60,941 nucleotides of DNA. It comes from a virus (taxonomy: Duplodnaviria > Caudoviricetes). The position numbers and the translations under genes were made by a program. Positions 1-60,941 of this stretch are shown here, in pieces. The number at the start of each line of letters is the position of its first letter. The first letter of the stretch is position 1. The DNA lies in the IMG/VR virus record IMGVR_UViG_3300017759_000004, positions 1 to 60,941 of that record. One strand, 5' to 3'. Under the pieces are notes generated by a model, which worked only from the letters and a program-made list of their open reading frames with translations, did not search any database and was not told the origin of the DNA.

Positions 1-2
1 GC

Positions 3-119
3 ACTAAGGTGGACTCAGTTGCTAATCGATTAGTTACATTTCCAAATGGTATGAAACACACAGGAACATCAACAACTAACTCATCATTTCGTATGGTAAT
101 CAATTTTAACTATGTTTGA
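3..119 (+). CDS. 3' end of a 2OG-Fe(II) oxygenase-family protein (partial, starts before window)
   Basis: Own translation: TKVDSVANRLVTFPNGMKHTGTSTTNSSFRMVINFNYV*. The NR-hydrophobic-F...H...R-x-V-I-N-F-N pattern is the distal His/Arg strand of cyanophage 2OG-Fe(II) oxygenases. TGA at 117-119 overlaps the next gene's start. Confidence 0.75.
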   Translation, partial: TKVDSVANRLVTFPNGMKHTGTSTTNSSFRMVINFNYV

Positions 120-1146
120 TATTTTAGAATCAATAGCAAAAAAAGAACTCTATATGGGTTACATCTTTGGTATTATGATCTTAGGTGGATTTATCAGAGA
201 GTATCATGTATTAAATGATGTTTACTCACTCGCAAAGAAATATATTAAAGACAACAGGGTGATGATAATTCTCACCTCTATTTTAGGTGGTGTGTTACCT
301 ATACCTGGTCGTGTGGCATTGTCAGCACCATTGTTAGATGCTATAGCACCGCCTGATAAGAAGAAGAGAAGTGCATTCGGTATTATTGATTACTTATCTA
401 CACATCATTACTATTGGTGGAGTCCATTAGAAAAGACTATTATATTGCCTATGGCAGCATTGGGTATAACTTATAGAGAAATGTTAGGTTATACTTTTGT
501 GCCATTGTGTATCTGTTTATTATATACATGGTGGTATATATTTTCTAAAGTTGACCCTAGATCAGTTATACCTAACATGGATAATATCCGAGACTTCAAC
601 TGGCAGAGGGCATTACGAGGTTGGGCACCCTTTATTGCTACGATCTGGTTTTTATTGTGTGTAGGTAAGGCAGGTGCTATATTCTTTTTCCCTTGGTTCA
701 TAGGTATGGCATGTTATTATAGTATCCTATGTAAAGATTGGAGGTGGGGTAAATATCTTGATGGTAACTTTGCTATTATTGCAACTATAGTATTGGCATT
801 AGGTGGTGTTGTAGGTATGATAAAAGAACCTGTTATGGTGTATCTCAAGTCAGCAGACCCGACTATGATTGTACCAGTATCAATAGTGGGAGCAATAGCA
901 GCATGGATTATGGGTTCATCTGGTAAGTATGCAGGAATGACATCAGCACTTGTATTGATATTTGGTCAGCAATATCTCGTATGGTTTTTAGTAACAGAAT
1001 ACTCAGGATATCTACTATCCCCTGCACATAAGTGTTTGATGATTGGACAGCAATACTTTGGTACACCTATCAGAAAATACTATAAGGTGTTGGGTGGATT
1101 GTGTGCATGGTTAATAGGATACGCATGGTTGACAACATTCCTATAG
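112..1146 (+). CDS. Polytopic membrane protein, DUF401 / ion-transporter (IT) superfamily-like
   Basis: 344 aa with many hydrophobic segments, GGVLPIPG..ALSAP loop and C-terminal LSPAHKCL, resembling the SPxHxC motif of DUF401-type transporters (recognised by eye). Confidence 0.6.
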   Translation: MFDILESIAKKELYMGYIFGIMILGGFIREYHVLNDVYSLAKKYIKDNRVMIILTSILGGVLPIPGRVALSAPLLDAIAPPDKKKRSAFGIIDYLSTHHYYWWSPLEKTIILPMAALGITYREMLGYTFVPLCICLLYTWWYIFSKVDPRSVIPNMDNIRDFNWQRALRGWAPFIATIWFLLCVGKAGAIFFFPWFIGMACYYSILCKDWRWGKYLDGNFAIIATIVLALGGVVGMIKEPVMVYLKSADPTMIVPVSIVGAIAAWIMGSSGKYAGMTSALVLIFGQQYLVWFLVTEYSGYLLSPAHKCLMIGQQYFGTPIRKYYKVLGGLCAWLIGYAWLTTFL

Positions 1147-1157
1147 TGTGCTAAAAT
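1129..1157 (+). promoter_or_regulatory. sigma70-type promoter
   Basis: TTGACA (1129-1134), 17-bp spacer, extended -10 TGcTAAAAT (1149-1157), 22 bp upstream of ATG 1180. Confidence 0.7.
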
Positions 1158-1179
1158 TTTATTATATATTATCAATACG

Positions 1180-2166
1180 ATGACATCATCTACTAAAACA
1201 ACACAATACTCTATAAAAGAAATCAAAACTCTTATTGACCAAGGTAAATGGAAAAAGTTGATGGATTTTGATAATAGATATTTTGGGAGTAACTCAAGTG
1301 GGGAATGGATACTTGAGAAGACTGAACAGCATAGAGAATTTGAATATGATGAAGATCATGTTGATTATATTAGGTCTGAGTTTGATATTGATAAACTTGA
1401 TGCAAAGGTAGCAGTTAAGTTTAATACTGAAACTTACGATACAGACAAAGAAACTGGAGAGGATTCTCTACTTGCAAGAAAAGGAGACATGTTAATAGTA
1501 GGTGGAACACATACATGGTATGTAGAAATGAATGAAGGTGTTAATGTAAGTCCAAAAGGAATCAATATAGTAGATTTTGAACAAGACTTAAATGGAAGTA
1601 TTGCTAAATTAATAGCATTTGGAACTGCTATCAACAAACACAAAGTTGCAAAAAAACCTTATGATAAGAATGATGTAAAGAATGTTGTTTATCAGTATAT
1701 GGAAGACAACAGAAAAGTTTATGGAGTACCTAAGTTAAAAACGGAAAACTATGATGAAATCTTAGAACTTTTCCCTATAGTTTCTAGAGAAACGATCAAA
1801 CTTTGGGTAAGTCACCACCCTACAGTTGGTGGACGTAGAAAACCCCCTAAAAAATACACTAAGAAAAAGAAAGATGCTATACTAGAAACTTTAGAAAACT
1901 TGTATGGTAACACTCATGAAATCTTGGAACTCAGAGAACTTAGAGCATGGGCAGGTACAGGAGTATCAACTCTAATGTCTCTGGCATATCAAATGGATAC
2001 AGGAATGATACACAACAAATCTCAATTTTACGTCACATTTTATTGTTCATCTGTAACACAGGTAGAGGATTTACCTGATCTTAAGAAGAAGATAAAGAAA
2101 AGATATAAGTGGTTGGAAAAGATACTAAAAAGAACTATCGAGGTTAAATACCTACCACACAAATAA
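1180..2166 (+). CDS. Hypothetical protein, possibly ParB/Srx-like N-terminal fold
   Basis: 328-aa ORF with its own promoter. MLIVGGTHT weakly echoes the ParB hhhDGxHR motif. Lys-rich C-terminal half. ORF is solid, function weak. Confidence 0.55.
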   Translation: MTSSTKTTQYSIKEIKTLIDQGKWKKLMDFDNRYFGSNSSGEWILEKTEQHREFEYDEDHVDYIRSEFDIDKLDAKVAVKFNTETYDTDKETGEDSLLARKGDMLIVGGTHTWYVEMNEGVNVSPKGINIVDFEQDLNGSIAKLIAFGTAINKHKVAKKPYDKNDVKNVVYQYMEDNRKVYGVPKLKTENYDEILELFPIVSRETIKLWVSHHPTVGGRRKPPKKYTKKKKDAILETLENLYGNTHEILELRELRAWAGTGVSTLMSLAYQMDTGMIHNKSQFYVTFYCSSVTQVEDLPDLKKKIKKRYKWLEKILKRTIEVKYLPHK

Positions 2167-2170
2167 ACTT

Positions 2171-2178
2171 TATAAATA
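2171..2178 (+). promoter_or_regulatory. T4-type late promoter
   Basis: Exact TATAAATA, 29 bp upstream of the Gly-rich structural gene at 2208. Confidence 0.8.
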
Positions 2179-2207
2179 CCTGTGGTAAGGACTACAGGTA
2201 TTTTTTT
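2174..2207 (+). terminator. Intrinsic terminator / RBS-occluding hairpin overlapping the late promoter
   Basis: AAATACCTGTGGT (2174-2186), loop AAGG, ACTACAGGTATTT (2191-2203): 13 bp with one G:U; T7 run 2201-2207 directly before ATG. Confidence 0.7.
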
Positions 2208-3017
2208 ATGTCACAACTTAATGTAGGTACATTAAATGTAGGTACTACACAGTTCACTGGCGACTCAACAACATTAAACTCAGCACCTGCAAGTAGTATC
2301 ACAGGAATGTTAACTGGTACACCCAGTACTAACCATTCAATAATGTGGAACGGTTCAGCATGGGTTCCTCAGTTGATGGAAGGAAGATTGTTGGGGATGA
2401 ATGTATATACATCGCAGAACGGAACGTGGAACTCTAAGAGTACATCAGGTGGTAGTGGTACATGGACTAAACCAAGTGGGTGTAGTAATGTATTGGTATA
2501 TGTCACAGGTGGTGGTGGAGGTTCAAGAATCAATGATAACACCTATCGTGGTGCAGGTGGAGGTGGTGGAGCAACCGCTATTAAATGGATTGACGTGTCA
2601 GGAGTTAGTACAGTAAGTTATACTTATGGTGGTGGCGGTGGTTATGTTCGTAACGGTGGTAGAGGTGGTACAGGTGGTACTTCATCATTTGGTTCATATT
2701 GCAGTGCAACTGGTGGACAGGGTGGTCAATCAGATAACCCTCATCAGGGTGGGCCAGGGGGAAGTGCCAGTGGTGGAGACATTAATTTGCCAGGGGGAGG
2801 TGGAGAAATGTCACATGGTTCAAACAATGAAGGTGTGGCAGGTTCATCATTCTGGCATAAAGCAGGGTCATCACACCATTATTACAACAACCAAGAAGAA
2901 ATCACTCATGGACAATGGGGTTCTGGTGGTGGTCATGGTTATTATTCACAACACGATTACGCATATAACAACTCAAACGGTGGTGCGGGAGTCGTAATCG
3001 TTTACAACTACAGTTAA
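2208..3017 (+). CDS. Glycine-rich fibre/virion protein
   Basis: GTWTKPSG..VLVYVTGGGGGS...GGTSSFG...GGAGVVIVY is the Gly-rich domain common at phage fibre C-termini; late promoter upstream. Confidence 0.75.
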   Translation: MSQLNVGTLNVGTTQFTGDSTTLNSAPASSITGMLTGTPSTNHSIMWNGSAWVPQLMEGRLLGMNVYTSQNGTWNSKSTSGGSGTWTKPSGCSNVLVYVTGGGGGSRINDNTYRGAGGGGGATAIKWIDVSGVSTVSYTYGGGGGYVRNGGRGGTGGTSSFGSYCSATGGQGGQSDNPHQGGPGGSASGGDINLPGGGGEMSHGSNNEGVAGSSFWHKAGSSHHYYNNQEEITHGQWGSGGGHGYYSQHDYAYNNSNGGAGVVIVYNYS

Positions 3018-3021
3018 GAAC

Positions 3022-3381
3022 ATGAAAGCATTAGTACACGTTGAAGCAGGTCTCGTTTGTCAGTTAGTGGCAGATGGAGAAACCTTTGAAACTCATTCCG
3101 ATTACGCATGGAAAGAGTTTGATGAAACTGGATTATCTTATGTTGCAGGTACAGATAACGCACCAGAGTTTGAGTATGATAAAACAAATGATACTATCTC
3201 AAGGAAAACAATTGCACCCGAACCATATAATATGAAGAGAAAGTATGAGTACAATGAAGTGACAGAACAACTCGATCAACTCTGGCATGACATTGATGAT
3301 GGTAAACTAGGTTCAGACGCAAAGACAGGTACATGGTATCTTGGAGTCAAGAGTACGAAGGCAGCATTTCCAAAAACTTGA
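3022..3381 (+). CDS. Fibre-associated protein (tail-fibre-assembly-like partner)
   Basis: 119 aa directly after the fibre gene; C-terminal R..EY..V.EQLDQLWHDID....W...VK..K..FPK pattern typical of cyanophage fibre partners. Confidence 0.6.
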   Translation: MKALVHVEAGLVCQLVADGETFETHSDYAWKEFDETGLSYVAGTDNAPEFEYDKTNDTISRKTIAPEPYNMKRKYEYNEVTEQLDQLWHDIDDGKLGSDAKTGTWYLGVKSTKAAFPKT

Positions 3382-3405
3382 CACGCATTAAAAATATGCT
3401 ATAAT
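3378..3405 (+). promoter_or_regulatory. sigma70-type promoter
   Basis: TTGACA (3378-3383), 16-bp spacer, TGcTATAAT (3397-3405), followed by AAGAGGG as in the promoter at 16732. Confidence 0.8.
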
Positions 3406-3429
3406 AAGAGGGTACTTTGGCACAAACCA

Positions 3430-3654
3430 ATGCCCTCTTTTATATTGACCGCCATAGATGATGACGGAACGAATACAACTAAAGAATTCACATCTGAAGG
3501 TCTTAAAGAAGTTGTAGAAAAAACATCTGATTTCCTTAAAGGTGTTGGATATGTTTATGATGACTTAACATATACAGTTACAAATGAACAAGAAGGTCAT
3601 ATATCTGAACTTGTTTCATATGCTAGAAATGTAGCAAGTCAAACAGAAGTATAA
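3430..3654 (+). CDS. Hypothetical phage protein
   Basis: 74 aa after a strong promoter; the T.EF...L.EVV....DFLKGVGY pattern is familiar from T4-like phage small proteins. Confidence 0.7.
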   Translation: MPSFILTAIDDDGTNTTKEFTSEGLKEVVEKTSDFLKGVGYVYDDLTYTVTNEQEGHISELVSYARNVASQTEV

Positions 3655-3694
3655 TCATACTTCAACTATATAAAATGTAAGTTATTCACTATCA

Positions 3695-3874
3695 ATGGGT
3701 AAAACATTTAGAAGGGGTGGGAGCGAAAAAGGCAACTACTCTTACGGAAAATCAATACGAGACAAGAGATCTCGTAACTCTAAATCATCTTTCTCGGAAG
3801 ACTCTTATGACTACCAAAAAACTAACAGAAAGCAAAAGCAAGAAAGAAGATTCAACACCTATGTTGATGATTAA
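3695..3874 (+). CDS. Small basic hypothetical protein (not in ORF track)
   Basis: Own translation MGKTFRRGGSEKGNYSYGKSIRDKRSRNSK...RRFNTYVDD* (59 aa, ATG start); more plausible than the overlapping GTG-start ORF 3717-3950. Confidence 0.6.
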   Translation: MGKTFRRGGSEKGNYSYGKSIRDKRSRNSKSSFSEDSYDYQKTNRKQKQERRFNTYVDD

Positions 3875-3951
3875 AGATGCTGAAGAGGATTTAGATATGT
3901 TTGATGATTGTTCTTACGAATATGATCTAGATTACACTACTCAATACTAAA

Positions 3952-4191
3952 ATGGAATCCCCCGAAGTTAGATACGATAGAGCATTAACTCTATTTCAAG
4001 AGTCAGTATTAAAACCTGACCATAAATTGAGAGGGTGTGCATACAACCAAGATTGTTTTAATGAACTCATGGAGATCAGAGAACATGTAATGGGATATCT
4101 CAAGACCCTAAGAGAAGTCACACATCACACTAATGCTGATGAGAGTGACGAGATAGAAACAGCAAAGTTACAGGCAATTAAACCCCAGTAA
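3952..4191 (+). CDS. Hypothetical cyanophage protein
   Basis: 79 aa, ATG start, tight packing with neighbours. Confidence 0.65.
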   Translation: MESPEVRYDRALTLFQESVLKPDHKLRGCAYNQDCFNELMEIREHVMGYLKTLREVTHHTNADESDEIETAKLQAIKPQ

Positions 4192-4192
4192 G

Positions 4193-4393
4193 ATGTCATA
4201 CCTTTACCACTCATCTATGTTTGGTCTAGAAGAAAAGACCTTACTTAAAAATGCACTTATTAAATACGTTGCAAGTCTGCAGAAACAATTTTTTGCAGAT
4301 AAATCACTAGACGTACATACATACGAAACACAGATGGAGTATGTACGGTCATGTGTTGAAAAACTACATCTAAATGAACTCTATAAATTATGA
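4193..4393 (+). CDS. Hypothetical protein
   Basis: 66 aa; ATGA overlap with next gene. Confidence 0.6.
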   Translation: MSYLYHSSMFGLEEKTLLKNALIKYVASLQKQFFADKSLDVHTYETQMEYVRSCVEKLHLNELYKL

Positions 4394-5034
4394 GTGGAAC
4401 TATTGAAATGTTTTGCCCACAGTGGTATTATCATTCTACACTATCTGACGAGTATCAAGATCAAATCAAAAGATTGTTTGACAAACATGTATATCAGGAT
4501 AGTATATACACCGCATCCCCTTGGGATTGTGATTGTTTGACTACATTTCAAGCAGAGAAAAACATGGACTTACCTTGGAATGACTGGTTAGAGTGTGTTC
4601 GCTTGGATATAGATGATGCTATTGAAAAGTTAAAACCAAAGATTGATATTGAAGTTGTACCACAGGACGCATGGGCAAACAAATATAACAAAGGACATTT
4701 TCAAGAATACCATACACATGAAGTACCATTCTGTAACTTAAGCATGGTATATTTTTATGACATTCCTGACAATGAAGATGTTGGATTCCGATTCTGGTAT
4801 GATGGTCATTCTAAATATAAGAAATCGGGATTGGCACAGGCATTTGACATGCCAGTATTTCCAAGAGTGATACCGAAGGTGAAGAAGGGTGATTTTATGA
4901 TATTTCCATCACACTACGCACATTTGGTTGCACCAAATCGTAGTGATAAACCTCGTATAACATTCTCTGGCAACCTCTATGTTGTGCCAAATAACAAAGA
5001 GTCACAACGTGACCCCACACCCCTTAAACCATAG
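4390..5034 (+). CDS. 2OG-Fe(II) oxygenase superfamily protein (TIGR02466-like)
   Basis: WANKYNKGHFQEYHTH (HxH), LSMVYF, GDFMIFPSHYAHLV, RITFSGN jelly-roll motifs. Confidence 0.85.
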   Translation: MSGTIEMFCPQWYYHSTLSDEYQDQIKRLFDKHVYQDSIYTASPWDCDCLTTFQAEKNMDLPWNDWLECVRLDIDDAIEKLKPKIDIEVVPQDAWANKYNKGHFQEYHTHEVPFCNLSMVYFYDIPDNEDVGFRFWYDGHSKYKKSGLAQAFDMPVFPRVIPKVKKGDFMIFPSHYAHLVAPNRSDKPRITFSGNLYVVPNNKESQRDPTPLKP

Positions 5035-5042
5035 TATATAAT
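4983..5042 (+). promoter_or_regulatory. Palindrome-type early promoter, copy 1 (degenerate)
   Basis: TGTGCCAAATAACAAAGAGTCACA, 30 bp, TATAAT (5037); inside the 3' end of the oxygenase gene. Confidence 0.65.
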
Positions 5043-5235
5043 GATTACACCGAACATCAACAGGTCAGTGCCTATTATTGGAGTTATTAAATCCATCAAG
5101 AAGGCACTAAAAAAATCTGTTGAAGAACCATTCCTCTATACGGAAGAGGAAGTACACAAACTCAAAAAGGCAAAACGAGATTATGAAAAAATTGAACATG
5201 AAACAAGGAAATCACAGAAAGGTGGTTTCGGATAA
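5041..5235 (+). CDS. Small basic hypothetical protein
   Basis: 64 aa, IKKAL...P.LY.EEE...LK....KGGFG pattern common in cyanophages; real start may lie downstream of 5041. Confidence 0.6.
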   Translation: MITPNINRSVPIIGVIKSIKKALKKSVEEPFLYTEEEVHKLKKAKRDYEKIEHETRKSQKGGFG

Positions 5236-5335
5236 ATTTGAAATACCTGTATATGATTGTGTACAGGAGCAAGAGGATGATTGGATATCATCTGTACTCG
5301 GTTCAGAATCAGATACACTAGACACATTATTCTAA
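5198..5335 (+). CDS. Small acidic hypothetical protein
   Basis: ATG at 5198 in frame with track ORF 5120-5335; TAATG coupling to the next ORF. Confidence 0.5.
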   Translation: MKQGNHRKVVSDKFEIPVYDCVQEQEDDWISSVLGSESDTLDTLF

Positions 5336-5451
5336 TGGCAAAAAAGAAACCTAAAAAAGAACCTAGACTATACGCAAAGGATAGGATGGAATACTTTAGA
5401 GAGTTTCACAGAGTTATCGCACCAGTTATTGTACTAAACAAAGAGGATTAA
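5335..5451 (+). CDS. Small hypothetical protein (not in ORF track)
   Basis: MAKKKPKKEPRLYAKDRMEYFREFHRVIAPVIVLNKED* (38 aa) fills the gap exactly between two ORFs. Confidence 0.55.
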   Translation: MAKKKPKKEPRLYAKDRMEYFREFHRVIAPVIVLNKED

Positions 5452-5682
5452 ATGTCAGGAGATTACGAAACCCATAATGATAGGCAACCAAACATAACCT
5501 ATGCATCAAGAGAAATGGCAACGTATCACATTTATTTGAATGATAAATGTTTATTCAAAAATCTAAATGAAGAGGAGTTCGATCTCATCTGGGATAAGAT
5601 ATATTATTCTTATTGGAGAGACGAACTATCTTATGCTGTATGTTTTGATGATGTATGTATTACTGATGACCATTCTTATTAA
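5452..5682 (+). CDS. Hypothetical cyanophage protein
   Basis: 76 aa, GAGG SD upstream, YHIYLNDKCLFKNL.EEEF...W pattern. Confidence 0.7.
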   Translation: MSGDYETHNDRQPNITYASREMATYHIYLNDKCLFKNLNEEEFDLIWDKIYYSYWRDELSYAVCFDDVCITDDHSY

Positions 5683-5879
5683 TGAACACACATAGATTAA
5701 GACTCATACCCAGAGAGGATAGTAGGGAAGCACAGGAACTATTCACTTATCACATGAAACGTGATGGGTATATGTATTGTGATGAACGATTAGATAAATG
5801 GCATGTATATAATCCCAACACAGGTATAAATTTTTGGGTTGACCCAAAGAATGACCCAATGTGGGAGGTCGTATATTAA
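5682..5879 (+). CDS. Hypothetical cyanophage protein
   Basis: 65 aa, TAATG coupling, C-terminal FWV...ND..WE motif. Confidence 0.7.
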   Translation: MNTHRLRLIPREDSREAQELFTYHMKRDGYMYCDERLDKWHVYNPNTGINFWVDPKNDPMWEVVY

Positions 5880-6047
5880 ATGGATTGTTATCGCATTTCG
5901 TGGTGGGATTGTAGCATACATGGTTACCATAATAAAAAAGGAGAATGTGTAACCAATAACATTTCAACAGGAGCAGAGATAATGAAAATGGTTAGTGATG
6001 AAGGGTGGAGTTGTACTGTTGAATGTTGTACTCAGGATGGTATCTAG
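5880..6047 (+). CDS. Small Cys-rich hypothetical protein (not in ORF track)
   Basis: MDCYRISWWDCSIHGYH...WSCTVECCTQDGI* (55 aa) starts immediately after the previous stop. Confidence 0.5.
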   Translation: MDCYRISWWDCSIHGYHNKKGECVTNNISTGAEIMKMVSDEGWSCTVECCTQDGI

Positions 6048-6166
6048 GCATAAATTCTTGTTACTAAGTGACTGAAATGTGATGATATCAAAATAAATAG
6101 TGGTAGACTTAAGGAGAACAAGATGAACCCAAACTCTTGTATTATGAGTTAACTTACGAGGTAACA

Positions 6167-6334
6167 ATGCACAACTTAATGAATCACAAACAGACACCAG
6201 AATATTACAACTTCTCTTCTGAAACACCCAACAATGATCTTTGGAACGACTATTTTGATTGTATAGTTGATTGTTCAGAACAAACCCATAATCAATCCTG
6301 TCGTAGGATTTGTCGAGATATGATTCCAGATTAG
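6167..6334 (+). CDS. Small twin-CX3C protein
   Basis: ATG 6167 with GAGGT SD (track start 6137 is TTG); NDYFDCIVDC...CRRICR motif resembles small picocyanobacterial/cyanophage proteins. Confidence 0.7.
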   Translation: MHNLMNHKQTPEYYNFSSETPNNDLWNDYFDCIVDCSEQTHNQSCRRICRDMIPD

Positions 6335-6389
6335 TCCAGTTACCAAACTGTCACAACCCCTTGCAAAAGGGGTTTTTTTATTGTATAAT
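6332..6389 (+). promoter_or_regulatory. Palindrome-type early promoter, copy 2
   Basis: TAGTCCAGTTACCAAACTGTCACA; TTGCAA (6361), 17 bp, TATAAT (6384). Confidence 0.75.
6355..6379 (+). terminator. Intrinsic terminator embedded in promoter copy 2
   Basis: AACCCCTT-GCAA-AAGGGGTT stem with GNRA loop, then T run. Confidence 0.85.
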
Positions 6390-6422
6390 AATAATATTGA
6401 GACGAAAGTCATTTATTTTATT

Positions 6423-7676
6423 ATGCAGTTAAGACCCCATCAGCAAAGAGCATTTAACGCAATGCAAGAGACACCATATGGTCAGGTCATTATTCCTACA
6501 GGTGGTGGTAAAACTTATATTATGATCGCTGATGCTATGAAGCAATTTCAGTTACCAAGATCACAAACTATTGTAGTAGTCGCACCTCGTATATTACTAG
6601 CAAACCAGTTATGTGCAGAGTTCACAGAGTTTATCACAGAACAGAACTCAAAGTTTGGTCTTGATATTGCTCATGTTCACTCAGGAGAGACTCATCACTT
6701 CAGTACAACTAATCAGTTTGAGTTGAATGAATGGGTTAACAATAGCACAAAGAATATTATTATCTTTACAACATATCATTCACTACACAAAGTATGTAAT
6801 GCAGTTGATGTAGAAGTTGATACTATTTACTATGATGAAGCACATAATGGCACATCAAAGAATTTCTTTGAAGCGGTTGCTAGAATGTCATTTGGTGTAG
6901 CATATCGTAGGTTCGCATTTACAGCAACACCTAAGTTAGGTAGAGGTGCATCTAAAACTAGAGGTATGAACAATACTAAAGTATGGGGTAACACTCTATG
7001 TAATGTAAAAGCACAGGAACTTATTGATAGTGGTGCTATATTACCGCCTAAAGTTGTTCCTTTTACATGTAAGACAGAGAGAAACAAAGAGAATGCACAT
7101 GAGGTTGATGCACAGAACTTAATGGACATGTTAACATCATTCGGAGACAATGGACATAAAGTATTAGTTGCTAGTCCTAGCACTAGAGTTCTAAACAATA
7201 TGTTATCAAGAACATTCATACTTGATTGGTTATCTGATAATGGATATGATGTACTACATATTACATCAAAGTATGGTGCTATCATCAATGGAAAGAAGGT
7301 AGGTAGAGAAGAGTTCTTTGATACTCTTACTAAGTTTGGCAATGATAATAATCGTAAGGTTATTGTATTTCACTACAGTATATTATCTGAAGGTATCAAT
7401 GTCAATGGACTTACTCATACAATACTATTGAGAAATTTACCAACTATCGAAATGGCACAAACTATTGGTAGAGTTATCAGAGTTCACAAAGATGATAGAG
7501 ACGCTATCTCTAATGGTCAGTTGACTATTGGTAACTGGCAGTTCTATAAGAAATCAAGTGGACAGATCACAGTACCAACAGAGAACAAGTATGGAGATAA
7601 GATTGCTAGAAGACTAGAGTCTATTGTTGATTACATATTCAAGGAAGGATTACCCCCTATAGCATATGCATCATGA
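6423..7676 (+). CDS. Superfamily 2 (DExH, ResIII-like) helicase/ATPase
   Basis: Q motif LRPHQ, Walker A PTGGGKT, Ia VVAPR, Walker B DEAH, III FTAT, V ILSEGIN, VI QTIGRVIR. Start moved to ATG 6423 because 6381 lies within the promoter. Confidence 0.92.
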   Translation: MQLRPHQQRAFNAMQETPYGQVIIPTGGGKTYIMIADAMKQFQLPRSQTIVVVAPRILLANQLCAEFTEFITEQNSKFGLDIAHVHSGETHHFSTTNQFELNEWVNNSTKNIIIFTTYHSLHKVCNAVDVEVDTIYYDEAHNGTSKNFFEAVARMSFGVAYRRFAFTATPKLGRGASKTRGMNNTKVWGNTLCNVKAQELIDSGAILPPKVVPFTCKTERNKENAHEVDAQNLMDMLTSFGDNGHKVLVASPSTRVLNNMLSRTFILDWLSDNGYDVLHITSKYGAIINGKKVGREEFFDTLTKFGNDNNRKVIVFHYSILSEGINVNGLTHTILLRNLPTIEMAQTIGRVIRVHKDDRDAISNGQLTIGNWQFYKKSSGQITVPTENKYGDKIARRLESIVDYIFKEGLPPIAYAS

Positions 7677-8191
7677 CAGCAAAAAAAGGAACACATAGTT
7701 TTTCAAGTGGAAAACAAACTAAACATGAGAACAAACATATATCCCTAGTCCAAGAGATATATGATGAGTTTAAATGTCATGATGATAAGTGGGATAAAAG
7801 AAAAATGGTAACAGTTGCAGAGTTAATAGGAGAAGAAAATGTTAACTACGCTAGACACATGACAGGTAACTCTAATGAAATTTATAGTGATGGTGGAGTT
7901 ATATTTTATGATGGGAAAATCGTAGGATTATGTGAAGACAAATATCAACAAGATCATAGGAATGCATGTGAGAGAGCATGTAAGTATCAAGTGTATATGG
8001 ATTTAAAACCAAACCAGATATTTTTATCATGTGGTGGTGTGGGATTTGAGTTTGATACAAATAGACATGGTGGTGGTGCAACAGGCACATTATATGATAT
8101 AATGAAGTATCGAGGATATTCCATTGCTATGAATGAGACAGAACAAGAGTTCAAAACAAGATTAAGAAACTGGTTTAAAGGATTATTATGA
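7673..8191 (+). CDS. Putative PD-(D/E)xK restriction endonuclease, EcoRI/MunI-like
   Basis: SDGG...CEDKYQ...NACERACK parallels EcoRI PDGG...AEAKHQ...NAIERSHK; lies between helicase and MTase with ATGA overlaps on both sides. Confidence 0.65.
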   Translation: MTAKKGTHSFSSGKQTKHENKHISLVQEIYDEFKCHDDKWDKRKMVTVAELIGEENVNYARHMTGNSNEIYSDGGVIFYDGKIVGLCEDKYQQDHRNACERACKYQVYMDLKPNQIFLSCGGVGFEFDTNRHGGGATGTLYDIMKYRGYSIAMNETEQEFKTRLRNWFKGLL

Positions 8192-9051
8192 AACCCCTTT
8201 TCATGTGGGCAGGTGGTAAGAATAAGATGATGAAGCATTATCAACCTTACTTGCCTAGTTACGTCACTCACTATCATGAACCATTTTTCGGTGGTGGTGC
8301 TATGTTCATATATGTAATGAAAAGGTACAAACCGAAGTATGTATTGATTAATGATATTAACCCAGACATCATGAGAATATACAGAATGATAAGAGATAAT
8401 CATTCTCAGTTTATCAAACACATGGACGAATATCAAGAGAAGTATATACCACTCAGCAAGGAAGATAGAAAGAAATATTATTTCGAGGTCAGACATGGAC
8501 ACGCATTTGATTATAAAGGATGGAGTGAAGTTAAGGAAGCATCAACACTATACTTCTTAATGAAAACAGGTTTCAATGGCATATATCAGATCAATAAGAA
8601 TACTAATGGACGCTATGGTACACCTAGTGGACTTCTTAATCAAAAGGATACTGTTTACGATAAAGAGATTGTTAAGTGGTGGAGTGAAGCATTGCAAGGT
8701 GCAGAGATAACAAGTAAAGACTGGAAAGAAGTTAAAGCACCCCCATCTAAGGTGTATGCATTCCATTTTTTCGACCCCCCTTATAGGACATCTTATGCTG
8801 ATTATGGCAATGCTTTTAATGATAATGATTTAATAGAGTTGATAAAGTATGCTGATACATGTTCACAGGTATTTCTTGCTAACAGAGCAGACGATGATTT
8901 CTTTGAAAAGCAAAACCATAAACTAAACGTAGCACATTTTGACATAACATACACAGCAGGGAGAAGAAAACAAATAGATGATAAGTTTGAAGCAAAGAAG
9001 GCAAGAGAGATTCTACTATACAATGTCAAGGAAGGTGTGACAGTTGTATAA
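8188..9051 (+). CDS. D12-class (Dam-like, group alpha) N6-adenine DNA methyltransferase
   Basis: KPLFMWAGGK, EPFFGGGA (motif I), INDIN, FNGIY, FFDPPY (motif IV), terminal REILLYN. Target site not determinable. Confidence 0.93.
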   Translation: MKPLFMWAGGKNKMMKHYQPYLPSYVTHYHEPFFGGGAMFIYVMKRYKPKYVLINDINPDIMRIYRMIRDNHSQFIKHMDEYQEKYIPLSKEDRKKYYFEVRHGHAFDYKGWSEVKEASTLYFLMKTGFNGIYQINKNTNGRYGTPSGLLNQKDTVYDKEIVKWWSEALQGAEITSKDWKEVKAPPSKVYAFHFFDPPYRTSYADYGNAFNDNDLIELIKYADTCSQVFLANRADDDFFEKQNHKLNVAHFDITYTAGRRKQIDDKFEAKKAREILLYNVKEGVTVV

Positions 9052-9095
9052 GTGGCACAAGAGTGGTTGCATTGGGTTGCAATATGGTTTATATT
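9036..9095 (+). promoter_or_regulatory. Palindrome-type early promoter, copy 3
   Basis: TGTGACAGTTGTATAAGTGGCACA (contains the MTase stop); TTGCAT (9067), 17 bp, TATATT (9090). Confidence 0.75.
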
Positions 9096-9101
9096 AATAA
9101 T

Positions 9102-9194
9102 GTCGAAACAAACCAACGTAAAACTTTCAAGGTAACGGATACCCAGAGGAATACGTTTTTAAATCGAACTTAAGTAGTTGAGTTTTGTTTCGAC
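9102..9194 (+). ncRNA. Candidate structured RNA A
   Basis: Starts at the predicted TSS; GTCGAAACAAA (9102-9112) pairs perfectly with TTTGTTTCGAC (9184-9194); inner AACGTA/TACGTT and GGTA/TACC helices; no + ORF of gene size. Confidence 0.55.
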
Positions 9195-9202
9195 CCATCA
9201 CT

Positions 9203-9346
9203 GGGCATTGCCACACTCTACCGAACATTGCGTTGGAGCATCTAGTTCAACCGAGAACATGTAAGACCCATCCCTAGGCATTAAGCATACGAACTTTAAA
9301 ACACCAACTTTAATTAGATGTGGCAGTTGCAATCTTATGTAAGTCC
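9203..9346 (+). ncRNA. Candidate structured RNA B
   Basis: ATTGCCA (9207-9213)/TGGCAGT (9321-9327), CATCTAGTT (9239-9247)/AATTAGATG (9312-9320), GGGC/GTCC ends; ORF-free in an otherwise gene-dense region. Confidence 0.45.
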
Positions 9347-9368
9347 TAATCCTTTTATTATTTGAAAC

Positions 9369-9554
9369 ATGGTAAACTACAAACAACTTATTGAACTTGA
9401 TGGATACATCAATATCTGGGAAGTAATACCAGAGGATGAGCATTCACATATTTCTAACAAGATATGGGAAGCACTTGATCGGGCGGGTATAACCTTATCA
9501 CAGGATGCAGAGTTATCAGTCAGAGTATATGACAGTATAGAAAGTGGCACATAG
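9369..9554 (+). CDS. Small acidic early protein
   Basis: 61 aa; last codons are encoded by palindrome copy 4. Confidence 0.65.
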   Translation: MVNYKQLIELDGYINIWEVIPEDEHSHISNKIWEALDRAGITLSQDAELSVRVYDSIESGT

Positions 9555-9586
9555 TTGCCCCATCTACCTATCATATTCATTATAAT
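9528..9586 (+). promoter_or_regulatory. Palindrome-type early promoter, copy 4
   Basis: TATGACAGTATAGAAAGTGGCACA, 29 bp, TATAAT (9581). Confidence 0.75.
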
Positions 9587-9608
9587 AAGAATACAGCAAA
9601 ACATTATT

Positions 9609-9923
9609 ATGTACGACACATCAAAACGTATCGATGCTACTCTACTTGAAGGTTCACATGACATCAAGTTATCTCGCAGAGAGTTAGGTATCCTACTCAG
9701 ACATATGTCTATCATGTTCGCAAGTATAGACGAACCAAACAGAAACACATGGTACGAAGACGATTTTGGTAAGGATGCAATAGTATCTTTATATCGCAAA
9801 GCACTTGCTACTTATGAAGCAAACTATGATGATAAATCTGATCTAGAGAGAAAAGATTATGCCACTCAACCATTCTACTGGAATCATCAAAAACATCACA
9901 AAACAGCATTTCCTTTATTCTAA
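9609..9923 (+). CDS. Hypothetical early protein
   Basis: Start reassigned to ATG 9609 after the conserved AACATTATTATG leader. Confidence 0.7.
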   Translation: MYDTSKRIDATLLEGSHDIKLSRRELGILLRHMSIMFASIDEPNRNTWYEDDFGKDAIVSLYRKALATYEANYDDKSDLERKDYATQPFYWNHQKHHKTAFPLF

Positions 9924-10105
9924 TGAAACATAACATAGGTTTAACATACGAACAACTATCTGACATCATTTACTATCTTGATTGGAAGTTAATGGAGATC
10001 AGGGAAGCAGGATGTGATTTAGAATATCCTGATGTAGTCGATACTCTTAAACAACTAGAGGACTACAAACATCAACTAGCAGTATCTCATCAACTATACA
10101 GATAA
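9923..10105 (+). CDS. Small early protein
   Basis: 60 aa, TAATG coupling. Confidence 0.65.
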   Translation: MKHNIGLTYEQLSDIIYYLDWKLMEIREAGCDLEYPDVVDTLKQLEDYKHQLAVSHQLYR

Positions 10106-10315
10106 ATGAACTATCAAGTAACAGAGATTGAACTCTACTTATGTGAAGTTGGAGACGGAGACCCCGATTTACAGTTTACACCCGAAGAGGAGTATGTCAT
10201 GCACCAAAGGTGTCTAGGTAGATGGACAGCATATAATGAAGATGACCTAAGAAATCGAATATTTGATTTTATCGGTTATCATGCTGAACATTTAAAATAC
10301 GAGGTAAGACCATAA
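10106..10315 (+). CDS. Small early protein
   Basis: 69 aa; YQVTEIE...G.W.A..EDDL...I....G pattern common in cyanophages; loosely resembles 12406-12609. Confidence 0.7.
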   Translation: MNYQVTEIELYLCEVGDGDPDLQFTPEEEYVMHQRCLGRWTAYNEDDLRNRIFDFIGYHAEHLKYEVRP

Positions 10316-10431
10316 TGGAAGATGAATACTTTGACCCTGATCTAGGTTTAACATACACAGACAACTTTGATGAGTATGATGTGCCAGTTGAAGAAGTGTC
10401 ACATGACCAGTTGCAAGATCAGGAATCATAA
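10315..10431 (+). CDS. Very acidic micro-protein (not in ORF track)
   Basis: MEDEYFDPDLGLTYTDNFDEYDVPVEEVSHDQLQDQES*; GAGGT SD; reads through palindrome copy 5. Confidence 0.5.
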   Translation: MEDEYFDPDLGLTYTDNFDEYDVPVEEVSHDQLQDQES

Positions 10432-10440
10432 TACTATAAT
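10380..10440 (+). promoter_or_regulatory. Palindrome-type early promoter, copy 5
   Basis: TGTGCCAGTTGAAGAAGTGTCACA, 31 bp, TATAAT (10435). Confidence 0.8.
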
Positions 10441-10463
10441 AAGAACATACAACAAACATCATT

Positions 10464-10670
10464 ATGGATTTACAACTCGAAAGAGAATATGCAATCGACA
10501 ATATGGGCGATAGCATAGGTCAAGCAATCGAAAAAGCAACAGACCAAAAAAGATTAGATGATGCAATGTCATTATATCAAGAGTGGTGTGTTTTAGATAA
10601 CATTGCTGAACAAGATGACTACCAGTTCATGTTCATGAGAAACTTTACTTTACCAGAGGGGTTAAACTAA
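10464..10670 (+). CDS. Small acidic early protein
   Basis: 68 aa, first gene after the ACAAACATCATTATG leader. Confidence 0.7.
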   Translation: MDLQLEREYAIDNMGDSIGQAIEKATDQKRLDDAMSLYQEWCVLDNIAEQDDYQFMFMRNFTLPEGLN

Positions 10671-10906
10671 TGGATGTAGCATTCGCAGACTGGTTAACAC
10701 ATTGCCCAGACAAACTAAAATTTGCTCTAGAGTATGTTGATCTCAGGGCAGATATTGCTAACGTGATCGAAACTTATGAATATGAGTTCGCTTCAATCGA
10801 AGTAGAAAAGGAAGTAACTGAAGCAGTACTCAACAAACTAATCAATCAAGATTGGTCAGAACAGAATGAATACATATCAGATCTAATCGATCAGGAGATA
10901 GCATAA
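10670..10906 (+). CDS. Small very acidic early protein
   Basis: 78 aa, GAGG SD, TAATG coupling. Confidence 0.7.
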   Translation: MDVAFADWLTHCPDKLKFALEYVDLRADIANVIETYEYEFASIEVEKEVTEAVLNKLINQDWSEQNEYISDLIDQEIA

Positions 10907-11052
10907 TGTTAGAACTAACACCCGAACAACTTAGATACATGTTAAAATGTTTAGACTTTCATTATAGTGAGAACTATGATAGAAAAGAGGAGTTGATAAT
11001 GATTAACTCTAGCATTGCTAAACTTATCCAACATGAACTAAGTGACAGTTAA
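10906..11052 (+). CDS. Small early protein (not in ORF track)
   Basis: MLELTPEQLRYMLKCLDFHY...HELSDS* (48 aa); AGGAG SD; stop inside palindrome copy 6. Confidence 0.6.
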   Translation: MLELTPEQLRYMLKCLDFHYSENYDRKEELIMINSSIAKLIQHELSDS

Positions 11053-11102
11053 CAAACTGGCACATTGTTCCCCCATTCCACTCTATTATGATCTATTATA
11101 AT
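11041..11102 (+). promoter_or_regulatory. Palindrome-type early promoter, copy 6
   Basis: AGTGACAGTTAACAAACTGGCACA; TATTATAAT at 11094-11102. Confidence 0.8.
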
Positions 11103-11125
11103 AGTATAAACAAACAAACATCATT

Positions 11126-11308
11126 ATGACCAGAGAAGAGTACGACCTAATCTATTCAGCATTCAGATCATATAGAGTCTATATGACAGATGCAGACGAA
11201 GTATTATCTGAGAAAATCTTAGATGATCTATTTTATCCAGAGTTCGATAAACTAACACCTGTTGAGTTAGTTCCATCAATCTCAGTAAAACTACCAGAGG
11301 TAAACTAA
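11126..11308 (+). CDS. Small acidic early protein
   Basis: 60 aa after the conserved leader. Confidence 0.7.
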   Translation: MTREEYDLIYSAFRSYRVYMTDADEVLSEKILDDLFYPEFDKLTPVELVPSISVKLPEVN

Positions 11309-11309
11309 A

Positions 11310-11525
11310 ATGTGTAACAACGATCTTAAACAATGGAAAGTAGGAACAGAGGGAGAGACATGGGATTATGGTTACGTCCAGAATCCTAAACAGTTTATTG
11401 AAGAGGTTTTTGAAATCGCTTTCGGGGATGATGCCATCAATCGTAACTATTCTATGGGCGAAGTTTTAGATAGACTTATGGAATTTAGTGACGATGCACT
11501 ACGTTACAATGGAGAGTTAGATTAA
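11310..11525 (+). CDS. Small acidic early protein
   Basis: 71 aa, GGAGG SD; FIEEVFEIAFGDDAINR motif common in cyanophages. Confidence 0.75.
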   Translation: MCNNDLKQWKVGTEGETWDYGYVQNPKQFIEEVFEIAFGDDAINRNYSMGEVLDRLMEFSDDALRYNGELD

Positions 11526-11701
11526 TGATAAATGTACAGATTACATTCGATGAAGCATATCAGTTTATTAAACTGTATGACATACTCAGGGATATGGATA
11601 TGCCTTTAACACCAAAACAAATGAGTGTATTTGAAAAGATACAAACAGGAGACTACCTAGTCAAAACTCATCCTAGTTCACAACATTATCAAGGAGCGTA
11701 A
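11525..11701 (+). CDS. Small early protein (not in ORF track)
   Basis: MINVQITFDEAYQFIKLYDILRDMD...QGA* (58 aa), GGAG SD, TAATG coupling. Confidence 0.6.
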   Translation: MINVQITFDEAYQFIKLYDILRDMDMPLTPKQMSVFEKIQTGDYLVKTHPSSQHYQGA

Positions 11702-11702
11702 A

Positions 11703-11894
11703 ATGCAAGTAGTTATTACACCAAAAAACTTATTCTCACTTGAAACTTGTGTGGACTGTAGTAAAAACTGTAGTATCGGGTCAGGTCGATTTGTGAATAG
11801 GTATGCATATTATGGAGACGAAGTAGAGGGATGGCGGTGTGGTCATTGTGCTGAAGAACTTGATGCATTTATAGAGGAGAACATACAATGTTAA
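11703..11894 (+). CDS. Small CxxC...CxxC (putative zinc-binding) protein
   Basis: CVDC...GSGRFVNR...CGHC; AAGGAG SD. Confidence 0.7.
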   Translation: MQVVITPKNLFSLETCVDCSKNCSIGSGRFVNRYAYYGDEVEGWRCGHCAEELDAFIEENIQC

Positions 11895-12055
11895 CTGATA
11901 ATGAACTTATCTCAATAGTTCGCACTCTAGACAAATATTGTGAGCAACCAAATATTGCTGACGATATTGAAGAAGAGTTGATGAGAATATCTTTTAAGAT
12001 AGAGGATATCTTAATCAATCGAGGTGTGGAAGTCAATAGCATATGTGACAGTTAA
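11888..12055 (+). CDS. Small early protein (not in ORF track)
   Basis: MLTDNELISIVRTLDKYCEQ...NSICDS* (55 aa), GAGGAG SD; stop inside palindrome copy 7. Confidence 0.6.
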   Translation: MLTDNELISIVRTLDKYCEQPNIADDIEEELMRISFKIEDILINRGVEVNSICDS

Positions 12056-12102
12056 TTATGTGTCACACACTTCCACGCATCGGGTATAAAATCCCTTATA
12101 AT
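12044..12102 (+). promoter_or_regulatory. Palindrome-type early promoter, copy 7
   Basis: TGTGACAGTTAATTATGTGTCACA, 29 bp, TATAAT (12097). Confidence 0.8.
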
Positions 12103-12127
12103 AAGGATAACGACAACAAACATTATT

Positions 12128-12412
12128 ATGAGACCAACAGACCTAGTAACAGCAAAAAGACAAATCGATGATTTCGTTGATTATGTTGATTCATTCTATG
12201 GTCAGAATGACCCTTTATACCCTTTAGTTTATCAAGGTCAACCATTAACAAAGACTGATATTCTAACAGCAACAGTTATCTACCTCGACCAGTGCAACAA
12301 CGATGATTTCGAGTTTTGTACATGGGGTGATGGTGATTCACTTGACAGAGAGAGAGTAAGAGACATTCTACTAGACAAACTAAACTATGATCACAAAGAC
12401 GGTACATGGTAA
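12128..12412 (+). CDS. Conserved-looking cyanophage early protein
   Basis: 94 aa; FVDYV.SFYG...LYP...GDSLDRERVRDI motif. Confidence 0.75.
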   Translation: MRPTDLVTAKRQIDDFVDYVDSFYGQNDPLYPLVYQGQPLTKTDILTATVIYLDQCNNDDFEFCTWGDGDSLDRERVRDILLDKLNYDHKDGTW

Positions 12413-12609
12413 TGCTATTAGTTACTCACATAGACGTTTATGAAAAACTGGATGACGATATCCAGTTTAAGATAGACAATGGTCTCGGATGTTGGACATC
12501 AAAAGATCATGAACTATGGGATGATGTACAAAACTACATTCAACCCTATACTCTCAAAAATGTAGAGTATGAAAAAAACAGACCACACGCTCTAACGTCA
12601 TTCCTATGA
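12406..12609 (+). CDS. Small early protein
   Basis: 67 aa (or from ATG 12412); ends RPHALTSFL; ATGA overlap. Confidence 0.65.
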   Translation: MVMLLVTHIDVYEKLDDDIQFKIDNGLGCWTSKDHELWDDVQNYIQPYTLKNVEYEKNRPHALTSFL

Positions 12610-12788
12610 AAAGATCAACTTTTACAATATTCAATGAGTGGTTAAACACTTGCCCCTATGGGGATTATACAACTGGCGGTATGGACTACAACCCAAAAAC
12701 TAAAATGTGGGAAGTATCGTTTAAAGTACCGAATGTTTCAAAAGCACTCAAAGATTCTTATACACCATTTGAATATCAAAATCAATAG
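12606..12788 (+). CDS. Small early protein
   Basis: 60 aa with F.EWL..CP motif, also echoed at the N-terminus of 10670-10906. Confidence 0.65.
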   Translation: MKRSTFTIFNEWLNTCPYGDYTTGGMDYNPKTKMWEVSFKVPNVSKALKDSYTPFEYQNQ

Positions 12789-12792
12789 GCAT

Positions 12793-12851
12793 TGTGCCAG
12801 TTATTAAAGTGTCACATAGTTACCCCATCTGGGGATACAACCCACTATAAT
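12793..12851 (+). promoter_or_regulatory. Palindrome-type early promoter, copy 8
   Basis: TGTGCCAGTTATTAAAGTGTCACA, CCCCATCTGGGG hairpin, TATAAT (12846). Confidence 0.85.
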
Positions 12852-12876
12852 AATAGTATAAGCAACAAACATTATT

Positions 12877-13119
12877 ATGAACTCAACAGCAACTTACACA
12901 GAACCAACAAACAGAATCAAACAGAGAATCCTATTTGATGACAACTTACAGAATATGGCATGTTGTTGTGCTGACTGGGCAGAGTATGTTATCGAGATCG
13001 AAGAGTGGGGAATCTACAAGTTAGGCGGAGTTGATTTTGATGATTTAACTTCTGACGATATTGTTAAACTTGATGAGTTTATCAAGTCAGAAAACGGTTA
13101 CATCAGAGAGGAGGTTTAA
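12877..13119 (+). CDS. Small acidic early protein
   Basis: 80 aa after the conserved leader. Confidence 0.7.
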   Translation: MNSTATYTEPTNRIKQRILFDDNLQNMACCCADWAEYVIEIEEWGIYKLGGVDFDDLTSDDIVKLDEFIKSENGYIREEV

Positions 13120-13122
13120 GCA

Positions 13123-13302
13123 ATGTCAACTAAACCATTTAACTGGACTATTCCATCATTTAACGATACAGAGCAAAAATGGCGAGAGTATCACGAGGAA
13201 TACGAAGAGAAATTTACGACTGACATATATCAGGCACATATTGCAATCGCACAAAAATTTCCATTCATTTATAATGAGTATGGACTACCGAGGGAGGACT
13301 AG
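13123..13302 (+). CDS. Small early protein (not in ORF track)
   Basis: MSTKPFNWTIPSFNDTEQKWREYHEEY...GLPRED* (59 aa) with GGAGGT SD; preferred over track ORF 13061-13309. Confidence 0.65.
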   Translation: MSTKPFNWTIPSFNDTEQKWREYHEEYEEKFTTDIYQAHIAIAQKFPFIYNEYGLPRED

Positions 13303-13313
13303 TCAATGAAAAA

Positions 13314-13371
13314 TGTGCCACTTTATAAAGTGTCCACTTATGCCACACTTGTGGTCATAATCCTTTATAAT
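13314..13371 (+). promoter_or_regulatory. Palindrome-type early promoter, copy 9
   Basis: TGTGCCACTTTATAAAGTGTCCAC, GCCACA-CT-TGTGGT hairpin, TATAAT (13366). Confidence 0.8.
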
Positions 13372-13403
13372 ATTAGTATAAACACAGTTCAAACAACTTT
13401 ATT

Positions 13404-13568
13404 ATGAGTCATTCAGCAAACACAGAAATCCTAGAAAACTTATACGAGGAGATTCTAGACGATCTTACAGCAAAAAACATCCAACTAGGTATTATGTTAC
13501 CTATGGAACACCTCGAAGCAATAGCATCAAAGCATGCTAACCAAAAATTTGAGATGATGTGCCAATAA
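13404..13568 (+). CDS. Small early protein (not in ORF track)
   Basis: MSHSANTEILENLYEEILDDL...KFEMMCQ* (54 aa); single-gene module, stop inside palindrome copy 10. Confidence 0.7.
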   Translation: MSHSANTEILENLYEEILDDLTAKNIQLGIMLPMEHLEAIASKHANQKFEMMCQ

Positions 13569-13616
13569 ACAAAGTGGCACACAGTATCCCCATCTGGGGA
13601 TACAATCCACTATAAT
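13558..13616 (+). promoter_or_regulatory. Palindrome-type early promoter, copy 10
   Basis: TGTGCCAATAAACAAAGTGGCACA, perfect GTATCCCC-ATCT-GGGGATAC hairpin, TATAAT (13611). Confidence 0.85.
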
Positions 13617-13652
13617 AATAGTATAACAAACATTCAACAACTTTTATTCATT

Positions 13653-13862
13653 ATGTCAGGTATTTACGGAAGCAACAAAAAAGGTCTAAACATTCAAGTA
13701 ACTGATTCTCAGTACGATTTTCTTTATGACCTAGTTATGTCAGCATACGATTTGGATATTCCAGATCAAAAAGGTTGGGATACTCAAACCTTTGATAATC
13801 TAGTTGATAATGTTTGCAACGCAAAGCAAACTTATTTAACTAATGACGTAAAGGGAGTTTAA
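13653..13862 (+). CDS. Small early protein
   Basis: 69 aa after A/C-rich leader. Confidence 0.7.
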   Translation: MSGIYGSNKKGLNIQVTDSQYDFLYDLVMSAYDLDIPDQKGWDTQTFDNLVDNVCNAKQTYLTNDVKGV

Positions 13863-13866
13863 TCAA

Positions 13867-14202
13867 ATGAGAACTTGGATTTTTGGAAACTATGTAAACG
13901 ACCCGCATGGGAAGTTTATGCCATTACAGACTATTGAGTCAGAATTCTATGGAAGACATTTTTTCATAGATCTCGCATTTGAGTTTATATCAGCACCTAG
14001 TCTCAAGTCAGGTGGATATGATGAGAGTCAACTGGATTATGTTGCTAACTGGACAGACATGGAAGGTCTCAACATAGGGGAACTAATGAACATATACAGA
14101 GATCTTACATGGAAGGAAAATAATAAAAATCAAGAGAAGGCACATTCTGATATGTGCGAATATATGGAAGCAGTTGAAAATGGCGAGGTCACATATCTAT
14201 GA
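13867..14202 (+). CDS. Hypothetical early protein
   Basis: 111 aa, GGGAG SD, ATGA overlap. Confidence 0.7.
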   Translation: MRTWIFGNYVNDPHGKFMPLQTIESEFYGRHFFIDLAFEFISAPSLKSGGYDESQLDYVANWTDMEGLNIGELMNIYRDLTWKENNKNQEKAHSDMCEYMEAVENGEVTYL

Positions 14203-14414
14203 AGACTATACAACGATACAAGAAACCTGACTCTATTGGAGTCGGGGATAATGTACTCTTTAAAAATAAAGAGTATCAAGTCTTGATAAACTACATTAAA
14301 GGAGATCAGGATAGGAAGGGATTTATACCAACTGAAAACTTTACTATCCTTATTAATGATAGAGGTAAAAGAGTTTATTGTCATAACTTTAAAGAGTTGG
14401 AGATTCTAACATAA
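14199..14414 (+). CDS. Small early protein (possibly SH3-like beta fold)
   Basis: 71 aa, IGVGDNVLFKN..Y.V pattern; GAGGT SD. Confidence 0.65.
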   Translation: MKTIQRYKKPDSIGVGDNVLFKNKEYQVLINYIKGDQDRKGFIPTENFTILINDRGKRVYCHNFKELEILT

Positions 14415-14566
14415 TGGAATATAATCAAAAGTTATGGAAGTCTAAAAGATGGGGAGATTATAAAAAATATCAAGATACTTCTTACATCTATTTTTCCCAA
14501 ATCGAGCAGGGTTATTTAATCAGGCAAAAGACTAAACAACTTAAACAACACTATGAAAACTTTTAA
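14414..14566 (+). CDS. Small basic protein (not in ORF track)
   Basis: MEYNQKLWKSKRWGDYKKY...HYENF* (50 aa), TAATG coupling. Confidence 0.5.
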   Translation: MEYNQKLWKSKRWGDYKKYQDTSYIYFSQIEQGYLIRQKTKQLKQHYENF

Positions 14567-14735
14567 AGAGATCTCTTACTTGAGAAAAGAAACAAGTTTC
14601 AAAGATCATGGGTATATGTTCTTCTCTAATATAGAACAGAAACCTATGATAATGTCAACCGATATTGTGCCACTTGTTAAACTGTCACACTCGTCCCCCA
14701 TTTGTGGGTCGGACGCCACTATAATAGAGGTATAA
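14553..14735 (+). CDS. Small hypothetical protein reading through promoter copy 11
   Basis: 60 aa; the last third is encoded by the regulatory element. Confidence 0.4.
   Translation: MKTFKEISYLRKETSFKDHGYMFFSNIEQKPMIMSTDIVPLVKLSHSSPICGSDATIIEV
14666..14725 (+). promoter_or_regulatory. Palindrome-type early promoter, copy 11
   Basis: TGTGCCACTTGTTAAACTGTCACA, 30 bp, TATAAT (14720). Confidence 0.85.
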
Positions 14736-14750
14736 GCAACAAAGATTATT

Positions 14751-15197
14751 ATGACACACACAATGGTAAAAACAGACATCTACGGTTATGTAAGTCAACT
14801 ATGTGATTCTCTCGAAAGGAACTATAAAGAGTATCGTATCAGAATGCATGAAACAAACTTCACAAGTTTTAAGTCTCAAAACAGAACAGACTTATCAGAC
14901 TATGCACAGGAGCAACTTCGCAATATTGAGAATGGAACTGAAAAGTTAATGAAATTTGCATGCTACGAGGGTCGCAAGTATTTCAAGGTCGTTCAACAGG
15001 ATTTCAGAAATGGCGAGTATAGAGACGCTAGTGTGCATGCTTTCATTAATAAGGAGACAGGCGAGGTTTTCAAACCTGCAGGTTATAACAAACCAGCAAA
15101 AGGAGTTCGCTTCAATCTTGCAGACGTTACACACAGAAATTTCTTATTCCAGTCAAAAAATGTAGATTGGGCAGGTGGTTATCTATACAGGAGATAA
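14751..15197 (+). CDS. Conserved T4-like phage hypothetical protein
   Basis: GRKYFKV...SVHAFI...TGEVFKPA....PAKGVRFNL...W.GGYLY, a widespread phage family of unknown function. Confidence 0.85.
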   Translation: MTHTMVKTDIYGYVSQLCDSLERNYKEYRIRMHETNFTSFKSQNRTDLSDYAQEQLRNIENGTEKLMKFACYEGRKYFKVVQQDFRNGEYRDASVHAFINKETGEVFKPAGYNKPAKGVRFNLADVTHRNFLFQSKNVDWAGGYLYRR

Positions 15198-15233
15198 CCC
15201 CATTATTCTAACACTTATCCGCACTACACGCAA

Positions 15234-15455
15234 ATGAACCTAAATCAATCCGCACCTATACCGCATTTAAGTTTTAACAACTATGATGAGTTAACAGAAC
15301 TGTATCAAGCAGTCGAGTATATTCCAGAGGATCTAGAAGCAGAAATGGAACAATATGGAGCAATGACAGACGAGCAAAAAGCACTTATTGACATTATACA
15401 CAGATTAAAGACTATACATGATAACTATATAAACCAGTTACTTCACTTGCAATGA
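15234..15455 (+). CDS. Small early protein
   Basis: 73 aa, ATGA overlap with next. Confidence 0.6.
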   Translation: MNLNQSAPIPHLSFNNYDELTELYQAVEYIPEDLEAEMEQYGAMTDEQKALIDIIHRLKTIHDNYINQLLHLQ

Positions 15456-15664
15456 GTTGGAACTTAATACAATGGTCAGAACAAACATCTAACATTATGG
15501 CAACAATGACCTATCAAGATTTACTGGAAGAGTTACAACAATTAAACCCTAATCAGTTAAAGAAAAATGTTGCTATCTATGATGAACATTTAGATGCTAA
15601 GTGTTTAGCACATAACAAACTTATTTTCTTTGATAACAACGAGTTTCCCTATATTAAGATATGA
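15452..15664 (+). CDS. Small early protein
   Basis: MTYQDLLEELQQL...QL...VAIYD motif; real start may be an internal ATG. Confidence 0.7.
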   Translation: MSWNLIQWSEQTSNIMATMTYQDLLEELQQLNPNQLKKNVAIYDEHLDAKCLAHNKLIFFDNNEFPYIKI

Positions 15665-15927
15665 AAGTAACATTTAATAGGGGAGACTATTATCAATCAA
15701 AAAATGATATAGGTTACATAGATTTCATATGTAATGATTATATTACTCTATGTGTTAGAGAGATACAAAGAGATAACGAACAGGCAAAAGGAAGCAGACT
15801 AAATTATATTCAAGTTAAGGTATTAGTATACAAAAATGAGTATGAAGCAATGACTAAATTAGAACAACCAAACAGATTTGCAAATAAGAGTAATAAGAAC
15901 TCTTTAACTTTGGATGATTGGAGTTAA
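15661..15927 (+). CDS. Hypothetical cyanophage protein
   Basis: G.IDFIC..YITLCVRE...VKVLVY motif; ATGA overlap. Confidence 0.7.
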   Translation: MKVTFNRGDYYQSKNDIGYIDFICNDYITLCVREIQRDNEQAKGSRLNYIQVKVLVYKNEYEAMTKLEQPNRFANKSNKNSLTLDDWS

Positions 15928-15933
15928 TTTAGC

Positions 15934-16074
15934 ATGCGGAAGTTCGATCACTATGTAATAAATAAGGACTTCACTATGGTATGGATAGTTGTTAAAGAAC
16001 TAACCTATTTTACTTGGGATTATGTTAGAAAAGATGGAAAATGGCATCTAGCGGATAATAACGAAAATATGTAA
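15934..16074 (+). CDS. Small hypothetical protein (not in ORF track)
   Basis: MRKFDHYVINKDFTMVW...NNENM* (46 aa), GGAG SD. Confidence 0.45.
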   Translation: MRKFDHYVINKDFTMVWIVVKELTYFTWDYVRKDGKWHLADNNENM

Positions 16075-16178
16075 ATAAATCTTATTAAGTGTTATATAGA
16101 TGGATTAATCTCTCAGGTTAATGTACTCTTAGCACGCAACTTACCGAGTGTCAAGTATATCAGAATATCGGAACATTC

Positions 16179-16208
16179 TTGACAATGTATAAAGAATTAT
16201 GGTACAAT
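16179..16208 (+). promoter_or_regulatory. sigma70-type promoter
   Basis: TTGACA (16179), 18 bp, TACAAT (16203) with TG extension. Confidence 0.65.
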
Positions 16209-16243
16209 ATGACTGTAAGGAATGAAAAGGTTAACTGTAACTT

Positions 16244-16462
16244 ATGACCCCTAAGTATAAAGAACTGTATGACAAGTATCCCCACTTAAGTAATAAACAG
16301 CAAATAGACTTATGCCAGTATTTGTTAGACACAGAGCAACACTTCTTCAGTACTGAAATAATGCAGAGGTGTATTTACTTCTTAGAGGAGGGATTATGCT
16401 ACTATGTGCCAGTTGAAGAAGTGGCACACACAGTGACCACAGAGGGGAAAGAAGTACTATAA
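16244..16462 (+). CDS. Small hypothetical protein
   Basis: 72 aa, Q.LLDT...C..F.EEGLCYYV motif; C-terminus reads through palindrome copy 12. Confidence 0.7.
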   Translation: MTPKYKELYDKYPHLSNKQQIDLCQYLLDTEQHFFSTEIMQRCIYFLEEGLCYYVPVEEVAHTVTTEGKEVL

Positions 16463-16463
16463 T
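16405..16463 (+). promoter_or_regulatory. Palindrome-type early promoter, copy 12
   Basis: TGTGCCAGTTGAAGAAGTGGCACA, 29 bp, TATAAT (16458). Confidence 0.85.
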
Positions 16464-16494
16464 AATAGTATAAACAAACAAAGGACATTCTAAA

Positions 16495-16731
16495 ATGAAC
16501 TTAACACCAGTATTTGCAAACGGTACAGAAGTAGAGACAGACACAGCAAGAGTATTTTTTTCCTACCGTACCCCAGTTGCTGCTTATATCTTTGGCAGAG
16601 GGTTCGTAAAAACTGAGCAGTTCTTCAGCGTTACCACTTCACGCCACATAAACAAATGGTTAAAAGATGGTCATTCTGATTTCCCAGAGTTCGAGACAAT
16701 TTCACAGAAGGAAATCGAAGCACTTGCCTAG
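16495..16731 (+). CDS. Conserved phage early protein
   Basis: N.TEV....VFFSY.TPVAA......S.TTSRHINKWL, a widespread phage family; AAGGA SD. Confidence 0.8.
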   Translation: MNLTPVFANGTEVETDTARVFFSYRTPVAAYIFGRGFVKTEQFFSVTTSRHINKWLKDGHSDFPEFETISQKEIEALA

Positions 16732-16760
16732 TTGACAAACATCTCACACGGTGCTATAAT
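16732..16760 (+). promoter_or_regulatory. Consensus sigma70 promoter
   Basis: TTGACA (16732), 17 bp, TATAAT (16755) with TG extension. Confidence 0.88.
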
Positions 16761-16787
16761 AAGAGGGAACAACAACCCTCTTTTTTT
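16761..16787 (+). terminator. Intrinsic terminator closing the early region
   Basis: AAGAGGG (16761-16767)/CCCTCTT (16776-16782), T run to 16787. Confidence 0.8.
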
Positions 16788-16789
16788 AT

Positions 16790-16925
16790 GGTCTAATCTC
16801 AGTCTCGCCAGTCTCAAGCACAGTCGCCCAGATCGCAGTCGTGGCGCGGGTTCTCGCGGGTCGTCGCGCCCCTAAATATAAAACGCTTAAGTCCCTAACC
16901 TACAAAGGTACCCGAAAGCGACCTA
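16790..16925. other. GC-rich non-coding island (candidate origin or structured RNA)
   Basis: CAGTC repeats at 16800, 16809, 16821, 16836; GGCGCG (16843)/CGCGCC (16865) inverted repeat; visibly far more GC-rich than the rest of the window. Confidence 0.5.
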
Positions 16926-16941
16926 CATATTATTCAGTATT

Positions 16942-17181
16942 ATGATTACCATAGAAAATAAAAAATTTCCCAGTAAAAAAATGAGACCTCTACCTATTGA
17001 CCAGGACTTGAGAACATGGGCACTTCAAACTCTTATCCGTAAGGAGGGGTTCCTAGATACGAAGATGTATACAGTTGCTGACTTGTATATTGGGTTGAAT
17101 AATGCTAAAAATCAGGATGTGCTATATACACTATGGAATGGATGGAAATCTAACCATCCGAACACTAGATACAAACTATAA
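16942..17181 (+). CDS. Hypothetical protein
   Basis: 79 aa; ATG 16981 is an alternative start. Confidence 0.6.
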   Translation: MITIENKKFPSKKMRPLPIDQDLRTWALQTLIRKEGFLDTKMYTVADLYIGLNNAKNQDVLYTLWNGWKSNHPNTRYKL

Positions 17182-17184
17182 CGT

Positions 17185-17349
17185 ATGTCAAAAAGATTCA
17201 CCACAAAACTCGACGAAGATGATTTTGGTGATCTAGTACTTACTATTCCTTACGAGATATGTGAAGACCTTGGATGGTATCGTGAAACTGAGTTAGAATA
17301 TGATATAATTGACGGTAAGATTATTTTTAAACAATCAGAGAATGAATGA
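17185..17349 (+). CDS. AbrB/MazE/SpoVT-like small DNA-binding protein (not in ORF track)
   Basis: MSKRFTTKLDEDDFGDLVLTIPYEICEDLGWYRETELEYDIIDGKIIFKQSENE*: G.L.LTIP.EI...LGW.....L......G.III swapped-hairpin signature. Confidence 0.75.
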   Translation: MSKRFTTKLDEDDFGDLVLTIPYEICEDLGWYRETELEYDIIDGKIIFKQSENE

Positions 17350-17563
17350 ACAGGAACTAGCACTTGCCCTTAACACTATTAATGAGTGTATGGTAGTTAT
17401 TGGTAAGAGATTAGAAGAAGTTGAGAAATATGTTTCTGAAATGCCAATACATGTGCATGATAAGTTACTTTATAAACCAACTAACCATTCAGATTACTTA
17501 AATATAAAGGAAAACTTCGATCTAATCTATAAACGATTGGATAAACTCGAAAATGGGATGTAA
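17342..17563 (+). CDS. Small coiled-coil hypothetical protein
   Basis: Start reassigned to ATG 17342; overlaps both neighbours; YKP....YLNIKE..D.IY.RL motif. Confidence 0.7.
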   Translation: MNEQELALALNTINECMVVIGKRLEEVEKYVSEMPIHVHDKLLYKPTNHSDYLNIKENFDLIYKRLDKLENGM

Positions 17564-20051
17564 AAGAAAAGATTACCTAGGTAATATTATTACCGATCCT
17601 TGTGCGGATACTGATGCATGTCTAAACTACGAACCTCTTCCTGCTGATAGGAAGATTAGTTTAACATACAGAGAGTATCCTACTGATATTATACGTCAAG
17701 TAGATGCAAATGTTCCGAATCGTACTGGACAAGCAGTCATGTACGATAGTATTCGTGTGTGTTTAACTCAGGGTAATGCTTCTTTTGGACAATCTGGGTT
17801 TGTTACTCCTTCAAGTGGTGCTAATTGTGGTAAAGTAACTCGTTCTGCAGTATGTGATCCTCCTTGTGATGATGGTGCTGTATTAATATACGACCATTTC
17901 CCTTCTCAGTTGTCATTTGATATACAGGGAAGTGATACTTGGTTCTCTTATTTGTATGATACTAGTAGCAATGCAGGTATTATTGGTACTCCTGCGTTTC
18001 ATTTAGAGAATGAAGAGCAGACAGTTACAGGTGGTGCTGATGATGGAAGTACGATTAGTAATACTAACTGCTTTCCTTGTAGCAATTTTACCTGTACCCC
18101 CGCTTCCACAGGGTGTGCGTATACTGTAGAGAGTGATATTGACTACACAGGTGATCCCGATTGCCCTCACCCAACCTTATTTGGTATTGGTACGAATAGT
18201 AATAAGATAGTATTTGAGTATGATTCCCTTTCGAGCATCATTCCTAATGGTGTTCTAGACCTCTCTGCGTCTTATGATGGGGTAACTTATAGTGATGCAT
18301 GGAATGAAGGAGAGGGAATAGGTATAATATATGACTCCACACAGAATACTTGGCAAGCAGGGGACGAGGCAGCAGGTACTTTTAACATCTATGAGTTGAA
18401 CTCTGGGTCAAAACAGGGTCTTAAGTTGAATGTCAAGGTCGAACCGATCATCGACGAGTCGGGATCCACAGTAGCATTCACTGGAACGAGGTGGCAAATA
18501 CAGGAAATCATGCAACCTGGCACAAATTATGCTGTGGACGACGTATTTTCGCTTACCCACGCTCATACACACCCCGATAACACGACAACCACGTTCACAC
18601 TGAACATCAAAGTGACTAGCGTAGGACCGATTTCTGGTCAGTCTGGTACAATCTCTGATGTTTTACGAACAGGTGACACTCTAAATGGTCATCAAATCAC
18701 TCAAGTAGTCCACGGACCGTCAATTGATAGCGATTATGATACATCAACAGGTCTTTTCCCTTACCATTTTGCTTATTTGGATGGGAATGGAAGCAATTTT
18801 ACTAAAGATACACAATATACAAGCAACAGAGCACACCAAGTTACAGTAAGAGCAGGTAAAGGCGTTGTAGATAGAGGATTTTTTGGTGGATTGTATGAGT
18901 TTAGTGAGAAATCTATACAATACACTATAGGAACAGTCGATAGAAATGCTCCAGACATATACAATACCTTAACTCAACCTAGTTGTACTGCTACAATCAC
19001 GAATGGAAGAGTCTCAAGTGTCTCAGTAGATACGAATGGAGGAGGTTCTGGGTGGGATACACTTGGAAGAATACCAGAATTGAGTATTACTGCACCAGTT
19101 ATAGCAACTGGAACACCTGCAGAGGTAGAAGGAACGTTTAGTAACGGAGTTTTGACTGCTGTTACTGTTAAAAATGGGGGAAGCGGATACTCTAGCACCA
19201 ATTTACCACAAGTTAGTATCGTAAATGTGCATAAAGTGCTCAATTCCGTAGCACCGAATGCTGCATTCTCGGAAAACCGCGTATCAGATGCTACATCTAT
19301 ACTTGATGCGTTCCCTGATCTTGGAAATGCGTTCCCAACGTACAGTCCAGAGGATCAACAACGCGATAGAGCAGCATTATCTGAGTCTGCGTCATTTCCT
19401 CCTGCACAAAGAGCGTTTGAAAACACTGCAGATAGCATAGAAATCAAAACTGACCCAAATAATAAGCGAATCCACGAACTTCCACAGTCTGCGTTCCATG
19501 CATCTGACTTAGAACAGTATAAAAATGAAATGAAAAACAATGCGGACTATTCTCAAGTCACATCTTATGACTTTGGAGACTCAAATGAGGCAAGAGAGTT
19601 TAAAAGATCAATTATTAAAGCACAACAAGATGAGAATGAAGCAGTTGAGTCATATATGGGTAGAATAACTCAAGATGGACCAATAGTAAAGAACTATGAT
19701 GAATCTTATATTGAAACTGCACAAGGACCCTTCTCTGAGTTACCATATGCATCGAACCTAACTAAATACTTCTTAAGGCAGTTTCGTCCTGATCCTAGAG
19801 TTGATACTAATATCACTGTAACTCTTAGTGTTAACGTAGCACAAGAAGGAACGAGTCATTTCAGTTGCCCTCAACCTCCTGCATCAACTAGAAGCGGATC
19901 AACTTTTAGTTTCCTTGGTGGAGTACAAGGTCCAGGATGTCAGAACTGGTCCGCATCAGGAAACATGATCATGTTGAATGATTTTACTTCCGCAACGAGG
20001 ACTTTGAGTAAAGCAACTGCTGCGTATGGTAATCCTTATCAAGTAACCTAA
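17553..20051 (+). CDS. Virion structural protein (baseplate hub/spike region), Cys-rich termini
   Basis: 832 aa directly upstream of PAAR and gp25; contains the V.V.NGGSGY repeats shared with other baseplate proteins here. Confidence 0.65.
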   Translation: MGCKRKDYLGNIITDPCADTDACLNYEPLPADRKISLTYREYPTDIIRQVDANVPNRTGQAVMYDSIRVCLTQGNASFGQSGFVTPSSGANCGKVTRSAVCDPPCDDGAVLIYDHFPSQLSFDIQGSDTWFSYLYDTSSNAGIIGTPAFHLENEEQTVTGGADDGSTISNTNCFPCSNFTCTPASTGCAYTVESDIDYTGDPDCPHPTLFGIGTNSNKIVFEYDSLSSIIPNGVLDLSASYDGVTYSDAWNEGEGIGIIYDSTQNTWQAGDEAAGTFNIYELNSGSKQGLKLNVKVEPIIDESGSTVAFTGTRWQIQEIMQPGTNYAVDDVFSLTHAHTHPDNTTTTFTLNIKVTSVGPISGQSGTISDVLRTGDTLNGHQITQVVHGPSIDSDYDTSTGLFPYHFAYLDGNGSNFTKDTQYTSNRAHQVTVRAGKGVVDRGFFGGLYEFSEKSIQYTIGTVDRNAPDIYNTLTQPSCTATITNGRVSSVSVDTNGGGSGWDTLGRIPELSITAPVIATGTPAEVEGTFSNGVLTAVTVKNGGSGYSSTNLPQVSIVNVHKVLNSVAPNAAFSENRVSDATSILDAFPDLGNAFPTYSPEDQQRDRAALSESASFPPAQRAFENTADSIEIKTDPNNKRIHELPQSAFHASDLEQYKNEMKNNADYSQVTSYDFGDSNEAREFKRSIIKAQQDENEAVESYMGRITQDGPIVKNYDESYIETAQGPFSELPYASNLTKYFLRQFRPDPRVDTNITVTLSVNVAQEGTSHFSCPQPPASTRSGSTFSFLGGVQGPGCQNWSASGNMIMLNDFTSATRTLSKATAAYGNPYQVT

Positions 20052-20623
20052 TGGCAAGCGGACATCAAGCATGTGCACTCTTTACAGGAACGTGTAGCGG
20101 ACACGGAAGAGGTAATGGTGTTACTTGGCAACCTGGTCCAGGTGGAGGATTTGTTAGTCCATGCCCTCATTCACCATTACAAGAGACGATTGTAAATAAA
20201 AGAGTTCCGTTTGTTAATAATTTTGCAACATGGCCACCACATCCCCAAAGACCTAGAGATCCTCAGTCTGGTGGGAACGATCCTTTTAATAGAACTGTAA
20301 TAGTAAACGACTTAGTACCAATTATTGATCAAGATGACTTAATAACTCATCCTACCCCCACGATGTTTACTACAATATCGATAGGGTTCAAATGTTTGAC
20401 TGTTAGATCGACTCCTGCATGGCATTGTACTACTGGTGTAGGTGGTAATGGTCGTGAACCTTCTGTTGGACATAATAGAAGGTTATTTGCAACGTGTAAA
20501 ACAGTTTTCATCGAAGGGATGAGAGCAGGGAGATTTGCAGACCCATTTGGGAATAATACTGTACCATTTGATTGTTTAAGTGTAGTTTCTGGATCAAGTC
20601 CCAATGTTTTCATCGGAAGTTGA
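20051..20623 (+). CDS. PAAR-like spike tip protein (T4 gp5.4-like) with insertions
   Basis: C.GHG...WPP...TVIVN...D.L.TH...H......TVFIEG..AGR.AD....C...V.GSSPNVFIG. Confidence 0.8.
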   Translation: MASGHQACALFTGTCSGHGRGNGVTWQPGPGGGFVSPCPHSPLQETIVNKRVPFVNNFATWPPHPQRPRDPQSGGNDPFNRTVIVNDLVPIIDQDDLITHPTPTMFTTISIGFKCLTVRSTPAWHCTTGVGGNGREPSVGHNRRLFATCKTVFIEGMRAGRFADPFGNNTVPFDCLSVVSGSSPNVFIGS

Positions 20624-20630
20624 ATAAATA
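20624..20630 (+). promoter_or_regulatory. Late promoter
   Basis: ATAAATA in the gap upstream of the gp25 operon. Confidence 0.65.
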
Positions 20631-20649
20631 AAACAGGATCGAGGTAATT

Positions 20650-20763
20650 ATGGTTGTAAAAGTAGACAAAAGCGAAGAATTTGTCAAAAGTGGCAAAGTC
20701 TTGATAAGTGAGTATCCTGCAAAAAAAGAAAAGGATGTAAAACCACTTAGTAAATGGCGTTAA
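20650..20763 (+). CDS. Small basic protein upstream of gp25 (not in ORF track)
   Basis: MVVKVDKSEEFVKSGKVLISEYPAKKEKDVKPLSKWR* (37 aa), GAGGT SD. Confidence 0.6.
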   Translation: MVVKVDKSEEFVKSGKVLISEYPAKKEKDVKPLSKWR

Positions 20764-21173
20764 AGAACATAGATGGTTCAGATTTTAAGCGTTCTCGTAG
20801 ATTCGACGACGTAAATATCTCTTTGCCTATAAATCCATTCACAAAAGACATTTATAGTGTCAAAAATGAGAATGCGATCAAGCAATCCATCAAAAATCTT
20901 GTTTTAACCGTTCCAGGTGAAAAACCTTTCCAACCTTTAGTTGGTTCTAGAGTAAATGAGTTACTTTTTGAACCATTAGACCCATTTATTGCTGATTCTA
21001 TCAAGGATGAGATAATAAATACCATCAAACAGAATGAACCAAGAGTAGATCTAACCGAAGTGACTGTTTTGCCCTTATATGAGCAGAATAAAATCAACGT
21101 ATCTGTTGAATATAGAATTGTTGGATTGCCTATCGTTGAATCCATCACATTCGTCTTACAGAGACCTGAGTAA
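20754..21173 (+). CDS. gp25: Baseplate wedge subunit gp25
   Basis: AIKQSIKNLVLT.PGEKPFQP..GS...LLFE...I...EPRV signature. Confidence 0.95.
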   Translation: MALKNIDGSDFKRSRRFDDVNISLPINPFTKDIYSVKNENAIKQSIKNLVLTVPGEKPFQPLVGSRVNELLFEPLDPFIADSIKDEIINTIKQNEPRVDLTEVTVLPLYEQNKINVSVEYRIVGLPIVESITFVLQRPE

Positions 21174-23206
21174 TGCAACCGAATAACCTAACAGCACTAG
21201 ACTTTGATGATGTCAAAGCAAGTATCAAATCATATTTAAGAACTCGTACAGAGTTTACTGATTATGACTTCGATGGATCCGCATTGTCATACATGATAGA
21301 CATGTTGGCATATAATACTTACTATTCATCATTCAATGCGAATATGTCATTGAACGAAGCATTCTTACCTTCTTCCACTGTTCGAGATAACGTTGTTAAT
21401 ATTGCCAAGTTAATGAACTACACTCCTAGAAGTGTAATATCAGCAAGAGCATCACTAAAATTAGATATACAGACAGTTCAGACAAATGGAGTATACCCTA
21501 GCACTGTTACTTTGAGAAAAGGTGCAGTTGCAACAGGTGGTAACTACGTTTGGAACATTTTAAGAGACACTACTGTAGAAGTTAGTCCTACAACAGGTAT
21601 TGGAACCTTTGCAGACCTTTGTGTATACGAAGGATCAGTTGTTACCTTCCAATACGTCGTAAATACATTCGCAAATCAAACATATACCATTCCTTCTGCT
21701 GAAGCAGACATTAATACACTTGCTGTAAGTGTAAGAGCAAACGAAACATCATCAGCATCAGATATTTACAATAGAGTTGACACTGTAACTAATCTAACTG
21801 CAGCAACAAGAGCATACTTCCTTTCAGAAGGTGAAGATATGCGTTTCAACGTTAGATTCGGTGATGATAGTGTTGGAAGAGCATTGAAAGATGGGGAAGT
21901 TGTAGTTTTAGAATATTTGGTCACTTCTGGGTTCAAAGCAAACGAAGTTAAGTTATTTAATTTTATCGGATCATTAACTGACTCATTAAGTCAGTCTTAT
22001 ACTGCATCATCGACTACTTTAACAGTCAACCACCGTGCACAACTTGGTAGTGCTGCAGAAAGTATAGAATCAATCAAATATAACGCACCAAGATACTATT
22101 CCTCACAGTATAGAGCAGTTACTGCACAAGACTATGCTTTAATCACTCAAAGGATCTATAATAACGCAGATTCTGTTGTTGCTTATGGTGGAGACAGTCT
22201 AAATCCTCCAGTTTACGGTAAAGTCTTTATTTCAATCAAAACAAAGACTGGATCCCTTCTAAATGACGCTACAAAGAAAGAAATAGCAGCAAACCTTAGG
22301 AAATATGCTATGGCGTCAATTGACCCTGTTGTAGTCGATCCTGATAACGTCTACATCTACACAAAAGTGTTTGCACTATACGATACTGGTGCAGGATCAT
22401 CATCATCTCAAATTAAGACGAATATTCAGAGTGCAATCAGTCAATGGGCAAGTCAAACACAAATAAACAACTTTAACTCAACATTTAGAGGTCAAGCATA
22501 CGAGAAAGCAATAACATTAGCAGATAATGCTATTTCTGACGTTTCTGTTCAAACAACTATTCTAAAATACATCAATCCTAATAGTAATCAGACTAATACC
22601 TATTGTATTAGTACTGGAGGAGAGTTATACAACTCTGCACCTAGTAAGGATGGTGATAATGGAACTTGTACAAAAGAACCAGTTATTTTATCTGGTACAT
22701 TCAGAACTGCAGACAGACCTGGTGTAGATCAACAGTTTGAGGACGATGGTTACGGAAACTTAAAGACATTTTATAATACAGGTAATAAAAAGGTATACAC
22801 TAACAGTACAGCAGGTACAGTAAACTATATGACAGGTGAAGTTTGCTTTGGACCTATTAATATTATCAGTACAGGATCTAACGTTCCATCTTCAGCAGCA
22901 GTTAACATTGTTGACAGTGTAACTGGTGCAGGAAGTGTTACTGATGAAACACTCCTTCCAGGGAATCTACAGATTCCAACTGTTATGATTCCTGCTAACA
23001 GTGGCACTATTCCTGCCTCAACACCAGGAACAATTATTAATATTATAAGTCCTGAGGTAACAGTATCACCTATTGGTACAACACCACCTCCTTCAATCCC
23101 TCTAAATAGTTTGACACCAACGACATTTGATAGTACACCGTCCGTAGTGGAAGTTGCACCGATAGATAATAGTGGTGGTCTAAACACCTCAGTCTGCTTC
23201 TCGTAA
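21173..23206 (+). CDS. gp6: Baseplate wedge subunit gp6
   Basis: LDFD..K.S...FTDYDFDGS...D.LAYNTYY; ESIESIKYNAP..Y..Q.RAVT..DY; GTVNY.TGEV. Confidence 0.95.
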   Translation: MQPNNLTALDFDDVKASIKSYLRTRTEFTDYDFDGSALSYMIDMLAYNTYYSSFNANMSLNEAFLPSSTVRDNVVNIAKLMNYTPRSVISARASLKLDIQTVQTNGVYPSTVTLRKGAVATGGNYVWNILRDTTVEVSPTTGIGTFADLCVYEGSVVTFQYVVNTFANQTYTIPSAEADINTLAVSVRANETSSASDIYNRVDTVTNLTAATRAYFLSEGEDMRFNVRFGDDSVGRALKDGEVVVLEYLVTSGFKANEVKLFNFIGSLTDSLSQSYTASSTTLTVNHRAQLGSAAESIESIKYNAPRYYSSQYRAVTAQDYALITQRIYNNADSVVAYGGDSLNPPVYGKVFISIKTKTGSLLNDATKKEIAANLRKYAMASIDPVVVDPDNVYIYTKVFALYDTGAGSSSSQIKTNIQSAISQWASQTQINNFNSTFRGQAYEKAITLADNAISDVSVQTTILKYINPNSNQTNTYCISTGGELYNSAPSKDGDNGTCTKEPVILSGTFRTADRPGVDQQFEDDGYGNLKTFYNTGNKKVYTNSTAGTVNYMTGEVCFGPINIISTGSNVPSSAAVNIVDSVTGAGSVTDETLLPGNLQIPTVMIPANSGTIPASTPGTIINIISPEVTVSPIGTTPPPSIPLNSLTPTTFDSTPSVVEVAPIDNSGGLNTSVCFS

Positions 23207-23212
23207 CTGTAA

Positions 23213-26200
23213 ATGAACATTAATAAGGTTTCTCAGTCGATTGTTTCACAATCACCCGATTTTATTGGGTCAGAATACCCCCTGTTTAATAAATTTCTTG
23301 AATACTATTATAAGTCACAAGAAAAAACTGGTTTAGGACAAAATATACTTAATAACTTCCTTCAGTATCTTGATATCGATAAATTGGATATCGGAATACT
23401 TGATGGACAAACAACTGTTGTAGAAGCAATAAATGCAACAGATGATAAAATTGTAGTAGAGAGTGTAGATCCGTTCTTAGAAAAGAATGGATCTATTCTA
23501 ATAGGCGATGAAGTTATATTCTATGAAGATGTTGAGAATGCACCAAACATCTCACTTGCTCCAGGAATCTCATATGATCAGGTAAAACTTAAGTGGACAA
23601 CACTTGCAACAATAATAACTCAGTTTAACGGAAATACAACATCATTTCCTCTAACATCTCAAGATAGTCCAATAGGACCTCCTAGTGCACAGCATTTGAT
23701 TGTATCACTATATGGTCAGATATTAATACCAAACACGGACTATACTGTTTCTGGTAGCAATATTGTCTTCACTACCGCGCCAAGAACTAAACTCCCTGCT
23801 GATGATGCGGGAGAAACATACATTTATTACCTTAGTGGTTTTGTAGAAAGTACAATTTACGGATTAGATAATCTATCTGGCGCATTTGGTGACGGAAAGA
23901 AGCAATTTACTATGACTCGTAACGGAGTATCATATGAACCGCAGAACGAAGAATATTTAAACGTAATCTATGATAATAGACTGCTAGTACCTAAAGTAGA
24001 CTACTTCATAGATAAGAATCAGTTTATATTTAAAACAGCACCTCTAAATGGGCGTTTCTTATCAATCCACTCTATAGAAGCACCAATACCTTCATTTGGT
24101 AGTGGTGCGGTTGGATTTGCTCGTATTAGTGATACTGGAACTTTAACAAGTGTATCATCTAGTGCGATTGGATCTGGATATCGTTTTGAGTATCCACCTC
24201 AAGTTAGTATTAACTCCGCAGCAGGTTCTGGTGCTTCTGCTACCGCACTTGTCAATGGTTTAAAATCAATCACTCTACTAGACGGAGGAAAGGGATATAG
24301 TACAACTAATCCTCCTGTTGTGCAAGTACAAACACCAACTAAAGCAGGATCCTCTCAAGCAACAATCACCGCAACAGTTGCTGACGGTGCAGTTACTGGA
24401 CTTAACATTACTAACTCTGGTTCTGGATATACATTTACACCTAGAATCACTTTTATTCAACCAGGTGGTGCGAAACTAGGAACTCCTGTACTTTCTAATG
24501 AACAGATCGCTTCTATACCCGTTACCGCAAACGGATTTGGATATACTACCGCACCAACAGTGTATGTTGATGAACCAACAGGTTCTAACCCAATCAAAGC
24601 AGCATTAAGAGCAAACTTAACTAGCGAAGGTAAAGTTGGTAGCATATCTGTATTAAATGCGGGACAAGGATATACAACTTCACCTAGAGTCGCTATAGTC
24701 GATCCTGTAGGTGCACAGATACTAGAAACAGTTGTTGATGGAGATGGGCGTGTTATAAGAGTTGATTTACTTAATGGTGGTAGTGGATTTGATGATGTAC
24801 CTTCAGTATACATTGTAGATAATAGAACTAACGGTGGAACTGGTGCTACTGCAGTTGCTTCTATTTTCAATGGTCAAATCACAGATATTAACATAACTGC
24901 CTTTGGTTCTGGTTATTCTGCTGCTACACCTCCAGAAATTGTCATTCAATCACCTCCGAGTGCTAAATCATCTGCTGAAATAGGTCTAAACGAAGTTACT
25001 GGTTTTGCAGTTACTGAAAATGGATCTGGATACAAGAAAGCAGCATTTACTGGGTGTGCTAGAGCAGCATCTGGTATCACTTCATATACTGAAGATGGTA
25101 ATGCGGTATTTACAAGTAATACTACTGCAGCACCCGCAATAGTTGGTGCTAGTGTAAAATGTCTTGATGCATTGTTTGTAAAAAGACTATTAGACAAATA
25201 CACTGAACAATTCTTACCTGATGTTCCCGAACTTGACTATTCTAAGATTGATGTAAGAACATCTATCAAAACTGTAAAAGATTTCTACTCTTCTAAAGGT
25301 ACATCCTTCAGTATTGCATATCTTTTCAAACTTCTTTATGGTGAGAGTGTTTCAGTTACATATCCAAAAGATCAGATCATCAAACCATCTGCTGCAACTT
25401 GGTCTATTGATACAATTCTCAGAGCAACTAAAGTTTCTGGAGATGCAACTAATATAAGAGATGGATTACTTACACAAGATGCGGACATTGCTGATCCAAA
25501 CGTTTTAGCAGCAAGTGCATTAGTAGAGAACTATATTTCGATTAAAACCTCAGATGTAGAGATATTTGAACTTGTTTTATCAGAAGAGACTATTACTGGG
25601 ACATTTACCGTACCTTATAAGACAAAACTTGCAGAACCTCTCAATACAACCGACTCAATCATTACGGTTGACTCTACTGTAGGTTGGCCAGAAAGAAACG
25701 GTGAATTTGTTATTGGATCTGGTACTAGAACAGAAGTTGTACAATATAAGGAAAAATCACTTAACCAGTTTATTGAATGTACTCGTTCAGCAAATGGTGT
25801 TGTAGAAGATTGGGATTCTGCTACACAAGTTTCTTCTAACTTTACAGTATACGTTAATAAGGGAACACTACAAGAAGTAGTGATGAACATAGTAGGTATA
25901 GTTGATGCACAGCAAACAACACTAGTTGATACAGGTTCTTACTACCTACCAGGGGACAAACTAACAGTTTCTAAGTTAGGTGGTACTAGTCTTGACCCTC
26001 ACCTTACAACATGGTTGTATAACGTTAAGAAACTTATTCAAGTTACTGGTATAACCTTCGGTGGTGTTAATAATCAGTTTGCTACTGTAACTTGTGCAAA
26101 TAATCATGGTTTGTTGGTTGGAGATCAAGTTACTGTATATGGTGCTAACCCAATCATCTATAATGGTTCATTCTTAGTCACATCTAGAGATACAAGCACA

Positions 26201-29200
26201 GTATTCCAATATCAGTTACCCCAACCCGCAACTGTGGTACCACAGGGTAATATACTTGTATCTGTTGACTTGAACAAAGGTAAATCTGATAGCACTGCAG
26301 TATTCAATGCTATTGGACCATACACAACTAACGTACAAAACTCATTTTTTAATACAACCTATGCATACCTAGCTTCAACTGGTATACCAAACTATAAAAT
26401 TGGTCCATTTCCAGGGTCTGCACTATTACCAGGCAACCAACGAAAGTTAAATCGTTTCCCTATAGTTTCTACAACTATATCAACAAAAAATACTATATCT
26501 CCAGGACCTATAGGTACATGGGTAAACGGAGTATCAATATGGTCATACAAGTCAACTAGGAAGAAAACATTTGGTGCTGTTACTAGTGTTGGTATTACTA
26601 ATGCAGGATCTGGATATGATGCTGCATCTCCACCAGTATTAACTATCAGTGGTGGTGGAGGAACTGGTGCAACTGCTGCGGTTGTTGTTAACGGTTCTGT
26701 TAGTGAAATTACTGTTACTACTGGTGGTACAGGATTTACTTCTTCTCCTCTAGTTTCAATCGTTGGTGGTGGCGGTTCTGGTGCTGCTGCAACTGCTATC
26801 ATTACAAAAGGAGTTGTATCTAGAATATTAATCAACTCAGGTGGTACTGGATATACTTCACAACCTCAAATCACTATTGTAGGTGGCGGTGGAAGCGGTG
26901 CTGCTGCTACAGCATCTGTTCGTGGTCCTATTCAATCAGTTGCCATATCAGCAGGTGGTACTTCATATACATCAACTCCTACTGTAACATTAAGTTCTGG
27001 TAGTGGTGCTGTTGCACAAGCTATAGTCAATAACGGTAGAATCATATCTATTGCGATTATATCTGCTGGATCTGGATATACGACTGCTCCTGAGATCACT
27101 ATACAAGGTGCAGGTTTTGGTGCTGTTGCTAGAGCAACTATAGACACTGATGGAGAAAATGCAGGTAGAGTGACTGGTATCACTATTGTTAACAGAGGTA
27201 TTAGTTATGTACAGGGAACTACTGTAATAAGTCTAAACTCAGTTGGTGCAGGTGCTTCATTTAATGCTAACGTATTTGAGTGGACTTATAACTTACAAAA
27301 ATCAACAACATTTGATAGTGCTAAAGGTTCTGTATTTGAAGGATATAATAATCAGTATGGTGGTGAATATGCACACTTAAGCAATCCTCAAACACTTAGA
27401 TATATTCTTGGTGATAACTTATTTGAAAATACAGCAGGTTTAATAAAAGAAAAGGAAGATGGACTCGAACACTCTCCTATTATTGGTTGGGCATTTGATG
27501 GAAACCCAATATACGGTCCTTATGGATACTCAGATCCTACAGATCAATCCTCATCAATAGCAAAATTAAATACTTCATACAGACTTAAAACTAATCTAGT
27601 ATATAATGTAGATTCTAATCCCACTCCTGTTAGAACAGCAGGACCATTATTAACTGCTGAAGTTGCAGGTAATTTTGTAGAAGACTATGAATATGTGTTT
27701 GGTCTAGGTGCACTCGATCAATATAACGGTAGATTCTGTAAAACACCTGATTATCCAACAGGTAGATATTGTTACTTTGTTACTATTGATTCTACTGAAG
27801 ATGGTGGTGCATTATTCCCATATGTTTTAGGACCTGATTTCAACTCGGTTGTAGACACTTGGAACTTAAGTGCAACTGCTATTCAGCAAAATATTCCTAC
27901 TGGTGTTGTTAGATATCGTGATCCTTATGAGAATGTTGATATTGACGTTGAGAGGGCACCAAATGCCTCTACAAACGCTCTAACACTAGAGAATGGTGAT
28001 ATACTACTATTTGAGATAGAAGACGAAGATAGAAGTGGTGTTATTGAAGCGGATGAGACTGCTGATCCCGATCAGGTCTTTGAAGAGTCACCATTACAAT
28101 TATTTGATTACTTCCCAACTGTTAAGTTGGATTCTAAGGTTGATATTGAAGTTGAGACTACAACTAAGTTTGAAGATGCTTCGGTAACTGGATTTACAGT
28201 TGAAAACCCAGGTATATCTTATCAGGTCAACGATAGACTAATCTTTGACAACACTGATACTGATGGTTCTGGTGTTTCTGCTCGTATTTCAAGAATCGTA
28301 GGTGAAACAGTTGAAGCATATACATTTGAAAATATAAGTGGTAATAACTTTGGTGTTCTTACTACAGTCAATCCACATAACTTACAAGCAGGTGATAGTG
28401 TATTTGTTGACTATACTCCTGTCATGGCAAATACCAATAAGACATATTCAGTCAGACAGTTTAAAGGTATTGAAGAAATAGTTATTAATACAACAGGATC
28501 TGGATATAATAGTGATATTCCTCCTACTATCATTATTGATGGTAATGGTACTGGCGGTCAGTTAGAAGCAGTTGTAACATCAGTTGGATCTATTGAAACT
28601 GTTAATATTGTAAACTCAGGTTTTGGTTATACAAGTAATCCTAGAGTTATCCTTTCACATCCTCAAGTATTCAAAAAGGCAGATTACTATATCGCTAAGT
28701 TTAGTAACGCACAATATGTAAAAGTAAATGACGTTTATGTAAACTCTGACAAAGAAGTTTATCTTTGTGGTAAAACTAAAGACTCATCAGGTAATGCAGT
28801 TGCATTTTTAGCAAAACTATCTGCATCTGGTGTTAAAGAATGGGAGAAGACATTAGAACTAGCAACTGGTCAAGAAGAGTCCGAATTTATTAGATTATTT
28901 GTTGATGGTCATGATATTTGGGTTGTTGGTGAGAATAGACCAAATAGTTCAATTCTTTCGCAATATAATCCAGATATTGTACTTGCTAAGTATGTTGAAG
29001 CATCAAACGGTCTGACTGCTACACTATCATTCCAAAAAGGATATGCAGGTATCTCTGGTTCAACTCGTGCTGATCACATTACATGCATTAAGAAATATTC
29101 TAGCACTAGATTTATTATTGGAGGATTTACCAATACTAACTCAGGTGCACCTTATGATGCATTTATAGCATCTATTGATACTTCTGGTAATTTTGCAATC

Positions 29201-32200
29201 AAGAGAAAACTTGCTTCTTCTAATAAGTCTGAGAAGATCACCGACATTATAGTTAATGGAACAGACGTATATGCTTCATTAGAAATTGCTGCTACTTCTT
29301 CTGCTGCAGATATTGATGTTGCAGTTGCTAAGATTAGTTTTGGTACTACTGTTATAACAGTAGACTGGGTTAATCAGTATGCAAATAGTCTATATTCTAT
29401 ACTAAACTCAAGTCTTGATATTGATGAGTTTAACGAAATCTATATTACTGGTGGACTAAGACTTAAAGCAGATGATGCAACTAGAGATAGTTGGTGGGTT
29501 GGTAAGATAGACACAACAGGTGCTCTTATTTGGAACTATAGATATCTTGCTCCAGGAAGAGATCTTACTATGGCAGCAACTTCTGCTATTGATATCTTTG
29601 GTGATTTGAACGTAGCATTTACAAGAATAGACAATACAAGTACATTAACAACTATCGATACTGTTAAAATTGGTTATGATGGTAAAATTAAAAATCATAC
29701 AACCAATCAATCAACTGCAAATAAGATTGAAGGACTTACTGTTCACTCAATAGATGTTGATAACTCTGGTGATATTCACGCTGTAGGTCAGACTCAATGG
29801 AATAGAAATGAGTTCTTATTCCCATTCACTGCAGGTTCTACTGCTGATAGTACTACTGCATATACATTAACATCTACATCAACTAGTAACTCTATTACAT
29901 ATGCCGACAACGTTGCTAAGATCAATGGATATCAAACAGGACAAACATCTTGGACACAAGCAAATCTTCAGATTACTTCTGCTCAACTAGGTACTAAACT
30001 CGCTAGTGACTTTACTATCGAGATGATGGTATACAAAGATTCTACTGTAACTTCTGTATCGCCTACACAACAAACACTGATTGGTATTGGTGACGCTGAA
30101 GTAGCAACTGGTGGTCTTTGGTTATACTATGATATATCAGGAGGTAAGTTAGAACTTGTTATAACAAATAGTTCTACTAAACTTAACTCTGCATCTGGAG
30201 CAGCACAATCTGCTTTAAGTAACATGTATGCTGATAATACATGGCAGTTTATTGGATTGAAGAAAGAAGGAAACGTATATACCGTTTATGTTAATGGTAT
30301 ACAAGTTATACAGAGTACTATTGCAGGTACAAGTTTAGGTAGTAAAGATCTTTACATTGGACAGTATCCTGGAAGAAGTGGTACTATAGGTAACTTTAGA
30401 GCAAATGAACAGGGTCAGTTCTTTGTTGATAATCTTAGATTGAGAAATAGAGCAGTTACACCAACTGTACCAAGTGATGTCAGTGCTTTACCTACAGCAG
30501 GTGCATTTGGATTTGCATATAGTTGGACTAATACAGCATGGTTTACTACTAATACTAATCGTTATGATCTTATAGATTTTGAAGGATTTGCACTTAAGTC
30601 TGATAAAAATGCAGATGCTGCAAGAATTGGTACTATTTCTACAGGAACTAATACACAGATAGGATTTACAAGAACTGCAGTTACTCCTGTAACTGGTAGT
30701 ACACTTACAATACAGAATACTGGTTACGCATTATCTGAGGCAGGATTCCAGTCATTAGACTTTGATGATGCTACAATCACTATGACTGAAGGTACTCAGA
30801 CACTTACATATACACAAGACATATGGAGTTCTAGAACTGCTACAGTTCCTTCACCTGGATCACAAAAACTTAGTGTATCTGCTGTTGTTAAAGACAGATA
30901 CTTCTTTAAGGTAACACCTACTATCAAAATTGATAATGTACAGAAGTTAACTATAAATCAAGCATTCAACTTTAGTATTGGTTCAAAACTACGCCTTAAT
31001 AACTCATCTGGTGTATTTGTTAATAGCGGTTATGTTGTTAGAAGAGATGTTGATAATAATCAGATATATCTTGCTGTAAACAATAATACATGGACAGATG
31101 ACTTAAATACTGGTCAACTTGTTACTGAACAGTTTAGTGAGCAATCAACTTATGGTATTGTAGGACCTATACCTAACGATATCAACATTATAGAAGGATA
31201 TACATTTGCGACAATCACTAATACAACTCCTGGAACTTTTGATATTGATCTTAATGATTTTAACCTTGATGGCACCACATCAACTGGTTCTGGTAACTTA
31301 GATAGTTTTGCCAAGTTCAAACCATTTGCAACTGCAGATTACTCTGTAAGAATCGATGAAGTCTCTGGATCATCAGCATACATTGTTGGATCTGTTGTAC
31401 AACTAACATCGGGTGATATATCATTCAACACTGCATATAGCACAACACAGATAACAAACCTTACTGGCGTACTCAAGATTACATTAGTTGCAAATCTTGA
31501 CAAAATTTTACAAGTCACTGCAGTAGCTAACAGTGATGAAGTGTATGTAATCACTAACACAAGTCATTATCTCTCCACTGGAGATATGATTTATGTTGAT
31601 GGTAACCCTAGCCAGACTATAGGTAGCACTGTGTATGATGAATATGATGGTGCATTCGCTGTTAATAGGGTAATCAGTCCTCTAGAATTTGTATATAAAC
31701 TACCAACAGTAGCACAAACAAGTCCTGCTACATCAGCATCGAGTGTCAATATATTTGTTAAGTCACCTGTCTTGAAGATGTACTATGGTCATCAGTATAT
31801 CTTTGACCTCAGTCATTCATCTCTTGTTGGTGGTAACTTATCATTTGCTAAAGATAGTCTATACAAACTTGAATATTCATTCAACTCTATTGAAAGAGTC
31901 GGAACTCCTGGTGTCACTGGTGCAGGACAACCTAATCCATCTGTAACACTTAAAGTTGATGAAACTATAGTTACCAATATTTCATATTACTTTGATCCTT
32001 CTAGAACTGGATCAGATTCACCTGTTGTTGCAGGAAGTTACTTAGACGTTGTTGATTCTCCATATAAGGGTGTATTTGAAATCAGTTCTGTTGCAGGTGC
32101 TACTATTACTCGTGGTGCTGATATAATCAAATATCCTCTATTGAATGAACCAGAAGGTGCTGCTGACATTAATCAAGCAACATATGCAACATCTTCATTA

Positions 32201-35200
32201 AGAGCAGTTGGATCAATCAATGCTGTTCGTATTGTAAACCCAGGTGGTTTCTATACTAGATTACCTATTGTAACTAGCATACAATCTACAAGACAGATAG
32301 AGAGAGTACAAATCAATAATCCTGGAACTGAGTATGCTGTAGGAACTTATAGTAGTGTACCTATTGGTGGTGATGGAGAAGGTGGATTTGTAGAAATTAT
32401 TGTTGCTGATGGAACTGATGCTAACGGTGTAACTATTCCAGGTCAGATAAACAGCGTTGTAGTTACATCTCCAGGTAAAAACTATACTACAGCAACAATA
32501 GACATTGAAGCAATCAGTGGTATATTAGGATCTGGTTTGACTGGATCTGGTGCAGAAATTGTAGTTGTTATACCTCCATTTGGTTCTGGTGCATCTATCT
32601 TTACTAAAGGTGATAGTGTTGGTAAGATTAAGAAACTTAAGAACAATAACTTTGGTTATGATTATCCTCATGATTATACATTACGTCCTGAGATTACATT
32701 CCCAATCAATGCTCAGTTAACATCTACAAGCATACTAGACAGTATTACAGTTACAGACCCTGGAACTGGATATTCACAAGCACCTGCTGTTGTCATCACT
32801 GGAGGTGGTGGTAGTGGTGCTATTGCAGAAGCATCAATTAAGAACGGTAGATTAGATACTATTATTGTTAAAGACCCAGGTGCAGGTTATTCATCAACTC
32901 CTGCAGTTAACCTAAGATCATCATTCAACTATGTTGTAAACCTTGACTTAGGATTACTACAGTTTGCTTTCCCACATGGTATTGCAAATGGTTCTGCAGT
33001 TACATTGAATGTTGTTGATACTGGTGAAGGAGCAGACTTCCCGCTATCTGCAGGTGCGACTGGTAGATTAAACTCATCTACAACTTACTATGCTATATCT
33101 GGTACTGCAAACTCACTAGAAACAGATCAGTTAAAACTTGCCATTACTGCTGCTAACGCTGCACTTGGTGATGCATTATCATATGTCAACGCAGGTACAG
33201 GTCGTCAACAAGTATTAACTGAATCATTTGGTGGTGCTGCTACAGCAAACGTTATTACATCAACCTTCCTAGAAGGAGAACTTGTATATCAAGGTGATTC
33301 ACTTGCTACTTCTACTGCACAAGGTTATGTTTCAACTAACTCAGGATGGCAGATAGGACCTAGAGTCCTTAAGATTGTCGATTACACTGGTACATTCAGT
33401 CAAGGATCAAGAATAACTGGTGTTATTTCTAAGTCTTCTGGTATCATGTCTGATATCAAGGTTGCTACTGGTGTTCTAGAGATTGGTTCTATCACTAAAA
33501 CTACTGGTCAGTTTATCGATGACGTTGGTAAACCATCTGAAATTATTCAAAAGATTCAAGATAGTTACTACTATCAAGACTTCTCATATGCTGTTAAGTC
33601 TGCTGTTTCTATTGGTGATTGGAAAGAGATTCTTATCAAGAACGTTCACCCCGCATCATTTAAAGTATTTGGTGAGTTAGACCTAAATGATTATGGTGTC
33701 ATTCCTAATAAAGAAACTGCATTCCAGTTAACTAAATCTGTTGAACTTGCTAGAGATGCGATTGTTCCTAACATCCAAAACTTTGCTCTTGTTGAACCTG
33801 TTTATTCTGAGTTCAATAATACTGAAGTTCTATTCCGTCAAAAACGTCTTACTTCTTCTGAAAACATTCTAACTTCTGTTGTACAGAGATTAGATGATAT
33901 ATCAACTCAATTTGATGGTCAAAAAATATCATTCCCTCTAACTGTTGATGGTAACAACGTTGTTGCGAATGCTAACCAGTTAATGATTGTTCTTAACGGT
34001 GTTGTACAAACTCCAGGAACTGCATTTGAGTTACAAGGTGATGCTATTGTATTCAGCGAACCACCACAACCTCCTGCAAGTATTAAGTATGTAAATGTCA
34101 CTATAAATCAGATTGCAACTAAGACTGTCACATTCAATAATATTAGTGGCATCTTCCCAACTATCGGAATGGCATTAGTTGGTACTTCATCAGGAGCAAG
34201 ATTAACTGTTACTAAGATTACTGGTAATGATATTGATGGATTTATTACACAAGGAACATTTACACTAGGTGAACTAGCAACTGTTGGTGCGACTGGATTT
34301 GCTGCTAATATTGGTACGGTAACTGATGTATCTAATATTGGATTATTTGTATTTGGGGAAAATGTATCTAACCTCACTAGCAACACTGCTAAAGTTGAAC
34401 AAATTAACTTACAGAGTGGTGCTGAAACTCCTCTTGCTCAGTTACGTTATACTATTGGTGCTTCAACTACATCTATTGAGATGGTAGCATATAGAACCGA
34501 TAACACTGCTGCTGATGCTCCTGTTACTGCAGGTACATTTGTTACAGGTAAAAACTATCAGGTAGAATCAGAAATATTCCTAGTAAACACTATTGTACAA
34601 AATAATAACTCAACAACATTAACTGTAACTAGAGCACAAAATGGAACAGCAGCAGTATCTCATCAAGAATATAATCCGATATATGGAACTGATATCACAG
34701 TTACAAATACACTAACATTAAGTAAGACTGCAGGTACATATCAATCAACACCAGGATTATTTGATATAGTATTAAATGATTACATTATTGGTGCACAATC
34801 TGGTGTAGTTGCTCAAATAACTGCAACATCTACTTATCAAGATCCTACAACTAATGAGTTTATAGGACAGGTCAATATATCTGAAGGTTCATCATTCTTT
34901 GGATTACTATTCAACAGAATTACATCACAGACTTATCCAAACATTGTTCTTGATAATATCTCACAATCACAGATTGGTATAGTTAACTTCACTGATAACT
35001 TAACTGCATTTGATAGTAGTTTCCCTGCTAATGAGCAAGTTAATAACTATGTGATTCCTTATGATAACTTAACTGGAACATTCCAAGAGAATGAATATAT
35101 TCGTAACTATAAGATTGATTACGGTAATAATAATGGCGACTTCCTTGCTACCGAAGGTGCTAGAATTAGAAAACTAACAATCACTGATAGAATTGGTGAT

Positions 35201-38200
35201 GGAATATTCCAGACTGGTCAAGTTATCAGATCTAGAGATAGTAAAGCAGAAGTTGTTGGTTATAACCAAGCAAGAAATACAATTTATCTCGGTAAGATTG
35301 GTAGATCACAACGTGGTGGATTAGATTACAACCCTCCAACATGGTATGGTGAAGCACAGATTGATACATCAACTAAGAAGTTTGGTACTGGATCTTTATT
35401 ATTAGGAAGAGCAAATCATACTCATACCTTTGTAAGTGGTGTTACTAACGGAATCCAGGCATCAAATGGTGCTACTTCTACACACACTGCTCAGACAGGT
35501 ACATCTTACGATCCTGAGGCAGGAACATTAGTAATCAATATTGGAACTCATAGTTTAACAACAAGCAATAAGGTTACTATTGCTGACAGTGCGATTACAT
35601 TTACATGTACTGCTGATAGCAATACAACAAATCATCCATATCCAAGATCAACTGACCCTGCATCTGGACAAGCATTAACAATCAGTGCAGTAACTTCTGA
35701 TACGATTACTGTTAGTGTTGGTGTTGCACAGGTCACATTAGATTACTTGAATGTAGATTCATCCAGTGATTTTGCATGGGGAACTGCAGCATTTACTATA
35801 GAACTTTATGTTAAGGCAGCAGCAGCATCTATATCTGGTGTTACAACTTTACTTGACTTTAGAACAACAGCAAATGATGTAGCAGGTCGTTTATATACAA
35901 ATGGTGGTCAAGTTCGTTATAACGTTAATAACTCTGATCTAGTAACATCTGGTGCTACTGTTCTTGCTACAGATACATGGACACATATTGTTGTACAGAA
36001 AACTTCTACTACTGTTAAAATATTCCTAGATGGTACTGAAAGAGGAACTGGTACTGATAGTCAAAACTATGCTGCTAAACCATTAAGAATTGGTGCAGAT
36101 TATGCAGGAGCAAATGCATTCTTTGGACATATTGATGAACTAAGATTGAGTTCAGAAAGTCGTTACTCAACAATACCATTCACTCCTCAAAATGGAATGT
36201 TCCAAGGTGATGCTAATACAAAACTATTATGGCATTTTGATGGTGCTGATAAGCAAGTATTCTTAGAAGACTGGTCTGGTGCACCTGACTTTACTATCGA
36301 TGAATATGTTAATAATGATGCTATCAGAGCAACTGCTAGATTAATCGGTGGTGTACATACATTTGTTTCTGCAACAACTAATGCAATCAGTGTAACTGGA
36401 TCAAGTAGTTTCACTCCAACTGCAGTTGATTATGATGCAACTACAGGTTTGATGGAAATCAATATTGGATCTCATAGTTATACAACATCTGATACTATTA
36501 CGATTGCTGCAAACTCATTAACATTCACATGTACAAAAGATAATAACGCAACAAATCATTCTTATCCAAGAGTGACAGATCCTTCATACGGAGCAACCCT
36601 TGCTATCACTGCAGTTACAGGAGATACAATCACAGTTAATGTAGGTCTTGCAAGTAGAGGATTTGATCAGAAGACACACAGATATATCAACGCTGCAGAC
36701 CTTCTAATATTGAACTACGATTACATTGCTAATGAAGCAGTGTATATTATGAAAGAGCGTTATCCATTCTTTACTATTGTTGGTGGAGAAGTTAACTGTG
36801 AAGATGATGTAAGAGATATTCTTAAAGCAATGGTTGAAGATCTTAGAAATGGATCTAACAGTCATACATGGGATGCTGCAGCATTATACGTTAATAGAAC
36901 TACTAACCCTATCACTCTATTACATGTTTCAGATGATCTTAAAGAATCATTATACACTTACGATATAGTAGAGAAGTTAGCTAGATTTGTTATTAACAAT
37001 CATCCATGGTCTACATTAGGTGATCATGGTTTGACACAGAAGTACGATACTACAATCACAGAATCAAACTATCTTACTCAGTCTGTAACTCAATTTACTC
37101 CATCAACTGCAACATATAATCCTGCTACTGGTGACATGGTTGTTACTAGCAACGGACATGGATTGACAAGTGATACAAATCTTACTGCATCCAATGCAAC
37201 TTATAATGCTGCTACTGGTGTTTTAAATATTACCTCTAACAGTCACAATCTTGCAACTGGTGATAAGATTCAACTTGCTGATAACTCATTGACATTTACA
37301 TGTTCAATGGACAGCAATGCTACAAACCATACCTATCCAAGAGCAAAAGATCCTGCTGCTCAAGGTTGGCAAGAAGTTACAAGAGTTGATGCTAATAACT
37401 TCACTATTGATGTTGGTAAGTCACCAATAGTAAACTATCAACCAACAGGTGCAACTTACGATCCTTCCACTGGTGTTGCTGTATTAACACTACCAGATAA
37501 CAACTTAGGAATAGGAACTTATGTTAAGGTTACCGCAAACTCTCTAACATTTGCTAGAGGAACTGGTGGAAATGGAACTCTTCCTGCAACAGACAAATAT
37601 GTTAACATCACACAAAATGGTGTAACATCAACTGCTACAGGTGCAACCTATAGTACTTCCGACGGTGTTTTAGTCATCACTCAAAATGCTCACGGATTTG
37701 TTGTAGGAGACAAGATCAGGATTGCTGATAACTCACTATCATTTACTTGTACTAAAGATGGTAATCATGAGACTAAAACATATCCTCGTTCAACAGATCC
37801 TTTCTCTGGTAGATGGTTAAGAATTACAGCAAAGACAGACAACACATTTACAGTTAATGTTGGTCCTTCTTCTGCTGCTGATCAATATGTTCATACATTC
37901 GTATCTGCTGCAGCAAACGGTATTATCAAGAGAGATAATACTATAACTGTCAATATTGGAACCGATTCCAATACAAGTACACATACATTCTCTAGTGCTC
38001 TATCTAACACCGTAATAACAGGAGGTAACTACACACATGCATTCGTTTCTGCTACCACTAATGGCATCACTGTTTCTGGTGATTCTGTATTCCTTGCGGA
38101 TGGTGCTGTCTCATTCACTTGTTCCAAGGATGGTAACTCAAAGATTACTGCATACCCAAGAAAAACAGACCCTGCGTCTAAGCAAGTTCTTAAAATTTCT

Positions 38201-41200
38201 TCACATACCAACGATACGTTCACGATCAACGTAGGTGCATCTAGTGCAGATGATCAATATACACATACCTTCTCTAGTGCTGTCACTAACGGTATAACAA
38301 AATCTGAATATACATTAACTGATTGTCAAGATGTTCAATCTACAATAGCAAACCTATTTGATATCATCACTGATACATTAACATATGCATCACAATCCCC
38401 TGCTGTAGATCATCTTGCAACTGTAACTAAATCTACACCTGCATACGAGTTTGTTGGTGGAACAATAAATGCATTCTCTGAAGTTCCATTAACAGTTGAT
38501 TATCATAATGGCACAAATGATACAATATACACAAATCAGATAGACGTAGATGCTCGTGGTAGATTCCGTGATGCTGCTAACTTAATTCGTGCAAACAGAA
38601 AAGTTATTGTAGATAAAGCAGCATATGATATGCTTACAAGATATCCTGCTCTTGCACTAGATATGCCTAGAAATGCTAATGGTACATCTACAGATGGTAC
38701 ATTACGTTGTAAGACTGACTTAGGATTAATATTAGATGGATTAGCACAAGATATTGAAGATGGTGGTAATGATGGAATACTTACTGCTGTAGGTTTCTAT
38801 ATTGGTAACAATAGTGAGTTACGTTATATCCGTCTACAGGTTCATCAGTCTGCTTATGCACATGAGAGATTAGCATTCTATGCTAAACAGGCAGTTACAG
38901 GAGATCTGGATTACACTAACACTGATGGTATTATTGTTGGTGATTGGGGTATAACAAATGATTCTGGTGGGTGTGCAAACGTTAAGACTGCAATCGATAC
39001 TCTTATTACACTACTCAATGATATTATTGCTCCTACTGCTGCAGACTTTAATACTGCTGCAGATAGAATATACTTTAACAGAGAAGGTATTAGAGCAGAA
39101 ATAACTGGATTAATGGGTGTTGAGTTTAACTACCTCCTAAACCAAGTTCAATATCAAGCGTTCCAGTTCCCAGGTGGTGCATTAGGTGAATCGGCATTCC
39201 AACAAACTCTTGAAGATATACTCATAGGTGCAATATCAGATTTACAAACTGGTGGTAATGATAGTATTATTCTAGAAATAGAGAAGTTCTTAACTTCTGC
39301 CTTAGAATACAACTATAGCACTAGTGGAGTTGAACAACTATTGATTGCAACTGTCTATGGTGTTGAGCAACTCGAAACTATTGGATTGAAAGCAATAGAT
39401 AACTTATTATACACACAAGGTGAAGATAATAGTGGTACAGCAGGTGCATACAATTTTGTACATCATAACATTGCTGCTGTTCGTGATTCATTAACATTAA
39501 GTGATGCTATATCGGTTAAGAACAGATGGAAAGAGTTAATAGAGATTGCAGTCAATATACTTTCACCTGCTAGAAAAGTTGGTAGAAGTGCTTCTAAGAA
39601 TTTACTTTACAATAAGAACTACTACTTACAAGAAATACAAACACAAACTCTTGCTCAGTTTGGTGCAGGTTCATGGACTTATGATACATTTGTAACTGAT
39701 GTTCTTGAAGATATCATACATGATTTACAAACTACAAATATTAGAACCAGTACAACCGCATATCAGATTACTATACAGAGTGTAAGTTCAACAGCATTCC
39801 AGTTAGGTGAGGTTGTTAGATCTAACATTGGAGGATATGCTACTATCCTTGAATATGAAGAAGAAACCAACTTCTTAATTGTTGGTGCATTCACAGGAAC
39901 TGCATGGGTTGCAGGTAATACATTGACAGGTAAGACATCTGGTGCAACTGCTACTATCTCTAGTGGTGGAGTTGGTACTGGATATACTTGGTATACTAAG
40001 ATTGGAAATACAAGAACTCTTGCTAATGCGAGAACAATAATATCTACTGTTTCTGGTCAAACTGCAGGTACTAACCTTTGGACTAACCCAGAGGCATACT
40101 CAGTCAACTGGACTCCTACAACCAATGTAACAATCACAGATAACGTTTCAACTCTTGCTCCTGATGATACTCAGACTGCAGAAGATGTAACTCCTAATAA
40201 TGGTCAAAATGGTCAACATGAAATTAACAGAGACTATAGTCTAACTGCATTTGAAACATTTGACTCTGGTACAACTACATTCGATAATAATACAGAATCA
40301 TTCGATACTGGTGCTGTTGGTGCAGGTGAAACTCAGACATTTACCTTCTCTGCATTTGTTAAAGAATCTGGATCACAAGGAATCAGATTCCAAATGCAAC
40401 TTGATCCAGGTGGTGCAGGTGAACAAAATATATTCTTTGATCTCAATCTTACAAATGGTACTACTGGAACATTATTCACACCTCAAGGTGGTATAACTGG
40501 TGATGCATTTGGTGCTATTCCTCTTGGAAATGGTTGGTTCAGATGTTATATTACTGCTACATTCTCCTTCGGATTTACAACCTTAAGGAACAAGTTTATT
40601 ATTAAGAGTTCTACTGGCGGTAGTGTTTGGACTGGTGATGCTTCTACTGGTATTCTTGTTTGGGGTGCTAAACTTACTAAGAATGCTCTTGATCCATATC
40701 AAGCACAAAGTGGTAAGTTATTCTACGCTGATACTGGATTTAACACTAAGAACTACATTCTTGACTTGCTACAAACATATATGTTGGCATCTCTTGATGG
40801 TACACTCACATCTCCTGCTCCAAACTCAGGATTCTATTCATTCTATGATAGTACTGCTGCAGCAGACTACAGTAAACCATCTGTTGCTGCAGTTGTCAGA
40901 TACTTAATCAAGATTATTAAAGATCAATTAGTTGATGATAGTACATACATACAAATCACAACAAATAGAAATATTGAACTTCCAACTAAGGTTTATACTA
41001 CTGGAAGAACTATACCAGTGTCTATCAAAGGTGGAGCAAATAATGCTGATTATGTTTATGGTTTATTAAGTAACACATACGCTGAAATTGAGAATATAAC
41101 TCTAAACCAAGGTTATGTTGTTCAAGTATATTCAAGATTTAGAATTGATGGTAATATAACTGATGGTCCATACACAATGAATGAAACTGTTGCAAAACAG

Positions 41201-42976
41201 GGTGCATCATCTATCACAGGTACTGTGTACGGATTCTTTGAAGATGCTAACTTCAAGTATCTTGATGTTAAGATTACCGCAGGTCCATGGGCAATATCAG
41301 ATAATGTTGTTGGTGCAACTAACTCTACTACTGCTCAGATTAGTGCTATTGAAACTCGTGTTCACATCATTGATCTTAAGGGTGACTTTGTTGCTGACAT
41401 CCCATTCAAAGGTTATACATCTGGTGCTATCGCACAACCTACATCATTCTTAAAAGTACAGGCATCTGTAACTGATAACACAGGTGGTAAGTTGACTGTT
41501 GATACTGAAACATTATTAGGTTCATTTGAAACTACTGCTGTTGTATATCCAGAGTCTTCTAGACAATACATTGTAGTAAGTAAGTATGCAGGTCTTGATA
41601 TCGGTGTTGGTGATAGAATTGCATCAAGAGGATATAAGAGATTTGGTATTAACATTATTAGTAATCTTAACAACTTCTCAGTTGGTAACAGACTTTATAA
41701 GGTTGTATCTGGTGTTCAAGATTCTGCCACATATGGTATTATCACTGACGTAGATATTGCTAACAACTACGTCTACATGATTGAGTATCAAGGAACATTT
41801 ACTAATGGTGATCAAATAGGTGATTATGGTTTAGCAGCATCATTCCCAGTTGGATATGCTTCTATCTCAACTATAGTTACAACTGCAGGTGCAGGTGCTG
41901 CTCTTGTACAAGACGTTCGTGTTGATGGTATTAACAAGCGTCTATACCTAAGTGATGTTACAGGATCATTTGGTGTTAGAGATGCTATTAAGGGACCAGA
42001 TTCATACGGTGCTGTTATCTTCTCACAAGTTGATCTTAAGGCAAGAGTCAAGAGATCATTTAAAGGATTTGATGGAACTACAACAACGTTCCCACTTACT
42101 ATTACAAATGGTACTACTTACCTCCCAGATCCCGCAGGACACCTCCTAATATTCGTTAATGGTATATTGCAACCTCCAGGTGCTACTAACGCATACACAG
42201 CGTTCTCCAACCAGATTCAGTTTACTGAACCACCAGATCTAGGAGCATCTTTCACTGGATTCTACATTGGTAAACTAAGACAGTTAGATGATATTTCATT
42301 CGAGTTTGACTCATTGAGACAATCATTCAACTTGAAACGTAATGATGTATTCTACTCATTGACACTAACTGATGGTGTACAATCTAGTGTGATAAGACCT
42401 GAGAACAACATTATTTGTTCACTCAATGGTGTTATCCAAGAACCTGGAGTTGGATTTGAAATTGTTGGTTCTAGAATTATCTTCTCTGAAGTTCCTAGAT
42501 TTGGATCAACATTTGTTGCCTTCTCATACGTTGGTTCTGAGGCAGACGTTGACGCTGCTGAAGTTGTACCACCGATTGAACCTGGTGACTTTATTGACAT
42601 TCAAGGTGAGACTGCAGATAGAGAAGTTGCTGTTATTGAATCATCAAACTCTCTAATCACATTTGATTATCTTGGATCTGTATTCGGTCAAAACGCAACT
42701 GCAACTGCGGTCTTGACATCTGGATTCATTGACACAGTTCAAGTTACTAATGGAGGTTCTGGTTACACAACCAGACCTACTGTTAGAATAGATTCCATCT
42801 CTGGTTTTGATGGAAATATCCGTGCACTAGTTGGTGTTGCAGGTATTGAACTGAGTGCAACTGGTTCTGGTTACTCAAATCCAGACATCGCTGTTGAGAC
42901 TTCGGTCCCTGATGACTGGGTTGCTCCAGACATTTCAACTTACGGTGAAGAGTTAGTTGACCCCGAAACCCCATAA
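23213..42976 (+). CDS. gp7: Giant (6587 aa) gp7-like baseplate wedge initiator with many inserted domains
   Basis: Position between gp6 and gp8; core motifs FLEYYY (N-term), KDFYSSKGT..S..YLFKLLYGE (~25280), IQDSYYYQDFSY...HPA.FKVFG (~33550-33670); inserted Gly-rich repeats, YHYH-type domain, two LamG-like domains, HTFVS/YPR repeats, helical repeats. Confidence 0.85.
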   Translation: MNINKVSQSIVSQSPDFIGSEYPLFNKFLEYYYKSQEKTGLGQNILNNFLQYLDIDKLDIGILDGQTTVVEAINATDDKIVVESVDPFLEKNGSILIGDEVIFYEDVENAPNISLAPGISYDQVKLKWTTLATIITQFNGNTTSFPLTSQDSPIGPPSAQHLIVSLYGQILIPNTDYTVSGSNIVFTTAPRTKLPADDAGETYIYYLSGFVESTIYGLDNLSGAFGDGKKQFTMTRNGVSYEPQNEEYLNVIYDNRLLVPKVDYFIDKNQFIFKTAPLNGRFLSIHSIEAPIPSFGSGAVGFARISDTGTLTSVSSSAIGSGYRFEYPPQVSINSAAGSGASATALVNGLKSITLLDGGKGYSTTNPPVVQVQTPTKAGSSQATITATVADGAVTGLNITNSGSGYTFTPRITFIQPGGAKLGTPVLSNEQIASIPVTANGFGYTTAPTVYVDEPTGSNPIKAALRANLTSEGKVGSISVLNAGQGYTTSPRVAIVDPVGAQILETVVDGDGRVIRVDLLNGGSGFDDVPSVYIVDNRTNGGTGATAVASIFNGQITDINITAFGSGYSAATPPEIVIQSPPSAKSSAEIGLNEVTGFAVTENGSGYKKAAFTGCARAASGITSYTEDGNAVFTSNTTAAPAIVGASVKCLDALFVKRLLDKYTEQFLPDVPELDYSKIDVRTSIKTVKDFYSSKGTSFSIAYLFKLLYGESVSVTYPKDQIIKPSAATWSIDTILRATKVSGDATNIRDGLLTQDADIADPNVLAASALVENYISIKTSDVEIFELVLSEETITGTFTVPYKTKLAEPLNTTDSIITVDSTVGWPERNGEFVIGSGTRTEVVQYKEKSLNQFIECTRSANGVVEDWDSATQVSSNFTVYVNKGTLQEVVMNIVGIVDAQQTTLVDTGSYYLPGDKLTVSKLGGTSLDPHLTTWLYNVKKLIQVTGITFGGVNNQFATVTCANNHGLLVGDQVTVYGANPIIYNGSFLVTSRDTSTVFQYQLPQPATVVPQGNILVSVDLNKGKSDSTAVFNAIGPYTTNVQNSFFNTTYAYLASTGIPNYKIGPFPGSALLPGNQRKLNRFPIVSTTISTKNTISPGPIGTWVNGVSIWSYKSTRKKTFGAVTSVGITNAGSGYDAASPPVLTISGGGGTGATAAVVVNGSVSEITVTTGGTGFTSSPLVSIVGGGGSGAAATAIITKGVVSRILINSGGTGYTSQPQITIVGGGGSGAAATASVRGPIQSVAISAGGTSYTSTPTVTLSSGSGAVAQAIVNNGRIISIAIISAGSGYTTAPEITIQGAGFGAVARATIDTDGENAGRVTGITIVNRGISYVQGTTVISLNSVGAGASFNANVFEWTYNLQKSTTFDSAKGSVFEGYNNQYGGEYAHLSNPQTLRYILGDNLFENTAGLIKEKEDGLEHSPIIGWAFDGNPIYGPYGYSDPTDQSSSIAKLNTSYRLKTNLVYNVDSNPTPVRTAGPLLTAEVAGNFVEDYEYVFGLGALDQYNGRFCKTPDYPTGRYCYFVTIDSTEDGGALFPYVLGPDFNSVVDTWNLSATAIQQNIPTGVVRYRDPYENVDIDVERAPNASTNALTLENGDILLFEIEDEDRSGVIEADETADPDQVFEESPLQLFDYFPTVKLDSKVDIEVETTTKFEDASVTGFTVENPGISYQVNDRLIFDNTDTDGSGVSARISRIVGETVEAYTFENISGNNFGVLTTVNPHNLQAGDSVFVDYTPVMANTNKTYSVRQFKGIEEIVINTTGSGYNSDIPPTIIIDGNGTGGQLEAVVTSVGSIETVNIVNSGFGYTSNPRVILSHPQVFKKADYYIAKFSNAQYVKVNDVYVNSDKEVYLCGKTKDSSGNAVAFLAKLSASGVKEWEKTLELATGQEESEFIRLFVDGHDIWVVGENRPNSSILSQYNPDIVLAKYVEASNGLTATLSFQKGYAGISGSTRADHITCIKKYSSTRFIIGGFTNTNSGAPYDAFIASIDTSGNFAIKRKLASSNKSEKITDIIVNGTDVYASLEIAATSSAADIDVAVAKISFGTTVITVDWVNQYANSLYSILNSSLDIDEFNEIYITGGLRLKADDATRDSWWVGKIDTTGALIWNYRYLAPGRDLTMAATSAIDIFGDLNVAFTRIDNTSTLTTIDTVKIGYDGKIKNHTTNQSTANKIEGLTVHSIDVDNSGDIHAVGQTQWNRNEFLFPFTAGSTADSTTAYTLTSTSTSNSITYADNVAKINGYQTGQTSWTQANLQITSAQLGTKLASDFTIEMMVYKDSTVTSVSPTQQTLIGIGDAEVATGGLWLYYDISGGKLELVITNSSTKLNSASGAAQSALSNMYADNTWQFIGLKKEGNVYTVYVNGIQVIQSTIAGTSLGSKDLYIGQYPGRSGTIGNFRANEQGQFFVDNLRLRNRAVTPTVPSDVSALPTAGAFGFAYSWTNTAWFTTNTNRYDLIDFEGFALKSDKNADAARIGTISTGTNTQIGFTRTAVTPVTGSTLTIQNTGYALSEAGFQSLDFDDATITMTEGTQTLTYTQDIWSSRTATVPSPGSQKLSVSAVVKDRYFFKVTPTIKIDNVQKLTINQAFNFSIGSKLRLNNSSGVFVNSGYVVRRDVDNNQIYLAVNNNTWTDDLNTGQLVTEQFSEQSTYGIVGPIPNDINIIEGYTFATITNTTPGTFDIDLNDFNLDGTTSTGSGNLDSFAKFKPFATADYSVRIDEVSGSSAYIVGSVVQLTSGDISFNTAYSTTQITNLTGVLKITLVANLDKILQVTAVANSDEVYVITNTSHYLSTGDMIYVDGNPSQTIGSTVYDEYDGAFAVNRVISPLEFVYKLPTVAQTSPATSASSVNIFVKSPVLKMYYGHQYIFDLSHSSLVGGNLSFAKDSLYKLEYSFNSIERVGTPGVTGAGQPNPSVTLKVDETIVTNISYYFDPSRTGSDSPVVAGSYLDVVDSPYKGVFEISSVAGATITRGADIIKYPLLNEPEGAADINQATYATSSLRAVGSINAVRIVNPGGFYTRLPIVTSIQSTRQIERVQINNPGTEYAVGTYSSVPIGGDGEGGFVEIIVADGTDANGVTIPGQINSVVVTSPGKNYTTATIDIEAISGILGSGLTGSGAEIVVVIPPFGSGASIFTKGDSVGKIKKLKNNNFGYDYPHDYTLRPEITFPINAQLTSTSILDSITVTDPGTGYSQAPAVVITGGGGSGAIAEASIKNGRLDTIIVKDPGAGYSSTPAVNLRSSFNYVVNLDLGLLQFAFPHGIANGSAVTLNVVDTGEGADFPLSAGATGRLNSSTTYYAISGTANSLETDQLKLAITAANAALGDALSYVNAGTGRQQVLTESFGGAATANVITSTFLEGELVYQGDSLATSTAQGYVSTNSGWQIGPRVLKIVDYTGTFSQGSRITGVISKSSGIMSDIKVATGVLEIGSITKTTGQFIDDVGKPSEIIQKIQDSYYYQDFSYAVKSAVSIGDWKEILIKNVHPASFKVFGELDLNDYGVIPNKETAFQLTKSVELARDAIVPNIQNFALVEPVYSEFNNTEVLFRQKRLTSSENILTSVVQRLDDISTQFDGQKISFPLTVDGNNVVANANQLMIVLNGVVQTPGTAFELQGDAIVFSEPPQPPASIKYVNVTINQIATKTVTFNNISGIFPTIGMALVGTSSGARLTVTKITGNDIDGFITQGTFTLGELATVGATGFAANIGTVTDVSNIGLFVFGENVSNLTSNTAKVEQINLQSGAETPLAQLRYTIGASTTSIEMVAYRTDNTAADAPVTAGTFVTGKNYQVESEIFLVNTIVQNNNSTTLTVTRAQNGTAAVSHQEYNPIYGTDITVTNTLTLSKTAGTYQSTPGLFDIVLNDYIIGAQSGVVAQITATSTYQDPTTNEFIGQVNISEGSSFFGLLFNRITSQTYPNIVLDNISQSQIGIVNFTDNLTAFDSSFPANEQVNNYVIPYDNLTGTFQENEYIRNYKIDYGNNNGDFLATEGARIRKLTITDRIGDGIFQTGQVIRSRDSKAEVVGYNQARNTIYLGKIGRSQRGGLDYNPPTWYGEAQIDTSTKKFGTGSLLLGRANHTHTFVSGVTNGIQASNGATSTHTAQTGTSYDPEAGTLVINIGTHSLTTSNKVTIADSAITFTCTADSNTTNHPYPRSTDPASGQALTISAVTSDTITVSVGVAQVTLDYLNVDSSSDFAWGTAAFTIELYVKAAAASISGVTTLLDFRTTANDVAGRLYTNGGQVRYNVNNSDLVTSGATVLATDTWTHIVVQKTSTTVKIFLDGTERGTGTDSQNYAAKPLRIGADYAGANAFFGHIDELRLSSESRYSTIPFTPQNGMFQGDANTKLLWHFDGADKQVFLEDWSGAPDFTIDEYVNNDAIRATARLIGGVHTFVSATTNAISVTGSSSFTPTAVDYDATTGLMEINIGSHSYTTSDTITIAANSLTFTCTKDNNATNHSYPRVTDPSYGATLAITAVTGDTITVNVGLASRGFDQKTHRYINAADLLILNYDYIANEAVYIMKERYPFFTIVGGEVNCEDDVRDILKAMVEDLRNGSNSHTWDAAALYVNRTTNPITLLHVSDDLKESLYTYDIVEKLARFVINNHPWSTLGDHGLTQKYDTTITESNYLTQSVTQFTPSTATYNPATGDMVVTSNGHGLTSDTNLTASNATYNAATGVLNITSNSHNLATGDKIQLADNSLTFTCSMDSNATNHTYPRAKDPAAQGWQEVTRVDANNFTIDVGKSPIVNYQPTGATYDPSTGVAVLTLPDNNLGIGTYVKVTANSLTFARGTGGNGTLPATDKYVNITQNGVTSTATGATYSTSDGVLVITQNAHGFVVGDKIRIADNSLSFTCTKDGNHETKTYPRSTDPFSGRWLRITAKTDNTFTVNVGPSSAADQYVHTFVSAAANGIIKRDNTITVNIGTDSNTSTHTFSSALSNTVITGGNYTHAFVSATTNGITVSGDSVFLADGAVSFTCSKDGNSKITAYPRKTDPASKQVLKISSHTNDTFTINVGASSADDQYTHTFSSAVTNGITKSEYTLTDCQDVQSTIANLFDIITDTLTYASQSPAVDHLATVTKSTPAYEFVGGTINAFSEVPLTVDYHNGTNDTIYTNQIDVDARGRFRDAANLIRANRKVIVDKAAYDMLTRYPALALDMPRNANGTSTDGTLRCKTDLGLILDGLAQDIEDGGNDGILTAVGFYIGNNSELRYIRLQVHQSAYAHERLAFYAKQAVTGDLDYTNTDGIIVGDWGITNDSGGCANVKTAIDTLITLLNDIIAPTAADFNTAADRIYFNREGIRAEITGLMGVEFNYLLNQVQYQAFQFPGGALGESAFQQTLEDILIGAISDLQTGGNDSIILEIEKFLTSALEYNYSTSGVEQLLIATVYGVEQLETIGLKAIDNLLYTQGEDNSGTAGAYNFVHHNIAAVRDSLTLSDAISVKNRWKELIEIAVNILSPARKVGRSASKNLLYNKNYYLQEIQTQTLAQFGAGSWTYDTFVTDVLEDIIHDLQTTNIRTSTTAYQITIQSVSSTAFQLGEVVRSNIGGYATILEYEEETNFLIVGAFTGTAWVAGNTLTGKTSGATATISSGGVGTGYTWYTKIGNTRTLANARTIISTVSGQTAGTNLWTNPEAYSVNWTPTTNVTITDNVSTLAPDDTQTAEDVTPNNGQNGQHEINRDYSLTAFETFDSGTTTFDNNTESFDTGAVGAGETQTFTFSAFVKESGSQGIRFQMQLDPGGAGEQNIFFDLNLTNGTTGTLFTPQGGITGDAFGAIPLGNGWFRCYITATFSFGFTTLRNKFIIKSSTGGSVWTGDASTGILVWGAKLTKNALDPYQAQSGKLFYADTGFNTKNYILDLLQTYMLASLDGTLTSPAPNSGFYSFYDSTAAADYSKPSVAAVVRYLIKIIKDQLVDDSTYIQITTNRNIELPTKVYTTGRTIPVSIKGGANNADYVYGLLSNTYAEIENITLNQGYVVQVYSRFRIDGNITDGPYTMNETVAKQGASSITGTVYGFFEDANFKYLDVKITAGPWAISDNVVGATNSTTAQISAIETRVHIIDLKGDFVADIPFKGYTSGAIAQPTSFLKVQASVTDNTGGKLTVDTETLLGSFETTAVVYPESSRQYIVVSKYAGLDIGVGDRIASRGYKRFGINIISNLNNFSVGNRLYKVVSGVQDSATYGIITDVDIANNYVYMIEYQGTFTNGDQIGDYGLAASFPVGYASISTIVTTAGAGAALVQDVRVDGINKRLYLSDVTGSFGVRDAIKGPDSYGAVIFSQVDLKARVKRSFKGFDGTTTTFPLTITNGTTYLPDPAGHLLIFVNGILQPPGATNAYTAFSNQIQFTEPPDLGASFTGFYIGKLRQLDDISFEFDSLRQSFNLKRNDVFYSLTLTDGVQSSVIRPENNIICSLNGVIQEPGVGFEIVGSRIIFSEVPRFGSTFVAFSYVGSEADVDAAEVVPPIEPGDFIDIQGETADREVAVIESSNSLITFDYLGSVFGQNATATAVLTSGFIDTVQVTNGGSGYTTRPTVRIDSISGFDGNIRALVGVAGIELSATGSGYSNPDIAVETSVPDDWVAPDISTYGEELVDPETP

Positions 42977-42979
42977 ATA
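42973..42979 (+). promoter_or_regulatory. Late promoter
   Basis: ATAAATA overlapping the gp7 stop codon. Confidence 0.7.
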
Positions 42980-42998
42980 ACTAAAATTGTAGCGAACA

Positions 42999-44243
42999 AT
43001 GGCAAAACAGTCGATAGGTCTAGGATCTGCTGCTAACGACAACACGGGAGATACCCTGAGAGTCGGAGGCGATAAGGTCAATGACAACTTTAATGAAATA
43101 TATACCGCACTAGGAAATGGTACGACACTTACTGTCGATACCACAAACCCTGCTGTGGGACAGGTATTAAGATATAACGGTAGTACATTTCTACCATCAG
43201 ATTACACTAACCTCACTGCAGCGTTGGATGTAAATGGAAACTCTATTGTTTCTTCAAGTAATGGTAATATTGCAGTTGCTTCAAATGGATCTGGAGACAT
43301 CACTCTCGCTGCAGGTGGTGTTACTTCTACATTCGATGGTGCTACTGGAACTATTCTCTTTCCCACATCAATAACATATGATAATGAATATAGTGCATTA
43401 GGTGGTGCTCCTGCAGTTGGAACGTATAGAGGATATTTCTTTACAGTAAGTGGTGATGATAATCCATATGTAAATATGAATATTACTGCAGGTGGTGTAG
43501 GTAATGCTCAAGTAAAATTAGTAACTGAAAAATCAAGTATAAATTTATTATCCGACGTCGATACAACTACAACACCTCCTAATAATGATCAAGTTTTAAA
43601 ATGGAGCACTAGTAGTAGCAAATGGTTACCTGCTGATGATGCTGCAGGTATTGGTAGTATTAACGTATTCGCCTCTGTTGCAGGTGACACTGGATCTACA
43701 ACTGCTAACAGTCAAACAGACACACTAACTATTGCAGGTGGTACTAACATTACTACTGCAGTTGTTGGAGACACTGTAACAGTGAACTTCTCTGGAACTT
43801 TGACAACAACACTTGCTGCTCTGACTGATACTAATACATCAGGTTTAACTCAAGGTGATATGTTGTACTGGTCTGGATCTGAATGGATTCCAACTCCTAC
43901 ATCTGGTCCTATCATTTGGTATGAGGTAGGTGCACCTGTAGAGAACGCAAGTAGTGACTTCCTAATCAACGGACCTGGACTTCCTGCAGGAGAAAACCGT
44001 GACCCAACGCTGTATCTGCATAGAGGATTTACTTATGCATTTGATAATACAGTTGAGGGTGGAGGACACCCATTTAGGATTCAATCCACACAGGGTTTAT
44101 CAGGAACACCATATACAACAGGACAGACTGGTAGTATAACTGCAGTATTATACTGGACAATTCCTTTTGATGCTCCATCAACTCTTTATTATCAATGTAC
44201 ACTCCATGCTGCAATGCAAGGAACCATTAACATAGTATCATAA
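42999..44243 (+). CDS. gp9/gp10-like baseplate-fibre connector with C-terminal cupredoxin-like domain
   Basis: N-terminal MAKQ.I..G.AANDNTGDTLR.GG.KVNDNF.EIY (gp9/gp10 N-terminus); L..L.D.. and Q.L.W....W fibre repeats; C-terminal HPF...YYQCTLHAAM. Confidence 0.8.
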   Translation: MAKQSIGLGSAANDNTGDTLRVGGDKVNDNFNEIYTALGNGTTLTVDTTNPAVGQVLRYNGSTFLPSDYTNLTAALDVNGNSIVSSSNGNIAVASNGSGDITLAAGGVTSTFDGATGTILFPTSITYDNEYSALGGAPAVGTYRGYFFTVSGDDNPYVNMNITAGGVGNAQVKLVTEKSSINLLSDVDTTTTPPNNDQVLKWSTSSSKWLPADDAAGIGSINVFASVAGDTGSTTANSQTDTLTIAGGTNITTAVVGDTVTVNFSGTLTTTLAALTDTNTSGLTQGDMLYWSGSEWIPTPTSGPIIWYEVGAPVENASSDFLINGPGLPAGENRDPTLYLHRGFTYAFDNTVEGGGHPFRIQSTQGLSGTPYTTGQTGSITAVLYWTIPFDAPSTLYYQCTLHAAMQGTINIVS

Positions 44244-44246
44244 TAA

Positions 44247-47200
44247 ATGGCAAGAACTGTCCCAGGGTCAGGTGCGAGTATTGAACCAATCTTTGATGAA
44301 GTTTTCGGTGTTCGTGCAGTAAAAGTTTTAAACGGAGGATCAGGTTATTTACAATCTGATCCACCTAGACTTACTGTGACTGGTTGTGGTACACCAACTG
44401 TAGAAGCATTATTATATCCAATCATCGATTCTGGTGGTCAGATAATCCATGTAAGAGTTTTAGAGAGGGGAAGTGGATATGATCCATTACGTTTACAGAT
44501 CATTCCAGAACAAGAAACACCTAACGTAGTAAATTCATTTGATTTTAATAGAATATGGCAGCGTCATCCTAACTCATTAACACAGGGAACGTTCGCTACA
44601 ACTGGTACACCACCAGTAACAACTGATAGATTAACTATCGTATCGGATAATCATCCCAAACCTTCACAGGTTTATGTAAATGAAAGACAGCCTGGAGGTT
44701 CTACAGATATTCTTGATAGAACTTTTAATCAAGAGTTTGTATTTCGTGGTGGTAAAGATGTCCCAAATCCAGGGACAAGAGAATTTCAAAACAATAAGGC
44801 AGTTGGTATATTAGCAAATGGTGGTCTATTACACACTGCTGATTGGGGTACAGCAGGTAATGCACCCACAAACTTACCGATTGATGTAATAAAATATGAT
44901 TATGTAAAAAATACAAGTGCATATGATACTATACTTGATAGTCAAGTACATTACTACCATACTAGCAAAACTATAGATGAGTTTAAAATTGGAAAGGGTG
45001 TATTTGAGTGGGGTCTATTAAGAGTATTCATTTGGAATATTAAAGTAGAATTTGATAATGTGATGTTACTTGTAGATCAGATTGATGAAACATTAGGTAA
45101 TATAGAAGTTGGTAGAATAGTAGATGAAATATCAGGAACTGGTCGTGGAACTATTGCAAAAATTGTTAGAAATAGTCTAGGAGTTATAACCAGAGTATAC
45201 TTGAGAGCAACAAGTGGTGCTGCTTTTCAAGATCAAGATTTATGTTTAGGTTCAAATGGATTTAAGTTTAGAGTGGCAAATACTCCTATTACTTTTCCTA
45301 ATGGTTTGTTTTATATCGACTTTGGTACTAATGCAAGTGAGTTTGGTTCTTTTGTATCAGGTCAATACTATCTTGCTCCAGAAGATATTAAAGTTCACCA
45401 GAATAATCTCATAATATGGAATCAATCAGATAGTTCAAATAGTCAAGGTAATGCACCACATCCTATGCGGTTCTCTACAACTGCAGATGGAACTTTAAAT
45501 GGTGGTACATTATATTACACAAGCACAGGATCATCAGGAAACGTTGTTGCAGATTACGAAAATAACTTGCAACCATGGTTCATCATGAATGGTGATGAGA
45601 CGCAGAAAATATATTATTATTGTGCTAATCACAGATATATGTCAGGATACGCAGGTGACGAAGGTTACATGCAACTTGATACTGCAACACAAACTGGAAC
45701 AGCAGGAGTTACTCCGAATACATATTATATCCAGGGTTATTATGGTACTGCAGCAGCAGGAACTTTAGATTACTCTAGATACGCAGATGGTCACTCCAGG
45801 ATCATTGGTATGTCCTTTGATGGATATCCAATATACGGACCATGGGGATATAATTCTTCTGGCGTTGCAGCAAGGGAAACTTCTAGTTATAGACTAAGAA
45901 ATACTGCTGAACTGCAAGGTGCCAGACCGATTGTAAACACTGCAGCAACAGAAACTTATACAGTTACCGTTGCAGGTGGTCAGTTTGCATTCAATGGATC
46001 ATCACCTGAGTTTTTAAATTTAAAAAGGGGAAGAACGTATATATTCAACCAAGACGACGCAAGTAACACAGGGTCGAATCATATACTTATATCAGCGCAA
46101 ACCGACGGTTGGCATTCAAGCAATCCAGTAGTTATTGGTCAGACATCTCTCTTGTATACGGGTCAAGGGATAACTTATCAGATTAATGGTAGTACAGTTA
46201 CATATCAACAGTATCTCAGTGGATTCAATGCTGCTTCTAGTCGGTCACTAACATTTACAGTTCCTGTAGATGCACCTTCCGTCCTATACCTTTTTGGATA
46301 TATTGCCTCTGGTTATGGTCTAAGACTTGTTAACGATGGTTATATTCTTGGAGACCTCACATCAGATTATATTTACGATTCTACTGTAGGAACTTTAGAT
46401 GAATATAATGGTAAGTTTGGTGTAACACCAGAGTATCCTAACGGAACTTATGCTTATTATATGACAGAGGATAGTAGTGGTAATCCCACATATCCTTATG
46501 CTATAGGTCCAAAATATTATGGTACTCCTATATTTGAAGGTGATACAGTCCCTGCACAACCATCAGTATTTCCATCATTAGCAAGTGGAGATGTTGTATT
46601 AGATGCGAACGGAGCAGTTGCGTATGTAAAAATGACCCTTAAGGGTGATAACTATTTCGGTCCTGCAAAATCAAAAATATTAGGTGGACAAGGAAGTGGT
46701 GCTTTAGGAACTCCTATAGTTCAGACTGTTACTGGTTTATCTCTACTCAATCAAGGTAGAAGTTATGCAACTCCTCCAACACTTATCTTTGAAGGTGGTG
46801 GTGGACAAGGTGCACAAGGTGCTGCTGAAATTGATACACTAGGTAAGGTCACATCTGTTAATATTGTAAATCCAGGTGAGTTCTATCAAGAAGAACCTTA
46901 CATTCTTGTATCAGGTGGTGGAGGTATAGGTGCAAAAGCACAAGCAACTATATCACAGGGTGCTATTACAGGCATTAATATTACCGATCCAGGTGAAGGA
47001 TATACTTCAGTACCTAATATCATATTCACAAAACTTGTAAATCTTAAACGTAAGACTAGAGCAAGACAGGCATTTAACTCATCAGCAATATATCTCACAG
47101 GTCTTGTAAAAGATGTTAGTGCAAATGATACTAACATATATGTTGACTCTACTGCAGCATATCCAGGATCAGGTCAAATAATAGTTAACAAGGAAACTAT

Positions 47201-48431
47201 CACATATACATCTAAAGCAACAGGTGTATTTGGTGGTATTACTAGAGGTGTTAATTTTAACTATGATCAAAGAGTTATATTAGATGGTAATCAAAACGAT
47301 TCTACTACTGGTGTATCAAACTATAAATTTAACGTTGGTGATAGAGTTATACGTCGTGTTGAAAGTGCAAACAACAAAGTTGCTAAAGTATATGACTGGA
47401 ATGCTGAAACTAGAGAACTTTTAGTTACATTTGAAGTTGATGAACTAGCATTTATTGATGGTGGTAGAGCAGCAACTGAAGATGCTATCGTACAGTTTGA
47501 TGGAGGTGTTGCAGCATCATCTGGATCTGGAATTTTACCACACGTTGTTATTGATTCAACAGGAAATAATATTATAACATTAACAGATCCTATTGGAACG
47601 ATAGTAGATAAAGCATTTAGAGATACTGACGAAAACGCAGGAGCAGGAGATGGTATAGCAGATCTAGTCAATACGTCAACTGATTATGCTAACCAAATTA
47701 GTCTTGATGGTGGTATATACAGTTCACTTTATGGTATTGAGGAGACTCAAGGTGGTACTAACACAACTCTATTCCAAGTTGGTGACAACATTAAAGATGG
47801 TGACATACCATTTAAGTATGCTACAGTTACTTCTGCAGGTGGATTGAGTGATGGTGTTGCACATACTGCTATCCTAGATATAACATTAGATATATCAGGT
47901 GGAACTGCTACAAATTATCAAACCAATGAGGTTGTAACTGGTTCAATTTCTGGAGTACAAGCAACTGTTGTTTCTTGGAATTCTCAAACTGGACTGTTAC
48001 AAGTTAAGGATATAGTCCCTTATAATACTAGTAATGTTAACATTGGTATTGGTGGATTGCTATATGAGTTCTCTCAAAATAGCAGTGTAGTTGACTTTAT
48101 CATTTCAAATCCTGGAACTAACTATACTGGAGTCCCAACAATAGCAATAGAAAATACAGGAGATATACAGGCAACTGGTACTGTAGTTATGACGACTGCA
48201 GGAGATCAAGTTGCTTCAATCACCATTAATAATGGAGGGTATGCAATCCCTCAAACGGTAGATGGCACCTACGCTTTACACCCAACTGTAACATTTACAA
48301 ATGCGAGTGGAGATACAACAGGTGCGAATGCTGCTGCACAAGCAGTATTAGGTGGAGAGAACCTTGTAGGTAATGGTGGAGCAACCTATAGGATAAAGAG
48401 CATTGCATATCTTACAACAGTTCGCTCGTAA
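44247..48431 (+). CDS. Large virion structural protein with YHYH-type and cupredoxin-like domains
   Basis: VGILANGGLL...HYYH...HSRIIG.SFDGYPIYGPWG...LDEYNG...TPEYPNGTYAYY...YPY; Gly-rich GGGG.GA repeats. Confidence 0.8.
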   Translation: MARTVPGSGASIEPIFDEVFGVRAVKVLNGGSGYLQSDPPRLTVTGCGTPTVEALLYPIIDSGGQIIHVRVLERGSGYDPLRLQIIPEQETPNVVNSFDFNRIWQRHPNSLTQGTFATTGTPPVTTDRLTIVSDNHPKPSQVYVNERQPGGSTDILDRTFNQEFVFRGGKDVPNPGTREFQNNKAVGILANGGLLHTADWGTAGNAPTNLPIDVIKYDYVKNTSAYDTILDSQVHYYHTSKTIDEFKIGKGVFEWGLLRVFIWNIKVEFDNVMLLVDQIDETLGNIEVGRIVDEISGTGRGTIAKIVRNSLGVITRVYLRATSGAAFQDQDLCLGSNGFKFRVANTPITFPNGLFYIDFGTNASEFGSFVSGQYYLAPEDIKVHQNNLIIWNQSDSSNSQGNAPHPMRFSTTADGTLNGGTLYYTSTGSSGNVVADYENNLQPWFIMNGDETQKIYYYCANHRYMSGYAGDEGYMQLDTATQTGTAGVTPNTYYIQGYYGTAAAGTLDYSRYADGHSRIIGMSFDGYPIYGPWGYNSSGVAARETSSYRLRNTAELQGARPIVNTAATETYTVTVAGGQFAFNGSSPEFLNLKRGRTYIFNQDDASNTGSNHILISAQTDGWHSSNPVVIGQTSLLYTGQGITYQINGSTVTYQQYLSGFNAASSRSLTFTVPVDAPSVLYLFGYIASGYGLRLVNDGYILGDLTSDYIYDSTVGTLDEYNGKFGVTPEYPNGTYAYYMTEDSSGNPTYPYAIGPKYYGTPIFEGDTVPAQPSVFPSLASGDVVLDANGAVAYVKMTLKGDNYFGPAKSKILGGQGSGALGTPIVQTVTGLSLLNQGRSYATPPTLIFEGGGGQGAQGAAEIDTLGKVTSVNIVNPGEFYQEEPYILVSGGGGIGAKAQATISQGAITGINITDPGEGYTSVPNIIFTKLVNLKRKTRARQAFNSSAIYLTGLVKDVSANDTNIYVDSTAAYPGSGQIIVNKETITYTSKATGVFGGITRGVNFNYDQRVILDGNQNDSTTGVSNYKFNVGDRVIRRVESANNKVAKVYDWNAETRELLVTFEVDELAFIDGGRAATEDAIVQFDGGVAASSGSGILPHVVIDSTGNNIITLTDPIGTIVDKAFRDTDENAGAGDGIADLVNTSTDYANQISLDGGIYSSLYGIEETQGGTNTTLFQVGDNIKDGDIPFKYATVTSAGGLSDGVAHTAILDITLDISGGTATNYQTNEVVTGSISGVQATVVSWNSQTGLLQVKDIVPYNTSNVNIGIGGLLYEFSQNSSVVDFIISNPGTNYTGVPTIAIENTGDIQATGTVVMTTAGDQVASITINNGGYAIPQTVDGTYALHPTVTFTNASGDTTGANAAAQAVLGGENLVGNGGATYRIKSIAYLTTVRS

Positions 48432-48436
48432 CTACG

Positions 48437-48443
48437 ATAAATA
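48437..48443 (+). promoter_or_regulatory. Late promoter
   Basis: ATAAATA upstream of the AGGAGG SD of gp8. Confidence 0.7.
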
Positions 48444-48468
48444 AACAGGAGGACAATAGTATCCGCAA

Positions 48469-50001
48469 ATGGCAGCCCTATTAACAGACCAGTTTAGAAT
48501 TTTTTCTGCGAAAAAGTTTATTAAAGCATTAGAAGGTCCTGACTCAACTCAATCTGACACAGTAGCAGGTACAACGAGAGATCGTTTGTATCTGTTTATT
48601 GGAAGACCACAACCGTGGGATAATGAAAACTCACCGCCTCAAGCGGTGGACTCATTCTCTGAGTTCTCAGGTTCTTATGACGACATGGTATCGATGAAGC
48701 GAGTACTTGCTTCTGATACCGTGCAAGTTTGTCGTAGAATTGACTGGATATCCCCAGAACAAACTACTGGTGGACTTGGTTTCACTTACGATATGTACAG
48801 ACATGATTATAGTCCATCCAAAACTGCTGCCTCTGGTGCGACTAAACTTTATGATTCTGACTTCTATGTTGTAAACTCCCAATATCAAGTATACAAATGC
48901 ATCTATAATGGAACATCTCCGTCCGATCCAAATGGTAAACCTAGCACTGTCGAGCCTACTGGTACTAGCACTAGCATCATCACTACTGGTGATGGGTATC
49001 GTTGGAAGTACATGTACACTATTCCAGTTGCAAGCGTTCTTAAGTTTTTCTCAAACGATTACATGCCCGTCTTTACCAACACTGCTGTTCAAACAAACGC
49101 AGTCTCAGGTGAAGTCGATACTGTTGTTATTAACGCTGCAGGGTCTGGTTACAACAATGGAACCTATGATAATGTAGCGATCAACGGTGATGGAACTGGT
49201 GGTCGTGTATCAATCGTTGTAGATGGTGGTAAAGTTATCTCTGCTACTGTTACATCTGGTGGTACTGGATATACATTTGGTAAAATCACTATCGATAACA
49301 TTACTGGTATTGGTACTGGTAGTGGTGGACAAGTTGACGTAATCCTTCCCCCTCCTGGTGGACACGGTTTTGGTGCTGTTACTGAAATTGGTGCATTTAG
49401 GGTAATGATCAATGCTAAACTCTCATACGATGAGGGTGCAGGTGACTTCCCTGTTGATAACGATTACCGTCGTATTGGTTTGATTACAAACCCACTTAAA
49501 TTTGGTACATCAGAACTTATCTCTGACTTGACGATATCCTCTGCTAAAGCGGTTATCTTCTCTCCTACATTCCAAGGTAACTACGTTCCTGATGAAATTA
49601 TTACACAATCACGAGTCGTTGGTGGTACAACAGTTACTGCTAGAGGTCGTGTTATATCATGGAATGCTACAACTAAAGTTCTAAAATATTATCAGAACTC
49701 TGTTGACGGTATATTCCCAGAAGTTACTGGTACACAGAATGAGTTTGATGGTTCTAACGTAGTCAGTGGGGCAACCTCTGGTGCTGCGGGACAACCTGAT
49801 GTAAACTTCCCTGCTGTTCCAAACTCATCTTCTAGAACTATTAACAACACTGAATATGACTTAGGTATGAAGTTCAATAATGGGTATGCAAAACCCGAAG
49901 TTGCTTCAAACTCTGGTGACGTTGTGTACATAGATAATAGGAGATCAATCAGTCGTGCGAACGACCAAGTAGAAGATATTAAAATCGTAATCGAGTTCTA
50001 A
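48469..50001 (+). CDS. gp8: Baseplate wedge subunit gp8
   Basis: MAALLTDQFRI, YLFIGRPQPW, VYKCIYN, DGYRWKYMYTI, NDYRRIGLITNP, YIDNR..I.RA..Q.EDIKIVIEF. Confidence 0.93.
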   Translation: MAALLTDQFRIFSAKKFIKALEGPDSTQSDTVAGTTRDRLYLFIGRPQPWDNENSPPQAVDSFSEFSGSYDDMVSMKRVLASDTVQVCRRIDWISPEQTTGGLGFTYDMYRHDYSPSKTAASGATKLYDSDFYVVNSQYQVYKCIYNGTSPSDPNGKPSTVEPTGTSTSIITTGDGYRWKYMYTIPVASVLKFFSNDYMPVFTNTAVQTNAVSGEVDTVVINAAGSGYNNGTYDNVAINGDGTGGRVSIVVDGGKVISATVTSGGTGYTFGKITIDNITGIGTGSGGQVDVILPPPGGHGFGAVTEIGAFRVMINAKLSYDEGAGDFPVDNDYRRIGLITNPLKFGTSELISDLTISSAKAVIFSPTFQGNYVPDEIITQSRVVGGTTVTARGRVISWNATTKVLKYYQNSVDGIFPEVTGTQNEFDGSNVVSGATSGAAGQPDVNFPAVPNSSSRTINNTEYDLGMKFNNGYAKPEVASNSGDVVYIDNRRSISRANDQVEDIKIVIEF

Positions 50002-53000
50002 TGGCACAAAACACCAATCTAAACGTCACCCCATATTACGACGACTTTGATAAAACGAAAAACTTTTATCGAGTGCTATTTCGTCCTGGATTTCCAATCC
50101 AAGCGAGAGAACTTACTACCATGCAGTCTATACTGCAGAATCAGGTAGAGAACGTCGGATCACATCTATTCAAAGATGGATCAATGGTTATTCCAGGTCA
50201 GATAGGATATGATCTAAATGTCGATGCTATCCAGTTACAAGAGTCATTCTTAGGTGCCGATGTAGAGAATTATCGTACACAGTTGACTGGTAAAATTATT
50301 GAGGGTCTTACATCTGGTGTAAAAGCAAAAGTATTATTCAGTATATCTGCAACAGAATCATCAAAAGGTTATATCACATTATATGTTAAGTATATTGAGT
50401 CTGGTGGTACAGGAAACACTCAGTCTACTTTTTCTAACAACGAACAGTTAATAACAGATACAGAAATAACATTTGGTACAACTTTGATTGAAGTTGGATC
50501 ACCATTTACTCAACTACTTCCCACATCTGCTTTACAAGTTGGATCAGTAGCATACATACAAGATGGTGTATTTTTCATCAGAGGTTTCTTTGTTGATGTA
50601 GCATACCAGTATTTACTATTAGATCAGTATGGAAGCAACCCCTCCTATCGTATCGGACTTGACATACAAGAATCAATTATCACTCCAGAGGATGACTTAT
50701 CCCTCAATGATAATGCTGCAGGAACATCTAACTATGCTGCTCCTGGTTCTCATAGATTTAGAATCACAACAAGATTAGTTAAGAAACTACTTACAGATGA
50801 TGCTGATAAAGATTTCCTAGAACTATTAAGAATCAACAACAGTAAAGTTGAAAAACTTGTTGATAGAAGTGCATATGATGAACTAGAAAGATCATTAGCA
50901 AGTAGAACTTTTGAAGAGTCTGGTGATTATGTTGTAAAAGATTTTGCTATTACAACTAGAGAGAACCTTGATGATGGATTTAATAACGGTGTATATGCAG
51001 CAAGTAGTACAACTGCAACTGGTAATACTGCTGCAGAAAGATTGTATGCCATGGAGTTTGGACCTGGAACTGCATACGTTAGAGGATATAGAGTTAAAAC
51101 ATTATCGCCAACATATGTTGACTTAGACAAACCAAGAGATACACAATCAGCACAGAACACTATCATACCATTTGAAATGGGTAATGATGTTGTTGTAACA
51201 AATGTCTACGGTTTTCCTAATGCAACTGGATCTACATTATCAAACGCATATCAAACTATTGAACTGAGAGATGACTTTACATCTTCTGGTGGTACTGGTG
51301 CGGGGAATGTTGTAGGTTTCGCAAGACTTGCTACTATGGAGCATACTTCTGATGGTGACAATACAACCTTTGGTGATGCTGATGACACATATAAAATGAA
51401 TCTATTTGATGTACAGATGTTTACTGTCATCGAATTAGCAACTGCACAGACTATAGACCTAGGATCACTATTAGTTGGTGCTACATCTGGTGCGAGAGGA
51501 TACCTTGTAAATGCTTTGAGTGCTGCTGATCACGCCACATTATATGGTGTAGAAGGTACATTTGCTGTCGGTGAAATGATAACAGTTGATGGTTTAAACA
51601 AAGATACTATTGAGGTTGTACATTCATATAATTTCTCAGATACAAGACAACTTTTAGCAAGAGATGAAAGTTCAAATGCTGTAGAATTTACTTCTGATAT
51701 CATACTCAATGATAATATAGGGGTTCAAGGTTCACAGTTTACTTATGATGCTACAGGTAGTGCTGAAAAGATTACTGGTTTACAATCAAACTTTGCTTTA
51801 GATTTAAAACCTGGAGACAAAATATTATTCAACACAACTAAATTTGTTACTGTAGATAAAGTTAACCCTGCTGCTTTGACTGGTAGTCAAAACTCTACTA
51901 TCTTTGATTATGCTGCACAAACAGTAAATGTAACCCCTGGTGCAGGTAGTGCTGCTCCTACTGCAGGAGATTATCCTGCTCTACTAAGACAACGTGCTAA
52001 GTTAAACAATATTGATAATGCCGATCTTCTTAGTGCAATGCCTAAGAAATATATTAAGAGTATATCTGACGAATCTATGATCGTTAGAAGAACATTTGAT
52101 GCTAGATCAGTTGCTTCAAACTCAATATCAATTACTCTACCTGCTAATGAACAGTTCCAATCCATCTCCGATGAGAACTATACAATCACAGTTCTTGCAG
52201 GTTCAAACTCTACTCACCCAGTTGGTGATCAGATCACTATCAATACTACCTCTAGTAGTGCTATTGGTTATACCACGTTCACCTCTGCTGATAGAACTAC
52301 TATCCAGATTGAAAACTTAACAAGTATTACTTCTGTTAAAGTTACTGCGACAATATCTAAGAACGTTACAACTAAGAAAACAAAAGCAGGACAACAGATG
52401 TTTGTTATCAAGGTTAACAAAACAATCGAGAACCTTGACAAGCAAAACTATGGTTTAGTATATTCAAACTTATATGGAACTAGAGTACAAGATAGAGACC
52501 TGTCTCTTGGTCTCGTAGACTCTTATAGATTACATGCTGTATATGAATCTAATGATGATAATGATCCAATCATACCTAGTGTAACATTAGTAGAACCAAC
52601 TTTCTTTGCTACAGGAACTATCGTAACTGGTAGAACTTCTGGTGCAAGAGCAAAGGTTGTTGCATTTAGTTCTGGTACCTTAAAATTAAGTCTAGTTTAC
52701 ATTAGCGGTGCACTACAAGCAGGTGAAACTATTGATGGATTTGATAGTGCAAATACTGCAATCAATGCTATTATTAATGACTCTGCAGGATCTGTTATTG
52801 TAGGATCAAAAGTTATTACAGATAACTACTTCCTAGAAGTTGCACAAACAAACTTCATGTACGATCAGTCAAGAATTGTGCGTAAGAAAGGCGTATCAAC
52901 ACCTATCAGAAAAGTATTAATGGTTGTTGATTACTACACTCACTCTGCAACTGGTGATTATTTCGGTGGTCAATCATATCTCGATACAACTTATAATGAT

Positions 53001-56000
53001 ATTCCATTCTTCGGTACAAAATATCTTGCCGATTATCTAGACTTTAGACCTTCATCTAAGAATCTTTATAGTGGAACTGGTACAGTAGCATCTCCTGCAT
53101 ATGTTAACTGTTCAACATTTGACTTTAAGTCAAGAGTATTCAATGTATCTGGATCTCCAAATGCTACTATATTTGATGTTCCAAAACTTAATAGTAACTT
53201 CCGAGCAGACTTTGACTGGTATCTACCTAGAATTGATAAAGCATTCTTAACACCTGCAGGTGAGTTCCAAATAGTTAAAGGTAAATCATCTGAGTCACCT
53301 CAAGAACCTGATGATCTAAAAGATGGTATGCTTCTAGCAACCATGTCACATAAACCATATGGTTTTGATGCAGAAACTGATGTAGTTATTACTAGATCGG
53401 ATAATAAACGCTATACCATGAGAGATATTGGTGGTCTTGAACGTAGATTAGATCAAGTTGAGTATTATACATCACTTAATATGCTTGAGGCTGATACTTT
53501 CAATACTAAAATTATTGATGTTGATGGTAAAGATAGACTTAAGAATGGATTTATTGTTGATGATTTCTCTGATCATAGTAAATCTCAGACATCACATGAA
53601 GATTTTGCTGCTGCATTATCATTTTCAGACGGTCAGTGTCATCCTTCACACTATACAACTAACGTTGCATTACAAGTTAATACAACAGTATCTCAAAACT
53701 ATCAGCAAACGGGTCCTTGTATAACTCTGCCATACACTGAGTTGACTATTATTGAACAACCATATGCTTCTAGAGTTGAGAACATTAACCCATTCAACGT
53801 ATTTACTTACATTGGACGTGTTGATTTAACTCCTGCATCTGATGACTGGTTAGAAACACAACGTTTACCTGCACAGGTACAACAAGTAGAAGGTGATTTC
53901 CAAGCAGTATCATCAGAACTTCGTGTTGACCAAAATGGTTTTGCTCCTATCCAATGGGGTGCATGGAGAGATCAGTGGACAACATCTAGAACTGTTGCAA
54001 GTACAACTACAAGAAATAATTTCTGGTTAGCAGAAGATATCGGTAGATCACCTAGACCTGATGTATGGAGTGGTCGTGGTATGAGACGTGTTAATAGAGA
54101 AGAAACTATTGCTACTACAGTTAGACAAAGAAGAACTGGTATTAGATCTAGAGTTATCCCTAGAATTGATAGACAGTCACTAGGAGATAGTATTATATCT
54201 GCTACACAGATTCCATGGATCAGATCTAGAAACGTTAAAGTTAATGTTGAAAGACTAAAACCAAGAACTCGTTTCTACGGATTCTTTGATGGTAGAAAAG
54301 TTAGTGATTATATGACACCAAAATTAGTTGAACTGATTAAGAACCCTGCTACAGATGCTCGTACAAACTCTACTCCATTCATCCCAGGAGAGACTGTGAG
54401 AGGTCAAACTAGTGGTTGTGTTCTAAAGGTAGCAGCACCTAATGATTTGTATAACTTTAACCCATATGATGATACAGCAATGCCTACATCATATGCTTCT
54501 ACTACAGCATTCGTAAACATCAATACTGATGATCTTGCTGCACAGGCAGTTGGTTCATTCTACGGTAATGTGATTGTTGGTGAAGTATTGGTTGCTGATT
54601 CTGGTGCTAGAGCAGTTGTTAAAGATCGTAGATTAATCTCTGACAGATTTGGTAAGATGGGAGCATCATTCTTTATTCCTCCTTCTGCTGTAGACACCAA
54701 TCCACGTTGGGCAACTGGAACTAGAACTCTTAGATTCTCAACATCTGATAGTGATTCTAGAATAGGTGGTGCAGTAGCATCATCTGCTGAAGCAGAATAT
54801 GAAGCAAGAGGTACATTGAACAGAGTTCGTGAAAACATCCTTGCTGTTAGAAACGCTGAAGTTGTTCGTGATACAACTACACAAGAAAGAAACTTCAATA
54901 CAATCAGAACTGAGACAAGACAGGTTGGTTGGTATGACCCTCTTGCACAGTCATTTATTACTGACGAAGAAGGTGGTGTATTCTTAACTTCTGTTGAAGT
55001 ATACTTTAAAACTAAAGACGCAAACATTCCTGTTTCTATGCAGGTCAGAACAATGGAAAATGGATATCCTACAACAAGTATCCTACCATTCTCTGATGTA
55101 ACTCTTGAACCATCTGTTATTCAGTTATCTGAAACTGCTGCTGTTGCGACTAAATTTACATTTAAAGCACCTGTTTATATCCCACAATCTATAGAACATT
55201 GTTTTGTTCTCCTATCTGACTCCAATACATACACGGTTTGGATATCTAGAATGGGTGAGGTTGATATTACTGGTGACAGAACTATATCTGAGCAACCATA
55301 TGCAGGTGTTCTATTCAAATCACAGAACGCATCTACTTGGACTGCTGATCAGTATGAAGATCTTAAGTTTAAAGTTAATAGAGCAGAGTTTAATACTGGT
55401 GCTAGTTCTATAGTAACGTTAAATAATGCTCCTCTTGATATTGGTAATGGTGGTAAGTTAACCCTTGCATCAGATCCAGTACAAACATTCTTACCAGAAC
55501 AAGATTTACTTCTAAACTCAACTTCTCTACCTTATACAGTTGGAGCGAGAATATATCAGAAGACAACTCTTGCACAAGGTACTATTGCTAAGAGAACTGA
55601 TAATGCAGGTGGTGTAATATTAACAGTAAAAGATATCACTGGATCATTCCAAGCAGGTTCTAATACTGGTGGTGTTATTACTCAAAGAATTGTTTCATCT
55701 AAAACTACTGCAACTATGGTTGTTAGTGGTGCATCTGGTGACTTTACTGTCGGTGAGACAATCACAGGTAACTCAGCAACAACTCCTACTGCTGAAGTTG
55801 TAACATGGACTGCAGGATCAAATACATTAACATTGAGATATGTCTCTACTGAGTTTACTCCCTCTAGTGAAACAATCACTGGTGGAACATCAACTGTTAC
55901 TGCAACTGTAAGTTCTATAACTTATGCAGGTGACGCTGTTGAAGCAAGTGCAATATCTGACGCATACCCAACTGCAACTCCAACATTCTCAGCAACACAA

Positions 56001-57227
56001 AGAAAAGTAAGATTTGCACACAGTAATCACTGTATGTACAGTGCTTCAAACAACGTTATTATCACTGGTGTAAAATCAGAAGTATCTCCAACATACTTAA
56101 CTGCTGCTATATCAGCAACTGATACTACGGTAAACGTAAACGATGCTTCTGCATTCCATCAAGTTATTAATGGTAATGCAATAAGTTCTACTGTAAAAGG
56201 ATATGCGAGAATCATTAGTGATGCAGGAACTGAAATTGTATCTTATACAGCAATATCAAGTGACTTTAAGACTATAACAGTATCAGAAAGAGGACTAGAT
56301 GGAACATCTGGAGTATCACACGTTGACGAATCAATTGTTGAATGCTATAACCTTGATGGTATACCACTAATCGAGATTAATAAAACTCATACTGGTATAT
56401 TGAATCCAACATTAGATACTTACGAGATATCTACAACATCTATTGCTAGACTTGGTATTAGATCTGGTGGTACAGGAGTTGTTGCAACACAAAATATACA
56501 GTATGATATCTTAGTTCCTCAAATCGAGAGAATGTTATTACCTCAAACAGGTGTAACTGCAAGAATTAATGGTATAAGTGGTACATCAATCAATGATGGT
56601 CAAACAAGATTACAAGAATCATTTGCAAATGATGGTGTATTCTCTGACATTATATTGAGTGAAGATAATCAACTACTAGCACCTCAACTTATATGTTCAA
56701 CAATCAATGAATCATCTGAGCTCTCTGGTGCTAAGTCATTTAGATTAGATCTAACAATGACTAGTGGTAAATCTAATGTATCTCCTGTTCTTGATACGGA
56801 TAGGATGTCAATGACATGTGTTATGAATAGGATTAATAGTCCTGCTGATCCTAACACAGCTAAACAATCTGTTGGTGATTTACACGATGGTGTGTATATA
56901 ACTCGTGCTGCAGATCTTTCAAATCCCTCTGGTGCATTGAAAGTTATGTTTGCAGGTTATCGCCCAAGTAACACTTTCATAAAGGTCCTATATAGAATAC
57001 GACCTACTGGATCAACAGATTCAATCGAAACATTTGGATTTGAGTTCTTCCCAGATTCTTCAGCATCAACACCTTCGACTACAGAAACTTTCGTTTTCAA
57101 AGATTACGAATATGAAGTCTCTGGTTTGAGTTTCGACCAGTATCAAATCAAGATTGTATTTGTTTCACCAAATCAATCTTCAGCACCCATCATTGAAGAC
57201 TTCCGAGCAATTGCTCTCGCTGTATAA
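50001..57227 (+). CDS. VrlC / DUF4815-like large structural protein
   Basis: NLNVTPYYDDFD..KNFYRVLFRPG.PIQARELT..QS; NKRYTMRDIG.LE.R...VEYYTSL; KNGFIVDDF; DPLAQSF; LFKSQNASTW. Confidence 0.88.
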   Translation: MAQNTNLNVTPYYDDFDKTKNFYRVLFRPGFPIQARELTTMQSILQNQVENVGSHLFKDGSMVIPGQIGYDLNVDAIQLQESFLGADVENYRTQLTGKIIEGLTSGVKAKVLFSISATESSKGYITLYVKYIESGGTGNTQSTFSNNEQLITDTEITFGTTLIEVGSPFTQLLPTSALQVGSVAYIQDGVFFIRGFFVDVAYQYLLLDQYGSNPSYRIGLDIQESIITPEDDLSLNDNAAGTSNYAAPGSHRFRITTRLVKKLLTDDADKDFLELLRINNSKVEKLVDRSAYDELERSLASRTFEESGDYVVKDFAITTRENLDDGFNNGVYAASSTTATGNTAAERLYAMEFGPGTAYVRGYRVKTLSPTYVDLDKPRDTQSAQNTIIPFEMGNDVVVTNVYGFPNATGSTLSNAYQTIELRDDFTSSGGTGAGNVVGFARLATMEHTSDGDNTTFGDADDTYKMNLFDVQMFTVIELATAQTIDLGSLLVGATSGARGYLVNALSAADHATLYGVEGTFAVGEMITVDGLNKDTIEVVHSYNFSDTRQLLARDESSNAVEFTSDIILNDNIGVQGSQFTYDATGSAEKITGLQSNFALDLKPGDKILFNTTKFVTVDKVNPAALTGSQNSTIFDYAAQTVNVTPGAGSAAPTAGDYPALLRQRAKLNNIDNADLLSAMPKKYIKSISDESMIVRRTFDARSVASNSISITLPANEQFQSISDENYTITVLAGSNSTHPVGDQITINTTSSSAIGYTTFTSADRTTIQIENLTSITSVKVTATISKNVTTKKTKAGQQMFVIKVNKTIENLDKQNYGLVYSNLYGTRVQDRDLSLGLVDSYRLHAVYESNDDNDPIIPSVTLVEPTFFATGTIVTGRTSGARAKVVAFSSGTLKLSLVYISGALQAGETIDGFDSANTAINAIINDSAGSVIVGSKVITDNYFLEVAQTNFMYDQSRIVRKKGVSTPIRKVLMVVDYYTHSATGDYFGGQSYLDTTYNDIPFFGTKYLADYLDFRPSSKNLYSGTGTVASPAYVNCSTFDFKSRVFNVSGSPNATIFDVPKLNSNFRADFDWYLPRIDKAFLTPAGEFQIVKGKSSESPQEPDDLKDGMLLATMSHKPYGFDAETDVVITRSDNKRYTMRDIGGLERRLDQVEYYTSLNMLEADTFNTKIIDVDGKDRLKNGFIVDDFSDHSKSQTSHEDFAAALSFSDGQCHPSHYTTNVALQVNTTVSQNYQQTGPCITLPYTELTIIEQPYASRVENINPFNVFTYIGRVDLTPASDDWLETQRLPAQVQQVEGDFQAVSSELRVDQNGFAPIQWGAWRDQWTTSRTVASTTTRNNFWLAEDIGRSPRPDVWSGRGMRRVNREETIATTVRQRRTGIRSRVIPRIDRQSLGDSIISATQIPWIRSRNVKVNVERLKPRTRFYGFFDGRKVSDYMTPKLVELIKNPATDARTNSTPFIPGETVRGQTSGCVLKVAAPNDLYNFNPYDDTAMPTSYASTTAFVNINTDDLAAQAVGSFYGNVIVGEVLVADSGARAVVKDRRLISDRFGKMGASFFIPPSAVDTNPRWATGTRTLRFSTSDSDSRIGGAVASSAEAEYEARGTLNRVRENILAVRNAEVVRDTTTQERNFNTIRTETRQVGWYDPLAQSFITDEEGGVFLTSVEVYFKTKDANIPVSMQVRTMENGYPTTSILPFSDVTLEPSVIQLSETAAVATKFTFKAPVYIPQSIEHCFVLLSDSNTYTVWISRMGEVDITGDRTISEQPYAGVLFKSQNASTWTADQYEDLKFKVNRAEFNTGASSIVTLNNAPLDIGNGGKLTLASDPVQTFLPEQDLLLNSTSLPYTVGARIYQKTTLAQGTIAKRTDNAGGVILTVKDITGSFQAGSNTGGVITQRIVSSKTTATMVVSGASGDFTVGETITGNSATTPTAEVVTWTAGSNTLTLRYVSTEFTPSSETITGGTSTVTATVSSITYAGDAVEASAISDAYPTATPTFSATQRKVRFAHSNHCMYSASNNVIITGVKSEVSPTYLTAAISATDTTVNVNDASAFHQVINGNAISSTVKGYARIISDAGTEIVSYTAISSDFKTITVSERGLDGTSGVSHVDESIVECYNLDGIPLIEINKTHTGILNPTLDTYEISTTSIARLGIRSGGTGVVATQNIQYDILVPQIERMLLPQTGVTARINGISGTSINDGQTRLQESFANDGVFSDIILSEDNQLLAPQLICSTINESSELSGAKSFRLDLTMTSGKSNVSPVLDTDRMSMTCVMNRINSPADPNTAKQSVGDLHDGVYITRAADLSNPSGALKVMFAGYRPSNTFIKVLYRIRPTGSTDSIETFGFEFFPDSSASTPSTTETFVFKDYEYEVSGLSFDQYQIKIVFVSPNQSSAPIIEDFRAIALAV

Positions 57228-57451
57228 TGTATCAACCTGTAAAAGGAAAAGATAACTGGTTTCGTGATTCACAAAGTGGATCATTTGACTGTGTTGATGA
57301 ATCCACTTACGACAAATACATGAAATCACATGCAGCAAGTAAGAAAGCAAAAGAAGATTTTTCTACTTTACAAAACGAAGTTAATGGGTTAAAATCAGAT
57401 ATGAGTGAAATAAAATCACTCTTACTAACGTTAGTTCAAAAAACATCATGA
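57227..57451 (+). CDS. Small coiled-coil protein downstream of the VrlC-like gene
   Basis: V.G...RD..SG...LKSDMSEIKSLL motif; TAATG and ATGA coupling. Confidence 0.75.
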   Translation: MYQPVKGKDNWFRDSQSGSFDCVDESTYDKYMKSHAASKKAKEDFSTLQNEVNGLKSDMSEIKSLLLTLVQKTS

Positions 57452-57687
57452 CAACATCAGCACCTGCAGAGGCACCTGTTGAAAAGGTCTCACAAGATGA
57501 GATGCTTAAACAGTTCAAAGATCGATACGCAGCATTGATCAAAGAAAATCAAGATCTTACAGCAAAGATCAAGGAAAATGAAGTGACTGCTTTAAAACTC
57601 CAAGGAGCAATAGAAACCCTAGAGTATTATGGAGCAGCACCTGAGGTAACAGAAACAGTACCAGAAACTCCAGAATTGACAGATTAA
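57448..57687 (+). CDS. Small coiled-coil protein
   Basis: KLQGAIETLEY motif; followed by a terminator-like hairpin. Confidence 0.75.
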   Translation: MTTSAPAEAPVEKVSQDEMLKQFKDRYAALIKENQDLTAKIKENEVTALKLQGAIETLEYYGAAPEVTETVPETPELTD

Positions 57688-57690
57688 GTT

Positions 57691-57719
57691 GAAGGGGGGT
57701 CTAGAACCCCCTTCTTTCT
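57691..57719 (+). terminator. Hairpin, probable intrinsic terminator
   Basis: GAAGGGGG (57691-57698)/CCCCCTTC (57707-57714) with an imperfect T tail. Confidence 0.65.
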
Positions 57720-57722
57720 ATC

Positions 57723-57729
57723 ATAAATA
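57723..57729 (+). promoter_or_regulatory. Late promoter
   Basis: ATAAATA upstream of the tail fibre gene. Confidence 0.7.
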
Positions 57730-57767
57730 ACTTGGAAGTGTAATCCCTATAGAGTTATAACTCAAAA

Positions 57768-60700
57768 ATGGCAAATAGACTACAATTAAGAAGAGGTGGC
57801 GCACAAGAATGGGCAAACTCTAACCCAACTCTTGCACAAGGTGAACTTGGCATCGAACTTGATACTGGAAGGTTCAAGATTGGTGACGGTGTAACTGCGT
57901 GGAATACTCTGACTTATGAGAGACCTGTTGAATCTACTTCTAACACTGCAAATACATTAGTACAAAGGGATGCTGATGGTAATTTTGCTGCAGGTACTAT
58001 TACTGCAACTCTTATTGGTAACTCTTCTACTTCTGCTAGACTTGCTTCAACTAGACAGATCCAACTTTCCAGTGATGTACTAGCAACTGGTGTATTTGAC
58101 GGATCACAGAACTTAAATTTAACTGCTGCATTAGCACTTCAATCAACACTACCTCATTACGATGGTTCAGCATCTGCTACAGGAACTTATACTAAAGTAA
58201 CAGTTGATGCGAAAGGAAGAATAACAAACGCTTCAAACCCAACAACACTTGCAGACTATAATCTTAATGGAACTGTAGAAGGATCTTCTGCTCAACCATA
58301 TGACTTAGACCTTGTTGCAATTGCAGGTCTTACTACTACAGGTTTGATATCTAGAACCTCTGGTGGTGCAATGGCAACCAGAACAATTACTGGAACGTCA
58401 GGAAATATATCAGTAAATAATGGAGACGGTGTATCAGGAAACCCAACTCTAGATATCATTACAACTGCTGTTACAGCAGGTAACTATAATACGGAATCCC
58501 TGACATCCGTATCTGGAGCAGGTGGAAGTGGAGAACCCTTTGGTACTGCTACAGTTAACGCTACTAAGTTCACTGTTGATGACCGTGGCAGACTAACATC
58601 TGCGACAAATGTACCAATCGCTACTGCTGCAGAAGGTAGTAAGTACGCTAGCTACAGTGCAGGTACAACTTACGTTAGATATGACATCATTGCTAACGCA
58701 TCAAAGGTTTATCAAGCAATCCAAGGAATCGCAGCAGGTAGTGGTGCTCCCACTCATACTAGCGGTGACTCTGGCGGGTGGCGATATCTCGCTGCCGAGG
58801 CAACAGAGCAGAAAGGATTGGCTAGTTTTGCACAGGAAGATTTCGACGTTGACAGCAATGGGCACGTCACGATCTCCTCCTTAGGAGTTGACAACACTCA
58901 ACTACAAAATAATAGAATTGGATTTGCTGACGGTAATACAATAGAGACTTTTGAACTAGATCAAGAACTTACAGCAACATCTGGATACAGAGGATTTAAC
59001 TATCTTAACTACGTTAAAGTAAACAACACTTCTGGTAGTTTACTTTTCGGTGCTAACAACACAGGAGATAGTGGAAATGGAGAGGTAGATATAAATGTAA
59101 AAACATTATTCAGTGATCCAGATTTCATTCTAGATGGTGCTACAGCACAACAGATTGATAAGACTGGTGATGGTGATTTCAATATAGAACTAACACAGAA
59201 CAGTTCTTCTGCTAGAAACCTTACTGTTGCTTCTACAAACGCAGGATCTGGCACAAGTACATTAACTCTTACTGCAGAAGATGTCGTTGATATTGATGCA
59301 TCTGCTGCTACTGGTAAAGTTCATATTGAAAATGTAAGAGTTCAAACAAACTATATTGGATCAACAGATTCAACCTTACACCTTGACCCAGGTGATGATA
59401 GAGCAATAACAGGGTTAGTACGAGTTCACGGAGATTTTCAAGTAGATGGTACGACGACGACAATTAATTCAACAGTTACAACAGTGGATGATCCCATCAT
59501 TACTCTTGGTGGGGATTCTGCTCCTGCTAGTGATGACAATAAAGATCGTGGGGTTGAGTTCAGATATTACGACTCTCAAGCAAGAGTTGGTTTCTTTGGT
59601 TACGACGACAACTACACCGACCTTGGAGGACATGTCGGAGGATTCACATTTTTACACGACGCCACAAATACTTCTGAGGTCTTTAGCGGAACAGCGAGTG
59701 GTATAACTGCAGGTAACTTAAAACTTACAACAAACACAAACTCAACATCTAATACTACTGGAGATTTGGTAGTTGCAGGTGGTGCAGGTATAGGAGATGA
59801 TGTTAATATTGGTGGTCTACTAGATGTTGATGGCACATTCAGAGCAAACAGCACATCTAGATTTGATGATAATATTGTTTTACAAGGTGCTTCTAAGACA
59901 TTACAACTAAACAATGGATCTGGAACTACTAAGATTGAGTTCCAATCTACAACTGGTAATGCATCTATTACAGGTATAACTGATATTACAGGCAACCTTA
60001 ACGTTAACACTAACAAGTTTAACGTTGTTGCTGCTTCTGGTAACACAACTATTGCAGGTACATTGGGTGTTACAAGCATTGCTACCTTCTCTAATAATAT
60101 TGATGCAAACGGTGACGTTGCAATATCAGGTAACATTCACTCAGAAAGCACAAATGATATTACTGCTGCCAAGAACGGAACATCTGGTGCTTGGGAGATC
60201 CAATCAAATGATTATGGTTCATTAAGAGTTGACGGTGGTGCATACGTTGCAGGTTCTGCTCTGATTGATGGTACGTTACACGTTAACGGTCCTCTTGAGA
60301 TTAAGGATAGTGCAACAGAAACTGAATCTAGATTGAACTGGTTGAGAGTTAGATACAGAGGTCGTTTTGGTGACAGTTACCAAGCATCTCCATCTTATGC
60401 ATCTCATAACTTCTCTACCTTAAAGGCACATGGTGGTGCAGGTATTATGAAATCCTTGTACGTTGGTGCTACAGGGTCAGGTGAAGGATTCTACGTTGGT
60501 AAACTAAACAGTGGAGATACTGCTAAGTTCTCTGTTGTTGGTGCATCTGGAAATACAGATATTCAAGGTACACTTGACGTTGCAAGTAATACAAATATTA
60601 ATGGCACACTAGACGTTGATGCAGACTTCGCTGTTAGAAACGGAACTACTGATAAGTTCTTCGTTGACAATGTAACTGGTAATACTAATATTGAGGGAAG

Positions 60701-60941
60701 TCTAACTGCTGATGGTCACACAGAATTAAATAGCACTCTTAACGTTGATAGTAATACAACACTTGGTGCACAACTTACAGTAACTGGTAACTCCGAGTTC
60801 AACGGAACTGTAGATGTTGATGCAAACTTTGCAGTCAGATCAGGTTCAACTGATAAGATGACTGTTGCATCTTCCACAGGTAACATTGCAACTGATGGTA
60901 CACTAACAGTTCAAGGTGAAACACAGATCATTGACTCTCTA
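57768..60941 (+). CDS. Long tail fibre protein (partial, runs off window; absent from ORF track)
   Basis: MANRLQLRRGGAQEWANSNPTLAQGELGIELDTGRFKIGDGVTAWN (Mtd-N/hyaluronidase-N-like start), YTKVTVDAKGRIT, and KF.V...GNT.I.GTL.V fibre repeats toward the window end. Confidence 0.9.
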   Translation, partial: MANRLQLRRGGAQEWANSNPTLAQGELGIELDTGRFKIGDGVTAWNTLTYERPVESTSNTANTLVQRDADGNFAAGTITATLIGNSSTSARLASTRQIQLSSDVLATGVFDGSQNLNLTAALALQSTLPHYDGSASATGTYTKVTVDAKGRITNASNPTTLADYNLNGTVEGSSAQPYDLDLVAIAGLTTTGLISRTSGGAMATRTITGTSGNISVNNGDGVSGNPTLDIITTAVTAGNYNTESLTSVSGAGGSGEPFGTATVNATKFTVDDRGRLTSATNVPIATAAEGSKYASYSAGTTYVRYDIIANASKVYQAIQGIAAGSGAPTHTSGDSGGWRYLAAEATEQKGLASFAQEDFDVDSNGHVTISSLGVDNTQLQNNRIGFADGNTIETFELDQELTATSGYRGFNYLNYVKVNNTSGSLLFGANNTGDSGNGEVDINVKTLFSDPDFILDGATAQQIDKTGDGDFNIELTQNSSSARNLTVASTNAGSGTSTLTLTAEDVVDIDASAATGKVHIENVRVQTNYIGSTDSTLHLDPGDDRAITGLVRVHGDFQVDGTTTTINSTVTTVDDPIITLGGDSAPASDDNKDRGVEFRYYDSQARVGFFGYDDNYTDLGGHVGGFTFLHDATNTSEVFSGTASGITAGNLKLTTNTNSTSNTTGDLVVAGGAGIGDDVNIGGLLDVDGTFRANSTSRFDDNIVLQGASKTLQLNNGSGTTKIEFQSTTGNASITGITDITGNLNVNTNKFNVVAASGNTTIAGTLGVTSIATFSNNIDANGDVAISGNIHSESTNDITAAKNGTSGAWEIQSNDYGSLRVDGGAYVAGSALIDGTLHVNGPLEIKDSATETESRLNWLRVRYRGRFGDSYQASPSYASHNFSTLKAHGGAGIMKSLYVGATGSGEGFYVGKLNSGDTAKFSVVGASGNTDIQGTLDVASNTNINGTLDVDADFAVRNGTTDKFFVDNVTGNTNIEGSLTADGHTELNSTLNVDSNTTLGAQLTVTGNSEFNGTVDVDANFAVRSGSTDKMTVASSTGNIATDGTLTVQGETQIIDSL

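Follow-up and report, generated by a model that had tools for sequence, protein, structure and literature searches.

The 24-nt palindrome in which many small genes of this T4-like cyanomyovirus end is probably an upstream promoter site that ordinary genome compaction has overlapped with the ends of the preceding genes, rather than the mark of an integron-like capture of genes. The stretch of DNA analysed (hereafter the window; 60,941 nt of IMG/VR record IMGVR_UViG_3300017759_000004) is part of the genome of a virus infecting marine cyanobacteria, with a completeness of about 35%, and carries 12 palindrome copies, all on the plus strand, within 11.5 kb of small ORFs (4983 to 16428). We propose that the palindrome makes up the upstream half of a kind of promoter used by T4-like cyanomyoviruses for small-gene arrays, in which a two-armed site for a putative dimeric DNA-binding protein at approximately -65 to -42 would be followed by a TATAAT -10 box, usually with no -35 hexamer, and that tight packing of the early region would make the preceding gene end just before this site, inside it or beyond it. 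The original prediction had likened the palindrome to an attC site and named plain compaction as the alternative; it is the alternative that is favoured: palindrome-free promoters overlap upstream stops too, and homologs lacking the element end at about the same place.

The palindrome and its -10 box

The element is an imperfect palindrome with the consensus TGTGMCAGTT-N4-AAGTGKCACA and is real and non-random: the pattern TGTGNCA-N10-TGNCACA gave 12 matches at up to two mismatches against 4.3 expected, a number reached in none of 100 shuffles, and at up to one mismatch there were 10 matches per strand versus one for the reversed control pattern. Two of the matches with two mismatches (7436 and 58584) look like chance and were left out of the element count, and the degenerate copies 6332 and 13314 were added from repeat families, giving the 12 elements counted. 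The palindrome was also found in phages Syn9, P-RSM4, S-RIM2 and P-SSM4 and in many IMG/VR contigs, the two Syn9 copies (48558 and 52996) being perfect and each having an annotated stop inside.

Each palindrome forms a module with a -10 box, which lies 28–32 nt after it in all 12 window copies and is a perfect TATAAT in 11 of them. Of 274 strand-instances drawn from 191 IMG/VR loci, 128 show a box at offsets 20–39 that agrees with TATAAT at no fewer than five of six positions, and 96 of these boxes fall at offsets 28–30. A -35-like hexamer at 16–18 nt is present in only two of the 12 window modules (6361 and 10411).

The palindrome might instead act in RNA, as a 3′-terminal hairpin of the preceding transcript that serves as terminator, processing site or stabiliser. 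The 24-mers do fold at a mean of -8.1 kcal/mol versus -2.5 kcal/mol for shuffles, and the stem-loops of PeSLs (promoter-early stem-loops), composite regulatory cassettes of T4-type phages such as RB49 and phi1, are terminators according to the relevant passages of PMC2839356. Across 187 modules, however, the arms are nearly invariant in sequence, their variable position 5 shows no covariation with position 20 (p = 0.57), and index 7 and index 16 are mostly G with G, a conserved non-pairing clash; because of these last two features it is arm sequence, and not pairing, that is conserved. No T-run lies 3′ of the palindrome in the 12 window modules, the only canonical terminator among them (module 6332) is a hairpin separate from the palindrome, and an RNA hairpin would not need a fixed spacing to the next -10 box. 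We consider an RNA role very unlikely.

Stop codons at palindromes and at palindrome-free promoters

A scripted coordinate check confirmed that the ORFs named in the original prediction stop in or at the palindrome, and in different frames (index 8, 9, 13 and the edges). Its wider statement, that the palindrome supplies the stop or C-terminus of most upstream genes, comes down to six of the 12 upstream ORFs stopping inside it or at its edge and four reading through; the remaining two (at 12793 and 13314) stop before the palindrome. The TAG of ORF 6167-6334 is the first three bases of a degenerate palindrome with only the right arm, AACTGTCACA, intact, in a module (6332..6422) that contains the intrinsic terminator (6355-6374) and TATAAT 6384-6389 and precedes the helicase gene. 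The MTase gene 8188-9051 (GVTVV*) ends in TAA 9049-9051 at index 13 of palindrome 9036-9059, whose module (9036..9095, with TATATT 9090-9095) stands at the head of a conserved non-coding stretch. ORF 9369-9554 (YDSIESGT*) has its TAG (9552-9554) directly after the right end of palindrome 9528-9551 (module 9528..9608, TATAAT 9581-9586). A TAA at index 9 closes both ORF 10906-11052 (SDS*; TAA 11050-11052, palindrome 11041-11064, TATAAT 11097-11102, module 11041..11125) and ORF 11888-12055 (CDS*; TAA 12053-12055, palindrome 12044-12067, TATAAT 12097-12102, module 12044..12127), and one at index 8 (13566-13568) closes ORF 13404-13568 (MCQ*; palindrome 13558-13581, TATAAT 13611-13616, module 13558..13652). 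The two ORFs ending short are 12606-12788, 7 nt before palindrome 12793-12816 (TATAAT 12846-12851, module 12793..12876), and 13123-13302, 14 nt before the degenerate palindrome 13314-13337 (TATAAT 13366-13371, module 13314..13403).

The four read-through ORFs, found as predicted, all cross the palindrome in frame T-GTG-CCA. The 2OG-Fe(II) oxygenase gene 4390-5034 (Pfam PF13759 over residues 94-194) reads through palindrome 4983-5006 (TATAAT 5037-5042, module 4983..5042), where four relatives (L003, L004/L010, L006 and L007) keep the arms and three of them (L003, L004/L010 and L007) lack the -10 box. ORF 10315-10431 crosses 10380-10403 (TATAAT 10435-10440, module 10380..10463), ORF 14553-14735 crosses 14666-14689 (TATAAT 14720-14725, module 14666..14750), and ORF 16244-16462 crosses 16405-16428 (TATAAT 16458-16463, module 16405..16494) and ends at the TAA within its -10 box. 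The peptide VPVEEV is indeed common to ORFs 10315 and 16244. Nothing supports ORFs 10315 and 14553 as genes, and a homolog search with 14553 gave no match.

The overlap also holds for seven of nine modules of P-RSM4 and both modules of Syn9. Clustering of upstream genes from public viral contigs left 143 independent ones, of which 55 stop in or against the palindrome (38 within it, 14 abutting its left end and 3 its right end), while 57 stop upstream and 31 read through. Over 172 modules the stops peak at -3 (18), index 2 (17), index 8–13 (29) and index 55 (17), the last being the TAA of the -10 box. The arms leave room for one stop only, TG-TGA-CA, which requires A at position 5, and the centre is free, so that stops accumulate directly ahead of the palindrome, at index 2, at its centre, directly behind it and at the -10 TAA.

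Free positions may further have been shaped by the arriving reading frame. Among 72 independent entering ORFs a stop inside the palindrome was found in the coding frame in 38/72 cases versus 49/144 for the other frames (p = 0.012), and position 5 was A in 16/24 ORFs entering in frame 2 versus 17/48 other entrants (p = 0.023) and in 16/71 ORFs that stay outside, modest statistics given that ORFs were called by length only and loci were found with a pattern fixing most arm positions. Within one orthologous cluster the loop stop shifts between index 9 and 12 and is kept in 6/6 members.

Overlap of upstream stops is also seen at palindrome-free promoters. The control set comprised 10 matches to TTGACA-type promoters, taken from the window, P-RSM4 and Syn9, that are preceded by an ORF of 40 codons or more. 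Nine have no palindrome, the exception being P-RSM4 12035, which is part of palindrome module 12005. The TGA within TTGACA serves as the stop in four, whereas the stop lies in the spacer in two and falls 3–4 nt before the hexamer in two. Three palindrome-free examples stand on the plus strand of the window: TTGACA-N17-TAAAAT at 1129..1157, with ORF 112-1146 stopping in the spacer, TTGACA-N16-TATAAT at 3378..3405, with ORF 3022-3381 stopping at T-TGA-CA, and TTGACA-N17-TATAAT at 16732..16760, with the TAG of ORF 16495-16731 abutting the -35 hexamer.

Homologous gene ends and gene-order changes

Several homologs end in palindromes of their own. The MTase homolog in S-RIM2 (61% identity) does so as RVTVA*, PRSM4_078, the homolog of ORF 9369-9554, has the C-terminus YDS*, and the P-SSM4 homolog of ORF 16244 ends in YYVPVK* with TAA at the palindrome centre; arm-encoded residues are kept in all three, as are those of the 6167 ORF in P-RSM1 and MbCM1, where a half-palindrome and terminator likewise lie 3′ of its homologs. 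The C-termini of element-free homologs fall at the same residue or no more than a few residues away. The ORF 13404 homologs in P-RSM1 and MbCM1 lack the palindrome but have nearly the same length (54 and 53 aa versus 54 here) and end in FEELAQ* rather than FEMMCQ*, which speaks against an attC-like trimming of gene ends; the agreement is looser for ORF 10906, whose last 3–7 residues differ from those of the element-free PRSM4_090, a protein whose gene overlaps that of PRSM4_091, with no module between these two homologs of the genes flanking module 11041.

The recombination originally proposed for the left edge of the element finds some support in three comparisons, in which homology starts at or very near that edge. 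Several further breakpoints fall where one gene simply meets the next and no module is present (10670/10906, 11310/11525 and P-RSM4 089/090). Module 9036 and its downstream segment match P-RSM4 module 12005, whose upstream gene differs, with homology starting at about the left edge. Module 12044 closely resembles module 19072 of P-RSM4, with an identical centre and 23/29 matches in the spacer, both flanking genes being unrelated, and the homology begins at the left edge or a few bases from it; such a match would need recombination on both sides of the module. Gene 16244 is missing in two relatives (L333 and L334), where homology picks up again at 16405. Module edges thus appear to be among the sites of gene-order change, as in PeSLs. 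Left-edge breakpoints are not predicted by compaction alone, although selection keeping the promoter intact would predict them.

Shuffling of the PeSL type could in principle be the main cause of the pattern, the repeated modules serving as portable homology for the general recombination of the phage, so that genes would end in the palindrome since cassettes join there, with the stop being whatever the module offers. It would fit the gene order, which is scrambled between the window and P-RSM4 among module-bounded units, the three left-edge breakpoints, the direct repeats formed by modules 12793 and 13558 (765 nt apart, 85% identical over 75 nt, spacer 25/29) and the RecA-family gene in both P-RSM4 and Syn9, and PeSLs do behave in this way in RB49 and phi1, with mini-circles detected by inverse PCR, according to the pertinent parts of PMC2839356 and PMC4122927. 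Against it, upstream genes have kept their junctions with the palindrome across 50–61% protein identity, so that most of these junctions would be old and not fresh joins, several breakpoints lie at the module-free junctions named above, and the palindrome-free promoters overlap stops likewise. No well-supported module-to-module deletion was seen in the contigs examined, where all module-to-module joints have sides of 21–27 nt, mostly with unrelated letters between. As the main cause such shuffling is, in our view, unlikely. Alongside compaction, which we prefer, the shuffled gene order and the breaks at module edges could have arisen by general homologous or microhomology recombination between repeated modules, as in PeSLs, for which a dedicated site-specific system would not be needed.

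Such a dedicated system is what a true attC site would imply, with the palindrome folding as a single strand and a recombinase cutting at its left edge and capturing cassettes. Many genes do have the palindrome at their 3′ end, stop codons occur within it in more than one frame, and some breakpoints do fall at its left edge. The element is, however, only 24 nt long, its arms are conserved without pairing and with the G-G clash, its distance to the -10 box is fixed, and the cassettes here carry their own predicted promoter; moreover, the module travels with the downstream segment in one case (9036/12005) but with the upstream gene in another (MTase/S-RIM2). The statement that the window holds no recombinase gene agrees with a profile scan of 59 window ORFs, none of which matched a recombinase family, and a search of two related genomes for a tyrosine recombinase came back empty, PF00589 not being found in the complete, element-bearing P-RSM4 and Syn9 genomes (control positive in 14/14 genomes), nor was the serine recombinase family PF00239 (control positive in 12/14 genomes). 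We regard the attC reading as close to refuted and hardly credible.

Implications and comparison with known systems

Gene ends in the cyanophage early region would on our reading be set by promoter elements, be it the palindrome itself, the TGA of the TTGACA hexamer or the TAA of the TATAAT box, and short C-terminal tails such as VPVEEV would be by-products of promoter overlap. This matters for annotation, ORFs annotated across the palindrome being doubtful. The palindrome would be a clear case of a short site that has to satisfy protein binding and translation stop together; it reveals no new recombination system, and its modules mark where PeSL-like shuffling might be sought in marine phages.

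attC sites are roughly 57–141 bp long and are recognised as a folded strand, with structure conserved and sequence free; they belong to the 3′ end of promoterless integron cassettes and have the tyrosine recombinase IntI as partner. The phage element is like attC in being an imperfect palindrome at gene 3′ ends, inside which the gene may terminate, and unlike it in its length, its mode of conservation, its linked promoter and the missing integrase.

The palindrome may well be an already published element. Doron et al. reportedly described, in 2016, a ‘novel regulatory element’ of early genes in T4-like cyanophages including Syn9. That element comes from the same virus group and the same small-gene region around the helicase, with Syn9 being the phage of that study, and the palindrome may be identical with it.

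The yfr2 small-RNA genes of Prochlorococcus are preceded by CGRE1, a site for the GntR-family regulator PMM1637 (PlmA); the motif is placed at a long distance ahead of the start site, and PMM1637 increases the expression driven from it (PMC6191309). In the yfr2 promoter oligo of MED4 (primer 68 of Table S1), AACTGGCACA is followed directly by TGTGACAATT (PMC6191309), and these equal the right and left arms of the phage element, respectively. Whilst the phage layout is left arm, 4 nt and right arm, the CGRE1 arms abut and their order is reversed, two arrangements that a single rigid dimer could not both recognise.

PeSLs are described, in the sections of PMC2839356 (Arbiol et al. 2010) and PMC4122927 (Comeau et al. 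2014) that deal with them, as repeated, co-oriented composite cassettes between small non-essential genes of hyperplastic regions, lying near insertions, deletions and replacements between relatives, with a dedicated recombinase not involved; they combine -35 and -10 elements with a stem-loop shown to terminate transcription (PMC2839356, same sections), and cyanophage S-PM2 has few of them according to a passage of PMC4503421. Like PeSLs, the modules are repeated among small genes of a hyperplastic region and tied to indels and replacements. Unlike PeSLs, 10 of the 12 modules here have no -35-like hexamer, the -10 box being present in all 12, and the palindrome does not look like a terminator, no T-run following it, with sequence rather than pairing conserved. 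It is conceivable, if somewhat doubtful, that the modules are the cyanophage counterpart of PeSLs, portable cassettes that recombine, form small circles and move single genes, with their free positions selected to close the arriving frame; one 24-nt site would then at once dock a protein, close a gene and serve as a joint for recombination.

A palindrome ahead of predicted promoters

The window, a 60.9-kb virus record estimated to be 35% complete, has P-RSM4 and S-TIM4 as its nearest named relatives, both T4-like cyanomyoviruses. Approximately 50 small co-oriented ORFs occupy 3400–17500; among them are genes for a helicase (PF04851) and for an adenine methyltransferase of the D12 class (PF02086; MTase, ORF 8188–9051). 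Baseplate genes come next, amid which 23213–42973 forms one open frame of ~6,580 codons, similar to the giant ‘structural protein’ of the P-RSM4 annotation. Searching the window for Rfam families and tRNAs gave no match.

Twelve copies of a 24-nt imperfect palindrome were found within 4983–16428, every one upstream of plus-strand genes. Allowing up to two mismatches, the palindrome pattern gave 12 matches against 4.3 expected, a number reached in none of 100 shuffles, whilst allowing up to one mismatch gave 10 against one for the reversed control; the element count of 12 excludes the matches at 7436 and 58584, dropped as chance-like, and includes degenerate copies at 6332 and 13314. A −10 box lies 28–32 nt past each palindrome and is a perfect TATAAT in 11 of the 12 modules (palindrome plus downstream −10 box, named by palindrome start), with the next ATG 22–36 nt beyond the box in 10. 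Only two modules have a −35-like hexamer, and only one (6332) a canonical terminator, as a hairpin separate from the palindrome.

Scanning IMG/VR for the palindrome (consensus TGTGMCAGTT-N4-AAGTGKCACA) returned at least 191 loci and, among the matches listed, offsets 28–30 hold 96 of 128 boxes (TATAAT at ≥5/6 match, offsets 20–39 scanned). Across 187 modules the arms are almost invariant, the sole variable arm position being 5 (A or C), partnered by 20 (G or T), and these two do not covary, being complementary in 115/187 modules as base frequencies predict (p = 0.57). Indices 7 and 16, counted in bases of the palindrome, are mostly G/G and unable to pair, a count biased by the IMG/VR search pattern but with which the unbiased window and P-RSM4 copies agree. 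The fixed −10 distance, the lack of 5/20 covariation and the G/G combination together point to a putative protein site within a predicted promoter rather than a folded strand.

Modules 12793–12867 and 13558–13632, separated by 765 nt, share 85% identity across 75 nt, far above other module pairs. This likeness suggests recent duplication or conversion, and deletions or circles could readily form between the two. Module 9036 heads a non-coding stretch (9093–9197 and 9204–9268) that shares 96.7% identity with P-RSM4 and S-TIM4, in both of which another gene precedes it, and 84% with MbCM1, against only 65–80% for neighbouring genes; a second piece matches P-HM2. The stretch has a predicted closed multi-stem fold (z = −2.46) and no Rfam match, which makes it a candidate phage small RNA.

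Gene ends at the palindrome

The original prediction held that most upstream genes take their stop codon or C-terminus from the palindrome, and this overlap is confirmed. Six upstream ORFs in the window stop in the palindrome or at its edge, at all of the positions named, four read through it and two end short of it, by 7 and 14 nt. All four read-through ORFs share the frame T-GTG-CCA, and two of them encode VPVEEV. The habit extends to P-RSM4, where the annotated upstream stop is held by or abuts the palindrome in 7/9 modules (the TGA of TG-TGA-CA in three), and to Syn9, where gp72 and gp88 stop inside its two perfect copies. Two small annotated CDS starting within or crossing the palindrome/promoter, Syn9 gp89 (12998–13120 of locus L204) and P-RSM4 PRSM4_081 (20178–20279 of locus L011), are probably not real genes.

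Stops were surveyed in 187 non-identical modules from the listed IMG/VR loci and three phages, 172 of which have an upstream open frame of ≥40 codons. Peaks occur at −3, where the stop abuts the left edge (18), at index 2 (17), at index 8–13 (29) and at index 55, where the −10 box supplies its TAA (17). Grouping the modules by their upstream 150 nt left 143 independent upstream genes among the matches listed and the three phages: the stop is upstream of the palindrome in 57, abuts its left edge in 14, lies inside it in 38 and abuts its right edge in three, whilst 31 read through. A stop can be accommodated only at −3 or before, at index 2 when A occupies position 5, and at index 8 or later; this restricted set explains the peaks. 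An in-palindrome stop was met by 38/72 ORFs in the coding frame versus 49/144 in the other frames (p = 0.012), and position 5 is A for 16/24 frame-2 entrants, compared with 17/48 other entrants (p = 0.023) and 16/71 non-entrants. We conclude that free palindrome positions respond to the incoming reading frame.

Two readings of the overlap had been proposed: attC-like capture or trimming of genes by recombination at the left edge, and plain genome compaction. Homologues were compared for where their proteins end, as the original prediction proposed. The similarity of the oxygenase ORF 4390 to P-RSM4 paralogues without the element stops at residue 199, the palindrome start, past which the paralogue adds four residues and the window protein 15. 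ORF 13404 keeps its length relative to element-free homologues in P-RSM1 and MbCM1 (54, 54 and 53 aa), with just the final residues differing, and no truncated domain was seen in any homologue comparison made. ORF 10906 ends in SDS versus QEIYKND in PRSM4_090, which lacks the element, and in the reverse case PRSM4_060, which exceeds its counterpart ORF 5041 by 3 aa, ends at a TGA in its own palindrome.

The S-RIM2 MTase (61% identity) ends in RVTVA inside a palindrome, though the next gene there encodes a helicase; the P-SSM4 homologue of ORF 16244 ends in YYVPVK with a TAA at the palindrome centre, a stop lost in the window ORF, which runs to the −10 box. YDS is common to PRSM4_078 and ORF 9369, and ORF 6167 and its homologues have the same end and the same half-palindrome. 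Judging from these alignments, the overlaps are old and inherited with the gene. ORFs 11888 and 14553 had no homologues in the phage collection. ORF 9369 lacks a 13-residue acidic stretch of PRSM4_078 (window 9528 region versus L011 19600–19685); the missing 39 nt are flanked by two TATGA repeats, as in microhomology deletion, and their loss moved the palindrome nearer to the gene body.

Promoters without the palindrome and gene-order change

The decisive control on why genes end in the palindrome comes from four window promoters of the TTGACA-N16–18-TATAAT type, which have no palindrome. At 3378 the preceding ORF stops on the TGA within T-TGA-CA, at 1129 in the spacer, and at 16732 directly against the −35 hexamer. 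Of 10 TTGACA-type matches preceded by an ORF of ≥40 codons in the window, P-RSM4 and Syn9 together, nine lack a palindrome, the exception being P-RSM4 12035, within palindrome module 12005; their upstream stops are the TGA in TTGACA in four, in the spacer in two and 3–4 nt before the hexamer in two. The same overlap at palindrome-free promoters implies that gene ends overlap whichever element of the next promoter is furthest upstream. The final codons of the ORF upstream of 1129 spell out the −35 hexamer, and its protein ends in GYAWLTTFL versus GYAFITTFVS in relatives without that promoter and cassette.

We therefore favour genome compaction, as palindrome-free promoters overlap stops too, with a side role like that of promoter-early stem-loops (PeSL) possible beside it. 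An attC-like system is rejected, given no tyrosine or serine recombinase in two complete genomes with the element, sequence-conserved arms without covariation and fixed −10 spacing. None of 59 window ORFs scanned had a recombinase-family match, and tyrosine and serine recombinases were absent from the complete element-bearing genomes of P-RSM4 and Syn9, in which a RecA-family gene is present.

ORF 1180–2166 carries a TTGACA promoter of its own; three relatives with 97–99.8% identity over aligned flanks lack it, and a fourth has another ORF in its place (window 1127–2165; L001 5747–5786; L004 4923–5864). On the left the indel boundary falls within the final codons of ORF 112–1146, and on the right at a TATAAATA box plus hairpin. 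At 3378–3450 and 16732–16790, perfect TTGACA/TATAAT promoters are each directly followed by AAGAGGG...CCCTCTT and a T-run; a promoter running into such a terminator-like hairpin could yield a tiny RNA or act as an attenuator.

Gene order is scrambled between the window and P-RSM4. Homology breakpoints fall at or a few bases from the palindrome left edge in three comparisons, one module is kept while both flanks differ (12044 versus P-RSM4 19072), and further breakpoints lie at plain gene–gene junctions with no module. This pattern fits PeSL-like exchange as a possible contributor, but not an attC-like system. Spacer identity was discarded as proof of 12044/19072 orthology (23/29 versus a mean of 15.6, sd 3.2, tied by another pair); the identical 10-nt centre is the stronger argument. 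Two relatives with ~86% identity downstream do not have gene 16244 (window 16170–16404; L333 1129–1250; L334 1031–1141), where ~45 nt of CA/GA-rich filler takes its place and homology restarts at palindrome base 1.

Contigs of two DNA and two RNA public runs contained no sound element-bounded deletion or circle across 4000–17500, and the RNA contigs reveal no transcript starts. In many joints the right edge of a palindrome is connected to a different module’s −10 box, but with sides of only 21–27 nt and mostly 16–35 unrelated letters between them, so that we rejected them as deletions and attribute them to cross-matching modules of other phages.

Likeness to known regulatory sites

The palindrome is probably a further example of a published promoter type. 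In Syn9 and other T4-like cyanophages, a 2016 study by Doron et al. reportedly assigned early genes to a novel regulatory element and middle genes to host-like promoters. Papers citing that study or using ‘early promoter’ yielded no description of the element. Scanning prokaryotes (one genome per species) for the palindrome returned at least 121 loci, mostly chance matches in unrelated phyla. Among the matches listed, a −10-like box follows at 27–31 nt in nine, a few of which resemble phage DNA in bins. In 11 loci among the matches listed (cyanobacterial, plus three resembling phage DNA in bins) Rfam found no Yfr2, only a tRNA.

On the host side, PMM1637 (PlmA) binds a motif in the yfr2 promoter and activates from it, according to PMC6191309. 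The prokaryote scan neither supports nor tests PlmA as the reader of the palindrome, because the arms of the host motif, CGRE1, stand in another order. The MED4 Prochlorococcus yfr2 promoter oligonucleotide carrying CGRE1 (Table S1 primer 68, PMC6191309) contains the two 10-nt arms of the phage element; the half-sites thus match, whereas the layout differs, the CGRE1 arms being in the opposite order and abutting.

Follow-up and report, generated by a model that had tools for sequence, protein, structure and literature searches.

Among described enzymes, those closest to the protein considered here are EcoRI (type IIP, G^AATTC; PDB 1ERI, 1CKQ, 2OXV; Pfam PF02963) and MunI (type IIP, C^AATTG; PDB 1D02; PF11407), neither of which requires an ATPase. 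MluCI and Tsp509I-type enzymes recognize the four-base site ^AATT. Nucleases encoded together with a protective methylase also occur in chlorella viruses, phage P1 and some prophages, where they are possibly directed against host or competitor DNA. According to a review (PMC4081073), which also mentions possible "mosaicism (EcoRI, MunI and MluCI)", EcoRI uses Arg145, Asn141 and Ala142 for contacts with the inner AT and TA pairs of its site; one of the titles that the review cites links Gln115 to the inner thymidine. Phage "Dam" genes are usually read as counter-defence, for example in passages of PMC12801897.

The locus described here is encoded in IMG/VR record IMGVR_UViG_3300017759_000004, a virus of the Caudoviricetes; the window is the whole stretch analysed (positions 1-60,941). 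The phage is a marine T4-like cyanophage, a lytic cyanomyovirus. Three plus-strand genes, for a helicase, a predicted nuclease and a methylase (Table 1), are coupled by ATGA overlaps at both junctions, and open reading frame coordinates and sequence agree with an earlier note on this DNA in this respect. The early-region palindrome TGTGnCA-N10-TGnCACA was identified in ten copies with at most one mismatch, against 0.36 expected. The earlier description of the unit as bounded exactly by copies of this palindrome is only approximately right, because the downstream copy is perfect but the copy before the helicase falls outside the ten matches and retains only its right arm. A search of positions 5900-9700 against Rfam returned no RNA family match.

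Table 1. Coordinates of genes and candidate regulatory features at the locus (positions in the window).
Feature	Position	Strand	Remarks
Palindrome copy, degenerate	6332..6355 (about)	+	Only right arm ACTGTCACA preserved; marks the unit's upstream boundary; repeat families D4, I23
Terminator-like hairpin	6355..6374	+	8-pair stem, then T run TTTTTATT; ends the upstream unit
Sigma-70-like promoter candidate, TTGCAA-17-TATAAT	6361..6389	+	10/12 matches; consensus match only
SF2 helicase, 417 aa	6423..7676	+	ResIII, DEAD, Helicase_C; "T4-GC 36" helicase of cyanomyoviruses
Predicted miniature EcoRI-like PD-(D/E)xK nuclease, 172 aa	7673..8191	+	D73, E88, K90; Q92, N97, A98, E100, R101
Dam-family (D12 class) N6-adenine DNA methylase, 287 aa	8188..9051	+	DPPY motif; presumed cognate protector
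Palindrome, perfect copy	9036..9059	+	TGTGACAGTTGTATAAGTGGCACA; overlaps methylase stop codon; downstream boundary

We consider it probable (roughly 0.6) that the second and third genes constitute a phage-borne type II restriction-modification pair directed at AATT. This reading is based on homology, predicted fold, gene linkage and genome-wide depletion of AATT, and the first three of these support the compact restriction-modification-like system that the earlier note had proposed.

The translated middle gene carries SDGG at residue 72, EDKYQ at residue 88 and NACER at residue 97, the motifs from which a resemblance to EcoRI had been suggested. EcoRI chains in the PDB read PDGG, EAKHQ and GNAIERSHK, and the EcoRI motifs cited in that comparison were therefore right; the protein is indeed much shorter than EcoRI (172 aa versus 261-277 residues in the PDB chains). 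Searched as a single sequence, the window protein matched no Pfam family at E <=1, falling below the gathering threshold of the EcoRI family (PF02963) and showing no match to the MunI family (PF11407), and it returned only chance matches in the PDB (all E >=0.79). When a profile was built from 43 sequences of the nuclease family, EcoRI chains were the sole PDB matches below E 0.02 (1qps, 8e-4; 1ckq, 9.5e-4; 2oxv, 1.1e-3), and the next, unrelated match was at E 1.2. PF02963 itself matches one of the 43 members, at E 0.011. When the phage collection, in which cultured carriers were included, was searched by tblastn, neither the window protein nor P0015 or P0017 gave a match, and a scan of bacterial and archaeal genomes with one peptide pattern (alignment A3) found no relative.

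In the profile alignment, positions 23-90 correspond to EcoRI 38-116 and positions 91-125 to EcoRI 138-174, and the PDGG, ExKxQ and NAxER motifs of the family align in the same order with their EcoRI counterparts. PDGG and ExKxQ fall on the PDGG and EAKHQ of EcoRI, which include its catalytic residues D91, E111 and K113, and NACER (97-101) falls on NAIER (N141-R145). Q92, N97, A98, E100 and R101 are the equivalents of EcoRI Q115, N141, A142, E144 and R145. Invariant across the 43 sequences are D73, K90, Q92, N97 and R101 (EcoRI D91, K113, Q115, N141 and R145), and A98 is nearly so. Most family members, the window protein among them, have E88, and E100 is replaced by Q in some close homologs (e.g., P0002 and P0004). 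The glycine that precedes NAxER in EcoRI is R96 in the window protein, and the positions just before N97 vary within the family; thus, there is no conserved reader of the outer base pair. Also lacking is any counterpart of EcoRI 117-137, a 21-residue stretch separating EAKHQ from GNAIER that we take to be the inner one of the two arms with which EcoRI wraps the DNA.

The AF2 model of the nuclease shows an EcoRI-type alpha/beta restriction-enzyme fold (pLDDT 92.7, pTM 0.86). The 43-sequence alignment was needed for this model, as eight close homologs only gave a pLDDT of 38.2. A Foldseek search with the model placed EcoRI at the top (E 1.3e-4, TMq 0.59), with MunI at E 1.2e-2, and the top match in BFVD is a protein of cyanophage S-RIM2 (E 4e-6). 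The PD-(D/E)xK fold expected from the motifs is thus predicted with high confidence and in the EcoRI/MunI form, and the sequence profile finds EcoRI independently. Judged by sequence and model, the 172-aa protein is a distant, minimal member of the EcoRI/MunI superfamily and a predicted nuclease.

The nuclease and the methylase travel together across relatives. The same D12 methylase subfamily is encoded downstream of the nuclease in 36 of 45 related loci, with a gap of at most 52 nt in 34 of them and an insert of 1.1-1.3 kb in two, and the pair is present in 18 of 21 clusters (>=80% identity). Counted in reverse, the nuclease lies upstream in 53 of 80 loci of the methylase subfamily and is absent from 27. 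These counts cover the less distant half of the nuclease family; distant members (P0033, P0029, P0023 and P0044), searched singly, have no match in the viral contigs, and the clusters of ten distant representatives trace only to metagenomes. Homologs of the middle gene thus co-occur with methylases in both directions of counting, as a restriction role for it would imply, and in one contig (L091) nuclease and methylase are fused in frame in a single open frame. Another locus (L023) lacks the D12 methylase and instead has, beside its helicase-nuclease pair, a beta-class N6_N4 methylase (PF01555, 8.3e-44). The methylase subfamily also follows ORFs of 161-168 aa with Pfam MunI matches in L134 and L135; unlike the window protein, the L135 ORF passes PF11407 (26.5 bits versus a cut-off of 25), and the L134 ORF shows GNAHER in an hhalign alignment.

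AATT occurs in the window at 0.34 of the expectation from synonymous shuffles (z -19.5), versus values near 1 for TTAA, ATAT, TATA and GATC (1.08 for GATC). All ten NAATTN classes are depleted, with ratios from 0 to 0.53. GAATTC is present at 3484, 13942 and 47978 and CAATTG at six positions, in line with the earlier observation of GAATTC at 13942 and of CAATTG sites. We reject a six-base target of either kind on account of the depletion in all ten flanking classes, and the nuclease target is therefore likely the four-base AATT, a specificity that it would share with MluCI and Tsp509I-type enzymes. Among phage genomes compared, AATT ratios of 0.51 or less were found in seven of nine carriers and one of seven non-carriers, a small sample in which carriers are partly related by descent. 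The two carriers without depletion are G001 (0.87) and G003 (0.91). One genome (G008) encodes the methylase, with no nuclease detected, and has an AATT ratio of 0.14.

The nuclease retains the catalytic D...ExK centre (D73, E88, K90) and the residues with which EcoRI reads the inner AATT. If the pair acts as a restriction-modification system, a homodimer would recognize palindromic AATT whatever the outer base pair, cutting unmethylated DNA in a Mg-dependent reaction. The Dam-family methylase would place an N6-methyl group on adenine within the same site, so that phage DNA is protected, and genome-wide removal of AATT would reduce the residual self-risk. The pair may be co-transcribed with the upstream helicase from the sigma-70-type promoter, presumably early in infection. 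As the incoming genome would already be methylated, the nuclease would be free to turn on the chromosome of the host or on co-infecting phages whose DNA is unmethylated.

The identity of the site is where another reading comes closest: the pair might restrict at GATC or another Dam-type site, with NAxER kept for structural or catalytic coupling. The methylase contains FFDPPY, scores 112.3 bits against PF02086 (cut-off 22) and passes the TIGR00571 "dam" subfamily (139.8 versus 114.85 bits), and its nearest solved relatives, DpnM (E 2.4e-23) and E. coli Dam (E 1.6e-8), are GATC enzymes; GATC specificity therefore has to be kept in mind, and the two carriers without AATT depletion fit it as well. 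However, GATC is not depleted in the window, AATT depletion tracks carriage of the nuclease, and the methylase reaches only 46.6 bits against the E. coli Dam equivalog NF008152 (cut-off 441). Compared with DpnM and E. coli Dam, the loop that follows its FNG motif carries two inserted residues and differs in sequence; this loop is conserved among 15 partner methylases. The association of the subfamily with MunI-like ORFs, one with GNAHER, also argues for AATT. The methylase represents a subfamily of its own, found mostly in company with the nuclease, and is not a generic orphan Dam. We regard a pair directed at GATC or another Dam-type site as unlikely. M.EcoRI, by comparison, is presumably of the PF13651 family, not the Dam/D12 family.

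Readings without a two-gene restriction system fit less well. The nuclease could be a selfish, homing-type enzyme, or one of repair or recombination, in a variable hot spot with no restriction role. Gene order does vary: the window has helicase-nuclease-methylase and S-BM1 nuclease-methylase-helicase, and in S-RIM2 inserts separate the nuclease from the methylase. In P-RSM4 a dam gene of another kind comes directly after the helicase, without a nuclease, and three loci (L008, L016 and L049) have the nuclease with no nearby DNA methylase. Yet the linkage to one methylase subfamily holds through these rearrangements, down to 29-35% nuclease identity, and extends to the in-frame fusion; type IIP restriction enzymes lead the matches by both fold and profile, the EcoRI base-contact residues are invariant, and genome-wide avoidance of AATT is unexpected for an enzyme with a long unique target. 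We find such a role improbable. The ATGA overlaps that join all three genes in one unit would also suit an ATP-dependent machine (type I, III or ISP-like) in which the helicase is required. ResIII is the top Pfam match of the helicase (77.3 bits versus 22.5; 1.6e-21), with Helicase_C at 29.8 versus 23.5 bits and phrog_16 "DNA helicase" at 1.5e-71, and helicase homologs are found near the pair in varied arrangements (the window clade, L022, L023, L048, S-RIM2 and S-BM1). But this is a common cyanomyovirus gene that also occurs in phages without the nuclease. The pair is present without a helicase homolog in L009, L034 and L042 (3-4 kb of flank on both sides), and the complete 193-kb genome G001 carries the pair but nothing that matches the helicase at E 0.001; moreover, EcoRI and MunI act without an ATPase. 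The helicase is thus not an obligate partner of the nuclease, although the two are translationally coupled, and a three-part machine seems very unlikely.

Homologs of the nuclease that adjoin or lie near the methylase subfamily are also encoded by the cultured cyanophages S-BM1, S-RIM2 and S-CREM2. Hypothetical proteins of S-RIM2 and S-BM1 belong to the same family (hhalign probability 97.5 and 97.4), and GenBank already lists gp11 of S-CREM2 as "restriction endonuclease EcoRI". The passages of the S-CREM2 paper (PMC10665884) on restriction, EcoRI, methylase and methyltransferase do not mention gp11, and a literature search turned up no publication about an EcoRI-like nuclease in cyanophages or about the avoidance of AATT.

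The restriction-modification reading leaves room for a bolder one, which we offer tentatively and consider somewhat doubtful: that cyanophages wield the AATT enzyme offensively, shredding the host chromosome and the DNA of rivals while doubly protected by the methylase and by a codon-level purge of AATT. Phages left with either the methylase or the purge alone (e.g., G008) might then be immune bystanders in an arms race among phages. Relative to the restriction-modification systems of chlorella viruses, P1 and prophages, the proposed one differs in being carried by a lytic T4-like cyanomyovirus, in its new miniature nuclease family and in a genome purged of the presumed site.

If AATT is cut, hardly any known restriction enzyme of the EcoRI type would be smaller than this protein, and an inner-site reader of the EcoRI kind that operates without the stretch between catalytic and recognition motifs would constitute a natural experiment. 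Such an enzyme would inform how specificity is built in the EcoRI family and might provide a compact reagent. The cultured carriers S-RIM2, S-BM1 and S-CREM2 make the restriction idea directly testable. If it is true, abundant cyanophages of the ocean carry restriction systems of their own, with possible effects on the breakdown of host DNA, on competition between co-infecting phages and on phage genome composition.

The window comes from a T4-like cyanomyovirus, and its helicase region shares ~80% DNA identity with Prochlorococcus and Synechococcus myoviruses. ORF calls bear out the three plus-strand genes proposed in the earlier note (helicase, nuclease and adenine methyltransferase), with ATGA at both the helicase/nuclease and the nuclease/methylase junctions. 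That note also placed the unit between two palindrome copies; the downstream copy is perfect, but the upstream one is degenerate. The palindrome, TGTGnCA-N10-TGnCACA, occurs ten times with at most one mismatch (0.36 expected), always within 4983-16428. A small hairpin and a TATAAT box come after several of the copies, and the element resembles a regulatory unit repeated between the region's small genes. The ~300 bases 3' of the methylase (9052-9368) contain no sizeable plus-strand ORF, and an Rfam search of them gave zero matches at E 0.1.

Features of the helicase-nuclease-methylase unit and of ORFs upstream of related methylases
Feature	Location	Strand	Remark
Degenerate palindrome copy	window, about 6332-6355		upstream of helicase
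Terminator-like hairpin	window, 6355-6374		upstream of helicase
Promoter-like site TTGCAA-17-TATAAT	window, 6361-6389		upstream of helicase
Helicase ORF	window, ATG 6423 to stop 7676	+	417 aa
Nuclease ORF	window, 7673-8191	+	172 aa
Methylase ORF	window, 8188-9051	+	287 aa
Perfect palindrome copy	window, 9036-9059		overlaps methylase stop codon
Small ORF upstream of methylase	L134:1998-2501
Small ORF upstream of methylase	L135:2019-2501
Small ORF upstream of methylase	L136, ending near 2495
~290-aa protein	L087:1634-2497		similar ORFs in L122, L073, L084, L092, L105

As a single sequence, the 172-aa protein matches no Pfam family and, against the PDB, gives chance matches only. Seven of 13 candidates are close homologs, and the family comprises 44 representative clusters at E ≤1e-3 (23 at 1e-10 or better, 2 at 1e-30 or better), almost all of them ~170 aa long. 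We aligned the protein with 42 homologs, leaving out short fragments (P0009, P0010, P0042, P0045, P0046) and near-identical or truncated members (P0001, P0006, P0007). D73, K90, Q92, N97 and R101 are invariant and G6, E19, G75, A98 and G122 nearly so; residues just before N97 are variable. When the alignment profile was compared with all PDB sequences, every match below E 0.02 was an EcoRI chain (8e-4 to 1.2e-2); serotransferrin came next, at E 1.2. Profile positions 23-90 align with EcoRI 38-116, spanning PDGG and EAKHQ, and positions 91-125 with EcoRI 138-174, spanning GNAIERSHK, in agreement with the motifs that the earlier note gave for EcoRI; thus, EcoRI residues 117-137 have no counterpart. 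AlphaFold2 run on the alignment gave a confident model (pLDDT 92.7, pTM 0.86; pLDDT 38.2 with 8 sequences only). A Foldseek search of the PDB with this model places EcoRI at the top (1qri, E 1.3e-4, TMq 0.59), followed by BstEII (2e-4) and later MunI (1.2e-2), which is consistent with the proposed EcoRI/MunI likeness. The best BFVD match (E 4e-6) comes from S-RIM2 and is uncharacterised. Against the Pfam EcoRI model PF02963 the family stays below threshold, with a match from only one member in 43 (E 0.011), and so we treat it as a separate, new, distant and miniature branch of the EcoRI/MunI superfamily.

Homologs of the nuclease were identified in 65 cultured-phage records, of S-RIM2 isolates, S-BM1 and S-CREM2 (profile comparison probabilities 97.5 and 97.4). 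The family is already partly labelled, as the S-CREM2 gene is annotated "restriction endonuclease EcoRI" in GenBank; the passages of the S-CREM2 paper on restriction, EcoRI, methylase or methyltransferase do not mention it (PMC10665884). Our literature search turned up no paper that deals with the nuclease family or with avoidance of AATT by cyanophages. In S-CREM2 two genes separate nuclease from methylase, and in S-RIM2 R1_1999 a 351-aa gene lies between them. An optional gene of about 330-350 aa occupies this position in some phages (L002:2437-3489, L022:2773-3756, L066:1470-2501); the S-RIM2 and L066 copies show a weak DUF6551 match. It is not common to all S-RIM2 isolates: in some records the nuclease match overlaps the methylase annotation.

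The window methylase is a Dam/D12-family enzyme (PF02086, 4.3e-32; TIGR00571, 139.8 bits vs a cut-off of 114.85), and falls far under the cut-off of the E. coli Dam equivalog model (46.6 bits vs 441). The solved structures closest to it are those of DpnM (2.4e-23) and E. coli Dam (1.6e-8). All cultured phages with a methylase ~60% identical are S-RIM2 or S-BM1, below which identity drops to about 30-37% among the matches listed. A loop conserved across 15 partner methylases, FNGIxQINKNTNGRYGTPSGLL, is unlike DpnM and E. coli Dam in both length and sequence. In passages of a recent paper on cyanophages, Dam is regarded as a means of counter-defence (PMC12801897).

Pattern scans seeded on the nuclease alone returned 5 viral and 41 metagenome loci, in 45 of which tblastn re-found the nuclease. 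As the earlier note's operon implied, homologs of the middle gene co-occur with methylases: a homolog of the window methylase lies downstream on the same strand in 36/45 loci, and the pair is present in 18 of 21 clusters (nuclease identity ≥80%). In 34 of the 36, the two genes lie no more than 52 nt apart; inserted genes of 1.1-1.3 kb separate the pair in the other two (L022, L024). Among the nine loci without a D12 match, L018 and L019 have just 51 and 133 nt of downstream sequence, and L021 and L036 end within a gene resembling the L022 insert. L023 represents a swap of methylase class, with a beta-class N6_N4 methylase (1011-1766; PF01555, 8.3e-44) upstream of helicase-nuclease and no Dam-family methylase; L031 is of the same lineage but truncated upstream. 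No DNA methylase was found in the available flanks of L008, L016 and L049. Loci of this methylase-less kind nevertheless contain AATT, with 16 occurrences across 5 kb in L008.

In the reverse direction, a scan with the partner methylases confirmed 279 viral loci, of which the best 80 (49-100% identity) were analysed. An upstream ORF matches the nuclease profile in 53 of these 80: 39 adjoin the methylase, 13 sit 0.9-1.4 kb upstream and one, of the S-RIM2-like branch, shares a single 473-codon frame with the methylase without intervening stop (viral contig L091:1878-3296), which is a natural fusion or else reflects an error in sequencing. The other 27 have no upstream match. Among these, L134, L135 and L136 carry a 161-226-aa ORF reaching the methylase start. 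Of the two scanned against Pfam, the L135 ORF passes the MunI model PF11407 (26.5 bits vs 25) and that of L134 scores below it (16.4 bits); hhalign aligns a GNAHER motif in the latter (probability 44). These ORFs form a second, putative mini-nuclease lineage on the same methylase partner. Immediately upstream, 7/27 carry either a DUF6551-like gene or uncharacterised genes encoding ~290-316 aa; the remaining loci look like solitary methylases. A recurrent ~290-aa protein without Pfam match lies upstream of this methylase subfamily, directly or one gene apart, and no mini-EcoRI gene was found within the L087 flank. Together, the two counts indicate that the nuclease rarely occurs without a methylase and that the methylase sometimes occurs alone, as is typical of restriction-modification systems.

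The helicase is an SF2 enzyme (ResIII 1.6e-21, DEAD 1.2e-13, Helicase_C 7.6e-7; phrog_16, 1.5e-71). Its partnership, left open earlier, is not obligate: it is also present in phages without the nuclease, including P-RSM4, where a different dam gene directly follows it, and in the complete 193-kb record G001 the pair occurs with zero helicase matches at E 0.001. No helicase homolog was found beside the pair in L009, L034 and L042 (3-4 kb flanks, both sides). S-BM1 has overlapping nuclease and methylase genes, in that order, with the helicase after them; a 135-aa ORF after this helicase (L003:5658-6062) shows a weak PD-(D/E)XK_5 match (E 0.0012, below cut-off).

Few four-base words of the window are as under-represented as AATT (162 observed vs 382.5 by Markov estimate and 591 from base composition). 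Synonymous-codon shuffling within 25 window ORFs gives a ratio of 0.34 (z -19.5), with TTAA at 0.96, ATAT 1.12, TATA 1.02 and GATC 1.08. All ten NAATTN flank classes are depleted (0 to 0.53; S-RIM2, 0.06 to 0.27; non-carrier P-RSM4, 0.55 to 1.10), which argues for a four-base target and against GAATTC or CAATTG. Over 16 genome samples of 40-61 kb, the ratio is ≤0.51 in 7/9 carriers vs 1/7 others, although these samples are few and partly kin by descent. G011, a record with a MunI-like ORF outside this set, has a ratio of 0.65.

AATT ratios (synonymous shuffle) in carriers of the nuclease, non-carriers and genomes with the partner methylase but no detected nuclease
Group	Genome	Ratio
Carrier	window	0.34
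Carrier	S-RIM2	0.17
Carrier	S-CREM2	0.51
Carrier	G002	0.44
Carrier	G004	0.50
Carrier	G005	0.19
Carrier	G006	0.44
Carrier	G003	0.91
Carrier	G001	0.87
Non-carrier	P-RSM4	0.85
Non-carrier	P-SSM4	0.71
Non-carrier	P-SSM3	0.71
Methylase only	G007	0.87
Methylase only	G009	1.00
Methylase only	G010	0.83
Methylase only	G008	0.14

With the exception of S-CREM2, both carriers and non-carriers are depleted in AGCT, CCGG, GGCC and GCGC. As the non-carriers P-RSM4 and P-SSM4 are poor in these words too, the depletion appears unrelated to the operon and to reflect avoidance of host restriction sites in general. In the window, AGCT occurs 7 times (124 expected) and CCGG 0 times (22 expected), and GCGC and GGCC hardly occur.

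Homology and fold, linkage to one methylase subfamily including the fused frame, and AATT depletion lead us to regard nuclease and methylase as a putative restriction-modification system (probability about 0.75), with AATT somewhat favoured as its target. According to passages of PMC4081073, EcoRI forms bonds with the inner AT and TA pairs through the side chain of Arg145 and the main chain of Asn141 and Ala142, with Ala142 acting as a wedge at the central step; one of the titles it cites describes Gln115 as critical for the inner thymidine. All four residues are equivalent to invariant positions of the mini family (A98 nearly invariant). The same authors raise possible "mosaicism (EcoRI, MunI and MluCI)". 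Against the reading as a restriction-modification system directed at AATT stand the sub-threshold Pfam EcoRI score, Q at the E144-equivalent position in some close homologs of the window nuclease, GATC enzymes as the methylase's nearest solved relatives, and G001, G003 and G008, which are real exceptions to the pattern of AATT depletion and carriage. G008 (L153-L154), a viral record with an estimated completeness of 90%, has the methylase and no detected nuclease, yet its ratio equals those of the most depleted carriers.

If the pair is a restriction-modification system, a nuclease homodimer would cut unmethylated AATT and the methylase would protect the same site. Expression would probably be early, and the DNA attacked may be that of the host or of rival phages.

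Follow-up and report, generated by a model that had tools for sequence, protein, structure and literature searches.

The 317-base gap (positions 9052-9368) between a Dam methylase gene and the following 61-codon gene of the cyanophage DNA analysed here is probably occupied by RNA genes rather than by a protein gene or junk. Two elements in this gap, which we call E1 and E2, are very probably members of real structured RNA families. Sequence comparison shows both to be conserved, covarying, strand-specific and ORF-free families placed at the predicted 5' end of early transcripts. The window, by which we mean the whole 60,941-nt stretch of viral DNA that was analysed, is AT-rich (about 36% G+C) and, judged by DNA similarity, is the early region of a T4-like cyanomyovirus (Kyanoviridae); positions 8900-9600 were matched by 81 Synechococcus and Prochlorococcus phage records. 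A large fraction of the ocean's main primary producers is killed by T4-like cyanophages, whose early regions tend to be catalogued as small unknown ORFs; part of the region described here is RNA (Table 1).

Table 1. Coordinates of the genes, signals and RNA elements at the locus (positions of the 60,941-nt window).
Feature	Position	Strand	Description
DNA helicase	6381-7676		phrog_16; upstream of the gap
172-aa ORF			Upstream of the gap, listed between helicase and methyltransferase
DNA methyltransferase (Dam methylase)	8188-9051		phrog_56; borders the gap on its upstream side
PeSL-like stem-loop	9036-9059	+	UGUGACA/UGGCACA, 6/7 pairs, 10-nt loop
Early sigma-70-like promoter	9067-9095	+	TTGCAT 9067-9072, 17 nt, TATATT 9090-9095
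E1	9102-9194	+	Three-way-junction RNA
E1 P1, outer	9102-9112/9184-9194	+	Exact, perfect 11-bp inverted repeat
E1 P1, inner	9114-9117/9177-9180	+	CAAC/GUUG
E1 internal loop	9118-9121/9176	+	G9118 and UAA 9119-9121 facing A9176
E1 R:Y pair	9122/9175	+	A9122:U9175
E1 junction strand	9123-9133	+	ACUUUCAAGGU; invariant, 11 nt
E1 P2	9134-9137/9154-9157	+	Tip variable
E1 P3	9158-9162/9170-9174	+	UUUAA/UUAAG; 7-nt loop 9163-9169
CCA	9195-9197	+	Immediately after E1
E2	9202-9270	+	Hairpin RNA
E2 closing stem	9202-9205/9267-9270	+	UGGG/CCCA
E2 C:G pair	9206/9265	+	C9206:G9265, beside UAA 9262-9264, which faces A9207
E2 helix b	9216-9218/9253-9255	+
E2 internal loop		+	UACC/AACC, between helices b and a
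E2 helix a	9223-9226/9245-9248	+
E2 apical loop	9227-9244	+	Invariant, 18 nt
E3	9275-9348	+	E2-like shell UAGGCA ... GUAAGUCCUA; possible third unit
61-aa ORF	9369-9554	+	phrog_34387, function unknown; first ORF of the transcription unit

The plus strand of the gap has no ORF that reaches 60 aa, its ORFs spanning 20-36 codons, and none in the gap is conserved; an earlier reading of this DNA, made from the sequence alone (hereafter the sequence-only reading), had likewise found no gene before position 9369. That reading had also placed a promoter with its -10 box at the head of the gap. Both hexamers are present, 17 nt apart, and the promoter is missing from our consensus-scan list because its -35 box matches at three of six positions only. 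The predicted transcription start, at about G9102, is the first base of P1. Elsewhere in the window, early promoters have an ATG within about 20-30 nt, so the long gene-free stretch behind this one does set it apart from the other modules, as had been observed. Among 60 distinct E1 loci, 38 have a -10-like box 17-30 nt upstream of the UAA anchor.

At the upstream border, a hairpin straddles the Dam stop codon, with TAA (9049-9051) lying within its loop. Its inverted-repeat motif is found again at 10380/10395, 12793/12808, 13558/13573 and 16405/16420, and is perfect in P-RSM4. This arrangement recalls the PeSLs, described as a stem-loop with a sigma-70-like early promoter at the cassette borders of T4-type phages (Arbiol et al., 2010; PMC2839356). 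At positions 9036-9095 an intergenic stem-loop and a sigma-70-like early promoter occur together in a hyperplastic region, the promoter falling below our consensus-scan threshold. We also considered, by eye, a sigma-54-type reading of TGGCAC...TTGC, which was rejected on account of its wrong spacing; TGGCAC...TTGC is accounted for as an arm of the hairpin that recurs in this DNA.

E1 taken alone folds with a z-score of -3.45, and one of 200 shuffles folds as well; the full 274 nt give z = -1.28 on the plus strand and -0.27 on the minus strand. The perfect 11-bp closing helix reported by the sequence-only reading is exact. The stems nested inside this helix are not confirmed: those of the minimum free energy fold deviate in detail from the fold supported by covariation, which has the CAAC/GUUG helix, the single R:Y pair, the 4-bp base of P2 and P3. 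A covariance model of the family (R1) gave one hit in the window, at 9094-9200 (81.7 bits, E = 2e-18), and all of the family features can be read at 9102-9194: P1 with its UAA/A internal loop, the R:Y pair, ACUUUCAAGGU, P2 and UUUAA-N7-UUAAG.

The E1 family comprises 54 distinct copies in IMG/VR and is present in eight isolated phages. In exact-pattern scans of IMG/VR, a 23-mer from the 5' half of E1 occurred at 13 loci and a 17-mer from its 3' half (the 3' anchor) at 82. The 5' junction motif was also present in 65 of the 72 distinct contexts of this 17-mer, and the other seven resemble chance matches in coding DNA. Across the copies, the closing helix P1 is variable in sequence (e.g. GUCGAAAC.., GGGGAAAC.., GGAUCGC and GUGUAAGG, each with its complement) and is followed by an internal loop in which N-UAA faces a single A, by one R:Y pair and by the invariant junction strand. 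P2 has a covarying 4-bp base and a tip that can be as small as a 6-nt loop or as large as an insert of about 90 nt, and P3 joins P2 without a linker and leads straight into the R:Y pair.

Covariation in E1 was assessed on a MAFFT alignment of the 54 distinct copies with a hand-written structure of 14 pairs, using column shuffles as the control. Pairing was retained in 93.1% of cells, compared with 76.0% in shuffles (0/500), and the covariation score was 0.441, compared with 0.146 (0/500). Both sides had changed in 8 of the 14 pairs, which is not outstanding since 336 of 500 shuffles reach this count, and neither is the number of further pair types (reached by 289/500). When the 3' partners were slid out of register, pairing fell to 22-44%. 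Inner P1 is unpaired in about 8-12 of the 54 copies, which form a subtype with a second UAAG/CA module in its place. The junction strands and the putative P3 stem do not vary across copies, and the covariation rests on P1 and P2. In an alignment-free count from the invariant anchors, each of the four P2 pairs is a standard pair in all 43 distinct copies, with two to four pair types each, and the R:Y pair is kept in 43/43 (A-U in 8, G-C in 35).

The invariance of P3 is partly a matter of ascertainment, because the search was anchored on P3. When anchored on the 5' junction instead, the search gave 96 new matches, of which 11 have an approximate P3; the remaining 85, which have no P3 within 170 nt, are probably chance matches. 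The copies anchored in this way vary only at positions 1 and 3 of the P3 loop and at the sixth pair, which leaves P3 as a 5-bp stem with a 7-nt loop of the form N-U-Y-G-A-A-C. The strand is indicated by the promoter and genes on the plus strand, by an invariant U-G pair in P3 and by G-U pairs in variants of P1.

E2 represents a second family and lies just behind E1 in the window. Positions 9204-9268 share 89% identity with unannotated P-HM2 DNA (41397-41461), directly in front of the P-HM2 copy of E1, and a 20-mer of the E2 loop was found at 16 IMG/VR loci, 14 of which also carry E1. The fold of E2 alone has a z-score of -1.38. Twelve distinct contexts share helix a (GAAC/GUUC or GCAC/GUGC), an internal loop NACC/AACN, a helix b of the form CUC/GAG, GUCA/UGAC or GUCA/UGGC, and an invariant 18-nt apical loop, and the copy at 9202-9270 shows each of these features. 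Pairing is retained in 94.4% of cells, compared with 79.5% in shuffles (0/500), and both sides have changed in 9 of 15 pairs (1/500 shuffles); these figures come from 12 rows representing roughly five lineages, and the structure was derived from the same rows. Covariation among homologues, which the sequence-only reading had proposed as a check, is therefore found in both elements. An inverted repeat links the E2 loop (9239-9250) with the start of the next ORF (9391-9402) at 11 of 12 positions, which by a rough estimate is about the chance level in 421 nt.

The remainder of the gap is less well defined. The sequence-only reading had described a second, multi-stem domain of stacked helices at 9203-9346. 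As a single large domain this stretch has z = -0.25 and is equalled by 76 of 200 shuffles, and we rejected it; homologues and covariation back its first half only, which is E2. The second half, E3, repeats the borders of E2 (9192-9209/9265-9282 at 89% and 9259-9275/9337-9353 at 76%) and is without a fold signal (z = +0.62). Neither the phage collection nor a blastn-short search of the retrieved loci yielded a homologue of E3, the matches being near-identical contigs only. The interior of E3 is not conserved elsewhere, and E3 is a possible, perhaps decayed, third unit. The proposal that the early promoter drives tandem RNA cargo accordingly holds for E1 and E2, which are conserved, covarying, ORF-free and found in other contexts, but it lacks support for E3.

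The same observations bear on whether the gap has an RNA function at all. It could be the remnant of a decaying gene, a gene for a tiny peptide or a DNA site such as a recombination joint or an origin, and the degenerate look of E3, the shell sequences repeated at unit borders, as recombination would leave them, and the 11-codon ORF at ATG 9100 point in that direction. This ORF, the only one that the sequence-only reading had listed, exists but is not conserved: an ATG is present in 10 of the 54 E1 copies, where it opens ORFs of 11-25 codons, and 31 of the 54 have no ATG within 30 nt before the junction. Minus-strand ORFs of the gap match no PHROG family. Compensatory changes keep the helices of E1 and E2, G-U pairs make the fold strand-specific, and conservation is far above that of the neighbouring genes. 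For E1 and E2 a non-RNA explanation is already largely refuted, and we consider it extremely unlikely.

Neither element corresponds to a known RNA. A search of the window against Rfam 15 at gathering thresholds, a check that had also been suggested beforehand, gave no hits. With E-values up to 10, positions 8900-9600 gave SNORD19B alone (E = 1; 21.5 bits, where the gathering score is 50), which we regard as noise, and the homologous loci of P-SSM4, P-HM2, P-RSM4 and MbCM1 gave no hits at E-values up to 1. The families left unmatched include manA, wcaG, glnA, PhotoRC, abiF, tRNA, tmRNA, the small ribozymes and Y RNA. Full-text literature searches on cyanophage non-coding RNAs and on strings of the core motifs turned up no description of the elements, and both are unannotated in the GenBank records inspected. 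The comparative-genomics catalogue of viral structured RNAs from IMG/VR intergenic regions (Fremin et al., 2023; PMC10690425) has no cyanophage motif of the E1 or E2 kind in its main text, but either element may well be listed anonymously, by number, in its supplementary files. Two other sources name CfrI, PhotoRC-II, wcaG, manA, glnA and abiF as cyanophage RNAs (PMC2864571; PMC9964418). E1 and E2 would add two well-defined families to this very short list.

Phage small RNAs with ends paired in a long helix include tRNA-like structures and the small stable RNAs encoded in the T4 tRNA region. E1 resembles them in having a T-arm-like hairpin stacked on its end helix, with CCA next in some subtypes. 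A tRNA-derived or tRNA-like RNA would have P3 on P1 without a linker as the T arm on the acceptor stem, and the GG of the junction in the role of the D loop. The geometry of P3 and its loop variants N-U-Y-G-A-A-C, presumably resembling a T loop, fit this scheme, as do the zero-nucleotide joints between P2 and P3 and between P3 and the R:Y pair and the CCA directly after P1 in the GUCG, ACGA, GCGAG and GAGAA subtypes. E1 differs, however, in that it lacks a standard-sized anticodon arm, CCA is not conserved (it is missing in the GGGG and P-HM2 subtypes), and the Rfam tRNA and tmRNA models are unmatched. ARAGORN with default settings predicted no genes in the window or in the 54 E1 copies. Its relaxed and mitochondrial modes gave hits on both strands with inconsistent anticodons, and a drawing that contradicts the covariation-supported fold, so that this reading was rejected.

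The sequence-only reading had raised an antitoxin or decoy RNA, which we considered as a decoy for a host RNA or an antitoxin. An exact scan for a 17-mer of the E1 core in 185,579 genomes, one per prokaryote species, gave 51 loci, only two of which have both anchors; both are contigs of metagenome-assembled genomes (MAGs) with phage-like flanks, and no named picocyanobacterium is among them. The absence from host genomes argues against a decoy that copies a host RNA. An array of the ToxI-like type III antitoxin kind would consist of near-identical short direct repeats beside a toxin gene; no tandem repeats were found, and only the shell borders repeat, at 76-89%. Taken together, the tRNA-like, decoy and antitoxin roles seem very improbable.

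The compact junction of E1, its many invariant nucleotides and variable stems, and the occurrence of distinct motifs in tandem in phage DNA also raise the possibility of self-cleaving ribozymes of new classes, in which each unit would cut itself out and trim the early transcript. Such features are reminiscent of the discovery of small ribozyme classes. No Rfam ribozyme family was matched even at E-values up to 10, and nothing marks a cleavage site, which assembled contigs cannot show. We regard ribozymes as improbable.

E1 is conserved more strongly than a core replication gene. Positions 9077-9197 share 96.7% identity with unannotated intergenic DNA of P-RSM4 and S-TIM4, and 84% with metaG-MbCM1, where the flanks differ on both sides; the helicase gene 1.5 kb upstream is only 70.6% identical to that of P-RSM4, the phage in which E1 reaches 96.7%. 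Such conservation of an element absent from Rfam is one reason for attending to it. Model R1 found a single strong copy in each of P-SSM4, P-SSM3, P-HM2, P-RSM4 and MbCM1, always near the helicase/methylase block, and no E1 with E below 0.1 in P-RSM1, Syn19, P-SSM7, P-TIM40 or S-SSM5 (0/5). By blastn, 15 records, representing about eight isolates, carry E1, and 323 records match the helicase gene. A search for relatives with the helicase protein gave seven close loci. The carriers of E1 are the closest helicase relatives, and the distribution is therefore explained by descent within one lineage. An apparent splitting of the MbCM1 helicase around E1 proved to be a mis-annotation: the first fragment is itself the helicase's C-terminal end, which is complete, and the second bears no relation to it (E = 3.3).

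The genes that follow E1 have little in common. The first ORFs after E1 in 60 distinct cases fall into 25 unrelated clusters without a functional theme, and at one locus (L008) a homologue of the 61-aa ORF directly follows E1 without E2 or E3. At 6 of the 60 distinct loci, including those of P-SSM4 and P-SSM3, a terminator lies within about 115 nt of E1 and the unit contains no real ORF. In P-SSM4 the order is promoter, E1 (L018, 1511-1671), an intrinsic terminator with a T-run (1733-1752) and a new promoter for the helicase. Since the downstream clusters are unrelated and terminator-only units exist, E1 is tied to the early promoter and not to any one gene, and can form a unit by itself.

These contexts weigh against riboswitch aptamers that would sense a metabolite and control the next gene, in the manner of manA and wcaG, the orphan riboswitch candidates of T4-like cyanophages (Weinberg et al., 2010; PMC2864571), which also occur in tandem with abiF in S-CREM1 (PMC9964418). 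As far as these two sources describe them, manA and wcaG share with E1 and E2 a covarying structure, the same virus group, 5' UTR-like sites and, at times, an arrangement of several in a row. E1 does have an aptamer-like fold with invariant junctions, and in most loci it occupies a 5' UTR site. However, manA and wcaG precede coherent sets of genes, according to the same sources, whereas E1 precedes 25 unrelated families; E1 and E2 have no Rfam 15 match even at E-values up to 10, the manA, wcaG and glnA models among them; by eye, the tails downstream of E1 showed neither a conserved alternative pairing nor a conserved expression platform; and in units of the P-SSM4 type a terminator takes the place of the gene. 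A riboswitch role is thus very unlikely, and the variety of downstream families also argues against the regulatory leader that the sequence-only reading had suggested, if that leader is taken to be specific to one gene.

The main rival explanation is a generic cis-acting 5' leader domain, which would remain part of the early mRNA and protect or tune it irrespective of the gene that follows. It might bury the 5' end in a helix against 5'-end-dependent attack by RNase E or RNase J (in the extreme case stalling the nuclease as viral xrRNAs do), act on translation at the nearby start codon or help the polymerase read through the numerous stem-loops of the early region, as the HK022 put RNA does. 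A leader of this kind would account for a predicted start at the first base of P1, for ORFs that begin 31-57 nt past the E1 core (that is, 10-30 nt past P1) in 32 of 60 distinct loci, for the association with a promoter rather than a gene family, for the likeness of the 5' strand of P1 to the A/C-rich leaders of ordinary early genes in this DNA and for the tandem arrangement of the units. It accounts less well for loci of the P-SSM4 type, which end in a terminator and offer no ORF to protect. Most early promoters of this DNA do without E1, E1 occurs in a minority of cyanomyoviruses only (0/5 further phages searched with model R1), and a plain stabilizer would need no set of about 30 invariant nucleotides that are unpaired or in AU stems. 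We consider a generic leader possible but doubtful; the ribozyme, riboswitch and tRNA-like or decoy roles are less likely still.

On balance we lean towards E1 and E2 being autonomous early folded RNAs that bind some specific factor, because of their invariant unpaired nucleotides, their independence of the downstream gene, the stand-alone units and the single copy per genome. The invariant 11-nt junction of E1 and the invariant 18-nt loop of E2 each point to a specific partner. Under this reading, host RNA polymerase would start at about G9102 at the early promoter and transcribe two, perhaps three, self-contained RNA units in a row ahead of the first ORF. E1 would fold with its very 5' end in the long closing helix, around the variable P2, the short, invariant, AU-rich P3 and the 11-nt junction. 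Each unit would adopt a specific tertiary structure and bind a host or phage factor early in infection, the acting form being either a released small RNA or a 5'-terminal domain of the early transcript. The units would not serve as a switch for one particular gene.

Contigs from RNA libraries hint that E1 and E2 are transcribed. They come from four libraries of three studies and carry neither transcript ends nor strand, and DNA carry-over could contribute to them. One RNA run contains exact contigs over 8976-9126, 9161-9284 and 9255-9385, and the 3' halves of E1 relatives are present in RNA-library contigs at a depth of 8.7-15.4. The uncovered parts and the many contig ends at 9197 reflect relatives whose downstream contexts differ, rather than RNA processing.

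The cores of the elements are also found in exchanged surroundings. The leader stem that closes E1 consists of the -10 box, G-N-N-GAAACAAAC ... GUUUUGUUUC-N-N-C and then a CCAYC or UCGUC tail. At two loci (L142 and L143) an E1-type leader stem encloses the core of E2, at a third (L158) it encloses an unrelated 36-nt hairpin, and in P-RSM1, right after the helicase, it encloses a 95-nt cargo. Conversely, the E1 core lies, at L039, L062, L075 and other loci, inside the GGCA...UAAG-N-CC shell, which in the window encloses E2 and E3. A small module, UAAG opposite CA, is common to both shells and the E1 core. From these swaps it follows that cores and shells assort independently, and the identical flanks of L143 and L158 around different cargos hint at an exchange of cargo.

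These observations raise the tentative possibility of combinatorial RNA cassettes, in which at least two invariant cores would be carried at the very start of early transcripts by two or more exchangeable closing shells, one being the promoter-proximal leader stem and another the GGCA/UAAG shell, with further cargos in L158 and P-RSM1. If so, the cores could represent new classes of functional RNA whose action on the host falls within the first minutes after infection, for instance as folds that stall RNase J or RNase E, as new small ribozymes or as high-affinity decoys for host RNA-binding or defence proteins. The closest parallel is with PeSLs, which, in the account of Arbiol et al. (2010), likewise combine a stop-codon stem-loop and an early promoter, repeated through a hyperplastic early region, with neighbouring cargo that is shuffled among related phages. 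PeSLs flank ORFans, however, whereas the cargo here is folded RNA, and here a second, transcribed stem, the leader stem, bears the exchangeable RNA cores. In Comeau et al. (2014; PMC4122927), a search by term gave no mention of cyanophages or non-coding RNA. The independent assortment of cores and stems would extend the modular shuffling of PeSLs from genes to RNA domains, and it supplies natural swap experiments for work on structure and function.

The stem that closes E1, the promoter-proximal three-way-junction RNA, is also found around other RNA cores. In cyanophage P-RSM1, a promoter of the window's type and a leader stem identical to that of the window (GUCGAAACAAAC ... GUUUUGUUUCGAC, then CCACC) lie immediately 3' of the helicase gene, and the cargo that they enclose, of ~95 nt, differs from the window's. 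This cargo retains UUUAAGUCGAAC and GGAUACC and is without the E1 junction strand; a search of it with R1, the E1 covariance model, gave no match. Two of the relatives, L158 and L143, share identical flanks and leader stem, whereas the enclosed cargo is a CUGCAG...CUGCAG hairpin in the former and the core of the hairpin RNA E2 in the latter, which is a cargo swap in nature at a single locus.

The RNA block also changes more quickly than the adjacent genes. In L154/L041, an IMG/VR relative close to the window's phage, the helicase protein is 93% identical, whereas E1 belongs to a different subtype, with GGGG in its leader stem and AGCG at the base of P2; E2 and the possible third unit, E3, are both absent.

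Copies of one inverted-repeat hairpin lie between small early ORFs of the window, and their motif, which is identical to that of the hairpin at 9036-9059, resembles PeSL, the promoter and stem-loop cassette border of T4-type phages. Two strong promoter-like sites (TTGACA...TATAAT) elsewhere in the window each have an AGAGGG...CCCUCU hairpin and U-run immediately 3'. At 16761 the hairpin, with T7, begins directly 3' of the -10 region, so the predicted transcript is only ~30-45 nt and ORF-free.

Coordinates of features in the window and in related phages
Feature	Genome or locus	Position
Inverted-repeat hairpin, TGTGCCAGT ... AGTGTCACA type	window	10380-10403, 12793-12816, 13558-13581, 16405-16428
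Promoter-like site with hairpin	window	3378-3455, 16732-16790
E2 loop 3' part and helix a	window	9239-9250
Next ORF, codons 8-11	window	9391-9402
Promoter, leader stem, other cargo	P-RSM1 (L255, NC_021071)	3790-3922
Leader stem, CUGCAG hairpin	L158	6132-6192
Leader stem, E2 core	L143	3261-3341
CDS annotated 'helicase'	metaG-MbCM1 (L003, NC_019443)	2358-2621 (-), 2636-2860 (+)
G-rich element	P-HM2 (L020)	1650-1700

The E2 segment is complementary at 11/12 positions to the listed codons of the first ORF after the RNA units, which by rough estimate is about the chance expectation in 421 nt.

Both 'helicase' annotations listed for metaG-MbCM1 are wrong. The minus-strand CDS overlaps E1, and the plus-strand CDS showed no similarity to helicase (E = 3.3).

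The arrays may hold additional RNA families. Another conserved element, G-rich, consists of a run of 6-8 G and then a short hairpin with UAAG-like letters at its end; it lies 3' of E1 in P-HM2-type loci and 5' of E1 in another subtype (upstream of E1 in L039, L048, L057 and L067).
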